This document shows, piece after piece, positions 1 to 42,450 of a stretch of 42,450 bases of DNA. Source of the stretch: Trichormus sp. ATA11-4-KO1 (GTDB lineage: Bacteria; Cyanobacteriota; Cyanobacteriia; Cyanobacteriales; Nostocaceae). The notes under the pieces were generated by a model. The model was not told the origin of the DNA. It was given only the letters and a program-made list of their open reading frames with translations, and ran no database searches. Made by a program: the position numbers and the translations under genes. The stretch spans positions 1 to 42,450 of the forward strand of contig JAHHIM010000039.1 of the NCBI GenBank assembly GCA_019358915.1. The letters run 5' to 3'. Position 1 is the first letter of the stretch, and the number at the start of each line of letters is the position of its first letter.

Positions 1-123
1 TTGCAAATAATAATGAGTCTGTTTGCAATTAATGTGAGCCAACAATTTTCTTGTTTGCAATTAATGTGAGCCAACAATTTTCTTGTTTGCAAGCCGGAGC
101 GTTTATGTTTGCGAGCCGCAACA
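1..123. mobile_element. End of a TGT...ACA transposable element (terminal inverted repeat with internal repeats); interior lies outside the window or the element is a ~245-bp MITE spanning the junction
   Basis: 1-123 is a near-perfect inverted copy of 42329-42450. It ends in ...GCCGCAACA followed by CATATA (124-129), which is also found at 42323-42328. It contains tandem TGTTTGCAATTAATGTGAGCC repeats. Confidence 0.85.
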
Positions 124-506
124 CATATAGATGTTTCTGATTTCTCAGTGCTAGTATCATCTTCGATAGTTTGCAACTGAGTTACATCATTTACGTTGCT
201 GTCTACTGTTGCTAATCCTTCACCAGTGGGCGCTGTTTCTGGTTCTTCTGATTGGGGGATTGATGCGATTGCCTCTGGTTCTTCTTCAGTGGTAGTAGTG
301 GTGTCGATTTCCAGTTCTTCACTAATAACGTTTAACTTAGTGGCGTTATTCATAAAGTGTTCAAAAATAGCTGATATCTCCTCATCTGTTGGCTTATTTA
401 TGTCTTTAACCAATTCTTTGTAAATTGGTCTAATTTCACCCAATGACACCTTTAATCCTTGTCTAGATAGTTTTGATTGAATGCGTTTAGCAATTGTAGT
501 AACCAT
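124..506 (-). pseudogene. 5' part of an acidic/coiled-coil hypothetical gene interrupted by the transposable element
   Basis: ATG at 506 with GGAG upstream. The frame MVTTIAKRIQSKLSRQG...TEKSETSIC runs into the element and joins 42322-41851 in frame when the element and one CATATA are removed (855 nt, 284 aa). Confidence 0.8.
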
Positions 507-522
507 GTGTTTTTCTCCAAAT

Positions 523-987
523 TTAGCTGACTTTAGCGAGTGAGTTGTTTTGTTTTTTCGACTTGTAAATTAGTGCAAGCGCACAAATAGGAATAAGAAC
601 TGTTTTGTTGTAGAAAGCTTTACTCTTGTAGCCTCCACATCTTTTAAACCATCTGGATATCGTTGATTGATTTGGATGAATGTTTAGCTGCTCCAGAAGT
701 TTTATAAACTGTTCTCCAGTTATGCCTTCACCAATACTTGGTTCTAGTTGTTTCGAGATTTGGACTTTTACTTTGTGGTATTGGCTAAAGTACCTGGGAG
801 ATGTTTTCTTTAGTGCAATAAACAGTTCAAATCCTGACTTGGTTAGTGGTAATTCACAGGTAATCATTGACTTTCTGACTCTCCACCAGTGAGAATCACA
901 GACTCTCTCACCTATCAATGTTTCGTAAATTACGCGCTCCTGGTTTTCCATAGTTTTTATGCAATATGCACAAGTTGAATTTTGCAT
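523..987 (-). CDS. Hypothetical protein with a probable C-terminal helix-turn-helix
   Basis: 154-aa ORF co-oriented with the downstream operon. ...LLEQLNIHPNQSTISRWFKR resembles an HTH. Confidence 0.6.
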   Translation of the reverse strand: MQNSTCAYCIKTMENQERVIYETLIGERVCDSHWWRVRKSMITCELPLTKSGFELFIALKKTSPRYFSQYHKVKVQISKQLEPSIGEGITGEQFIKLLEQLNIHPNQSTISRWFKRCGGYKSKAFYNKTVLIPICALALIYKSKKQNNSLAKVS

Positions 988-998
988 CTATGCAGTAT

Positions 999-1042
999 AT
1001 GAATTACGCATCTCGCGTATATGAATTGCACATCTCGCGTAT
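999..1042. repeat. Two tandem 22-bp direct repeats (possible operator)
   Basis: ATGAATTACGCATCTCGCGTAT / ATGAATTGCACATCTCGCGTAT, with a degenerate copy near 975-996. Confidence 0.6.
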
Positions 1043-1118
1043 CTGCTTTTTACATCCTGCATTTGGGGAGTGCAATTAAATGCACGGTAAGCAAATATGC
1101 GGTATCTGTATTGCAACT

Positions 1119-1340
1119 TTAAAGGTGTTTACGACTTCCATTGCTTGCTGTTAGGTTGTTGTGGTTATGCGGACGAATTGCATAACTCTCTGCTGGCACA
1201 CTGCTATCAGCTTGAAAAATTAACTTCTCTACTGCTGCGGATAATGCTTGGGTTGGCACGTCTTGAGGCAGTCCAAACATTTTGCACAATTCTTCCACTG
1301 CTAAGTAGGAAATGGTGATGCGCCGAGAGTCATATTTCAT
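1119..1340 (-). CDS. Small hypothetical protein, possibly a regulator heading the minus-strand operon
   Basis: 73-aa ATG ORF with a purine-rich sequence upstream, divergent from the RHH gene. Confidence 0.45.
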   Translation of the reverse strand: MKYDSRRITISYLAVEELCKMFGLPQDVPTQALSAAVEKLIFQADSSVPAESYAIRPHNHNNLTASNGSRKHL

Positions 1341-1661
1341 GGGTTTACATTCCTACACAAATTTTTGTTACAGATTTAAGCAGCTTGATTGAGCCAATTT
1401 TTTGCATTGGCGAATGCTACTTTCATGTTTCTGTTTTTTCAAAGTCTTCAATTATGGCTATTTAACGCAATTTTTAGTCAAATAACGTTAAATATAAATA
1501 TCCAGGTAATGGTTAGCCCTAGCAGCACTTTCTGGCTTCTATTGCCTTTGTTTTGTGGCTGTTTTTGGCTTGATAGTGCTATTATAACACTGTATAACAC
1601 CAGTGACAAGGGAGAAGTTTAGACTGAAAATGGGGTTATTCAAACACCAGACAGTGTTACG

Positions 1662-1847
1662 ATGCCCACAGGAAAAAGGTTAAACATTTATTTCACTGAT
1701 GAGGATGACTTAGCAATTTACGACTTGGTATATTCTGAAGCAAAAGCTGAAAAACGCTCTATGAGTCAAATGGTGAAAATTCTTGCTTCTGAAGCAATCG
1801 CGGCCAGACACAAAAAAACCAAATTTCACAAGCAGGATGAAGTGTAG
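1662..1847 (+). CDS. Ribbon-helix-helix (CopG/Arc-like) regulator
   Basis: 61 aa with KRLNIYF beta-strand and AKAEKRSMSQMVKIL helices; upstream of rep. Confidence 0.75.
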   Translation: MPTGKRLNIYFTDEDDLAIYDLVYSEAKAEKRSMSQMVKILASEAIAARHKKTKFHKQDEV

Positions 1848-2023
1848 CTACATGGAAGTACCAAAACGGTAAAACATATTAACTAACAACCACACAGTAG
1901 AAATTCAATGTAAACTTCGCAATGTTAGTTAGATATCAGACAGCCATAAGTTTGTATGATGAGGCAATTGCTTAGATGAAGTGGATAACGGAGGTAAATA
2001 TAAAACAGCACAAAAACATAAAT

Positions 2024-2060
2024 GGACAAAACGCCACTACTAAGTAGTGACGCTCTGCCC
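2024..2060 (-). terminator. Minus-strand RNA hairpin followed by a U-rich tract; candidate terminator of an antisense RNA in the rep leader
   Basis: A 17-bp stem pairs fully only on the minus strand (4 G-U pairs) and is followed by AUUUAUGUUUUUG. Confidence 0.55.
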
Positions 2061-2343
2061 AATAAGCAAAATTAAATATTCAATAAACCGGAGCGGGGTT
2101 GTCTCAAAGAATCCAAGACAGTGGCCAAAAGTGTAGGAAGCTTGCAAACCACTGATTGGCGAAATGAGATTCAGTCCGCGCTGCCTTCCCATATTATATG
2201 GGTTCTTGTGTCAATCGTGGTGTGCATCTAGTGGCAAATTTTGACTAAAAAAGTCATCAGATTGTAATTTCATCGTCCAAAAATCGGCAAAACAAAGTAG
2301 CACAGCAAATTTTCAAGATATAAGGTGTAGCAGCGCGATAACC

Positions 2344-2376
2344 CCCTCCAAATACTGAAAACCAAGTATTTGAGGG
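2344..2376 (+). promoter_or_regulatory. Hairpin sequestering the rep ribosome-binding site
   Basis: CCCTC(C)AAATACT...AGTATTTGAGGG; the GAGGG arm lies 7 nt upstream of the GTG start at 2384. Confidence 0.5.
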
Positions 2377-2383
2377 TAAATCT

Positions 2384-5300
2384 GTGATAAATAGCAACCG
2401 TGCCTTGGCAGAAAGTCAAGACCAATCGCCGAAGTTTAAATTTGCTGTCAACACTTTTGGCAGAAACAAAGACTGGGACTTTAAAAAACTAGCTGCCAAC
2501 TTCCAAGATACAGAAGGGACGCTCGCGGATGTCCAGCAGCACATTAAAGCAGGTCACGCCATCTGTGCTGGCTTATTGGGTGGTAAATGGCGCAGTAAAG
2601 CCCATATCATCGGTTCTCACTGGCTATTACTCGACATCGATAATTCTGATGTTGCCCGTGATGCAGAGGGCAAGCCAATCAAAGACGAGAACGGGAATTA
2701 CATCAAAATTTATGATCCCCAACTAACCATTGAAGAAGCCCTAGCCCATCCCTTCATCCGAAAACACTGTGCTTTGATGTACACCACTGCCAGTCACAAA
2801 CCAGACTGGCATAAATTCCGGCTAATTTTCCCTTTACCCCAATACGTCGAGGGTGCTGACACTGTAGAAGCTTGTACACGCTTCCTGATGCAGCAGTTAC
2901 CCCATGATCCCGCCTGTAAAGATGCCAGCCGGGTTTTCTACGGCAACACCGAAGCCGAATTTTTCATAGTCAACCCCCAAGCCACATTACCAGTCGAGTG
3001 GGTAACTCAAGCGATCGCGATCGCTCACCAAGAAAAAATCGAATATGAGCAACGCATAGCCGAAATTACCTCCCGGCGTATCCAGTTCCAAGAACAGGCT
3101 ATTGCCCAAAACTGGGACGTAGACCAACTAATTCAACAAGCACTCAGCTATATCCCCCCACGCAGCTTCGGCTCTGGGAATTACCAAGAATGCTTACAAG
3201 TCTTAATGGCACTATACAGCCATTACGGGGCTGTAGATGCAGAAATTCTTGGGGAACAGTGGTCGCCCTCCATCAAAGGCACCACCTGGAACATTAGAGC
3301 GAAAATCAGAAGCTTTGAACGCTCTCGACGTGCGGGGATCACGATTGGGACACTGTTTCACATCGCCAAGCAGTATGGCTTCCGCTTTCCCCAACGGCAG
3401 TACGAACCATCTCAACGCGACAAAGGGCTGATTAGCCGTGAGCAGTGGGAGCTTGGACAAGTCCGAGAAGATTTGACCAGTTTCCAAAACTTATTAAAAC
3501 AGGCATTCGCTCCTTTTGTTAAAGCTGCCAAAGGATTCTCAACCCCCACATCAGGAGAGCCAGCACCCACATCACCGCAACCAAAACCCGTTTCTACCAC
3601 CCCAAGACGGCAGGTAATCATCTACAAGCGGGGCAATATCCCCCACAGAAGCGAAATTACAGGCAATATGTATATTGAGTGCCAACCAGAGGAACACATC
3701 GCCGCATGGGTAGAAGCCATTTCCAAGGGCTGGACACAAATTCTAGATAATTCCCACCCCGGACTGGGCAAATCCCACAACGCCGGACAACTGACAGCTG
3801 CCATCTTCGGGATTGATAAATTAATTTACCAGGATGCCAACCACAGAAACCCCTCTACACTACCCATCGAGGCTAACTTTGTTGACCTCCCCGTGCGGCA
3901 CAATGGTTTAAAAATTGACACTAGCCGTACTACCCCAATGGGCGAAAACTTTCTCCTGCGTCCCAGACCAGGTGAAACTCCTGATACTGATGGCAATTGT
4001 CACCGCAGTTACTTATTTGAAGGATTTCGGGAGAAAAACTTTCAATCTTTAGATTTTGAAGAAAGTTCCATTAGCCCCATCTGTGACGGTTGCTCACTGA
4101 AAAATCAATGTCGTTTCGCCTCTGGCCCTGGTTTTGGCTTCCGCAACCAAAAACGCACAGTCATTCAAAATTACTCCGAAATCAGAGCGCATCCCGACTC
4201 TACCCCCGTTACCTTAACCAACGTGGCTGGTCAACCTTTCACCGTAGGGCGGATTTGGGAAGAAGCAGGGACTCTCATCAAGCCTGTGCGTTCACTGGAA
4301 TTGCGGTTGAGCGATTTTGATACCACTGTCGCCAAATTAGCTACAAGCGGCTTACCGAGTGAACAATGGTCAAAACTCCAGCCCATTTTACAGGTTTTGC
4401 GATCGCTTCTGGCTCAACAAATTAAGCCCCCTTCTCGTTACGGCTTCAATGATCATGACATCCGGGCGGTACTGCCGGATTTCCCAGAAGATTTAGACAT
4501 AGAAGCAATTCAGCAGATTTTAGAACCTGATTTAGATTTTCTCGCTGATTTGGACTCCATTGATATCCAGGCTGACAAACAACTCAAAAAAAGCGCCGCC
4601 GCCCGTTATGCTGCCAAGCAATTAACTAAAGACAGCGCCCTTCATGCTGGTAGGGAATTTCTGGAATTACCTTTGTACTGGCTCACCGATTTCCTGGAAG
4701 CTTGGAAAGGTAACGGTTCTTTGGCTTGTAAGTGGGGTGTAGTGACCATTTATCGTCCTCACACCAAATATACTGAATTAGCCAACTCTGCCCAATTTAA
4801 TATTTACCTTGATGCCACTACCACCGCCCAGCAGTTGAAATTGAAACTTAACTATCATGACCCCGTGTTAGTCATCCAGCAGTCACGCCCTGACTACAGC
4901 AATTTAAAGGTGGTTAATGTGACTGGACTGGGTAAATTGTCTAAAAATCGCTCTAGTTCCTTAACTGACCGTGTTAATGCCCTCAAAGAAACTTTGCGTC
5001 AAATCCACAAGCATCTCGGCATCATCGAGTGGAAAAAAATTGCATCTCAGGCTGAAGACCGCATTGAATACGGTCACTTTGTCGATGGTCGCGGTGTTAA
5101 CAGGTTCAGTGATGCCGATGCTCTAGCCAGCTTTGGCATTCCCTACCAAAACATCGGCTCGTTAGCAGCACATTTTCAGGTGATGACTGGTCAACCCGTC
5201 AACCTTGAAGACCCAGAAAGCACCTTCCAAAAGTATCTGATTGAATTGCTCCAAGCCGAAATCATTCAAGAAATTGGTCGATTACGCGCTCATCGTCGCC

Positions 5301-5920
5301 CCAACGTGGAGCTAACATTCTACTTCTGTGCTGATTATGACCTGAGTTTTCTTTTAGATGAACTCCCTGGCGTGAAATTAGAGGTTGTCGATGCCTGCGA
5401 TTTCTGCACCGAAGCGGGTAACCGCGAACAGCAGACTGGACACGCCATCGTCAACGCTTTCACCCAACTTTGGCAGTCGCAGCAGAAAATTGGGCAAACG
5501 GCAATCGCCAAAATCATCGGCATTAGCCAGGAATGGGTGAGCAAATTTACCCAACGCTGGGGGGGTTGGTTTAAGTTTAGAAAAATATTACTTTTACTAT
5601 TAGACAGTCTTTATAGCGATAGTCATAAAAATTTCACAGACTTGAGCGACGAGGAAAAGTGGTTCGCCCGTGAATACTTCCCCCACCTGGTTACTGAGTC
5701 GGAATCATCACCAGAAGATGCCTTAGAACACATAGCTGAAGTGGCTACAAGTGTTACTAATACTGCGATGCGGCGAATTTTCCACTACTGCACCCCTCAA
5801 GTTAGGGCTAACTTGCTGATGATTATCTTGCGTTGCTTACCCACTGAGGTTTACTCAGACCAATCCATTTTTAGCGTTGTTGCCCCGGTGCAAGCTGTAA
5901 CTAACCCGACAGTGACCTGA
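2384..5920 (+). CDS. Plasmid replication protein: AEP-type primase + PriCT-2-like domain + helicase-like region + C-terminal HTH
   Basis: 1178 aa. Primase motifs LDID, YTTASH..HKFRLIF, DPACKD. P-loop HPGLGKS, a Cys cluster, QEIGRLR (SF2 motif VI-like) and HTH QTAIAKIIGISQEWVSK. Confidence 0.8.
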   Translation: MINSNRALAESQDQSPKFKFAVNTFGRNKDWDFKKLAANFQDTEGTLADVQQHIKAGHAICAGLLGGKWRSKAHIIGSHWLLLDIDNSDVARDAEGKPIKDENGNYIKIYDPQLTIEEALAHPFIRKHCALMYTTASHKPDWHKFRLIFPLPQYVEGADTVEACTRFLMQQLPHDPACKDASRVFYGNTEAEFFIVNPQATLPVEWVTQAIAIAHQEKIEYEQRIAEITSRRIQFQEQAIAQNWDVDQLIQQALSYIPPRSFGSGNYQECLQVLMALYSHYGAVDAEILGEQWSPSIKGTTWNIRAKIRSFERSRRAGITIGTLFHIAKQYGFRFPQRQYEPSQRDKGLISREQWELGQVREDLTSFQNLLKQAFAPFVKAAKGFSTPTSGEPAPTSPQPKPVSTTPRRQVIIYKRGNIPHRSEITGNMYIECQPEEHIAAWVEAISKGWTQILDNSHPGLGKSHNAGQLTAAIFGIDKLIYQDANHRNPSTLPIEANFVDLPVRHNGLKIDTSRTTPMGENFLLRPRPGETPDTDGNCHRSYLFEGFREKNFQSLDFEESSISPICDGCSLKNQCRFASGPGFGFRNQKRTVIQNYSEIRAHPDSTPVTLTNVAGQPFTVGRIWEEAGTLIKPVRSLELRLSDFDTTVAKLATSGLPSEQWSKLQPILQVLRSLLAQQIKPPSRYGFNDHDIRAVLPDFPEDLDIEAIQQILEPDLDFLADLDSIDIQADKQLKKSAAARYAAKQLTKDSALHAGREFLELPLYWLTDFLEAWKGNGSLACKWGVVTIYRPHTKYTELANSAQFNIYLDATTTAQQLKLKLNYHDPVLVIQQSRPDYSNLKVVNVTGLGKLSKNRSSSLTDRVNALKETLRQIHKHLGIIEWKKIASQAEDRIEYGHFVDGRGVNRFSDADALASFGIPYQNIGSLAAHFQVMTGQPVNLEDPESTFQKYLIELLQAEIIQEIGRLRAHRRPNVELTFYFCADYDLSFLLDELPGVKLEVVDACDFCTEAGNREQQTGHAIVNAFTQLWQSQQKIGQTAIAKIIGISQEWVSKFTQRWGGWFKFRKILLLLLDSLYSDSHKNFTDLSDEEKWFAREYFPHLVTESESSPEDALEHIAEVATSVTNTAMRRIFHYCTPQVRANLLMIILRCLPTEVYSDQSIFSVVAPVQAVTNPTVT

Positions 5921-6075
5921 AAAAATTTATCGGCTGACATCTCTACTGACCACCACAGTAATAAAAGATGCTCCAAAAGATGATTGTATACTTAATCATT
6001 GAGTGAGCGTCCGACTCAACATAGCTAAAAACCCAATTAAACATTCATGTTTACTAGATATTTTTCAAATGTTGC

Positions 6076-6870
6076 TTACATAGAATTGTCCTCAACTCTG
6101 GTTTTTGCGCCTGACAGTCCCAAAAAAGAGCCACCTTTCATCATCTCTAACTCTTGTTTTGGTATCCACGTAGATAACCTACTTTTATTAGCTATACCTA
6201 TTTTGTTGATATCGTAATTTACTGCTTCGGTAAAACTGGCATCAAGTTCGTCAATTTTGTCGTAGACCCATTCAAACAAACGGCGAAAATTTAACTCAAT
6301 CGCTCCCAACTCCAGAACAGATTGTCTAGTTTTAGATTCGTTGTACTTGCTGAAAGCTTTTTCATCTTCTTCATCTTCACTCCAATACAAATTTCTCACC
6401 ACCACATAATCAACTTGATTACCGCAAAATTCCATTAACCGTTTGAGTTGAATAATGCTTTCTTTCCCCCGACCTAGTACCGATACCATAGTGATGCGAT
6501 AGCCGAGGTCTGCATCTGTTATATCTTGAACAAAATCCCGAAAATATTCCCCCACTCCCGACGGCAGATCCATTAAAGCCACAACAGGAGCTAACGTTGA
6601 CAAATCATTTTGTAAAACATCTCTGACACCCCGTTGATTAAATTTAATTGTTTTTACCCCCCCTGGCACAACTCTGTTATAGTGCCTCCACAATTGGGGA
6701 TTATGAGGGTCGCAATCATACGCCAAAACATCAATATCGTTAGCCAAGTACATATTCAAAAGAAACCTAGCTACAATACTTTTACCTACACCTCCCTTAT
6801 CCCCAGTACACAGCACTATTCTTTGATTGAGTCCTGCTTTCCCTGAACTTCGACGGCTTGTTTTACTCAT
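6076..6870 (-). CDS. ParA/MinD-family P-loop ATPase next to oriT (TraL/MobD/StbB-like)
   Basis: Deviant Walker A GDKGGVGKS, AYDCD, MDLPSG; operon divergent from mobC/relaxase. Confidence 0.75.
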   Translation of the reverse strand: MSKTSRRSSGKAGLNQRIVLCTGDKGGVGKSIVARFLLNMYLANDIDVLAYDCDPHNPQLWRHYNRVVPGGVKTIKFNQRGVRDVLQNDLSTLAPVVALMDLPSGVGEYFRDFVQDITDADLGYRITMVSVLGRGKESIIQLKRLMEFCGNQVDYVVVRNLYWSEDEEDEKAFSKYNESKTRQSVLELGAIELNFRRLFEWVYDKIDELDASFTEAVNYDINKIGIANKSRLSTWIPKQELEMMKGGSFLGLSGAKTRVEDNSM

Positions 6871-6882
6871 AATTCAACCAGT

Positions 6883-7383
6883 TTATAAATCTTCATCCTT
6901 GTAAACTTTTGGTTGAAAGGCATAGTCATTGAACTCCCTCTGTAAATCTGATTCACCCTCTTGCTGCTGTGCTACTGGCTGTTGACTTTTTCTCTTGCCC
7001 TTGGCACTACTTACAGTTGATTTTTCAGCCTCACTGCTGGTTTTAACTGCTGGTTGAGTTTCACTAGTTTGCTCTGATGACTGATTATTCTCTTGCTCCT
7101 CAGATTTCTTTCGCTGACGGCTACTTTTTCTCAACTCACCGATTAAATATTTAATCCGACTACCACTCAAATTAATCCCCAGACCCTTCAACATTTCTGA
7201 AACTTCATCGTAAGTGTAGCCGTACTTGTCAGAAGTCAGCTTTTCAATATACCGCCTCATCTTGCGAACAGCTTCCCTGTCTGATACATCCTCTCGTTCT
7301 TTTGGCTTTTGTTCCTTCAGCAGATTGATAGCCTGATCAATCTTCTCCTTCGTAATTACCTCTGGATTCTTCTGCTCACCCAT
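6883..7383 (-). CDS. Basic DNA-binding protein (HTH-like), candidate oriT-region binding accessory protein
   Basis: 166 aa. GYTYDEVSEMLKGLGINLSGSRIKYL HTH-like segment plus a low-complexity tail; first gene downstream of the repeat array. Confidence 0.65.
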   Translation of the reverse strand: MGEQKNPEVITKEKIDQAINLLKEQKPKEREDVSDREAVRKMRRYIEKLTSDKYGYTYDEVSEMLKGLGINLSGSRIKYLIGELRKSSRQRKKSEEQENNQSSEQTSETQPAVKTSSEAEKSTVSSAKGKRKSQQPVAQQQEGESDLQREFNDYAFQPKVYKDEDL

Positions 7384-7475
7384 TGTTATTTTATGAATAT
7401 TAATTAACTACTAATTATCAACTATTTGCAAAAATCTCCCCCAGCTTTTTTGAAAAAAGGTAATAAAAATTTGAC

Positions 7476-7960
7476 TATTGCGGCTACGCCGATTGATTGC
7501 ATTACTCATGAGGTGCTGTTCATCAATTCATGATTACAGCTACGCTGATTGTATGACTTACGAGTTGCTGGTTATAAATTCGCTATTGCGGCTATGCCGT
7601 TCTCCCCATTCAATATAAGCCTGAAAAAAGTTGCTATTGCGGCTACGCCGTGACCAAATTTTAGTGTGGCGGCTACGCCGTAACTTTCATTTAATCTAAA
7701 AAATTTTTACTACTGCGGCTACGCCGTAACCAGATTTTCATGTAGTGGCTACGCCATGATGATTATTTAGTCCTGCCCTTGATAACTTAGTTACTGCGGC
7801 TACGCCATTTCCCCTATTTAGTCCGAGCTAAATTTATCTAGCCCATTGTGCCTACGCCTAATCAAAAATTCCCCCAATGCTTGATTTATTGGTTATTACA
7901 GCTACGCCGTTGCTATTCCCCACCGTAGTTGATAGGATTATCAGCACCACGGCTACGCCG
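7476..7960. repeat. Array of 11 short palindromes (core GGCTACGCC) with mostly ~51-bp spacing
   Basis: Cores start at 7482, 7538, 7590, 7641, 7671, 7717, 7747, 7798, 7850, 7900 and 7951. Confidence 0.85.
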
Positions 7961-7970
7961 TATCCTGCCC
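7949..7970 (+). other. Candidate oriT nic site (MOBP-type YATCCTG^Y)
   Basis: ACGGC-TAC-GCCGT inverted repeat runs directly into TATCCTGCCC, matching the IncP-type nic consensus, ~170 bp upstream of mobC. Polarity relative to mobC is atypical. Confidence 0.4.
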
Positions 7971-8135
7971 CCAGTCTCTCACAGTGTCTCCGTACACACG
8001 TAGCCTCTGACACCTCCTCACTACCTAAATTGGGCTGGAAGCCAGCCATGCCTCAAAGCTGACGCTTTGCCTCGCTGCGCTCGGACAGCAGACTGGTTCA
8101 AGGGGGAGTTGCCCCCTTGAAAAACCCCCCTCGCA

Positions 8136-8570
8136 ATGTCCCCCAATATCCCGCTTATGGCTAATCGCAAGCAGTCAAAAAGACTCGTCAGAAACCACCT
8201 CTTTTCACTCAGACTGAGTGATATTGAATTGGATCTGCTGCGAATCAAATCACATGACGCGGGAATGTCAGCCAGTGAACTAATGAGGCGTAACGGATTA
8301 CTGCGACCACTACCAAAACGACTGAGTAAAATTAGCCTACAAACATATTGGGAACTAGGACAAATCGGCAATAACTTAAACCAACTCGTCAAAGCCACAA
8401 ACACAGCCATAAAAATGGGTAGCACTCCACCAGCCAACCCACAACTATTACAAGAACTTTTAAAAGTATTGCATCAGTGTAGACGAGACATTGCCCAAGC
8501 TGATACGGAATCTGAAGACTGGTCAGAAGAGGAAGAAGAAAGCGATGATTGGGAAGCAGACGAAGGGTAG
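8136..8570 (+). CDS. mobC: Relaxosome accessory protein MobC (RHH)
   Basis: SLRLSDIE...AGMSASELMR and the MobC signature ELGQIGNNLNQL; overlaps the relaxase start. Confidence 0.9.
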   Translation: MSPNIPLMANRKQSKRLVRNHLFSLRLSDIELDLLRIKSHDAGMSASELMRRNGLLRPLPKRLSKISLQTYWELGQIGNNLNQLVKATNTAIKMGSTPPANPQLLQELLKVLHQCRRDIAQADTESEDWSEEEEESDDWEADEG

Positions 8571-10083
8571 AGGTTTTCGCAGTCTGTTAGCTTATTTAGA
8601 ATCAAGCTCAGACGCTAAACTAATTGGCGGTAACATGAGTGGCAGAAATGCCAGAGAATTAACCAAAGAATTTCGCCTATCTCGACAACTAAATCCAGAT
8701 GCCGAACGTGTTGTTTACCATGTCTCCCTATCAGCAGCCAAGGGCGATAAATTAGATGATGAAAAGTGGAGTGAAATAGGCTCACGCTACATGAAAGAAA
8801 TGGGCTTTGATGCCAATCAATTTGTCATCTTCCGCCACCACAACACCGATGATGACCACATCCACATTGCCGCCAGTAGAATCAGGATGGACACAGGTAA
8901 ACTTGTCCATGATTCCTGGGATTATGTACGCTCTGAAAAAGTCCTGCGACAAATCGAAATTGATTATGATTTAGTCCAAGTCCAGGGCAGTAAAGAGAAA
9001 CTAACTCGCACACCCAGCACCGGACAAATTAGACGCATTAGACGAGAACAAGAAGAGTTTGAACAGGGACAACGTGACTCTCCTCCACAACGCACCATCA
9101 AGGAGGAAATTCAATTTTTAATTAACTATGCGTCTTTTGACCATCCCCAAATGCCTGATTTTATCATGATTTTACAGTCAGCAGGCATTAATGTAAGGAC
9201 AGGATTTACCAGAAATGGTAAGTCTAAAGGAATTTCTTATGAAAAAGATGGACAAGCATTTAGTGGCACACAATTAGGTGCAGCTTATACCTTCCCTGGA
9301 CTGCAAAAACATAAAGGCATTGATTATCAACCACAACGCGACGACCAACGCATTCAGCAACTACTGTTAAATCCAGTTAAATCTTTACCTATTGACCCAC
9401 CACAGCCAGCCCTTGAAATTGAACAGCCAGAAACTAAACCTCAGTTTACGCCCCCAATAGAAGATGAAAGCCTATGGTCTACATTAAAAAATTACCTGAC
9501 TGAAAAACGTGGCATCTCACCTGTATTTGTGGAAGCATTACATCTTGAGGGGTTGACTTATGTAGACCAGCAGCGAGCTGTTGTGTTTATCAAACATGAT
9601 TTAGATGGTGAAAAGTCAGGCGCACTGATATGGCATACCCGTAGCCAAGATAATCTCACTGTTGAGTATGAAAAAACCACCAAACCCTCACCGGGTTGGT
9701 TTCATATTAGTTTGAGTAGAGAACCAGAGGAAGAAATCAAGAGAGTATTCTTGTGTGATACCCCCATTGATGCCCTGTCAGTAGCAGAGATGGACATGAT
9801 ATCACATAAAGGTTTGCCACCAGTGAGAACAATGTATATGGTGGTGGATGATCCAAATAACTTGCCAGTAGAATTTTTCAAAAATGTCAGCAGAATTGGT
9901 TTGGCTTTTAATAACAATGCTCAGGGTCATGAAACCGCCCAAGTTGTTCAGAAAATGCTGCCTGTGGCTGAAAGAATTGCACCTGAAGGACTGACGTGGA
10001 ATCAGATGATTTTGGAACGGCGACGGCTGAAGCAGTTGGAATTGCAACGGCAAAGACAGCAAGAGAATGAACTTAGTTTGTGA
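8545..10083 (+). CDS. MOBP-family relaxase fused to a DUF3991/Toprim-like C-terminal region
   Basis: MIGKQTKGRGF..LLAYL, YHVSLS, HHNTDDDHIHI 3H motif; C-terminal YLTEKRGIS and FLCDTPIDALS. ATG 8545 preferred over TTG 8491. Confidence 0.9.
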   Translation: MIGKQTKGRGFRSLLAYLESSSDAKLIGGNMSGRNARELTKEFRLSRQLNPDAERVVYHVSLSAAKGDKLDDEKWSEIGSRYMKEMGFDANQFVIFRHHNTDDDHIHIAASRIRMDTGKLVHDSWDYVRSEKVLRQIEIDYDLVQVQGSKEKLTRTPSTGQIRRIRREQEEFEQGQRDSPPQRTIKEEIQFLINYASFDHPQMPDFIMILQSAGINVRTGFTRNGKSKGISYEKDGQAFSGTQLGAAYTFPGLQKHKGIDYQPQRDDQRIQQLLLNPVKSLPIDPPQPALEIEQPETKPQFTPPIEDESLWSTLKNYLTEKRGISPVFVEALHLEGLTYVDQQRAVVFIKHDLDGEKSGALIWHTRSQDNLTVEYEKTTKPSPGWFHISLSREPEEEIKRVFLCDTPIDALSVAEMDMISHKGLPPVRTMYMVVDDPNNLPVEFFKNVSRIGLAFNNNAQGHETAQVVQKMLPVAERIAPEGLTWNQMILERRRLKQLELQRQRQQENELSL

Positions 10084-10128
10084 TCTTAAAGTGCAGACCA
10101 AACTCGTTGTTGTGATTTCCTACCGTGG

Positions 10129-10160
10129 GCGATTGCCTCCGGCGGGGCGTAGCCCATCGC
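10129..10160. repeat. Cyanobacterial small dispersed repeat-like insertion within a HIP1 site
   Basis: GCG-GGGCGTAGCCC-ATCGC: HIP1 split by a mini-hairpin, preceded by GCGATTGCCTCC. Confidence 0.5.
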
Positions 10161-10563
10161 TCGATTGTTTGATGAAGTGGTGGCTCAAAAAACTGTCCAA
10201 AATTTTTTTCGTACTGTGCGTAGTCAACGATTTTTAAAAATGTCACAAATTAGCCACCCAAATAACATAGAGCTACCATAAGTTCATCATAAAAGCATCA
10301 CAAAATTCTTCTAGGAACTGCTGAGAACTACTTCTAATTTCCACAGAAATGCCACAGCTTTTGTTGTTTTTATCTGAGAATTAACACAGAAATTACACAA
10401 AAGTTGTCAGAGTGTACTGATGTGTTTTATTACCTAAATTTTCCCTACTTAAACCTGTCAATATCGTGCAGCTAATTGGTAGTTAATATTGTTTTGTGTC
10501 CATCGTGGTTGTGACTGAGGTTGGGTAGCACCAAAACATAACAAGCAGATGATGAAAGCTAAA

Positions 10564-11886
10564 CTAGAGTGTAATTTCTTCACGGACATCAGACATTCCC
10601 CAAAAACTCAGCGCCCACCAAACTATGTGCGTAAATTGAGCGCACTCAAACCAAGTAAAAGTAAATACAAGATAGGTAATAGCTACTGTTTCAATGCCCC
10701 GGTAAGGAGACTTGATAACCAGCCACAGAGATAATCCCCACAGTGCCAAATAAAAGATTAGTCCCAAAATACCTACGGATAAAGTTGTATCTAAAATCAA
10801 ATTGTGTGCTTTGGCTGTGATTAACGCTTGTGTGCCACGTTGTCCGTCAAAGTGTTTGTAGTCGAAAGTAAATTCCCCCAACCGCGTAATCTCCACCCAT
10901 TTGGAATTGATAACATGAGGATAAGCAGTACCAAAACCATTCATACCCCATCCCAGTAAGGGACGTTTACTAATGCCACGCTGTGATACTTCCCATAGAT
11001 GCACTCGGTCTGAAGTCAGTTGTTTGAGAAACTGGGTATTGCTATCAAAGTTGAATTGATTGAGTGCTTCCAGATGGCGAGTAGTTGAAACTGCACCGAT
11101 GAACAACAAACCTACCAACACGGTGCAGAACATCAAAGAGCGTACTTGCTTGCTCAGACCTGATTGGCACAGCCAGTAAACTCCCGCCACTAAAAAAGCT
11201 AATATCCCCGCCCTAGTCTGAGTGAGCAGCAGTGCAGGGATAATCAGAACACTAGCCATAACAGCATCACGATTAGAGATCCACTGCCAACGCCAGCCGA
11301 CCAACGTGATAACTTCCACTGCTGCTAGGACAAATGACGCATGACCGCGATGGGAGTACAAGCCGATTGGTTGCTGATTTTGGAAGATGGTACTGGCTAG
11401 AATGTTATCTGTGAGTAGTTGCCCGTTGGTGGCAGTATAGTCGATACGCCAGTTAAGAGCTTGGGGAAAGATGCTAATTGCCAGGATGACACCGCCAATT
11501 ACTAAACCAATAAGTTGAGAACGGGCTAGTTCTGGGTGCAGTCTGAGTAGTAGGCTGTTGCTAAGTGTAAAGAAGGCGATGAGCAACCAGTAGAGTAAGC
11601 CATCGCCCATTTGTTCTTGACCGAGTAGGGAACGCCAGGGAAAGGGACTAGCGATAGTTGCAATTAACCCCATTCCCAAAAATACTTCCCATAGCAACCT
11701 ATTTATTTTCCAACTTTTGGGCAGCTTGAGGCTTTCTCTGTTTTCCCAGAGGATTAAGAAGTTGAGTATGCAGATAAGGCTAATGGCAAATACTTTTGGT
11801 TGAGTCCAGATTTCCCCGCGCATTGCACCGATGGGGTTGATGAGAATGATGCTGAGGGAAAATAGCAGGGTGTAGATCAGATTCAC
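10564..11886 (-). CDS. O-antigen ligase (Wzy_C)-family membrane protein / O-oligosaccharyltransferase
   Basis: Many hydrophobic helices; motifs TQTRAG, R..LW, RPLLGWG..GF, AHNLILD. Confidence 0.85.
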   Translation of the reverse strand: MNLIYTLLFSLSIILINPIGAMRGEIWTQPKVFAISLICILNFLILWENRESLKLPKSWKINRLLWEVFLGMGLIATIASPFPWRSLLGQEQMGDGLLYWLLIAFFTLSNSLLLRLHPELARSQLIGLVIGGVILAISIFPQALNWRIDYTATNGQLLTDNILASTIFQNQQPIGLYSHRGHASFVLAAVEVITLVGWRWQWISNRDAVMASVLIIPALLLTQTRAGILAFLVAGVYWLCQSGLSKQVRSLMFCTVLVGLLFIGAVSTTRHLEALNQFNFDSNTQFLKQLTSDRVHLWEVSQRGISKRPLLGWGMNGFGTAYPHVINSKWVEITRLGEFTFDYKHFDGQRGTQALITAKAHNLILDTTLSVGILGLIFYLALWGLSLWLVIKSPYRGIETVAITYLVFTFTWFECAQFTHIVWWALSFWGMSDVREEITL

Positions 11887-11888
11887 GG

Positions 11889-13625
11889 TTATCTTTCAAA
11901 GCGAATTTTCATCGCTTTTATTATTCCCCACGCGCCTAGTGCTAATAGTCCTAATGCAGATGTTGATTCAGGAGTAGACTGAGGAGAGGTTTCTTGAGAA
12001 ATTGGGCGCATTTTGAAACTGCCAATACGGTCATTAAACGCGAGTTGAATGGGGAATGCAGTTTCTGCGGTTGAACCAAACAATGAATCGATATCAGTAA
12101 TTTTAAAGTGAGAAATGCCGGAACCAAATAAGGAAACAAAGTCTACGTTTTGTCCAGGGCCAAACTCGCCCAGTATTCTATCTCCGACTGAGACGGTAAA
12201 TCTATCGTCGTCACCAATGGGGAAATCTAGAATTTCTGTAAAGAGTGTATCGTCAAGTGCTTGGAATTCAAAGCCATAGGTTGTGTGCGGGTCGTACCAA
12301 CGACAACCAGGAACGTTGCTGAAGATTTGCCAGTTTCCATCTGTTGAGGTGGGGAGGATGGGATTTTGTTGGGTTGTACCTGGACGTTCAGTTCCTACAC
12401 CACCGCCACCGCTGCCAGTACCAATGACATATGGGAAATCATTTTCATCTTCAAACACATTAACATTAAGCTCATATTTCCCTCCGTCCTTGCCACGAAT
12501 ATGAATTCCACCATCACCATATGCACCTACAGTTAAGTTGATGGTGCCATCACTAAAAACATTACCAGTTAAAGCAGAAGCAAAGCCATCTCCTACAGGA
12601 CTACTATCATTGTCATAACGCCATGTATCACTCCCATATCTTGTTTCCAAGTATGTATTTGGGTTGCATATATTTCCAGGTATATTGTTATTTATTTCCG
12701 CATAAAATTTTGCTCCTGGGGTAAGCCCAGACATATGGAATGTATTTGTTTCATCACTGGAGTAAAGACTACCAAAAAAAGTTTTCTCAAAGTTTTTGGG
12801 TGTATACGTATTTTCCCAACCCCATCTTACGCCGCTGTAAATTTCTACTTTCCTTTTCACTATTCCTGTTTGAATATCTGTAGTTCCTCCTGGAACCTCG
12901 TTAACTAAATAGGTTTCAGCATAGAAGTAGTGGTTTGTCTTGTTGTAGGGGTCTTGAACGTGTGGTAAGTCAATGAAAGTTGTTGAGTTTGTTCCAGAGC
13001 CAGGATAGGACTCATCAAAGTATGGAGTTGAAGCGCCTGGACGAATATCAAGTTTGTCTTTAGGAACTTGATCATCTATTACTCGGTAATTTTCGTCAAT
13101 GTCATAGTTAACAAGTATCCGTTGAATCCAGTGGACTGTATTACCGATAGGATCGCCTTCTCCAGGAATATAATTTAATTTGATAAAAGCTCCAACTGCG
13201 TTAGATACTCCTCTTCTGTCATTCTCACAAAGAAAGTCTGAACCGCAGGCGAAATAGTTTTCAACATTGAATATGCCTGCTAAGTTGCCTTTCGGCACAA
13301 ACTCCCAGAAGTTGCCAAATCTTTGATCTAACAAATTTAACAAACCAACAGTTCCACCTGGTCTTATTTCAACCACTTGTCCTTTGTTCAGTTCTCGCCG
13401 GGGGTCTGGGGGAAAGGGTTTTTCTGGACTAAAATCTGGCCATGCATCTAACTTTGTAACGCCCTGACGAAAGTCATAATATTCCTCGTATTTATAAGTT
13501 CTGTCGCTGTCCTTTATTGGTAGTGTTTGGTCTGGTATGATAGTGAATGCAACACTTGACTTACCAGTAATCGCAACTAGTACAGCTGTTGTTAATAAAC
13601 CTAAAAAGTACTTTTGTGACAACAT
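11889..13625 (-). CDS. Secreted PEP-CTERM-type surface protein
   Basis: N-terminal signal peptide; C-terminal TPESTSALGLLALGAWGIIKAMKIRFER sorting signal (PE, TM, basic tail). Confidence 0.8.
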   Translation of the reverse strand: MLSQKYFLGLLTTAVLVAITGKSSVAFTIIPDQTLPIKDSDRTYKYEEYYDFRQGVTKLDAWPDFSPEKPFPPDPRRELNKGQVVEIRPGGTVGLLNLLDQRFGNFWEFVPKGNLAGIFNVENYFACGSDFLCENDRRGVSNAVGAFIKLNYIPGEGDPIGNTVHWIQRILVNYDIDENYRVIDDQVPKDKLDIRPGASTPYFDESYPGSGTNSTTFIDLPHVQDPYNKTNHYFYAETYLVNEVPGGTTDIQTGIVKRKVEIYSGVRWGWENTYTPKNFEKTFFGSLYSSDETNTFHMSGLTPGAKFYAEINNNIPGNICNPNTYLETRYGSDTWRYDNDSSPVGDGFASALTGNVFSDGTINLTVGAYGDGGIHIRGKDGGKYELNVNVFEDENDFPYVIGTGSGGGGVGTERPGTTQQNPILPTSTDGNWQIFSNVPGCRWYDPHTTYGFEFQALDDTLFTEILDFPIGDDDRFTVSVGDRILGEFGPGQNVDFVSLFGSGISHFKITDIDSLFGSTAETAFPIQLAFNDRIGSFKMRPISQETSPQSTPESTSALGLLALGAWGIIKAMKIRFER

Positions 13626-13814
13626 TTTTTGTAAGTAATGTCAGTTCGGGTTAAGGACTCAAATTTGATCACTTGGACGAAATAATAAGGTTTTCACACT
13701 ATCAAAACTAACGACAGAATCAAGGTTTTAGGTTTTCCAAAGAAGACTGTCAAAAAAATAACAGTCTTTATTAATAATTAAGAAATAAATGACAATTATG
13801 AATGCAACATTACT

Positions 13815-14921
13815 TCAAGGTTGAACCAAGCAGAATTCCACAAAGGGTGTATGCACCATACCTCTCCAAAAATCTTCAAACACCCCTGTATTGAATGGAT
13901 GTGTTAGCGATCTGTATGTCAATCGAACTAGATAAGTACCCAACTCCAAACCATTAAACAACCAATAGCCATAACCCGTGCCATCAACTATCAGGTTCAA
14001 TAGCCCATTCCTTTGCCTTTCAACGTATGCACTAACAAAGAACGTCACACTTTTTCCAGGCTCAACCAAAAGATAATCAGATTCTCTAGCACCAACCCAG
14101 CCATGACTGCCACCGCCTAAATTCTGCCCTAAAATACAACCATCTGCTCCCATCAAAGCTGGAATCAAGGTGGTAAATGAGCAGAAGCGCTGAGAGATTG
14201 ATGTGTTATTTGTGATGCGAAGCTGAATCTGCACAGAGGAACTAGTATCGGATAGCTGAGAGAGTGAAATGTTCCATATTTGCTCTGGCACCACAGTTTC
14301 AAAGTAAATGCCATCTACTTCTACAGCATTGTTGTTAGATTCCACAGGGTTGATAAATCCAACATTCACAGATGTTGTGAGCAATGGCTTTACTAAAGAG
14401 CATTCGAGTTGAAGGTTGTCCCCAGTCGAGACATCTAAAACTGTAAACTCTCCATTAGGGCTATTGTAGATGAATCGAAGTTGATACATTCCCAATTGGA
14501 AAGCATCAAACAACCATGTATGGACAGGATTAGTAGAGATTTGAAAATGGGTACAGACATTCCATTGAAGTTGAAATAATTCATTGTGCCAAGAGAAATA
14601 AGCAACTAAATAACAAAGTAAAGTCTGTTGAGATGGAATAGCAATGCGGTCATATAGACTTGGAGCAATTTGACTGCTTATTTGTTTTTGTGGATGTAGT
14701 ACTTGCCCATCAACGGATAAAAGTTCTGGAGTCAGAATCTTATAAAAGAAAGGAAAATGTGTTGGTGTGTTGTTAGTGATGCTAGTAACAATTTGTAAAC
14801 AGGTTTTAGTATTTACTCTTTGATTGGGAATAGGCAATACTATAAGGTCTGGTTCCCAGACTGTTATCCAGATACCATTGGCTTCATAAGTGTTGCTGTC
14901 ATTTGCTTGAAAAGATGTCAT
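13815..14921 (-). CDS. Hypothetical protein made of two tandem homologous beta-rich domains
   Basis: E(A/V)(N/D)GI...PE/D...ITNNT...P.L...DG..L...LG.Y..R..Y occurs twice. Confidence 0.75.
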   Translation of the reverse strand: MTSFQANDSNTYEANGIWITVWEPDLIVLPIPNQRVNTKTCLQIVTSITNNTPTHFPFFYKILTPELLSVDGQVLHPQKQISSQIAPSLYDRIAIPSQQTLLCYLVAYFSWHNELFQLQWNVCTHFQISTNPVHTWLFDAFQLGMYQLRFIYNSPNGEFTVLDVSTGDNLQLECSLVKPLLTTSVNVGFINPVESNNNAVEVDGIYFETVVPEQIWNISLSQLSDTSSSVQIQLRITNNTSISQRFCSFTTLIPALMGADGCILGQNLGGGSHGWVGARESDYLLVEPGKSVTFFVSAYVERQRNGLLNLIVDGTGYGYWLFNGLELGTYLVRLTYRSLTHPFNTGVFEDFWRGMVHTPFVEFCLVQP

Positions 14922-15225
14922 ATTGGCTACTTTCTTTATTTTCAGGTTTTAGTGTGTCGTTCATAATGGCGGCACATAGCTTAATACTATCGTCCTGAAA
15001 AAGAGTGATGATTTGTTGCAGAATTTAGCACAGATTGTTCAAAAAATTTTTAGATTTTAGCTCTCTTTACTAAGGCAACAGCATTAATATTCTTTCAAAC
15101 ACAACACGTCATTTACTCTAATAATTTTACGTAATGCTCTTTCTGATAAGCTATCATCAAGTCTTTAATTTTCTTGGGTGATAGATACATAAATTTACCT
15201 TTGATAATCAGCAAAACTCTATTAT

Positions 15226-15406
15226 CGGGACTTAAATATTTTTGAGGCAGAAATGAGCTTCAAACCCATACAGGGCAATGGAAATACATCAAAGGCTCAA
15301 AAATGCTTGAAACCCAGATATAGCAAGAAACTAGTCAAAACGATGTCAAAGTCTTTCTGTGTATACATTTGAGTAGTTTTTATGGCTACTTTTTGACTAA
15401 GTCCCA
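15226..15406. mobile_element. Possible MITE/IS remnant
   Basis: GGGACTTA...TAAGTCCC inverted ends, TTAT on both flanks, non-coding interior. Confidence 0.35.
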
Positions 15407-15655
15407 TTATGTAGCTTTCAGCGCTATAGCCTGAAGGAATGAAACTATTAAGCTAAATGTATGCTTTTTTAAATATGCTGATAACCTTATATTTACTGGA
15501 TTATTAAAAATAAGTATTTACCGATTCTTCAACAAAATTTTATGAAGTTAATCCAAAGAAAAAGCTAATAAAAAAAGCTAATAAAAGCGGAAGTACAATC
15601 CTAAGCTGTACAGAAGGAGATATTGGGAGCAATACTGTCACTATTGGGATTAAAG

Positions 15656-18550
15656 TTACCGCATCTCTCCGAATTCCCTAATATAGTCTATCAACTCTCT
15701 GGTATGCCCCCCCTCAGAAATTCGCCCTAAATTCCCCACCAAGATAAACAATTCTCGCGCTCTGCTAACAGCAACATTGAGTAGATTAGGCCGCCGATTA
15801 ATAAACCAGAGACTATCAGTTGATTGACATTGGCGGGTTGAGAAAATTATCACTGACTTCTGACCACCTTGGAAAGTGTGAACTGTGCCAATGCTCTCCT
15901 TTGGAAAATCTGTCCAGCGAGATCGTAAACGTTGAATCAGCGCATCTACTTGACGGCGATAAGGTGAAATCACGCCAATTTCGCTCTCAGAGTCAGGAGA
16001 ATTTAAGCAATAACCCGCCCCTAATAACTCCTCAATCAACGCTTCTACTGCATCAACTTCTGCCCAATTAACGTTATTCTCCAGTTTCCCCTCCACATGA
16101 CAACCAATCAAATTAGTACCCAGTAGGGAATCCTTCGGTTCAGTCTTGATGATCATGCCGTAATTGCACAGGCTTGAGCAAAAATCAGCAATCACCGGAA
16201 CGCATCGGTAATGATATTTAAGGATAATGCCATTACCAATATCTTGAATTTGTCCTGATGCCCCAGCCGCTCGGTGATAAGCTGTGGTAGCTGTAGGACT
16301 GTAGCGGTCATAATCTACATCTGTAAGCCCCTGTGACAGAAAAGACTTGCTACGATATTCCTCTTTCTGCTGGTCACTCAAATTAATCACCGGCTCCAAT
16401 TGCAACGGGTCGCCCACAATCAAAGCCCGATTACACCGCACCAAAACCGGAAAAACTTGATACGGTGGAATCTGCCCCGCTTCATCAACAATTACTAGAT
16501 CAATGCAGCCACTATCGGGATAGGGTAACAAATTGCGGATAGAGTGCAAATTGCAAAGAAACACCGGAAATAACAGGCTGATATCCCGATAAATGTTTCT
16601 CCAATTTGAGCTAAACTGGCGGTAAGCTTCCCATTCCCCATTCAATAATGCAATGTAAGTCCTGATAGATGTTGTTACCTCATCTTTTCGCCGCCTAGCT
16701 TCCTGCTGTTGAAATTGCCAAGCCCATTCAAATAAATCTACTTGCAGCGAGTGTAATTCGCTGTAGAAACGGCTGTAAAAATCTTTGGTGGGATAAGCAG
16801 CCAGTCGGTTTTCAACTTGAGAACGGCGATTAATGAGGTTGGTGAGTTGTTCCTGTAATGACTCTAACTGCTGTTGTGTGCTGTCAAAACTATTCTGTTG
16901 CTGCTGCCAAGAAGATGCTTCTGCTAATAGCCCCTCAACACTTTGCGCTGCTGCGATGAGAGATTCAGTTGTTAGTGGCATTTCAAAGGGAAATGGAGTA
17001 GCCAGCGTCGCCAACACAGGCATTTCTATTTGTTTATGTAACCGTTTGAGGACATGACGAGGGCTGGTTTTGGTTATCGACTGCCACAATCGTCTAATCC
17101 TGTGCAAAATCTGGACAAACCAGTTGGCATTTCTACTAGATGCCAGCCAGTAACCTTTAGCCGATAAAGAACGCCTAGCACTGTCAAGATGGTATCCTAT
17201 CTGCTGGTAGGCTTCTACTGGAAACCTAGAATAGTCGCGTGAAGATTCTAATGGTGATGCCTGAATAAGAGAAGTCTTTATCGCCGATTCAAACCATCGT
17301 ATTTCTTGCCATAGCTCCTCTAATAATTGCTCATCAACCCTTTTCTGTTGAAGCTCATCTTCATCTTGTTTTTTATAAGATTCTATTTGTTGAACACCTG
17401 CTAACAACTGTTGCTTTAGTGACTCCCATTCATCGTAATTAAACGTTTCTTTGGCTAACCAATCGAGTGCAGCTTGCAAATTAGGTAATACTTGGCTTTC
17501 AACGAAATCCCTTGACCCTCCTGATAAGTAGAAACGGTCACAGGTCAAGTTACTGGCTAAAATTTTCTCAACGTTCTTTACAGCAAATTTGTTAGTGCTT
17601 GTTACCACAGTTAGGTTACTTCTATCTCGACCAGTTGACGCTAATTCCACGGCTCTCAGTACCACCTGCTGCGCTATCTTATGCAGTAACAGTGTCGTCT
17701 TGCCATTTCCCGGTGGGCCAATCACCGCAGTCAGAGGATTTGACTGGGAATGCTTCAGAGCAAGTGCTTGATAATCATCGGGAAGTGAATTAGGAAAACC
17801 ACCTAAAAATAACACTTCATGCTGAGGTTCTTTTGGTTGTCCAAATAGATATTCGTAAGCTGGATGTCCTGGTCTTGCCCACTGAAAGTAATTCTGGTCG
17901 CTGATTTTCTGAAAATCTTTTTTGAGGTTGTAATTAAAAGGAGCGTATTCAAAATCCAACAGATAGGGCAGAAGCTTCGACCGCACAGGAAAAGGCGGTA
18001 ATTCAATCAGTCCCATAAAATCCTGTAGTGTCTTAAAGGGACGATTGAAAGTAGTTTCGAGAAAAACTTTTAACCCTTCCCTTGTGACTAATTCCTCAGC
18101 CGCTTCTTCCTCCAACCCGTACCACTGCATCAAATTGGGAATAATAGGCTGAAACTCGTACTGGGTTAAATCCCATCCACTAGCACGATAATTGCCCTCA
18201 AAGATAGGAGAAATATCGATGGTAAACAACGGGCGAAATTGACGGCGATTCGTTTCAATTTCATAAATCTGCGGGAAAGCTACAGCAATTGATGGTAATT
18301 TTGGTTGTACTTCTTTCTTTGAGCTTTTGAATGGTTCCTTGAGTTCCTTAAATAAAGACTCATCAACCAATAATTTATCGCCTATTAGATTTACACCAGA
18401 CTCCCAGATATTTGGTTGTTCCAAATCGGCAGCTTCTACTTTGGCATTACTCAAATTTTCTACGTGGATGTAATCTAACCAAGCCTTGAGTAATTGTCGA
18501 ATCTGTAAATTCTCTGCCATCTCCGTTGATTCCCCTTGCTCACATAGCAA
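15656..18550 (-). CDS. SF1 (Upf1/DNA2-like, AAA_11/AAA_12) helicase
   Basis: GPPGNGKT, IVDEAGQ, VGDPLQLEP, YHYRC, ISPYRRQ, TVHTFQG, NVAVSRA; coiled-coil insertion. Start may be the ATG at 18520. Confidence 0.9.
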   Translation of the reverse strand: MLCEQGESTEMAENLQIRQLLKAWLDYIHVENLSNAKVEAADLEQPNIWESGVNLIGDKLLVDESLFKELKEPFKSSKKEVQPKLPSIAVAFPQIYEIETNRRQFRPLFTIDISPIFEGNYRASGWDLTQYEFQPIIPNLMQWYGLEEEAAEELVTREGLKVFLETTFNRPFKTLQDFMGLIELPPFPVRSKLLPYLLDFEYAPFNYNLKKDFQKISDQNYFQWARPGHPAYEYLFGQPKEPQHEVLFLGGFPNSLPDDYQALALKHSQSNPLTAVIGPPGNGKTTLLLHKIAQQVVLRAVELASTGRDRSNLTVVTSTNKFAVKNVEKILASNLTCDRFYLSGGSRDFVESQVLPNLQAALDWLAKETFNYDEWESLKQQLLAGVQQIESYKKQDEDELQQKRVDEQLLEELWQEIRWFESAIKTSLIQASPLESSRDYSRFPVEAYQQIGYHLDSARRSLSAKGYWLASSRNANWFVQILHRIRRLWQSITKTSPRHVLKRLHKQIEMPVLATLATPFPFEMPLTTESLIAAAQSVEGLLAEASSWQQQQNSFDSTQQQLESLQEQLTNLINRRSQVENRLAAYPTKDFYSRFYSELHSLQVDLFEWAWQFQQQEARRRKDEVTTSIRTYIALLNGEWEAYRQFSSNWRNIYRDISLLFPVFLCNLHSIRNLLPYPDSGCIDLVIVDEAGQIPPYQVFPVLVRCNRALIVGDPLQLEPVINLSDQQKEEYRSKSFLSQGLTDVDYDRYSPTATTAYHRAAGASGQIQDIGNGIILKYHYRCVPVIADFCSSLCNYGMIIKTEPKDSLLGTNLIGCHVEGKLENNVNWAEVDAVEALIEELLGAGYCLNSPDSESEIGVISPYRRQVDALIQRLRSRWTDFPKESIGTVHTFQGGQKSVIIFSTRQCQSTDSLWFINRRPNLLNVAVSRARELFILVGNLGRISEGGHTRELIDYIREFGEMR

Positions 18551-18561
18551 TTCGTACCAAA

Positions 18562-19764
18562 TTACTCATCACCCAGTAATGCTTCTAGCTTGTTTAAAAG
18601 GTTTACTAGCTGCTTTTGTTTGCGAGGTTCTTTCCATAGCTGACGCTTTTTAATGCGTTGGGTGATAACCTTGAGCCGTTCTGGTATTTGGTTAGGTGTT
18701 TTAGATGAGGGAGATGGTTCATCAGGAGTGTTGGCGATGATTTGTTCTTTGATTTGGCTTAAAGACCAATCCGACGCTATTGCCCTTGACAATAGTTCTT
18801 GTCGCAGTTCTTCATCTTTTACTCGTGCCAATGCTTGGGCTTTGGTGTATTCCAGTTTGCCTTCCCGCAGTGCCATTAAAATTTCTGACGGCAGATTGAG
18901 CAACGGTAAACGCTTGGTGGTGAACGATAGCCAATTCATTAGCCCCAAGCTCTCAAATACCTGTTGTACCGTTTGAAATTGCTCCAACTCCACTTTAGGA
19001 GAAACGTTTCTCCTAGATTTTTTTTCATCATCTCCTTTAGCAGAAATGTTGCTCCCAGAGTCCATCTCCTCATCCGATTTAGAAGAAACATTTTCTCCAG
19101 ATTCCGCCTCCAAATCTCTTTTAGGAGAAACGTGGTTCCTAGATTCTGTTGACTCGTCTAAATCCTCAGAAATGTTATCCCCAGTTTCCGTTTCTTCTGA
19201 GTTAGGAGAAACGTTTCTCCTAGATTCATTTAATGAGTCTTTTGACTGCTGTTCTTCTTTGCTGTGAGTGTTCTTCATCCGGTACAGCAGGGATTTGACC
19301 GATTCCACATCACAATGTAGCCGGATGGACAACAGGTGCAAAATCCCTTCTGTTTCTTCAACTGGGTTCAGGTCTTCTCGTTGCAGGTTCTCAATTAAAG
19401 CCAACTGAAACGCTTGGTCATCTGATAGCTCACGCACGACCACAGGCGCGACTTCAAGTTTTGCTTCTTGCCCTGCCCTTAAACGTCTTTCTCCTGCTAC
19501 TAATTCGTATTTTCCTCCACCTAGTGGACGCACCAACAAAGGTTGGAGGATGCCATGCTGTTTAACTGACTCAACTAATTCCTTTAATGCTTGTGGGTCA
19601 AAGTATCGCCTGGGTTGCTGCTCTGGCAGATGAATATCTTTGAGTTTGATAGTAGTTTCAGTAGCACCTGCTGTATTGACATCGGGTGAGTCTAACCAAG
19701 GGGCTGGGGGTGGAGTGGTAATTTGACCCCCAAAGGGTTTATCAGTTTGCTTGCGTCTAATCAC
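18562..19764 (-). CDS. parB: ParB/Spo0J partition protein with a low-complexity repeat insertion
   Basis: QPRRYFD, GILQPLLVR, VAGERRLRA (CTP-binding box), ENLQREDL. Confidence 0.93.
   Translation of the reverse strand: MIRRKQTDKPFGGQITTPPPAPWLDSPDVNTAGATETTIKLKDIHLPEQQPRRYFDPQALKELVESVKQHGILQPLLVRPLGGGKYELVAGERRLRAGQEAKLEVAPVVVRELSDDQAFQLALIENLQREDLNPVEETEGILHLLSIRLHCDVESVKSLLYRMKNTHSKEEQQSKDSLNESRRNVSPNSEETETGDNISEDLDESTESRNHVSPKRDLEAESGENVSSKSDEEMDSGSNISAKGDDEKKSRRNVSPKVELEQFQTVQQVFESLGLMNWLSFTTKRLPLLNLPSEILMALREGKLEYTKAQALARVKDEELRQELLSRAIASDWSLSQIKEQIIANTPDEPSPSSKTPNQIPERLKVITQRIKKRQLWKEPRKQKQLVNLLNKLEALLGDE
18996..19222. repeat. Six 20-bp palindromes at 42-bp period inside parB; candidate parS centromere
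   Basis: Perfect TAGGAGAAACGTTTCTCCTA at 18996 and 19203; degenerate copies at 19038, 19080, 19122 and 19164. Confidence 0.8.
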
Positions 19765-20531
19765 AAAGCCTCCAAAGCCAAGGCGATTTCTTCAAGGATA
19801 GCGACGGCAGAATGTTTGGGGTCAAACACTGCCAGGGGCGCACGTTCTTCTGTGGCATCGACAAAAGCCGTGGCTCTGGGAATAGGTGGAAATATCCTAC
19901 CCCAAGCTAAAAGTTGTTCATTAATAGCTGCTAATGCGCGTTTATCGGCTGAGTTTTGTTGAGCATACCGCGTGGGAATAAACCCGGCTATTTGAATTTT
20001 GCGGTTGGCTTTATTTTTTACGTGGGTGATAGTTTGTAAGAGTTCGTCTGTTCCCTCAAAGGCTTTGAGATGGGTTTCAATGGGGACGAGGACGTGTGTA
20101 GCAGCAACTAGGGAGACATAAGAAAGTAATCCTAAGCTGGGGGGACAATCTATAAGGATGAAATCGTATTCCCCTAAAACTGGTTCTATGGCTTCCTTGA
20201 GGCGCAAGTCACGCATGGCAGCGCTGACTAACTGCATTTCGGCTCCACTCAGGACTCGGCTTGCTGGAACCAAGTCCATACCGTGAATGCCTTCATGGAT
20301 TGGTAAGGGTTGCTCATCGATAATGGCATCGGCAATGGTTTTTTGTAACTGAGATGGCACTAACCCCATGAATTTGGTTAAGGATGCTTGGGGGTCGATG
20401 TCGATGAGAAGAACGCGGTGTTCTCGTTGTGCGAGGTGGTATCCCAAGTTCTGGGTCAGTGTTGATTTGGCGACACCACCCGCCTGATTAAACAGGGCAA
20501 TAATGCGGCATGGTTGGTCAGAAGTTGACAC
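19761..20531 (-). CDS. parA: ParA/Soj partition ATPase
   Basis: NQAGGVAKST, LIDIDPQ, LIDCPPSLG; 4-bp overlap with parB. Confidence 0.93.
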   Translation of the reverse strand: MSTSDQPCRIIALFNQAGGVAKSTLTQNLGYHLAQREHRVLLIDIDPQASLTKFMGLVPSQLQKTIADAIIDEQPLPIHEGIHGMDLVPASRVLSGAEMQLVSAAMRDLRLKEAIEPVLGEYDFILIDCPPSLGLLSYVSLVAATHVLVPIETHLKAFEGTDELLQTITHVKNKANRKIQIAGFIPTRYAQQNSADKRALAAINEQLLAWGRIFPPIPRATAFVDATEERAPLAVFDPKHSAVAILEEIALALEAL

Positions 20532-20785
20532 TGGCAGGAGTTCCTAGAAAATACGTTGAGGTTTGGTCAACAGGCTCGGTTTTAGTTTTCAGTTTATTGA
20601 AGTGTATCAGAAGAAGAGAAGTTCTAGCTAAGACGGTAATTGCAGCAGTAGATTTTATAAAACTTGGCGATGTGGTCTGAACCCCCTTGTTTTTACCTCA
20701 TTTCCAAAAGTTTGTGATTTACTGATAATGAACGCAAACGATAATTTAAACTGGTTGAGATTTATTTCTAAAAGTTCAGGGTAAG

Positions 20786-22369
20786 ATGGCAGAAAAAGCA
20801 GCAAAGCAGAATAACTCAGAGTCATTTGAGCAGAAATTATGGAAAGCGGCCGATAAGCTGCGAAAAAATATTGATGCTGCTGAGTACAAGCACATTGTTT
20901 TAGGTTTAATTTTTCTGAAATATATTTCTGATGCGTTTGAGGAATTGCATCAAAAGCTGCTTGCGGGAGAAGGGGATTACGCAGGGGCAAATCCAGAGGA
21001 TCGGGATGAGTATTCAGCAGAGAATGTGTTTTTTGTGCCAGTTGAGGCGCGGTGGGCATATCTTCAAGGGCAGGCGAAGCAACCCGACATTGGTAAAACT
21101 GTTGATTTGGCTATGGAAGCAATCGAGCAGGAAAACGCCAAACGGTTAAAAGGGATTTTACCCAAGGTGTATGGACAACAGAAATTAGACCAGAAATCTT
21201 TGGGTGGATTAATTGACTTGATTGGATCAATTACGTTAGGGGATGCTGAGGCACAGGCACAGGATATTTTAGGGCGAGTCTATGAATATTTTTTGGGACA
21301 ATTTGCTCTAGCTGAAGGCAAGAAAGGCGGACAGTTCTATACACCTGAAAGCATTGTGAAACTTTTAGTTGAGATGTTAGAACCCTACAATGGGCGTGTA
21401 TTTGACCCTTGCTGTGGTTCGGGGGGGATGTTTGTCCAGAGTGAGAAGTTTGTCAAAAATCACCAAGGGCGTTTGGATGATATCTCAATTTATGGGCAGG
21501 AGAGCAACGAGACAACCTATAAATTGTGCCGGATGAATTTGGCGATTAGGGGGATTGACGGCTCAAATATTAAGTGGAATCCTGAAGGTTCGTTTCTCAA
21601 TGATGCTCACAAGGACTTAAAAGCGGATTTTGTCATTGCTAATCCTCCTTTTAATGATAGTGATTGGGGCGGCGAGTTATTGCGAAATGATGGACGGTGG
21701 CTGGATAAAGACCTTGTACCTCCAGTTGGGAATGCCAATTTTGCTTGGGTATCGCATTTCATTTACCACTTAGCACCGACAGGTTCGGCGGGTTTTGTGT
21801 TGTCGAATGGTTCGCTGTCGTCAAATACAAGCGGTGAGGGAGATATTCGCAAGGCTTTAGTGCAGAAAGATTTGGTGGATTGTATTGTCATGTTACCAAC
21901 CCAGCTTTTTTACAATACGGGTATTCCTGCTTGTTTGTGGTTTCTTAGTCGGTATAAAAACGGGAATAAAAACAGGGAGAGACATGGTGAGGTATTGTTT
22001 ATTGATGCCTCAGAGTTGGGTTATATGGTAAATCGCAGTAGTAGGGCTTTCACGGAAGCTGAGATTAGCAAGATTGCTGATACTTACCATGAGTGGAAAA
22101 AGTCGGGGGGGAGTTACCGCGATATTAAGGGCTTTTGTAAGTCTGCATCAATCGCTGAAATTGAGAAGCATAATTTTGTGTTGACACCAGGGCGATATGT
22201 GGGTATTCCTGATGAAGTGGAGGATGGGGTGAGCTTTGAGGAGAAAATGAGTGAGCTTACAATGGCATTAGGTGAGCAAATGCGAGAGGGGCAATTGTTG
22301 GATGAGGAAATTAAAAAGCAATTGTTAAAGGTGGGATTTATTGTTAGTGATGAGTTAGTTGATTTTTAA
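20786..22369 (+). CDS. hsdM: Type I R-M methyltransferase subunit
   Basis: LWKAADKLR, GQFYTP, DPCCGSGGMF, ANPPFN (N6-adenine MTase). Confidence 0.96.
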   Translation: MAEKAAKQNNSESFEQKLWKAADKLRKNIDAAEYKHIVLGLIFLKYISDAFEELHQKLLAGEGDYAGANPEDRDEYSAENVFFVPVEARWAYLQGQAKQPDIGKTVDLAMEAIEQENAKRLKGILPKVYGQQKLDQKSLGGLIDLIGSITLGDAEAQAQDILGRVYEYFLGQFALAEGKKGGQFYTPESIVKLLVEMLEPYNGRVFDPCCGSGGMFVQSEKFVKNHQGRLDDISIYGQESNETTYKLCRMNLAIRGIDGSNIKWNPEGSFLNDAHKDLKADFVIANPPFNDSDWGGELLRNDGRWLDKDLVPPVGNANFAWVSHFIYHLAPTGSAGFVLSNGSLSSNTSGEGDIRKALVQKDLVDCIVMLPTQLFYNTGIPACLWFLSRYKNGNKNRERHGEVLFIDASELGYMVNRSSRAFTEAEISKIADTYHEWKKSGGSYRDIKGFCKSASIAEIEKHNFVLTPGRYVGIPDEVEDGVSFEEKMSELTMALGEQMREGQLLDEEIKKQLLKVGFIVSDELVDF

Positions 22370-22379
22370 GGAGATGAAT

Positions 22380-22649
22380 ATGACTCAAGTTATTTTGAAA
22401 CAGCTTAATCCCATTGTTATAGAAAAACTAAAACGTCTGGCTCAGAGTCATCAACGGACTTTGGAAGAAGAAATCACATCTATTCTTGAGGATGTAGCAG
22501 AAAAAGAGGAAGAACCAACAAGGTCTGAGGGTTTTTGGGATATGACTTTACAATTTAGAGAAAGGATGCAGCAGGAGAATATTACTTTTGATGATGCAGA
22601 TTTTGCGGATCTTCGTGATCGCTCTGTCGGTAGGGATGTTGAATTTTGA
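22380..22649 (+). CDS. FitA/VapB-like RHH antitoxin
   Basis: LKRLAQSHQRTLEEEITSIL; AAGGAG RBS before ATG 22380; overlaps the PIN gene. Confidence 0.8.
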   Translation: MTQVILKQLNPIVIEKLKRLAQSHQRTLEEEITSILEDVAEKEEEPTRSEGFWDMTLQFRERMQQENITFDDADFADLRDRSVGRDVEF

Positions 22650-23077
22650 GTATAAAGTATTTATTAGACACAAATATTATTTCAGAAGCCACTCGTCAAA
22701 GTCCTAATGTTAATGTAGTCAAAAAATTGACTGAGCATCAACTAGAGACTGCGACTGGTTCGGTTGTAATGCACGAACTTTTATTTGGTTGTTTACGTTT
22801 GGTGGAATCACAAAAACGTCGATTTTTGCTGGAATATATTAATCAAATACCTTTAAAAATGACAATACTAAATTATGATTTAAAAGCTGCACAGTGGCAC
22901 GCCCAAGAAAGGGCTAGATTATCTAAGATGGGCAAAACTCCAGCTTTTATTGATGGTCAAATTGCGAGTATTGCTTACAGTAATAATTTAATTTTGGTAA
23001 CTAATAATGTTTCTGATTTTGAGTTTTTTAATGATTTAACGGTTGAGAATTGGTTTGTTAATAGTGGTGAAAGCTGA
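22646..23077 (+). CDS. vapC: VapC PIN-domain toxin
   Basis: YLLDTNIISE, E, DGQIASIA, LVTNN.DF. Confidence 0.92.
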   Translation: MSIKYLLDTNIISEATRQSPNVNVVKKLTEHQLETATGSVVMHELLFGCLRLVESQKRRFLLEYINQIPLKMTILNYDLKAAQWHAQERARLSKMGKTPAFIDGQIASIAYSNNLILVTNNVSDFEFFNDLTVENWFVNSGES

Positions 23078-23080
23078 GTT

Positions 23081-24313
23081 ATGAGTGAGTGGAAAGAATA
23101 CTGTCTAAAAGAAATAACATCAAAAATTGGTAGTGGTGCAACTCCAAAAGGTGGGAAAGAGTCATATTATCAAGACGGAATTTCATTAATTAGAAGTCAA
23201 AATATCTTAGACTTTGAATTTTCTGTTAACGGGTTAGCTTTTATTGATGAAGAACAAGCAGACCAATTAAAAAATGTTGTAGTAAAAGAAAATGACATAC
23301 TGCTAAATATAACAGGTGATTCTGTTGCAAGGGTTTGTAAAGTACCAGATAAAATTTTACCTGCACGAGTTAATCAACACGTATCTATTATCAGAATTAA
23401 GGAAGATATAGCTGATTCTAATTTTATTTTTTATTATTTGCTGAACCCTATATTTAAAAAGAAATTATTACAAATAGCTTCTGATGGAGCTACAAGAAAT
23501 GCTCTTACAAAGAGTCATATAGAAAATTTACGTCTTAGAATACCGTCACTTTATGAACAAAAAGAAATATCTGATGTTTTATCTTGTCTGGATGCCAAAA
23601 TCGAAAATCTGAGGCGGCAGAATGAGACTTTAGAGGCGATCGCACAAACTCTATTTAAGCATTGGTTTATAGATTTCGAGTTCCCCAACGCAGACGGTAA
23701 GCCCTATAAATCATCTGGTGGTGCGATGATTCCCTCAGAGTTAGGTGAGATTCCCGAAGGTTGGCGCGTGGGGAAGTTGGGCGATGAATTTGAAATTATT
23801 ATGGGGCAATCTCCAGCAGGTTCTAGCTTTAACGAAGATAAACAAGGAATGGTTTTCTTTCAAGGTCGAACAGATTTTGGTTTTCGTTTCCCTACTGTCA
23901 GACTTTATACAACAGAACCTACAAGAATTGCTGAAAAATTTGATGTTTTAGTTAGTGTTCGTGCGCCTGTTGGTGACATCAATGTTGCTTGTGAAAAATG
24001 TTGCATCGGTCGAGGGTTAGCAGCTATTAAAAGTAAATATAAATCTTATTGTTTGCATAAGCTCAAATCTTATAGGAAGTTTTTTGATGTTTTTGAAAGC
24101 GAAGGAACAGTTTTTGGTTCAATAAATAAACAAAGTTTTAATAATCTTGTAAGCGTTGTTCCAATTAATAAAAATATTAAAGACTTTGAAAATATTGTCA
24201 AAACTATCGATGAAAAATTGTATCTCAATGATTTACAAATCCAAACCCTAACTAAAACACGTGATGCTTTATTACCTAAACTAATGAGTGGTCAACTTCG
24301 CGTCAAGGAATAA
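23081..24313 (+). CDS. hsdS: Type I R-M specificity subunit
   Basis: Two TRDs, conserved PSLYEQKEI...LFKHWF spacer and RDALLPKLMSG end. Confidence 0.95.
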   Translation: MSEWKEYCLKEITSKIGSGATPKGGKESYYQDGISLIRSQNILDFEFSVNGLAFIDEEQADQLKNVVVKENDILLNITGDSVARVCKVPDKILPARVNQHVSIIRIKEDIADSNFIFYYLLNPIFKKKLLQIASDGATRNALTKSHIENLRLRIPSLYEQKEISDVLSCLDAKIENLRRQNETLEAIAQTLFKHWFIDFEFPNADGKPYKSSGGAMIPSELGEIPEGWRVGKLGDEFEIIMGQSPAGSSFNEDKQGMVFFQGRTDFGFRFPTVRLYTTEPTRIAEKFDVLVSVRAPVGDINVACEKCCIGRGLAAIKSKYKSYCLHKLKSYRKFFDVFESEGTVFGSINKQSFNNLVSVVPINKNIKDFENIVKTIDEKLYLNDLQIQTLTKTRDALLPKLMSGQLRVKE

Positions 24314-24326
24314 CCTATAAAATCTT

Positions 24327-24566
24327 TCACTTTCCATAGAACATAGCGTTAATCTCCTCTGACTCATCATCAAAATCATCAGCAATCCAAACGCGCCCTT
24401 CCCAAGCCCCTGGAGTACGCGGCTCAAGTTCCGCCTCATAGCGTACCAAACGCACCAACGGTTTACCCTCTCGACTAATGACCACATCTTTACCCTCTAA
24501 CACTGACTCTATTAATTCCAGAAGATATGCCTTTGCCTCTTGAACCGTTGCATTCTTCATAGACAA
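24327..24566 (-). CDS. Orphan Phd/YefM-family antitoxin
   Basis: TVQEAKAYLLELIE..G.DVVISREGKPLVRL; no adjacent cognate toxin. Confidence 0.85.
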   Translation of the reverse strand: MSMKNATVQEAKAYLLELIESVLEGKDVVISREGKPLVRLVRYEAELEPRTPGAWEGRVWIADDFDDESEEINAMFYGK

Positions 24567-24637
24567 AAAAATTTTATCGATTAAAATCTAATTATCAAAT
24601 AAAAATTCATGTATCATTTCATACTCCTTTAATCTAA

Positions 24638-27600
24638 ATGACCGCCCTCACCGAAGACGAAATCGAACAATACCAACTCCAACTCTTGCAAAACCTTGGT
24701 TATAGCTACAGCAACGGCTACGACATCCAACCAGAAGGCAGAAATCAAGAGCGAGAAACTTTCGGTGAAGTAATTTTAAAAGATAGACTCCCACAGGCAA
24801 TATCAAGAATTAATCCCACCATTCCCCATGATGCCCAATATCAGGCACAACGGGAAATATTTAATATTGCTAGTTCCGACCTACTCAACAACAACGAAAT
24901 ATTTCATAAATACCTCACAGAAGGTATCACCGTTGAATATCAAAAAAACGGCGAAACCAGAGGCGAACCTGTTAAATTAATTGACTGGGAACACCCCGAA
25001 AATAACGAATTTCTCGCCGTCAACCAATTTACAGTCATTGAAGACAACCATAACCACCGCCCCGATATTGTCCTGTTCATTAACGGCTTACCCCTCGTCG
25101 TCATCGAACTAAAAAACGCCGCCCATGAAAAAGCCAATCTTAACGCCGCCTATAACCAACTCCAAACCTATAAACGCAGAATCCCTAGCCTATTTACCTA
25201 CAATGCCCTATTAGTAATTTCAGATGGACTATCCGCCCGTGCTGGTTCACTAACGGCTGGGTTTAACCGCTTCTCCACATGGAAAAAGCCCACAGGCGAA
25301 AACCAAATCAACGAACTAGACATTTTAACTAACGGGCTACTCAACAAGCAAACTTTACTAGATTTAATTCGTCACTTTACCGTATTTGAAAAGTCCAAAA
25401 CCGAAGACCTGAAAACAGGTATAGTTAGCATTACCACCATTAAAAAAATCGCTGCCTATCATCAATATTACGCCGTTAATAAAGCCGTTGAATCTATCAT
25501 TAATGCCTCATCCCAAGAAGGCGCACGCAAAGGCGGTGTACTTTGGCATACCCAAGGAAGCGGTAAATCCCTTTCAATGGTATTTCTGGCAGGGAAACTG
25601 GTTTTAAACGAAAACCTCCAGAACCCCACCATCGTCATGTTGACAGATCGCAATGACTTAGACGATCAACTATTTGATACTTTCGCAGGTTGTCAGCAAC
25701 TCCTCAGACAAGACCCCCAACAAGCAGGAGATAGAGAACAAGTCCGCCAACTACTCAACACCAACTCAGGCGGCATCATTTTTACCACCGTCCAGAAATT
25801 TTCCCCGGCTGATGGCGAAACCCTCTATCCCCAAATCAGCCCTCGCCCTAATATCATTGTCCTGGCTGATGAAGCCCACCGCAGCCAATACGGTTTCACA
25901 GCTAAACAAGTTAACGTCCTTGATGCCGAAGGCAACGTGATTGGTAAACGCACCAAATACGGCTTTGCAAAATATATTAGACAAGCCTTACCCAATGCTA
26001 CCTTTGTGGGCTTCACAGGTACACCCGTAGAACAAACGGACAAAAACACCCCCGCCATTTTTGGTGAATATATCGACATCTACGACATCTCCCAAGCCGT
26101 CAAAGATGGGGCAACCGTGCCGATTTATTACGAAAGCCGCTTAGTACAAGTTGATTTAGACGCAGCAGGTAGACAACTCCTAGATGAACTAGACGAAGAC
26201 CTGAGCTTTGAAGACCTCAGCACCACCCAAAAAGCCAAAGCTAAACAAACCAAACTTGAGGCGATTGTCGGTTCTACTAAAAGAATAAAACAGATTGCCC
26301 AAGATATTGTCACCCACTTCGAGGCACGGCAACAGGTAAACAAAGGCAAAGCCATGATTGTCACCATGAGCCGCCAAATCGCCGTTAATCTCTACGATGC
26401 TATAATTCAACTCCGCCCCGATTGGCACAGTGAGGATCTTAACTTAGGGAAAATCAAAGTCGTAATTACTACCTCTGCCGCCGATGAAGGTAATTTAGTT
26501 AAACATCACACCAGTAAAGCCCAACGTCAAAACCTCGCCCAACGCCTCAAAGACCCCGAAAACTCCCTAGAGTTAGCCATAGTCTGCGATATGTGGCTCA
26601 CAGGCTTTGATGCCCCTTGTTTGCACACCATGTATATTGATAAACCGCTTAAAAGTCATAATTTGATGCAAGCGATCGCCAGAATTAACCGCGTCTATTT
26701 TGAAAAAACAGGCGGTTTGATTGTGGACTATCTGGGACTAGCCACCGAACTCAAAAAAGCCCTATCCTTCTATTCTCAAAGTGGCGGTAAAGGCGACCTC
26801 ACCCTCAATCAAGATGTGGCTGTGGGAATACTCCTAGCCAAATTGGAAATCGTCGAGCAAATCATGTCAGGCTTTACCTATCAGCATTATTTTGAGGCTG
26901 ACACTGGCGAAAAATTGAATATCCTCAAAAATGCCACTAACTACGTAGCTGCACCAAACATCAAAGATAGATTTCTCAGTGAAGTTATCGCTCTATCCAA
27001 AGCCCATTCCCTCGCCGTACCCCACCCCGACGCGATCGCCGCATCAGAAACCATCTCATTTTTCCAAGCCATCCAAGCCAGCCTCAGAAAACTAGAAGGA
27101 AGTGGTGATGGTGGTGGACTCAGCAACCAAGACATCGAAACCGCCATCCGTCAAGTTGTAGATCAAGCTTTGGTATCCGATGCAGTGATTAACATCTTTG
27201 ATGAAGCTGGCATTAAAAACCCTGACATCTCTATCATCTCCGATGAATTTATGGCAGAAGTGCGGGGCATGGAACACCAAAACCTCGCGGTGGAACTGCT
27301 GCAAAAACTACTTAAGGATGAAGTGAAAACTCGCAGTCGGACAAATATTGTCCAAAGTCGTAAACTCTCAGAAATGTTAGAAGATGCCCTACGCCGCTAT
27401 CGCAACCAAGTCATCAGCGTTACGGATATTTTAGAAGAACTGCTGGAACTAGCAAAAGACACCAAAGCTGCCAACGCCAGGGGTGAAGAACTGGGACTAG
27501 AACCCTATGAACTGGCCTTTTATGATGCACTGTCACAAAACCAAAGCGCACAGGATGTAATGGGTGTTGATAAACTGCGAGAATTAGCGATCGTACTAGT

Positions 27601-27790
27601 AGACCGCATTCGCAAAAATGCTTCTATTGACTGGAATCTTAAAGAAAGTGTCCGTTCCCGAATGAAAGTGGCAGTTAAAAGGCTACTGCGTCAATATGGT
27701 TATCCCCCCGATATGGAGGCACTAGCTACGGAACTGGTCTTAGAACAAGCAAAAGTTTTTACTGAATTTGCAGTCTCAATCAAGACATAA
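24638..27790 (+). CDS. hsdR: Type I R-M restriction subunit
   Basis: RPDIVLFINGLPLVVIELK nuclease, HTQGSGKS, DEAHRSQY, LTGFD, QAIARINR. Confidence 0.96.
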   Translation: MTALTEDEIEQYQLQLLQNLGYSYSNGYDIQPEGRNQERETFGEVILKDRLPQAISRINPTIPHDAQYQAQREIFNIASSDLLNNNEIFHKYLTEGITVEYQKNGETRGEPVKLIDWEHPENNEFLAVNQFTVIEDNHNHRPDIVLFINGLPLVVIELKNAAHEKANLNAAYNQLQTYKRRIPSLFTYNALLVISDGLSARAGSLTAGFNRFSTWKKPTGENQINELDILTNGLLNKQTLLDLIRHFTVFEKSKTEDLKTGIVSITTIKKIAAYHQYYAVNKAVESIINASSQEGARKGGVLWHTQGSGKSLSMVFLAGKLVLNENLQNPTIVMLTDRNDLDDQLFDTFAGCQQLLRQDPQQAGDREQVRQLLNTNSGGIIFTTVQKFSPADGETLYPQISPRPNIIVLADEAHRSQYGFTAKQVNVLDAEGNVIGKRTKYGFAKYIRQALPNATFVGFTGTPVEQTDKNTPAIFGEYIDIYDISQAVKDGATVPIYYESRLVQVDLDAAGRQLLDELDEDLSFEDLSTTQKAKAKQTKLEAIVGSTKRIKQIAQDIVTHFEARQQVNKGKAMIVTMSRQIAVNLYDAIIQLRPDWHSEDLNLGKIKVVITTSAADEGNLVKHHTSKAQRQNLAQRLKDPENSLELAIVCDMWLTGFDAPCLHTMYIDKPLKSHNLMQAIARINRVYFEKTGGLIVDYLGLATELKKALSFYSQSGGKGDLTLNQDVAVGILLAKLEIVEQIMSGFTYQHYFEADTGEKLNILKNATNYVAAPNIKDRFLSEVIALSKAHSLAVPHPDAIAASETISFFQAIQASLRKLEGSGDGGGLSNQDIETAIRQVVDQALVSDAVINIFDEAGIKNPDISIISDEFMAEVRGMEHQNLAVELLQKLLKDEVKTRSRTNIVQSRKLSEMLEDALRRYRNQVISVTDILEELLELAKDTKAANARGEELGLEPYELAFYDALSQNQSAQDVMGVDKLRELAIVLVDRIRKNASIDWNLKESVRSRMKVAVKRLLRQYGYPPDMEALATELVLEQAKVFTEFAVSIKT

Positions 27791-27851
27791 AAGGATTTGG
27801 TTTAGTGCGAGCGATACAGGTTTCAAGATACCGTTGGAGAATTCATTGGAG

Positions 27852-27896
27852 GTGATGTTATGAGAAACTGCCAACGAAAGTTTCTCATAACATCAC
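27852..27896. terminator. Perfect 18-bp inverted repeat after hsdR (likely bidirectional terminator)
   Basis: GTGATGTTATGAGAAACT-9 nt-AGTTTCTCATAACATCAC between convergent ORFs. Confidence 0.6.
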
Positions 27897-27979
27897 AAGG
27901 TTTTACAGCGTTTAGAAATATTTCACCAAGGGTATGATTATCTTGGCAGATCCCCAAACTCTAGTGGCAAACTTTGCCA

Positions 27980-28207
27980 CTAGAGTAGACCTAGCTCCTG
28001 TAAAATTTTAAGTAAAGATATTATAAATGAGATGACAGAAGCAGCATCCCTCATAGTTCTAAACAACTTCCACCCATCTTTTGATGGAGGTCTTTCCTCT
28101 GCATTCGTATTGGGTTTCCTAAACTTAGTTGCTTCCACAGTTTTTACAATAGAAGAAGAAAAGGTTACACTTTGGGGTGCTGGAGCAGTGTCCACATTAA
28201 TTTTCAT
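27980..28207 (-). CDS. Small hypothetical protein with a hydrophobic C-terminus
   Basis: 75-aa ATG ORF with AGGAAG upstream; its stop overlaps the palindrome CTAGTGGCAAA-C-TTTGCCACTAG (27961-27983). Confidence 0.45.
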   Translation of the reverse strand: MKINVDTAPAPQSVTFSSSIVKTVEATKFRKPNTNAEERPPSKDGWKLFRTMRDAASVISFIISLLKILQELGLL

Positions 28208-28402
28208 AATCTGTCTTCCTTATGAACGAATTTGATGATTTTGGGATGTGCTATCCCTAAAGACAATTTACAAATAGTAAGTTGCCTTTTAAATTCATGT
28301 CTCCATTGTGCTTAACGCTCAAAAGCTAGTCATTACGATAAGTTCCGAAAAAGTAAGATAAAAAGTAAGGTAAAAATTAAGCAGTTCTAATTTTGTTGAA
28401 AA

Positions 28403-29110
28403 ATGACTCCTGAAGAGGCTATTAAAGTTGCTGATGATGCTCTATATACGAAGAATGGCAAGCATTTGACAGATATACAAAAATTCATCTTGCTTGAATC
28501 TCTATTAGGAAAGAAATATGAGGAAATGCAAGGCTATGAAACACAACACATTAAAAATGAGGGAGCTAAATTATGGAAAACTCTTTCAGAGGCATTAGCA
28601 GAAAGAGTTAGTAAAACAAATTTCCAAACAGCATTAGAAAGACGATATCAGTTATTTGATAAGCAAAAACTCAAAAAACCTCTAGAAAATCAAGCTACAA
28701 CTATTACTACAAGCATTAACAGCAAAAGTAATTTAAAAGACGAAGCAATGTTGTTAATCAAAGAAATTAAAGAATTTTTAGTAGCTACTTATAAACAACA
28801 AGAAATAATTAGAAGCGAATATATGGGTAAAGAGCTAGTAGCAAATTCAGAATACAGATCCCAAATATGGAATGAATTTATTAACATTTCAACAAGATTT
28901 GGCAATGAAAAGATGATTGAGTATAAAGCTAAGTTTAAAAACAGAGCGATCAGAACAAGAGATAAAATCTTATTACAAATAGGTAAAAATTTAGAAGATA
29001 TAGATAAAACAACATTAGCTTTTTATGATAATCCAATAACTTTATATATTGCTGAAGAAATTCAAGCTAATCTAGAAGAAATTGCCGCAGAATTAGAAGA
29101 TCAGCCTTGA
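28403..29110 (+). CDS. Protein with a cyanobacterial N-terminal wHTH of the type found on NACHT/vWA-MoxR-associated proteins, plus an unknown helical C-terminus
   Basis: KHLTDIQ..IL...Y.E....Y...HIK..GAKLWK.LSEAL.ERVSKTNF motif; AT-rich. Confidence 0.65.
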   Translation: MTPEEAIKVADDALYTKNGKHLTDIQKFILLESLLGKKYEEMQGYETQHIKNEGAKLWKTLSEALAERVSKTNFQTALERRYQLFDKQKLKKPLENQATTITTSINSKSNLKDEAMLLIKEIKEFLVATYKQQEIIRSEYMGKELVANSEYRSQIWNEFINISTRFGNEKMIEYKAKFKNRAIRTRDKILLQIGKNLEDIDKTTLAFYDNPITLYIAEEIQANLEEIAAELEDQP

Positions 29111-29202
29111 ATAATATGATTGCAGCAGTAGCAGTTGCTGCAATTAAAATGTGACTCAAGAATTTAAAGACAAATTCTAAATGACTCTTGAGCGAACCGA
29201 TA

Positions 29203-29754
29203 CTAAAACCCAATCACCGAAACAGCTTTACGCTTCTGCTCTGGCGTAACCTCCAGATAACGCTGCAAAGTCCCCAAGTCACTATGTCCAGATATTTCCT
29301 GAATAGTTCTCAAAGGTATCCCAGCGCTCGACATCTGGGTGAGAGCCGTTCGCCTAAACGAATGGGTGCTGACTCCCTCCACCCCAATCCGCTTGCAAGC
29401 ATCTCGTAAAATCTTGTCTGCCATGAATCGGGTCAGCCGTTCAGTTACACCACGCTTACCAGGAAACATCACCTCCCTCTTGGGCTGATACTCCGCCAAT
29501 ATTGCTGCTAGTGCTGGTGGAATATCTACAATCCGTGTTTTGTACTTGCCTTTGGTGGTAGACTTGCGGAAAGTGATAGTTCCAGACTTGATATCAGTCA
29601 AGTTGAGAGCCAACGCTTCTGATACGCGACAACCAGTAAACAGGCAGATGCCAAACAGAGCGCGATCGCGTGGGGTAAGTAAACCCTCAGTGAACAATCG
29701 CCTTAATTCGTCTTGGCTGAGTATTTTGCCTTGTCCGTTGCCGCTAACCTTCAT
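29203..29754 (-). CDS. Minimal tyrosine recombinase (probable plasmid resolvase)
   Basis: TGCRVSE, THSFRRT, SGH, LQRYL catalytic residues; 183 aa. Confidence 0.92.
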   Translation of the reverse strand: MKVSGNGQGKILSQDELRRLFTEGLLTPRDRALFGICLFTGCRVSEALALNLTDIKSGTITFRKSTTKGKYKTRIVDIPPALAAILAEYQPKREVMFPGKRGVTERLTRFMADKILRDACKRIGVEGVSTHSFRRTALTQMSSAGIPLRTIQEISGHSDLGTLQRYLEVTPEQKRKAVSVIGF

Positions 29755-30184
29755 CCTTTGTACCTTCTAGGGCATTACACCTAACCTTGAAAACGTGTAA
29801 TCACACCCCAAAAGTATTGTATCTTCGTTGGGGTCACCACCGCGACAACGAGCGATCAATTTCTACTTATCATTCCCAACGGCTACAACCCGTATGATTC
29901 CGTTGGATGATTAAACTTGCTTATCTAGGCTGCACGATGACCACTTGCAGGTATAATCCGCATTAATAGAATTCGCTCATGTTGCGGCTTGCCCAACTGT
30001 CTATACTGGGTTCTATACCCCTGGTTGATCCATCGTTGCTATCAAAACCGATATCTTTTTTCTCTGTCTCAGCGTCTAGACATGGTGTAGACGGAAATCA
30101 ATTGTAAATAAAACTTACCTTCCTAGTGGCGCGGGAACATTTCATGCTATTGTCTGACTGGTTTTATAGGAAATTTCATATAAA

Positions 30185-30559
30185 ATGGATGATGACGAGG
30201 ATATTGTAGAAATTCCTTTACGACCTCTGGTTTGGATGGGAGACTCTCTCAAAAATATCCGCTCATTTCCTGAAGAGGTGCGTGCATCAGTAGGCTATGC
30301 TCTCCAATTGGTGCAAGCAGGGGAAACACCAATGGATGCCAAACCTTTTAAAGGGGTTGGAAGCGGCGTGTATGAAATCGTCAAACGCTACGATACCGAT
30401 ACTTACAGGGCTGTTTATGCAGTAAAGATTGGAGAAAAAATCTATGTCCTGCACGCTTTTCAAAAGAAATCAAAGCAGGGAATTAAAACTCCACAGGCTG
30501 ATGTTGACCTGATTAAACAACGCTATAAGGATGCGGTAGCAAGGGAGAAACAACAATGA
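30185..30559 (+). CDS. RelE/HigB-like (Gp49-type) toxin
   Basis: KPFKGVGSGVYEI, YRAVY, YVLHAFQKKSK.GIKTP; toxin-first gene order. Confidence 0.88.
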   Translation: MDDDEDIVEIPLRPLVWMGDSLKNIRSFPEEVRASVGYALQLVQAGETPMDAKPFKGVGSGVYEIVKRYDTDTYRAVYAVKIGEKIYVLHAFQKKSKQGIKTPQADVDLIKQRYKDAVAREKQQ

Positions 30560-30882
30560 CACAAGAATCGGTTTTTGAAGAAAGCAGTGGCAATGTATTC
30601 GCTGACCTCGGTTTGTCGGATGCTTCGGAACTTTTTACGCGGGGCAAAATAGGGATTCAGGTATTGCGCCTTTTGAAACAACGCAACCTGAAACAGCGTG
30701 AAATCAGTGAACTTCTAGGCATTCCGCAGCCAGAAGTATCTCATTTGATGAAAGGAGAGTTTCAACGGTTCAGCGAGGGCAAACTCCTCATTTTCCTCAA
30801 GCGACTCGATACGGAAATTACCTTGCATCTTCGCTCTCGTCACGCGCAGGGTGAATCTGCTGAAACTGTGATATCGCTATAG
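30556..30882 (+). CDS. HigA-like XRE HTH antitoxin
   Basis: SSGNVFADLG, LKQREISELLGIPQPEVSHL; ATGA overlap with the toxin. Confidence 0.88.
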   Translation: MTQESVFEESSGNVFADLGLSDASELFTRGKIGIQVLRLLKQRNLKQREISELLGIPQPEVSHLMKGEFQRFSEGKLLIFLKRLDTEITLHLRSRHAQGESAETVISL

Positions 30883-30890
30883 GGGGTAAA

Positions 30891-31095
30891 GTTAGGTCGA
30901 GGGGGAGTATGATCTCCCGCCCCTCCCAATTAGAACCGGACGTACCCGTTTTGGCTTTACTCTCAAGCCGTACCTTTCGCCATTGCAGGAAAAATTGCTG
31001 GCTGATAAGGATTTCCATCGTTAAGAAACATTTCGCCAACGGTATCGTTATCTCGGCGGATTTTGGGTTCTAAGCTAAAACGAGACTGCCCCCTT
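30891..31095 (-). mobile_element. Internally deleted group II intron remnant (3' half of domain V plus domain VI)
   Basis: Minus strand ...GTACGTCCGGTTCTAATTGGGAGGGGCGGGAGATCATACTCCCCCTCGACCTAAC ends in AC at 30891. The 5' boundary is uncertain. Confidence 0.6.
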
Positions 31096-31128
31096 AATAA
31101 CTCAACAGGCTCATGACAGCAGTTCCAT

Positions 31129-32601
31129 TCATTTATACCCTAATTCTTCAGCTTGCGTCGTATTAGTTACCCAATCTACACGCTTAGATAATTTATTTAA
31201 AACTACTGTTTGATAATTCCCATCATAGTTAAGCATTTTTAAATTAATACGAATTAAAATATCGTGAAGATGCTTAAAAAATCTAACTACATCTTCAAAG
31301 TCATATTGGCTATCAAAGTTAAAGTAACCTTCGTGAATTATAGCCCCTCTGTAATAAGATAAAACTCCAGCAAATTTTTGACTATCTGGGCGCGGATTTC
31401 TCTGATAATAGTCGTTGATGATAGTAGCATCTTGTAATTGAAACTCAAGATGATTGAGTAGGTCAACAACTGCTAATCCAAAATGCTTTTCTTTGTTTGT
31501 GGCGTTTTGTATTCTATCTTTAATTCGATTAAGTATATCGCTTTCGTTTGCTAATGCAGTACTGGTAATACTTTGTATTTGTGTAACAGCATGATTAATA
31601 ATTCTGTTCAATTGAGTCTTTTGAGAATTATTTAAACCACTGTCTAAAATTTGAGTATTAACCTGATATTTTGTACATAAGCTTTCTAATTCTCGAATTA
31701 ATAAATCTTTTCTATTTGATAAAAACTGTTTTGGATTTCCTGCCTGAATAGTCAACTCTAAACTAACACGTAAATATGATTGTCCAAAATGAGACGAAGA
31801 TAGAGATTTTTCAAGTAATTTTCCAATTCCACTATTCAGATCCGAGTCATGACCTTTGATAGCAACATGACCTTTAATATAAGGACAAGGATGTATATTA
31901 TAGTGAATTCGTTTCACAAGTTTACAATTTTCATCTCTAAATTCAATCCAAGGTGCTTGTACTTCTGTTCCCGTAGCTAATCCTAAAACATATAATAAAT
32001 CAAAGGGAAAATTTTCTTCTATATCATCAGTAGCAATAGACATAGAGCCTACTTCACCAACCATAATTGATGTAATAGTACAATGCTCTTGTTCTGAGTC
32101 TAATTTTCTTCTTATGTCTTCATAATTAGGTAAAGGTTCTATCCAGCTTTCTTTGTTTTTATATTTGAAGTTGATTAAACGATGAGGATAAAATTTATTT
32201 ACTTCTATTTCTAAAATTTCTTCTTGAATAAACTCTGTTACCAAGTTAGTCAAAGGTATTATCCAATATTTAGGCGTTAGTTGTTCATGTGTTTCTACCT
32301 CAAATTTATCAGTTGATATAGTGAGATTAATTCCTTGATTGAATATTATATCACGGGGTAATAATCGAATATTTGAATTAATACATATATCTTCTGAGAG
32401 AGTTTTAAAGTTAATATTCTGAATTTTTTGATTAGTATCATAATTGTGTAAATTTATTTCAATATTAAATTTGCCAGATTGTTCAAAATTTATCTGGCAA
32501 CAAGTATCACCCTCTGAAGAATCACTGAAATTAACTTTACCATTACCTTGATAATAAAAATAAGGTTGAAATGATTGACATATTGGTGAATTAATAATCA
32601 T
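31129..32601 (-). CDS. AT-rich protein with C-terminal HEPN-like RxxxxH motif (ApeA-like candidate defence nuclease)
   Basis: 490 aa; helical C-terminus with YRGAIIHEG and an upstream ELE; visibly AT-rich. Confidence 0.6.
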   Translation of the reverse strand: MIINSPICQSFQPYFYYQGNGKVNFSDSSEGDTCCQINFEQSGKFNIEINLHNYDTNQKIQNINFKTLSEDICINSNIRLLPRDIIFNQGINLTISTDKFEVETHEQLTPKYWIIPLTNLVTEFIQEEILEIEVNKFYPHRLINFKYKNKESWIEPLPNYEDIRRKLDSEQEHCTITSIMVGEVGSMSIATDDIEENFPFDLLYVLGLATGTEVQAPWIEFRDENCKLVKRIHYNIHPCPYIKGHVAIKGHDSDLNSGIGKLLEKSLSSSHFGQSYLRVSLELTIQAGNPKQFLSNRKDLLIRELESLCTKYQVNTQILDSGLNNSQKTQLNRIINHAVTQIQSITSTALANESDILNRIKDRIQNATNKEKHFGLAVVDLLNHLEFQLQDATIINDYYQRNPRPDSQKFAGVLSYYRGAIIHEGYFNFDSQYDFEDVVRFFKHLHDILIRINLKMLNYDGNYQTVVLNKLSKRVDWVTNTTQAEELGYK

Positions 32602-33140
32602 TGTATAATATCCATTGATAATTATTTATTTTAAAGATAGTTTTTCTGTTTATTAAGTATTTTTCTTCTGTCGAATAAACCACTCAAACATCCATTTCAG
32701 ATGAGAGATTGAATATTTTTGTGAATATCCAAAAAATTATGCAGGTACTCTAATGATTGTTTTCTTAGCCCTTGACGTACTGTATTTTTCCAAATTTTAA
32801 CAATTTTGTGGGTTTTAAACACATAGTCAAGGTCTAAAGACAAGTTTTGTGTCCGTTGAGTCCCCTGCATTTACCGATCTCTGTCATGGTGAATAATTAA
32901 TTATCCTCTGTACTGGCTTCCATACCCCCTCTTGAGCAAACTTACTCATTGAGTTTTTCCATTGATACGCAAGTTGGGTTTTTTATTTATTTGAGTTTTG
33001 TTAACAAAGTTTACGTATGTTCACAGTGTATATGCAAATTATAGTTATAATTGACCAATAAATTACTTAAGTAATATTTTTATATTCTATAATTTAAGTA
33101 AAATTCCATACAAGATAGATTATTCAACTAGGAGCAGGGA

Positions 33141-33797
33141 ATGCCTGTAGGACTGCCTGAGTTCGTGGAAAACCCAGAAAATCGTTGCCCAGTGATTCTC
33201 TTACTCGATACCTCTGGCTCTATGTCAGGTCAGCCTATCCAGGATTTGAATCGAGGACTGGCAACTTTCAAAGAAGATGTACTTAAAGATACTCAGGCAT
33301 CCTTGAGTGTAGAAGTGGCTATTGTCACATTTGGACCTGTACGGCTAATTCAAGACTTTGTGACGATTGACCAATTCACACCACCAAAACTGGAGGCAGA
33401 CGGTGTTACTCCCATAGGTGAAGCGATTGAGTACGCTTTGGATTTGTTGGAAAACCGTAAAGCTACTTATAAAAGTAATGGTATTTTATATTATCGTCCT
33501 TGGGTATTTTTTATTACCGATGGAGCGCCCACTGATTATTGGCAAAGTGCAGCACAAAGAGTTAGAGAGGCAGAAGAAAGCCGTAGATTGTGTTTTTTTA
33601 GTGTCGGTGTGCAGGGTGCTGATATGAACAAACTCAAGCAAATTGCTCCCCCTGAACGTCCGCCAGTATCACTAAATGGTTTAGATTTTCGCTCATTATT
33701 TATTTGGCTTTCTACTTCAATGAAACGAGTTTCTAGTGGCAAAGTTGGGGAAGCTGTAGCACTACCTCCTGTGGGATGGGGTCAAATTACTAGCTAA
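33141..33797 (+). CDS. TerY-like vWA protein
   Basis: LLLDTSGSM MIDAS, T, ITDGAPTD, YYRPW; strong RBS GGAG. Confidence 0.9.
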   Translation: MPVGLPEFVENPENRCPVILLLDTSGSMSGQPIQDLNRGLATFKEDVLKDTQASLSVEVAIVTFGPVRLIQDFVTIDQFTPPKLEADGVTPIGEAIEYALDLLENRKATYKSNGILYYRPWVFFITDGAPTDYWQSAAQRVREAEESRRLCFFSVGVQGADMNKLKQIAPPERPPVSLNGLDFRSLFIWLSTSMKRVSSGKVGEAVALPPVGWGQITS

Positions 33798-33813
33798 ATT
33801 TTAAGGATTTGTT

Positions 33814-34584
33814 GTGGGTTGGAAAGCAGTTGTGCATTCTGCTATAGGAACGAGTCATCAAAAGCAGGAAATACCTTGCCAAGATAGGGGAGATTATCGC
33901 ATCTTTAATGATGTGATTGTGGGTGCTGTTGCTGATGGTGCTGGCAGTGCTAAATATTCTGATGTTGGTGCGAAATTAGCGGTAGACACCATACTCAAGT
34001 GCTTTGCTGACATTAACGAATCTCTAGAGCAACGCATTTCGCAACCACTTTCTCAAGAAGAAATTAAGAAACTGTTTGAGAAGATTGTAAAAATAGTTAT
34101 TACAAATTTGCATGATCAAGCAAACAGCCAAGGTTATTCAGTTGATGAATTAGCTTGTACACTCTTAGTTTTTGTAGCGACACCTGACTGGCTTGCAGCT
34201 ATGCAAATTGGGGATGGATTTATTGTGGTGCGTCTTCAAGACTTAGATTATCAACTGTTGTTTCAACCAGATAAAGGTGAGTTTGCTAATGAAACAACTT
34301 TTATTACTTCAAACAATGCACTAGAGGAAATGAAAGTAGACATTATTTCAGGAGCGCAAGAATTTATTTCTGCTTCAACTGATGGATTGGAAAAAGTAGC
34401 AATTCGCATGAGTGATTGGCAACCGTTTCCGCCATTCTTTCAACCGTTTGAAGAATACTTACAGGAAACAGCTCATCCAGAGCAAGAAAATGAGTATCTA
34501 ATGAGTTTTCTTAACTCTGAACGACTAAATGCTCGTACGGATGATGATAAAACTTTACTTTTATGCCTTTTTAATAAAGACTAA
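33814..34584 (+). CDS. PP2C-family phosphatase (TerY-P triad)
   Basis: GTSH..PCQD, VADGAGSA, IGDG, TDG, TDDDKT. Confidence 0.9.
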   Translation: MGWKAVVHSAIGTSHQKQEIPCQDRGDYRIFNDVIVGAVADGAGSAKYSDVGAKLAVDTILKCFADINESLEQRISQPLSQEEIKKLFEKIVKIVITNLHDQANSQGYSVDELACTLLVFVATPDWLAAMQIGDGFIVVRLQDLDYQLLFQPDKGEFANETTFITSNNALEEMKVDIISGAQEFISASTDGLEKVAIRMSDWQPFPPFFQPFEEYLQETAHPEQENEYLMSFLNSERLNARTDDDKTLLLCLFNKD

Positions 34585-34590
34585 AATCCA

Positions 34591-37290
34591 ATGACAATTC
34601 TCATTTGTGGTAGCACGAGTGAATCGATTACTCTTTTGGGTGAACCAATAGAAAGCGGTGAAGCGAAAGTTTGGCGAACTAATCACAATGGATATTTAGC
34701 AAAAATTTATCACTCCCCAACTCCTGAGCGTGTACAGAAGTTAGCAGTGATGATATCCCACCGACCCACAGAGCCAAATTCTCACCTTAATCATATTTCT
34801 TTTGCATGGCCTCAGTCGTCGCTGAGAAATGCTCAAGGTGATTGTGTGGGGTTTTTAATGCCAGAGATTAAGGGTGCAAAAGAACTTCTTGATGTGTATA
34901 ACCCGCAGCGTCGTAAAAAGCTCAAACTTGAGATTGATTGGCGTTTTCTACATACAACGGCGTTAAATATTGCCTCAATTATTGAAGCAATTCACGCTTC
35001 TGGTTATGTGTTAGGTGATATCAAACCACAGAATATTTTAGTCAATAATCGCGCTTTACCTTCAATCATTGATACAGATTCTTTTCAAGTGCGTCATCTG
35101 CAAAATGGTAAGGTATATCGTTGTCTGGTAGGTTCACCGGGCTTTACGCCATCGGAACTGATTAACAAAGATTTGTCAACTATAGATCAAACAGAAGTAC
35201 ACGATCATTTCCGGTTAGCAGTCATTATTTATCACCTATTGTTTGGTGGTGAAAGTCCTTTCCAGGGTCAGTGGATAGGTGCGGGGGATTCTCCAGAAAT
35301 CAACGAATTAATCCGTCGTGGGGTCTGGCTTTATGCACCAAACAGTTTAATTCAACCAATCAGCAGGACTATTCCTTTTGAGATTGTTCATCCAGAGGTT
35401 CAACGTTGTTTTTTACAATGTTTTAATGATGGGCATAAAAATGTTAACTTCCGACCAAGTGCTAGGGATTGGGTTAAGGCGTTGAAACTTGCTGTTAATG
35501 ATTTAACTATCTGTGGCAAGGTAGATAGTCATTATTACAGCCGAAACTTTGGTAAATGCTATTGGTGCGATCGCGCTAATAATCTTGGTGCGGATATCTT
35601 TCCTGGAAAATCAACTACTACACAGCAACAAACTGTAGCACCAACAAAAACTCCCAAAATACAACACATTACCTTAGTCAATACGCTTTTAGCACATTCC
35701 GCCAAGATTACTTGCTTAACCTACAGTCCAGATGGTAAAACCCTCGCCAGTGGCAGTTATGACAATACTATTAAACTGTGGGATGTAGCTACTGGAATGC
35801 AAATCTGCACCCTCCAAAGTATTTCTGCCAGAATTAATGACCTAACCTACAGCCCAGATGGTAAAACCATTGCTAGTGGGTGTAATGACAGTACTATCAA
35901 AATGTGGGATGTAGTTACTGGCAGGGAAATCCACTCTCTTAAGGGGCATTCCGCCAGGGTTCTTTGCGTAGCTTACAGTCCAGATGGCAAAACTCTCGCT
36001 AGTGGGAGTAAAGATAGCACTATTAAACTGTGGGATGTAGCTACTGGAAGAAAAATCCACATTTTACAGGGACATGCCACCAGGGTTAATACTTTAGCTT
36101 ACAGCCCAAATGGTAAAGTTCTTGCCAGTGGAGGTGATGACAACACCATCAAACTGTGGGATGTAATCACCAAAGCGCAAATCTGCACCCTCCAAGGACA
36201 TTCTGCCAAAATTTTTTCTTTAGCTTATAGTCCAGATGGCAAAACACTCGCCAGTGGGAGTGGGACACAGGACAAGACCATCAAACTGTGGGATGTGGCT
36301 AATAGAAGAGAAATCCATACTCTCAAAGGGCATTCTAGCAATGTTATTTCTGTAGTCTACAGCCCAGATGGTAAAACCCTTGCTAGTGGAAGTGATGACA
36401 ATACTATCAAACTGTGGGATGTAGTCACTGGAACGCAAATCTACTCGCTTCACGGACATTCTAGTTCGTTTAATGACTTAATTTACAACCCAGATGGTAA
36501 AACTATTGCTAGTGGAAGTAGTGACCATACTATCAAAATTTGGCAACTTACGTCATCGACTACTAAAGCTGCTTCATTACCAGTCAAACCAATTCAATCT
36601 CAAGTTCCTCAACTTAAACAAACGGCAAATTTACCTAGTCAAGTTTTATCAGCACCAGCATCATTTACTCAGCATAGTCAACCAAGCACTGTTCTCCACA
36701 GTATTTCTTCAGTTATCACTTCTGTTTATCCGAATAATTCAATAATTAATACAACTAAAAACACTACATTAAAACAATGGATTATTACAAAGCTAATTCA
36801 AAACCACGAACAACTTATTATCCTTGGTATTGTAGTAATAACAGTATTATTTGCATTTATTGCTCACATTATAAATGAATCAACTTCTGAATTAGATAAT
36901 ATTAATACTACTAGATATGAGACAAAGGAATTAACAGAATTAGAATTATGGAAAATAGCAAATAGTGATGTCAAAAACTATATAATAGGTCAAGAGCGAT
37001 CGCTTGCTAACCTCGATTCTGGATGGGTGATTCAAACCAACCAAGAAATTACCTTGAACAATCAAGACACCTTCCCCCCAGGCAGTTTTTGGCAAGTGAT
37101 TGAGACAAAACCCGATCCCCAACCTGCCACTGGGGATTTATTAGTGCATCTGCGCCTGTGTCCCAATCAAAATCCGCCCAACCCAACACTCAACCTTTCC
37201 CAAAAAGCAGCATGGATTCAACTCTCCCAACTGCAAAATCAAGTGAAGGTTCTACAAGCCAGCGATACCAGTCCATGTGATCTTCAGTAG
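34591..37290 (+). CDS. Ser/Thr kinase + Zn ribbon + 7 WD40 repeats + TM helix + C-terminal domain (TerY-P triad kinase)
   Basis: SGEAKV, AKIY, GDIKPQN, IDTDS, C...H...CYWC, seven YS/NPD/NGKTLASG..D.TIKLWD repeats, LIILGIVVITVLFAFIA. Confidence 0.9.
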   Translation: MTILICGSTSESITLLGEPIESGEAKVWRTNHNGYLAKIYHSPTPERVQKLAVMISHRPTEPNSHLNHISFAWPQSSLRNAQGDCVGFLMPEIKGAKELLDVYNPQRRKKLKLEIDWRFLHTTALNIASIIEAIHASGYVLGDIKPQNILVNNRALPSIIDTDSFQVRHLQNGKVYRCLVGSPGFTPSELINKDLSTIDQTEVHDHFRLAVIIYHLLFGGESPFQGQWIGAGDSPEINELIRRGVWLYAPNSLIQPISRTIPFEIVHPEVQRCFLQCFNDGHKNVNFRPSARDWVKALKLAVNDLTICGKVDSHYYSRNFGKCYWCDRANNLGADIFPGKSTTTQQQTVAPTKTPKIQHITLVNTLLAHSAKITCLTYSPDGKTLASGSYDNTIKLWDVATGMQICTLQSISARINDLTYSPDGKTIASGCNDSTIKMWDVVTGREIHSLKGHSARVLCVAYSPDGKTLASGSKDSTIKLWDVATGRKIHILQGHATRVNTLAYSPNGKVLASGGDDNTIKLWDVITKAQICTLQGHSAKIFSLAYSPDGKTLASGSGTQDKTIKLWDVANRREIHTLKGHSSNVISVVYSPDGKTLASGSDDNTIKLWDVVTGTQIYSLHGHSSSFNDLIYNPDGKTIASGSSDHTIKIWQLTSSTTKAASLPVKPIQSQVPQLKQTANLPSQVLSAPASFTQHSQPSTVLHSISSVITSVYPNNSIINTTKNTTLKQWIITKLIQNHEQLIILGIVVITVLFAFIAHIINESTSELDNINTTRYETKELTELELWKIANSDVKNYIIGQERSLANLDSGWVIQTNQEITLNNQDTFPPGSFWQVIETKPDPQPATGDLLVHLRLCPNQNPPNPTLNLSQKAAWIQLSQLQNQVKVLQASDTSPCDLQ
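35686..36549 (+). repeat. Seven ~126-bp coding tandem repeats (WD40)
   Basis: Recurring AGCCCAGATGGTAAAACC...AAACTGTGGGATGT. Confidence 0.9.
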
Positions 37291-37537
37291 TGCTTTTGTG
37301 AGTGCAACATCGCCAGAGATTGTATTTATCTTCTACACCTCTCTCTGCCCCCTGCACCCCATTGGCGGCAGCCTGCTTGCGGAAATTAATAAAAACCTGA
37401 AATAATACAGGTACAGTAATAACCAGATGAAACATTCACACGACAGACCTTTTACTAGAGGCAAATTATTATTGAAAATTAATTATTATGACCCTTTAGT
37501 TTAGTGAATCCATGCCATCCCTGAACTTGGCGATCGC
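36996..37537. other. 534-bp segment bounded by two HIP1 octamers in the same reading frame
   Basis: GCGATCGC at 36996-37003 and 37530-37537; offset 534 = 178 codons; the coding part is more GC-rich than the flanks. Confidence 0.7.
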
Positions 37538-38124
37538 CCGTCTCATCAATACTGATAATAGGTGTTGGTATTTTATATAAAATTGATGAAAAAAGTCAAA
37601 CACCTATAGTTACTAGCGTTGTTGACAAGTCATCAGCATTTTTAAACGGAATAAAAACTGGCGATAAAATATTATCTATTGATGGCAAATCTACATTAAA
37701 AATGAATGCTTTTGAAGTTTCTATTTTGTTTGAAGGCAAATCAGGTAATCCAATTAATTTGCAAATTTTTCGTTCAGAGCGCAATAAATTCAATCTAACA
37801 TTATTAAGAAAGAGGATGCAAAACCCCAATCTTTCTAAAGAATATTTAAAACTTTGTTTTGCCCATCTTCAATTGGAAGAATATGAAGAGGCACTTGAAA
37901 AGTGTAATAAAGCAGTTAAGATTGATATTTACAATGATGAAGCATACCTTCTAAGAGGTAATGCTCATCTAAATTTAGGAAATAAGACAGAAGGAATAGA
38001 AGACATTAAAAAAGCTGCAAACAAAGGAAACCCAATGGCTATAATTATACTCAAAGATATAGAACAAAAACCGCTTTTAAAAAAATTAAACATAAAAAAG
38101 AATTTTCTAGAGTACCCTGGATGA
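37538..38124 (+). pseudogene. Start-less PDZ + TPR coding segment; probable displaced C-terminus of the kinase gene
   Basis: The frame is open from 37525: IGVGILY...GIKTGDKILSIDGKS (PDZ), then TPR (EEALEKCNKAVKID..AYLLRGNA). The first ATG (37702) falls mid-PDZ. Confidence 0.7.
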
Positions 38125-38191
38125 CTAAGGTTAGAGTTTTAAATTTATACAATTCTTGGTATAAACTAATTTTCAATTGATACCCCTCTTT

Positions 38192-39616
38192 TTATTCTTC
38201 AAAATTAATTGGTTTACCGTTGAAGTGCTGGTAAATGCGTTCAGGGTGCATCCAGTTTGGTAGTGTCCTTTCCTCGTCTTCTAAGTTATTCCCGTTCTCA
38301 TCAACTAGCCCATAACGGACAACGACCCTAGATAATGGCGTTTCCCCATTGGCGCTAAACTTCTCCAGTAAAATTGTCCCTGCCTTCCGTGAGGCGGCTG
38401 TACCGTCTGGGAAGCTTTCATTTGTGGCATTGTGGGTGATTCCTAGCAAATACTCCTTGGCTTTGCGGGTGTCAGTGAGGGACATTTTGAAGAAAGCGAT
38501 CGCACTCTCCCCGCACAATGATTTTAAATTGGTAAATTCATCCACAATTACCTGCTGCTTTTTGGTGGGTTTTTCCTTAATCCGAGTTAACCACCGTTCA
38601 CAACAATCTTCAAAAGCTGTGCTGATTTCATCCTCTGATTCTGCTTTGCTGGTGGCTTCTAGTAATTGCCATACATCGGCGTTGTCACCTGTGGCGTGAC
38701 GGTCGATTAATTGATGAATTGGGGCATCAAGGCAGTATTTTCTAATGAGGGCGATCGCTGTGGCTGTATAAGTCTTACCTGACCCTTGATTACCAATCAA
38801 CCACAATGGTTTGAGTGAATTGATAATTTTCCACAGATAACCATCCTCATGATTTTTCAGGGCATCTATGAGGGCATCTTTCAGCTGTTCGCTGGGGGAT
38901 TGGGTACTGGCCTTGTGGTCATCCTGGGGAGTGCTAGACAATTTGCTCAACTTCTTGTTAGTTTCAGCAACTTGTAGCTTATTGTCAGCAATAACCTTGT
39001 CCATCTCCGACAACTGCAACTCATGATTTTTGAGTGATAATTTACCCTGTAGTTGACCATTGATGTGGTCTAATTGCATCTCACCTGGGGATTTCATAGC
39101 CTCGATTGTTTCAGCAGTTTGACGGGCGATCGCTTGCTTGGTGATCTCAGATTGCTGTTGTTTACTAAACTGGGTTAGGTCAATGTGATTGCTAACAATA
39201 ATGTCGTTCTCCAATGCTTTGATTTTGAGCAATGCGAACTGACTATGAATTGCTTTCTCTTGTTTATCAGTGAGTGATTTACTGGTAGCATAAGCAACGA
39301 GCAACGCCACACTTCCACCAATCCCAAATAAGTAAGCGGTGCTATCTTCTGGTGGTAAAACTCGTAAGATTTTAATGCTGTTATCAAATAATTGATTACG
39401 GCGCTCATTATCAATAATGTGAGCAATTCCCCGCCGCACACTTGACCCTCTACAGTCAGAATTGACCCTACAGAATAAGACCTCACTATGCTTAATTGAA
39501 TCGGTAAATAATGGCACAGTTGCAGCTAGTCCACCAATTAACAATGCACCTACTAACAAAGTAGATGCTTTACGCTCACGCCTGAGATTTTCGTTAAATT
39601 CTTCTATCTCTTGCAT
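38192..39616 (-). CDS. Membrane-anchored coiled-coil P-loop ATPase (FtsK/HerA/coupling-protein-like)
   Basis: Two N-terminal hydrophobic helices, coiled coil, LWLIGNQGSGKT Walker A, VIVDEF Walker B, LLGITH. ATG 39616 preferred. Confidence 0.7.
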   Translation of the reverse strand: MQEIEEFNENLRRERKASTLLVGALLIGGLAATVPLFTDSIKHSEVLFCRVNSDCRGSSVRRGIAHIIDNERRNQLFDNSIKILRVLPPEDSTAYLFGIGGSVALLVAYATSKSLTDKQEKAIHSQFALLKIKALENDIIVSNHIDLTQFSKQQQSEITKQAIARQTAETIEAMKSPGEMQLDHINGQLQGKLSLKNHELQLSEMDKVIADNKLQVAETNKKLSKLSSTPQDDHKASTQSPSEQLKDALIDALKNHEDGYLWKIINSLKPLWLIGNQGSGKTYTATAIALIRKYCLDAPIHQLIDRHATGDNADVWQLLEATSKAESEDEISTAFEDCCERWLTRIKEKPTKKQQVIVDEFTNLKSLCGESAIAFFKMSLTDTRKAKEYLLGITHNATNESFPDGTAASRKAGTILLEKFSANGETPLSRVVVRYGLVDENGNNLEDEERTLPNWMHPERIYQHFNGKPINFEE

Positions 39617-39861
39617 TGTGCTTTTACCCAAAACAATAGATAAATGCCAGCAATTAAGTACAACCAATATCCTTGGATGAATAATCTGATTTTTGTAATT
39701 AAACTGTCTACTGTGCCGAGAGTATCAGGAGTAATTAACCAATTCACCAGTGCATCAATGTTAAAAACAAAATCTATAAACCCAGTGGCTAAATAGTTGA
39801 GCGTGACAATCGTAGCTAAGGAGCTAATTAAGATTCTCCAAATACTATTTATCCTGTACAT
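39604..39861 (-). CDS. Small two-TM membrane protein
   Basis: 85 aa, hydrophobic; overlaps both neighbours. Confidence 0.65.
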   Translation of the reverse strand: MYRINSIWRILISSLATIVTLNYLATGFIDFVFNIDALVNWLITPDTLGTVDSLITKIRLFIQGYWLYLIAGIYLLFWVKAQCKR

Positions 39862-40417
39862 TTGGATTACCCAGAGATTTTAAATAAATAACTACTGCCA
39901 TGAAAATTAGAGCAATCAATAGTGAGATGTTCATGCTGGGTAACTGCCAAGTTAATCCATTGTTAGCTCTAATTTCTTTGTAAGTTTCAGCAATTGCGTC
40001 ATGGGTAAGTATTACTTCTTTAGTAATTCTGCTAGTCCCTGAAAATGACACTGCACCACCAATTAATAATTTGGCAATTCCTATTAATGGCTTATCTCCA
40101 AAGCGTATTCGCCAGTTTTCACTAGATGCTTCAAAATTGAAACCATCTCCTATATGGATTAGTCCAGGTATTAAGGCTATGCAAGAACTAAATACCTGAA
40201 TAATCACTAATGTTACTCTCAATTCAAATAGTAGCCATGACAGGCTACACGACCCTACCTGACAAGTTAGAAAGAGTATACTACTATCAATTCTTTTTCT
40301 CGCTGTAATATCTTCATACAATCGATTTTCGATGTGTTGTAAGTACCTCAAAGTATCTTCGTTGGCGGAAGATTCTTGATTGTCTAGTAATTCTTCTAAC
40401 TGGTCATTAGGGTACAT
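39845..40417 (-). CDS. Multi-TM hypothetical membrane protein
   Basis: 190 aa with ~4 hydrophobic segments; in operon. Confidence 0.7.
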   Translation of the reverse strand: MYPNDQLEELLDNQESSANEDTLRYLQHIENRLYEDITARKRIDSSILFLTCQVGSCSLSWLLFELRVTLVIIQVFSSCIALIPGLIHIGDGFNFEASSENWRIRFGDKPLIGIAKLLIGGAVSFSGTSRITKEVILTHDAIAETYKEIRANNGLTWQLPSMNISLLIALIFMAVVIYLKSLGNPNVQDK

Positions 40418-40430
40418 GGGTTAAATTTGG

Positions 40431-40511
40431 GGAATGGAGAATGTAGATTGCAGATTGGAGATTGGGATTAAAAGCATTCAATCTACAATCTTCTTTCTGC
40501 AATCTGCAATC
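40431..40511. repeat. STRR-like heptamer repeats in inverted arrangement
   Basis: AGATTGC/AGATTGG runs followed by CAATCTA/CAATCTG runs. Confidence 0.6.
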
Positions 40512-40529
40512 GTTTTGGGGGGAGTGTTT

Positions 40530-41219
40530 TTAGAAGCCTAAAGCTGTACGCAATTGTAGTATTCTGGCTTTTAATCCTGGTGTCTGGTAATTTTTCTCAG
40601 GGATGAGGTCATAACGAGCGCGATCGCCTTTATTTAATCCCTCGTTTAATTCCCTCATTTCATGCGCTTCATCGGCTGCAATCTGTTTTATTTCTGGTCT
40701 ATGGGATTGTTCAAGTAATGAGGTTTGTTGGTCTATACCTGCTAAGTGAGCATCAAGATAACCTTTGATTTGGGTGTAGTTCATCTGGTATTGATGACGT
40801 TGGTTTTCACCCGTTTTAGATGCGATAAATTCAGCCGCTAGTTCACTTCGTTGGTGTCCATATTTGGAGTTGGCTAAAGTGGCTTGCATAACGGATTTAT
40901 CGATGGCGATCGCTGACTTGCCAGCTTGAACTAAAATATCCGCAGTGGCTTTGTTGTATGCTTCTGAACCGTTGATAATCTCGATGTAAGCTTGTGCAAG
41001 TTTGGGAGCTAATTCGGCTGATAATCGTCCTTGTCTTGCTAGTTCTCCAATTTTTTGAGCAGCTGCTACATCTCCATTCAATGCTGCATCAAAATCAGCC
41101 AAATTTACACCAAATTTAGGCTTTAAAACATTGCTAATTCTTCTGGCTTTGGGTGCAACATGGTTTTTTAATGTCGCTCTGGTGGTGGCAGTGGTTGTGT
41201 CAGTTATTTTCTTAGTCAT
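40530..41219 (-). CDS. Alanine-rich helical/coiled-coil hypothetical protein
   Basis: 229-aa ORF in operon. Confidence 0.75.
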   Translation of the reverse strand: MTKKITDTTTATTRATLKNHVAPKARRISNVLKPKFGVNLADFDAALNGDVAAAQKIGELARQGRLSAELAPKLAQAYIEIINGSEAYNKATADILVQAGKSAIAIDKSVMQATLANSKYGHQRSELAAEFIASKTGENQRHQYQMNYTQIKGYLDAHLAGIDQQTSLLEQSHRPEIKQIAADEAHEMRELNEGLNKGDRARYDLIPEKNYQTPGLKARILQLRTALGF

Positions 41220-41248
41220 AGGTTTGTTAGGTAGTTGTGGATATGTGC

Positions 41249-41458
41249 TTAACTGGTGAATCCTTCTAGGGCAAAAATATTCAGAGGTTCACCATGTTGA
41301 TTTAACAACTCTGACCGCAATTCGATTAATGCTTGCTGTGCATCCCCCAAAGTTACGTCTGGTTGATAATTCAAGGTTTTAAACTGGGGATGATTCCTGA
41401 TTTCTTGAATTGTTTCAAGAGACTGATTGACTAATTCTTGTATTGTTCTTGTTGCCAT
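41249..41458 (-). CDS. Small hypothetical protein
   Basis: 69 aa with GAGGTG RBS; overlaps the upstream ORF. Confidence 0.7.
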   Translation of the reverse strand: MATRTIQELVNQSLETIQEIRNHPQFKTLNYQPDVTLGDAQQALIELRSELLNQHGEPLNIFALEGFTS

Positions 41459-41676
41459 GATTGCACCTCATTTTTGAAATGATTTAAGCTGCCAAAGTTT
41501 TTGATAATTCCTCGCTCTATTTCGTCGTTGGATAGGGTTTCGATATCATCCAAACACTGGATATCTTCAAAATGCCCGATACACTCTATGAGCCATTCCC
41601 TTGCAGCTTTTAACACCTCGGCTTCGCTCGGTGTTAAAGCTGAGCGAAGTCGAAGCTTTAAGGTTTCTTCATCCAT
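41431..41676 (-). CDS. Small hypothetical protein
   Basis: 81 aa; overlapping operon arrangement. Confidence 0.6.
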   Translation of the reverse strand: MDEETLKLRLRSALTPSEAEVLKAAREWLIECIGHFEDIQCLDDIETLSNDEIERGIIKNFGSLNHFKNEVQSWQQEQYKN

Positions 41677-41879
41677 GCGGGAATCTCTAGATAAATATTA
41701 GAGTCGTGAAATTCTCGATACTCTAGCTGGTGGACTCGATGCCTGTTTAGTCGGTAATTATCAAAGGCTACAAGAGCCAGTACTAAAGATGAAATCAACA
41801 AAATGGTGTAACCTAATTTCTGAGGATTAACGGCAATTACAAAGTCTTTATCAGCCTGTTTTACTAGGTGGGAGTGCAA
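41658..41879 (-). CDS. Small single-TM protein
   Basis: 73 aa with LGYTILLISSLVLALVAF; overlaps both neighbours. Confidence 0.55.
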   Translation of the reverse strand: MHSHLVKQADKDFVIAVNPQKLGYTILLISSLVLALVAFDNYRLNRHRVHQLEYREFHDSNIYLEIPAWMKKP

Positions 41880-42328
41880 AGGCTTTGAGTGCTGTTCTGA
41901 CGCTACTTTTAAACTTCTGGGAACCTCTTTTGATGTCGTTGTTTATCTCCCGTAATCCATCATTCAATAGCTGGGAGTTTTCATTATCCAATCGCGTTAC
42001 AGTCTCCCTAACACCTTGCACCATGTTGGTTATCTTTTGCTTAGTAACCTGCGCTTTATGTTGTACAAATGCTGTAATTGCTGACTCGATTTCTGCTATC
42101 TCATAATCAGAATTAACACTTGCATAATCAAAGTTTTCAGCAATCGCTGTGACTTCCTCAATTGATAAAGTAATCCCCATATCATTTGCAGTGCTGGCGA
42201 CTAATTCTGATTTCTCTTGTAGTGCAATGGCTGTTTCTTCTGGTTCCTCATTATTGAATTGGGTTAATGTTTCCGCTTCCTTCTGTGTAGATGTTGCGTT
42301 TTTTCCGGTTTCATCAACTACACATATA
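41851..42328 (-). pseudogene. 3' part of the coiled-coil gene interrupted by the transposable element
   Basis: ICVVDETGKN...ALPPSKTG continues the 506-124 frame after removal of the element. Confidence 0.8.
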
Positions 42329-42450
42329 TGTTGCGGCTCGCAAACATAAACGCTCCGGCTTGCAAACAAGAAAATTGTTGGCTCACATTAATTGCAAACA
42401 GAAAAAGACTTCGGCTCACATTAATTGCAAACAGACTCATTATTATTTAC
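42329..42450. mobile_element. Other end of the TGT...ACA transposable element
   Basis: Starts TGTTGCGGCTCGCAAACA immediately after CATATA; inverted copy of 1-123; repeated GGCTCACATTAATTGCAAACA. Confidence 0.85.

Follow-up and report, generated by a model that had tools for sequence, protein, structure and literature searches.

How did a plasmid-borne TerY-P kinase gene of the cyanobacterium Trichormus sp. ATA11-4-KO1 come to end in a domain of a chromosomal phosphatase, and what part was played by the two HIP1 octamers near the ends of the foreign segment? The window, by which we mean the whole 42,450-nt stretch analysed (contig JAHHIM010000039.1), carries vWA, PP2C and Ser/Thr kinase genes in tandem, which identifies the locus as a TerY-P triad (Table 1). 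Pfam found Pkinase in the kinase core, WD40 in the kinase ORF, and PDZ and TPR in the downstream frame. Cys-Gly-x4-His and Cys-x2-Cys motifs lie at kinase residues 308-326, where no profile match names a zinc ribbon. At this locus PADLOC returned only generic kinase and WD40 matches, leaving the vWA and PP2C genes without a match, and a scan for promoters and terminators gave counts inside the shuffle range. The chimeric kinase fusion is a singleton among 5.8 billion clusters. We think it probable that the fusion arose by a one-off, illegitimate capture of a chromosomal fragment, a mishap of DNA repair and not a reversible switch.

Table 1. Features of the TerY-P locus and of the captured fragment (positions in the window)
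Feature	Position	Strand	Details
TerY-like vWA gene, first of the TerY-P triad	33141..33797	+	PF00092, E 3e-11
PP2C-like phosphatase gene of the triad	33814..34584	+	PF13672, E 6e-58
Chimeric kinase gene	34591..37290	+	899 aa: kinase, Cys/His zinc-ribbon-like motif, 7 WD40, linker, TM, captured domain
HIP1 in Cys-Asp-Arg codons	35567..35574		End of conserved kinase core; outside the insertion
WD40 region, seven-bladed	35671..36570	+	PF00400, 7 stretches; limits approximate
Predicted TM helix	36817..36873	+	aa 743-761; Kyte-Doolittle mean 2.98
9-bp target duplication, left copy	36982..36990	+	ATAATAGGT, codons I-I-G
Captured chromosomal fragment	36991..37554	+	564 bp, 44.7% GC; no transposase, no terminal inverted repeat
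Captured post-membrane C-terminal domain of chromosomal PP2C phosphatase	36991..37290	+	99 aa, with stop codon
Left HIP1, donor-derived	36996..37003		5 bp inside fragment end
Captured spacer between donor PP2C and CHAT-FHA genes	37291..37511		
Captured CHAT-FHA gene start	37512..37580	+	14 codons, then out of frame into plasmid DNA; 22-aa peptide
Right HIP1, donor-derived	37530..37537		17 bp inside fragment end
9-bp target duplication, right copy	37555..37563	+	
Orphaned PDZ-TPR tail of ancestral kinase	37555..38124	+	189 codons stop-free; no start before 37702

The junctions are marked by an exact 9-bp repeat that occurs in the window only twice, precisely at the two ends of the fragment. Among 20,000 random 564-bp contig intervals (2 bp slack), a 9-bp flanking repeat was found 5 times and an 8-bp repeat 15 times. 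The two halves of the kinase gene overlap by exactly Ile-Ile-Gly, in register with all six aligned homologues. Taking the fragment out at the 9-bp repeat recovers the PDZ junction of these six, giving a product of 986 aa, and their alignment has no space for 13 extra residues at the junction. TM-PDZ-TPR is contiguous in four homologues, and one (G157) has the same full architecture. As a preliminary description of this DNA had supposed, the PDZ-TPR part now has no proper start, the first in-frame ATG, GTG or TTG (at 37702) falling inside the PDZ domain. Sequence comparison thus supports an ancestral gene that would have encoded kinase-WD40-TM-PDZ-TPR and been interrupted by the fragment. One caveat here is that an empty allele of the plasmid was not found, so that the ancestral junction is read from homologues only ~40% identical there. 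The search for such an allele gave none among 1320 longer proteins taken as candidates at E<=1e-15 (weak evidence), one unrelated TPR match in genome contigs and, in a metagenome pattern scan, only two loci (L061 and L062), whose lengths equal those of the window's own contigs; among plasmid records, none spans 80% of the region. The same-genus genome G011 has a related plasmid backbone, without a match to the TerY-P triad of the window.

The fragment consists of the 3' end of a PP2C gene, a spacer and the first 14 codons of a CHAT-FHA gene, and lies in frame and in sense orientation in the kinase gene. It brings in a new post-membrane domain and a stop where homologues have contiguous PDZ-TPR, much as the preliminary description had proposed; its contrast of AT-rich flanks with a GC-richer coding insert was also borne out (30.3% GC at 36540-36995 and 29.5% at 37538-38124, versus 47.8% at 36996-37290; the remainder up to 37529, from 37291, has 39.7%). 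In the result, one post-membrane domain has been exchanged in frame for another, and the kinase sensor faces outside. The chimera probably preserves the topology of its ancestor, kinase inside and small domain outside, and may have been tolerated because of this. An SH3-like fold of the 99-aa captured domain is predicted with low confidence: the model has a pLDDT of 66, the best hit of a fold search (Z 6.1) is under the level separating relatives, and the ESM Atlas recognises the domain poorly, with a weak SH3b lead only. We also compared the fragment with insertion sequences and MITEs. By eye its ends share only the outer two bases; it has no transposase, and instead of being dispersed in several copies, the sequence occurs once on the plasmid and once at its native locus on the chromosome. 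The ends were considered as pseudo-ends of host elements and, again by eye, are unlike the element families found at contig ends.

As the preliminary description had suggested looking for, the segment is present on the host chromosome, between adjacent HIP1 sites. This host copy (C5:110169-110782) has 90.7% and 85.8% identity to the fragment, and that of G011 has 93% and 90%. In the coding part, the fragment differs from the host at 24/282 nt and from G011 at 20/285, while host and G011 differ at 8/282. Short soil-crust contigs are 97–100% identical to the fragment; at least four, from two soil-crust runs of one study, show 9 substitutions and 2 gap letters over 516 nt, although at depths of 2–6 single differences may be errors. 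Among the matches listed (22 of 45 pieces), three of these contigs run on into other sequence, leaving the window precisely at 36991 or 37554. Because these contigs match the fragment more closely than the host copy does and diverge from the window exactly at the two ends, the donor was the chromosome of a sister lineage and not that of the present host. The plasmid gene was broken open where its extracytoplasmic PDZ domain begins, the 9-bp target was duplicated, and a linear 564-bp piece of sister-lineage chromosome was sealed into the opened gene.

The presence of a close paralogue of the insert on the same genome's chromosome raises the concern that plasmid and chromosome were merely joined in assembly. 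We give this next to no chance. Insert and chromosomal paralogue differ by 9–14% and in length, and a precise target duplication is not a product of misassembly. Moreover, run X1, possibly the source sample, has a contig that spans the left junction without a difference and a second that begins 30 letters ahead of the right junction and runs across it.

The octamers themselves led the preliminary description to a different model, in which HIP1-by-HIP1 site-specific integration and excision of a 534-bp cassette switches the sensor domain. Its observations hold: the octamers at 36996 and 37530 are 534 bp apart and in the same phase, HIP1-to-HIP1 deletion in silico leaves an open frame of 3000 nt (999 aa) with one terminal stop, and the PDZ-TPR tail remains stop-free. 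HIP1-linked site-specific recombination and low-frequency excision are also on record, as relayed in PMC4390886. However, the octamers are not the boundaries. Donor homology starts at 36991, 5 bp before the left HIP1 (contig of run X3), and in the chromosomal comparison reaches 37554, 17 bp beyond the right one, so that the junctions lie outside the octamers, at the 9-bp target duplication; in the donor locus, both octamers coincide with conserved codons. None of seven PDZ-type homologues (only ~40% identical here) has HIP1 within 300 bp of the target site. The excision product would keep 13 non-ancestral residues (999 versus 986 aa), and the shared phase is the 1-in-3 coincidence that had been allowed for, since the bases left over (5+8+17+9) come to 39 bp. 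An exchange with the host copy is at odds with a donor other than the present host, the fusion is a singleton, and an 8-bp repeat gives slippage no advantage over a 9-bp one. The excision joint was not seen in run X1, where we had contigs only, which drop rare variants. As the origin of the fusion, the switch is already contradicted by these data, and we regard it as very improbable.

A further HIP1 site lies in the Cys-Asp-Arg codons of the kinase; of the 82 family kinases retaining WCDR, 55 have it. As a swap point for the family it is unproven, conservation continuing ~35 bp past the octamer.

Our preferred reading, a one-off capture, leaves the presence of HIP1 within 17 bp of both ends unexplained. 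One addition, compatible with it, is that HIP1 shaped the donor fragment, chromosomal DNA, whether imported or broken inside the cell, being trimmed back as far as a methylated HIP1 that halts or guides the nuclease; captured fragments should then carry HIP1 just inside their ends. Here the octamers lie 5 and 17 bp inside; a HIP1 no more than 17 bp from each end occurs in 2.5e-4 of random 300–1000-bp chromosomal fragments, a figure that is post hoc, because the case was singled out for its octamers in a very large scan. Methylated HIP1 increases transformation, and a Chi-like or uptake role has been proposed (10.1101/2024.09.10.611283; PMC13756078); on the other hand, the first of these sources also reports that the effect of HIP1 persisted in an addAB deletion of PCC 7002. 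The donor locus is dense in HIP1, with three sites within 110 bp. Because the two distances are unequal, a methyl-directed nuclease that cuts this palindrome at a fixed offset is rejected. None of three older captures in the kinase family has HIP1 at both ends: L138 and L164 lack internal HIP1, and L120 has one, 72 bp from its right end. Among 495 single-partner duplications in this genome (pairs counted twice), the only other HIP1-ended case is a pair of 68%-identical paralogues. On balance, we consider trimming at HIP1 unlikely.

How, then, was the capture made? Among the possible mechanisms, we give a 9-bp stagger made by an IS4/IS50-type transposase an even prospect. In the simplest route, an element would insert and later excise itself, leaving a gap between the two target copies, and Ku-independent end-joining would fill this gap with a chromosomal fragment, either while the plasmid resided in the sister lineage or after it took up DNA from that lineage. 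The kinase now ends in the PP2C post-membrane domain, and the PDZ-TPR tail is left without a usable start. A host element with 12 ends at contig breaks shows 9-bp duplications in each of the four pairs into which its ends could be matched, and plasmid records similar to its end carry the annotation IS4-family transposase. Against a transposase, the 9-bp target is AT-rich (2/9 GC), unlike the four paired IS targets, and G011 has only a single match to this IS end, with 2 mismatches. As both junctions lack an IS trace, we infer this step from the length of the repeat alone. For bacteria, both the capture of linear DNA at breaks and the joining of ends without Ku have been described (PMC6379672). 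Ku was found in none of 121 family genomes, a set that leaves the donor-lineage genome outside, and the control was positive in Bacillus subtilis. Alternative end-joining usually requires microhomology, and no exact microhomology is present at the right junction.

Template switching would require neither Ku nor an element, and no transposase would be involved. A strand, either nascent from the plasmid or a stray single strand, would have annealed at weak microhomologies, 564 nt of chromosome would have been copied, and synthesis would have resumed 9 nt back. Such an event would be similar to SPDIR, where the microhomologies are extended and contain gaps and mismatches (10.1101/2024.07.02.601687). 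By eye, the insert end and the plasmid before the target share 7 letters with one gap and one mismatch, but this right-side similarity is weak for DNA of 30% GC and does not line up with the junction. On the left, where the donor's outer flank was not recovered, the flanks of the host and G011 point to no more than 1 base of microhomology. The products described for SPDIR in that source are microindels and polymorphism clusters, not a loss-free 564-bp insertion with a clean duplication. Template switching seems to us unlikely.

Capture is not confined to this gene. Three of 87 other family kinases examined (L138, L164 and L120) also end in a domain from a chromosomal membrane-protein gene, which with the window's kinase makes 4/88. 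The three older tails are a TonB C-terminal domain (twice) and a conserved membrane-protein domain (once), and no flanking repeat of at least 7 bp was found at these captures. GUN4-like tails, which match many paralogues, were left out of the count, and the tails of L152 and L154 were tested and are not captures. In the genome itself, no second capture of the same kind was seen among 495 single-partner or 33 gene-cutting duplications; of the other repeat-flanked duplications, three pairs resemble small elements with inverted repeats, and one pair of 116 bp has no explanation. The literature covered, with few subscription papers and no supplements, reports neither such an event nor such kinase tails.

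The locus offers an unusually clean snapshot of domain shuffling, in which donor, both junctions, target duplication and displaced tail are all readable. Chromosomal DNA free of any element went in with a duplication of the size that a transposase makes, in a family whose genomes yielded no Ku, and the sensor tails of these kinases have repeatedly been drawn from host membrane proteins; accidents of this kind could be one route to their variability. The event is single; we infer the mechanism of capture, and the expression and function of the chimera are putative. Plant NLR proteins carry integrated decoy domains. By analogy, Nostocacean TerY-P kinases could be receptor-like defence sensors that recruit envelope-facing host domains, here a periplasmic PP2C domain, as integrated decoys; the window's kinase would be the freshest capture, its ends recording Ku-independent filling of transposase-made gaps with fragments trimmed to methylated HIP1. 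We consider this whole picture quite improbable; if it were true, HIP1 would leave a direct footprint in gene shuffling. The family raises two testable questions: are these kinases phage decoy sensors, and do the ends of captured fragments lie near HIP1?

Several known systems resemble parts of this event. HIP1-linked recombination (Akiyama 1998; Robinson 1997, both as cited in PMC4390886) shares octamers near both segment ends and a HIP1-rich cyanobacterium; here, however, the crossovers are outside the octamers, the target lacks HIP1 and a 9-bp non-HIP1 duplication marks the ends. IS4/IS50-type cut-and-paste elements make a 9-bp target duplication, the same length as that of the host IS4 element, whereas this insert has no transposase or inverted repeats, exists in one copy and is ordinary chromosomal DNA throughout. 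In capture by NHEJ or alternative end-joining, as outlined in PMC6379672, a linear unrelated fragment is likewise sealed into a break without homology; ours differs as a natural event that made an in-frame chimera, with Ku in 0/121 genomes and the target duplicated, not trimmed. SPDIR, as presented in 10.1101/2024.07.02.601687, also exchanges heterologous patches between chromosome and plasmid via two illegitimate joints, but this insert is far longer than a microindel, no target sequence was lost and the microhomologies are unconvincing. Finally, the locus agrees with the TerY-P triad (PMC10542128, citing Anantharaman 2012 and Gao 2020) in gene order and domains, with a candidate zinc-ribbon-like motif following the kinase. 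The kinase tails named in the available part of PMC10542128 are zinc-ribbon or OB-fold only. In contrast, Nostocaceae tails are hypervariable (WD40, TPR, PDZ, GUN4-like, TonB-C), frequently with a TM helix, and some were captured from host chromosomal genes.

The two HIP1 octamers (36996 and 37530), their 534-bp spacing, the open 999-aa join and the GC contrast are all as the preliminary description reported, and its proposal that the insert exchanges the post-membrane domain of the kinase holds up. However, the octamers are not the boundaries of the insert, as it had assumed. At the right, homology to the host, to G011 (a genome of the same genus) and to most relatives ends at 37554, 17 bp beyond the octamer. 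At the left, the match to record 21 of soil-crust sequencing run X3 starts at 36991, 5 bp ahead of the octamer, and these five bases are native in three relatives. Directly outside 36991 and 37554 lies an exact 9-bp direct repeat that occurs only twice in the window; the null rate for such a flanking repeat is 5 in 20,000. The insert comprises 564 bp plus a 9-bp duplication.

Searching family (Nostocaceae) genomes for homologues with contiguous TM-PDZ-TPR, as had been suggested, returned intact kinase-(spacer)-TM-PDZ-TPR genes in four, of which G157 alone has WD40 as in the window; a fifth gene is frameshifted, and two more end after the PDZ. When the window gene was aligned with six homologues (about 40% identical in the region compared), its two halves overlapped by exactly the duplicated I-I-G, in register. 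In silico, excising the insert at the 9-bp repeat leaves a product of 986 aa; cutting from HIP1 to HIP1 leaves one of 999 aa, in which 13 residues are extra. HIP1 lies within 300 bp of the target site in none of seven homologues. These data, with a crossover outside the octamers, argue against the HIP1 cassette switch originally proposed: HIP1 is not the crossover site. An empty allele of the plasmid itself was searched for and not found. The downstream frame indeed carries PDZ and TPR domains (Pfam), with no common start codon before 37702, as had been claimed; the captured CHAT-FHA start codon lies in a different frame from the PDZ and encodes 22 aa, so the PDZ-TPR tail is orphaned.

The inter-HIP1 segment has a counterpart in the host, on contig C5, flanked by adjacent HIP1 sites at a spacing of 587 bp (insert identity 90.7% over 289 nt and 85.8% over 246 nt). 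In this donor-type locus, the 3' end of a PP2C phosphatase gene is followed, after a spacer, by the beginning of a CHAT-FHA gene; the locus is widespread, with matches in 266 of 388 family genomes. Counted by eye, 28 of 29 aligned loci retain the right octamer; the left one is placeable in 25 loci (two placements doubtful), about 22 of which retain it. Given this conservation, both are ordinary codons of the donor genes. In its coding part the insert differs from the host at 24/282 nt and from G011 at 20/285, and these two differ from each other at only 8/282. As the insert is more distant from both than they are mutually, the present host is not the donor. Four low-depth contigs (two soil-crust runs, one study) differ from the insert by 9 substitutions and 2 gap letters in 516 nt, and one of them spans the region of host length difference, new stop codon included.

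The chimeric kinase has its TM at aa 743–761 and the captured domain from aa 801 onward, and the donor phosphatase carries that domain about 25 residues after a TM. One post-membrane domain has been replaced by another, with a 1 in 6 chance of correct frame and direction. Outside this gene, the captured domain is confined to the end of PP2C proteins; its fusion to a kinase is a singleton. A single-sequence model (pLDDT 66) looks SH3-like, although its best match, a Nostoc peptidase domain with Z 6.1, is not decisive.

The contig (C39), from a 5.97-Mb cyanobacterial assembly, is probably a plasmid, because it encodes a relaxase, ParA, ParB, a PriCT-2 protein and a type I restriction system (Pfam) and has few HIP1 sites (14, or 0.33 per kb, versus about 0.8–1.0 per kb on large contigs). 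Its vWA, PP2C and kinase genes make up a TerY-P triad, as defined in PMC10542128.

Features of the triad and its surroundings in the window
Feature	Coordinates	Remark
vWA gene of triad	33141-33797	
PP2C gene of triad	33814-34584	
Kinase gene of triad	34591-37290	899 aa
Stretch adjoining triad	30185-32601	Gp49-like + HTH gene pair (toxin-antitoxin-like); 490-aa ORF without any Pfam or PADLOC match
Repeated element	1-127 and 42324-42450	TG ends, tandem internal repeats

The repeated element, which looks Tn7-like, is common to 13 contig ends. Positions 38192-42249 are 86–90% identical to host contig C45, 66–70% to C51 and 85–93% to G011; the window contig, C45 and C51 appear to form a family of co-resident related plasmids. 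Another low-HIP1 host contig holds a 10,408-aa open frame (L199, C41 near 30271), and small elements that have inverted repeats and 8-bp target duplications lie at C58:1760-1953, C66:912-1106 and C65:283342-283454.

The kinase core has matches in 104 of 388 family genomes (E<=1e-120). We examined 87 kinases, taken from all but the weakest and a small number of the other matches; 81 have closed frames (322 to 1093 aa) and 52 of the 87 a strong TM-like stretch. Tails include WD40, TPR, PDZ, GUN4-like and TonB-C domains (24 Pfam-scanned, the others classed by BLAST). Since three further kinases (L164, L120 and L138) terminate in a domain of a chromosomal membrane-protein gene, recruitment of host domains after the TM is recurrent. 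The TonB-C tail of L164 (genome G043) is 87% identical in nucleotides to its own genome, and that of L120 (G176) 82% to a congener and 69% to its own; being only 69% identical to each other, they are probably two independent captures. In L138 (1119-1796), an apparent TPR start is interrupted by a domain of 110 aa that belongs to a conserved membrane protein of the chromosome; this domain is nearer to the copy in our host (81%) than to that of its own genome (72%). Hydrophobic-stretch scores for L164, L120 and L138 are 1.49, 2.10 and 1.77, two of them under the 1.8 cut. Two other odd tails tested as captures were not. A decoy-sensor reading of the tails is speculative. L109 (G155) has its kinase core in tandem duplicate in a single 1093-aa frame, and downstream of the kinase in L138, L094 and L107 (several genera) lie small RNase-like and inhibitor-like genes, barnase-barstar-like by eye.

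HIP1 might mark the donor ends. The chance of HIP1 within 17 bp of both fragment ends is 2.5e-4, for a case selected for its octamers, and methylated HIP1 influences uptake and recombination according to 10.1101/2024.09.10.611283, PMC13756078 and PMC4390886. The independent test, on the three other captures, was negative: none has HIP1 at both ends. None shows a flanking repeat of at least 7 bp either. These captures are older and their ends may have eroded; no recurrence of HIP1 bounding was seen among them. Separately, a HIP1 site in Cys-Asp-Arg codons (35567-35574), 35 bp ahead of a conserved-to-variable boundary, is present in 55 of 82 family kinases.

For 9 bp to be duplicated without any loss of target, the insertion must have involved either a staggered cut or a 9-nt step back. 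One host element, 12 ends of which lie at contig breaks, shows 9-bp duplications in 4/4 matchable end pairs; the plasmid sequences that match it carry IS4-family annotations. When IS4-type elements excise by cut-and-paste, the DNA is left broken between the two copies of the target; had one been excised here, the gap could have been filled by a linear chromosomal fragment, giving the observed structure. Against such filling, the insert site bears no IS trace, the 9-bp target is more AT-rich than the four paired IS targets, Ku was found in 0/121 genomes and the right joint lacks exact microhomology. The main rival is template switching or SPDIR, as presented in 10.1101/2024.07.02.601687, for which a weak out-of-register match is the sole support. 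The event itself is real and well resolved, an illegitimate DNA capture of a new variant and not a HIP1 cassette switch. Literature searches found no published description of such an event; for Sinorhizobium, PMC6379672 documents both the capture of DNA at breaks and joining that does not depend on Ku.

Follow-up and report, generated by a model that had tools for sequence, protein, structure and literature searches.

What do plasmids of filament-forming cyanobacteria gain from a conserved but unstudied block of genes that includes a membrane-anchored ATPase? We analyzed one copy in a 42,450-nucleotide contig of Trichormus sp. ATA11-4-KO1, the whole of which is called the window below. Our literature search found no paper on the block. 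The block showed a conserved gene order, an FtsK-type motor fold and a membrane anchor, and it was independent of relaxase and of replicon type.

Operon organization and interruption by a transposon

The ORF check recovered the ten minus-strand ORFs in the order originally predicted:

1119-1340, minus strand: 73-aa protein with an identical copy on TCL26-01 plasmid E, outside the core
523-951, minus strand: first gene of the core (about 142 aa), product putatively DNA-binding
126-506, minus strand: coiled-coil core gene, 5' part (orthologue residues 1-127)
41851-42321, minus strand: coiled-coil core gene, 3' part (orthologue residues 129-284)
41658-41879, minus strand: single-TM protein of about 73 aa
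41431-41676, minus strand: 81-aa ORF, uncertain as a gene
41249-41458, minus strand: 69-aa protein of a small family frequent in these operons
40530-41219, minus strand: H229, a 229-aa core protein
39845-40417, minus strand: 190-aa core membrane protein with two to three hydrophobic segments
39604-39861, minus strand: 85-aa protein with one or two hydrophobic segments
38192-39616, minus strand: membrane-anchored FtsK/TcpA-fold ATPase, 474 aa

The run had been described as tightly overlapping, which held in part only, since it contained two internal gaps, at 952-1118 (about 165 bp) and at 40418-40529 (about 112 bp). Hydrophobic segments were found in four products: the ATPase and the proteins of 73, 190 and 85 aa. 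The membrane proteins had no matches in Pfam, NCBIfam or PHROG, and their layout resembles the Spd set. H229 contained no TM segments, and its structure was predicted as a single 122-residue helix. The helix-turn-helix identity proposed for the 142-aa protein found no confirmation in Pfam or PDB; the probable start of this gene is at 951, giving 142 aa, and its three subfamilies could be aligned as a single family. The 190-aa membrane protein fell into two subfamilies that diverged from each other. A single-TM protein, either of the 73-aa family or of a second single-TM family, was present in 29 of 52 loci, the 85-aa protein was optional (26 of 52), and the 81-aa ORF had no homologue among the compared loci.

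The original prediction had the operon run across a circular junction. We found instead that the contig ends were the two inverted ends of one multicopy transposon, bordered by a 6-bp target duplication (CATATA), with no self-closure:

42329-42450, plus strand: transposon end with a TGT start and iterated repeats
1-123, minus strand: opposite transposon end
42323-42328: target-site duplication of 6 bp, repeated at 124-129

Nostoc ATCC 53789 has a related 4.2-kb element, which encodes a DDE transposase, an AAA ATPase and a tyrosine recombinase and is likewise flanked by a 6-bp duplication. Since the contig ends are transposon ends, the coiled-coil gene is interrupted in this genome and has no intact ORF at present. 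On plasmid E of Nostoc TCL26-01, the orthologue is intact with 284 aa, and the two halves matched it at 85-86%; thus, the predicted length of 284 aa was correct for the state before the insertion. The transposon has probably crippled the window's copy of the operon.

Three features were located upstream of the first core gene:

995-1038: intergenic 22-bp tandem duplication, candidate binding site
1581-1609, minus strand: candidate sigma-70-like promoter directed towards the operon (11 of 12 matched, extended -10)
1662-1847, plus strand: divergent ribbon-helix-helix gene (RHH_5), candidate repressor

The duplication had 22/24 matches, and none of 100 shuffles equalled it. Periodic repeats, which are putative binding sites, occurred in 28 of 59 upstream regions; the candidate targets of the first-gene protein are repeats of 22 or 31 bp. 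The number of sigma-70-like sites in the region was no higher than chance.

An FtsK-type motor fold in the ATPase

The ATPase starts at ATG 39616, in agreement with its homologues. Its layout comprises TM1, a loop with two invariant Cys residues, TM2, a long helical stalk and the motor domain. The predicted Walker A (GNQGSGKT, 38771-38794) and Walker B (VIVDE, 38537-38551) motifs were present, as were R384 and H395. Among window-type ATPases, TM1 was found in 41 of 41 and TM2 in 34 of 41, and all 41 stopped within 35 residues of W455 and thus have no C-terminal tail.

The original prediction had left the choice between FtsK, VirD4, Zot/pI and HerA types to profile and structure analysis. The structure search revealed an FtsK-type motor fold, with TcpA of Clostridium perfringens pCW3 (PDB 6o1x) as the top match; the motor domain is about 230 aa here, compared with 354 in the solved TcpA chain. 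The window ATPase and 86 scanned homologues (150 diverse ones were listed) did not match FtsK_SpoIIIE (Pfam PF01580), alpha or gamma. Unlike FtsK/SpoIIIE (PDB 2ius), the block ATPase is plasmid-borne and dispensable, and it carries a His at a position that is usually Gln. For T4SS-DNA_transf and TrwB_AAD_bind, the window ATPase gave no match and one of the 86 homologues a weak match below the cut-off; conversely, the ATPase family profile found no match in a true VirD4-type protein.

Plasmid context and distribution of the block

The window also carries genes for replication, mobilization and partition:

2384-5920, plus strand: PriCT-2 replication protein, oriented away from the operon
6076-10083: mobilization region, separate from the operon
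6076-6870, minus strand: TraL-like gene of the mobilization region
8491-10083, plus strand: MOBP-type relaxase of the mobilization region
18562-20531, minus strand: the plasmid's own ParA/ParB partition genes

The predicted relaxase was thus found and is of the MOBP type, and no VirB4 or VirD4 was matched among the 35 window proteins scanned, also as predicted. Across cyanobacterial plasmids, the order of the block was strictly conserved, and the block always adjoined the replicase. Of the 45 genomes sampled from its own family, 19 had a match to the window's family, and the carriers were plasmids of 18-190 kb with cargo.

These data bear on whether the ATPase acts as a TcpA-like coupling protein in single-strand transfer begun by a relaxase of the MOBP or tyrosine-recombinase type. 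TcpA is the top structural match, many carriers have a relaxase, and a tyrosine recombinase family occurs in 52 of the clustered loci; the relaxase of pCW3 is of the tyrosine-recombinase type. However, five complete plasmids carried the block but no relaxase (65 ORFs scanned; controls detected 3/3), which argues against the coupling role that had been suggested, and NIES-22 plasmid 7 had no tyrosine recombinase among ORFs of at least 125 codons. Examples of relaxase-free plasmids with an intact tail-less block are pANA03 and TCL26-01 plasmid G. In addition, the relaxase type varied among carriers (MOBP, MOBV), and the window relaxase has its own TraL-like neighbour. TcpA works with a type IV system including VirB4 and a relaxase, neither of which is part of the block, and true VirD4-type genes exist apart from the block on TCL26-01 plasmid E and on another contig of the window's genome. 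We therefore consider a coupling function improbable.

The prediction had also raised a virus-like module, which would extrude or package DNA in the manner of pI/Zot or A32. Packaging ATPases and Zot were among the weaker fold matches of the ATPase, and the whole block was present on two IMG/VR viral contigs. However, both contigs had tailed-phage genes of their own, namely a tape-measure gene or a terminase small subunit, and the block had no match in 50,697 GenBank phage records. Within the operon, PHROG matches at E <0.005 were limited to the ATPase, and no operon protein gave a capsid-like match by PHROG or fold, a search that could miss very small coat proteins. Together with the size and cargo of the carriers, these results made a virus-like role highly improbable.

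A sister form with a TraB/clt-like layout

A sister form of the block was found in Nostoc PCC 7120, at 17579-23091 of plasmid delta and at 8828-13876 of plasmid epsilon, and H229 was common to both forms. The sister form additionally has an actin-like gene heading the operon (Pfam ALP_N), a C-terminal tail of about 65 aa on the ATPase that matched no known family, and an adjoining 8-bp repeat array. Tail and repeat could putatively be paired, delta with CAGACACC and pNPUN04 with ACGGCA. The actin-like gene was absent from the window form and from its genome (tblastn). In a near-gene scan, no 8-bp clt-like array lay near the motor gene in the window, and such arrays occurred in 2 of 82 tail-less loci, one of which was a remnant of the sister form. 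One locus suggests that the two forms replace each other.

The tail-linked arrays suggest DNA recognition and so speak against the idea that the block moves no DNA. On that view, the ATPase would export proteins in the manner of EccC or act in defence like HerA, and its helical substrates would be H229 and the coiled-coil protein. This idea also conflicts with the single motor domain, with the fixed position at the replication region and with the finding that no nuclease or toxin gene was fixed in the block among the compared loci. We regard it as having little chance of being correct.

Segregation within one dividing cell deserves more weight, although we consider it unlikely. Here, the array, the DNA-binding protein and the coiled-coil or actin-like protein would form a partition set, and the pump would clear the plasmid through a closing septum or into differentiating cells, with no passage between finished cells. 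The upstream half of the block resembles a centromere-adaptor-filament set; as in ParMRC-type partition, phased repeats lie ahead of a putative DNA-binding gene, and the sister operon begins with an actin-like gene. The constant position beside the replicase and two carriers without any other Par system are also in its favour. In contrast to ParMRC, however, these genes share one operon with a membrane pump, and in the window form a coiled-coil protein is present but actin is not. Most carriers that were read also encode ParA or ParAB, and plasmids persist with broken copies of the block (the window, contig C56 of the same genome and UHCC 0870 plasmid 5); core ORFs were short in 7 of 80 loci, some of them possibly through start-calling or assembly errors.

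A putative relaxase-independent DNA pump

Streptomyces plasmids such as pSVH1 and pIJ101 use TraB, clt, Spd proteins and TraR/KorA (PMC4447253). The block resembles this system in its membrane-anchored FtsK-type motor, in needing no relaxase, in its small, partly overlapping membrane genes and divergent regulator, and in its filamentous host and copies on phages; the sister form shares the TraB/clt layout of a tail plus an adjoining 8-bp array. The predicted analogy is thus backed by the fold, the strict synteny, the five relaxase-free complete plasmids and the clt-like array of the sister form. It does not extend to homology, as the ATPase is not a TraB member and no family-level match was found. 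Furthermore, the window form has a Gram-negative host, no tail and no adjoining array, and its core partners (H229, the first-gene product and the coiled-coil protein), like the sister's actin-like protein, have no detected counterpart in that system.

On these comparisons, the block may best be explained as a relaxase-independent, TraB/Spd-like double-stranded DNA pump through which the plasmid would spread between cells, with DNA recognition in separate proteins; we put the probability at roughly 0.55. The ATPase would assemble as a ring within the cytoplasmic membrane, its Cys loop lying outside and its motor on a long stalk. The 190-aa and small TM proteins would build the membrane passage, and H229 would serve as a cytoplasmic scaffold. 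Because the ATPase has no DNA-reading tail, the first-gene product is the candidate loader: it may bind the phased repeats upstream of the first gene and cooperate with the coiled-coil protein in handing over the plasmid to the motor. In the sister form, loading would rely on the ATPase tail, the 8-bp array and the actin-like protein. The likeliest route would lead over the septum to the neighbouring cell of the filament.

Implications for filamentous cyanobacteria

We tentatively extend this proposal to a widespread pump for double-stranded DNA across septa, borne by plasmids and phages, with swappable DNA-loading front ends. In one, an actin-like pusher would work with a motor tail that reads an 8-bp array; in the other, a motor without a tail would be supplied by a separate DNA-binding and coiled-coil pair. 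Septal junctions are known to transfer small molecules. If the proposal is true, DNA would also travel along filaments of Gram-negative cells, and substrate recognition by a TraB-type pump would take place in trans. Cyanobacterial conjugation is reported to lack functional study (PMC12282955). The question can be tested directly, since two plasmids native to the genetic model Nostoc PCC 7120 carry the sister form. If the septum is crossed, a plasmid or phage from one entry cell could take over the filament; a plasmid-spreading pump would account for the takeover of a multicellular host after entry into one cell, and it would be a tool for obtaining uniform filaments after gene transfer.

Window Plasmid and the Transposon at Its Ends

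The window spans contig C39 of a 5.97 Mb assembly from end to end, and a search of plasmid records gave Nostoc plasmids as its nearest named relatives. Its gene content comprises a PriCT-2 replicase, a MOBP-type relaxase next to a TraL-like gene, ParA/ParB, a type I restriction system and cargo. All ten ORFs of the original prediction were present, and the ATPase start was placed at 39616 (474 aa), in agreement with homologues.

Features of the window
1-123 and 42329-42450, inverted copies of a transposon end
995-1038, 22-bp duplication upstream of the first operon gene
10564-14921, 578-aa and 368-aa genes without family match, adjoining an O-antigen ligase-like gene
20786-27790, type I restriction-modification operon in which a small gene and a PIN-domain gene separate hsdM from hsdS
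33141-37290, tandem vWA, PP2C and kinase-WD40 genes, arranged as in a TerY-phosphorylation triad
40418-40529, long hairpin between the H229 and 190-aa genes, formed by heptamer-like repeats that are probably ordinary cyanobacterial short repeats
40530-41219, minus strand, H229 (229-aa core protein)

A circular junction had been claimed, but the contig ends were inverted transposon-end copies without overlap. The assembly was broken at this transposon end on ten contigs of 12-44 kb each (C39, C32, C45, C51, C52, C56, C59, C61, C67 and C68). On C39, C45 and C51 both ends were present, flanking a 6-bp duplication (CATATA, CATAGA and TATATA, respectively); thus, the simplest view of each is a circle cut open at a single transposon copy. 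A related 4.2-kb element in Nostoc ATCC 53789, encoding a DDE transposase, an AAA ATPase and a tyrosine recombinase, also made a 6-bp duplication, and its end was matched at 60-80% on 471 plasmid records, most of them from enterobacteria.

The insertion split the coiled-coil gene of C39, whose parts matched residues 1-127 and 129-284 of a 284-aa protein from TCL26-01 plasmid E. The predicted 284-aa coiled-coil protein therefore has the length of its orthologue, but its ORF is divided in C39. All five core genes were matched in the operon copies of C45 and C51, and on C56 the same transposon interrupts the gene after H229, giving two insertions inside operon copies. Short core ORFs occurred in 7 of the best 80 of 114 loci, and the ATPase of UHCC 0870 plasmid 5 was split; broken operon copies are not rare.

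Conservation and Spread of the Tail-less Operon

Synteny had been proposed as a check, and the operon gene order was conserved across loci. Among the best 80 of 114 confirmed genome loci, which were found by close-clade patterns and describe that clade, the first gene, coiled-coil gene, H229 and 190-aa gene were same-strand in 52/52 loci with >4.2 kb upstream, and the latter two in 58/59 with >1.9 kb upstream. Small TM genes were optional (26/52 and 29/52). The operon is directed away from a replicase of varying type (PriCT-2, VapE, DUF3987, Prim-Pol, DUF3854 or a DnaB-linked gene), and in most cases a small gene of RHH or HTH type separates the two. On C56 (L033, 15928-18999), a third front end precedes H229; by eye, its 124-aa and 187-aa products look like HTH and HTH-coiled-coil proteins, and profiles gave no relation to the window's first two genes.

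Matches to the ATPase were found in 30 of 401 cyanobacterial genomes and to H229 in 22, most of them in the window's own family (19/45 and 17/45). Every genus among the named plasmid carriers is presumably filamentous, whereas the neighbouring replicase extends to Synechocystis, Acaryochloris and Geminocystis as well, a contrast weakened by shared ancestry, a longer control query and unhit filamentous genera. More distant ATPases, most of them long-tailed, occurred in other families of the order (L126-L131, L133, L135 and L137); part of this group had weak H229 matches and differing membrane partners, and no repeat array was found behind these ATPases.

The same five genes were also found in Allocoleopsis, Cylindrospermopsis and two IMG/VR contigs, one with an adjoining tape-measure gene and the other with DarB-like and terminase genes. 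Virus-like extrusion is very improbable for the block. Viral contig L139 (72-17563) resembles a phage-plasmid and carries the complete operon next to ParM-like, DarB-like and terminase genes.

Sister Form with an Actin-like Gene

The H229 search matched 51 plasmids and yielded pCC7120delta, pNPUN04 and HK-01 plasmid 4, from which pCC7120epsilon and pNPUN05 were found next. In this sister form, the places of the first gene and the coiled-coil gene are taken by an actin-like gene (Pfam ALP_N in 2/3 tested) and small genes; H229 (E 7e-64 in delta, 6e-5 in epsilon, 1e-4 in pNPUN05) comes next, then a TM protein and a TM-stalk-ATPase.

Sister operons headed by the actin-like gene, with ATPase tail and CAGACACC array
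pCC7120delta (L140), 17509-23250
pCC7120epsilon (L144), 4960-10240

A second ParM/StbA gene lies on pCC7120delta, separate from the operon. The sister ATPases bear a C-terminal tail of ~65 aa, which matched nothing searched and by eye looks like a winged helix. Within 350 bp past the ATPase stop, AGACAC occurred in 8-10 copies on both strands (~0.1 expected) on four plasmids whose near-identical tails make them non-independent cases; pNPUN04, whose tail differs and whose motor is divergent, carries six copies of ACGGCA instead. The array shuffle test, from which epsilon and pNPUN05 were left out, was passed by 2/13 tailed loci (delta and HK-01) and 2/82 tail-less loci. One of the latter is L097, where the tail-less ATPase is immediately followed by the final 41 codons of the tailed gene and by the array; most simply, one form has taken the other's place at a shared site.

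Possible DNA Recognition, and Carriers without a Relaxase

Periodic repeats just upstream of the first gene beat shuffles in 8/20, 18/28 and 2/11 regions of three subfamilies, in which related loci are not independent, compared with 2/54 and 5/66 controls; the periods were mainly 22, 31-32 and 21 bp, respectively. The first-gene product would bind these repeats and load the pump, or the repeats may be an operator only. H229 had no TM segment in 72/72 members and was modelled as a single 122-residue helix, for which a fold search gave no informative match.

Eight of 45 plasmid records, small ones by choice, were examined in full, so that the following counts are not a frequency: five carriers were relaxase-free (pANA03, NIES-4105 plasmid 5, pMIC7113.08, NIES-22 plasmid 7 and TCL26-01 plasmid G) and three had a relaxase. 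The scan covered 65 of 85 ORFs of at least 125 codons on the five plasmids, leaving out 20 operon ORFs, and recovered 3/3 control relaxases. A true VirD4-type gene without kinship to the operon ATPase family is present on TCL26-01 plasmid E as well. In the window's genome, C43 carries a VirD4-type gene and C57 a marginal VirB4-type match, so the window's relaxase has an ordinary helper. A coupling system is a rather improbable reading.

ParA or ParAB was found on the window, on two of the plasmids with a relaxase and on three of the five without one, whereas pANA03 and pMIC7113.08 showed neither. A segregation aid is unlikely but worth weighing. The 21-kb pMIC7113.08, in which neither a replicase nor a Par gene was recognised, has at least eight consecutive same-strand genes without Pfam or PHROG match (L121, 4053-12553).

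Proposed Function

The operon parts fit a DNA pump in the cytoplasmic membrane, which its products would form; no outer-membrane, pilus or wall-hydrolase gene was recognised in the core. The cells of one filament share a common periplasm, so such a pump suits septum crossing better than crossing two full envelopes. We favour, at a probability of about 0.55, relaxase-independent cell-to-cell DNA pumping; non-DNA export or defence seems rather improbable.

In PMC4447253, TraB transfer uses a single FtsK-like motor and clt with 8-bp repeats, spd genes are translationally coupled, SpdB2 copies occur on phages, and SpdA as a link from DNA to apparatus is speculation. On present evidence the tail-less block may work alike, but it is not a TraB member because the motor tail and adjacent clt are absent from the window. 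Passages of PMC12282955 name MPF-C alone for cyanobacteria and term it functionally unstudied, and the main text of bioRxiv 2025.06.27.661541 contains no occurrence of FtsK, alr85 or all85. A full-text search, with subscription journals mostly outside it, found no paper on the block, which supplementary plasmid gene tables could mention. New here are the tail-less form and its apparent exchange with the form that has a tail and an actin-like gene; PCC 7120 offers a test system for the block.
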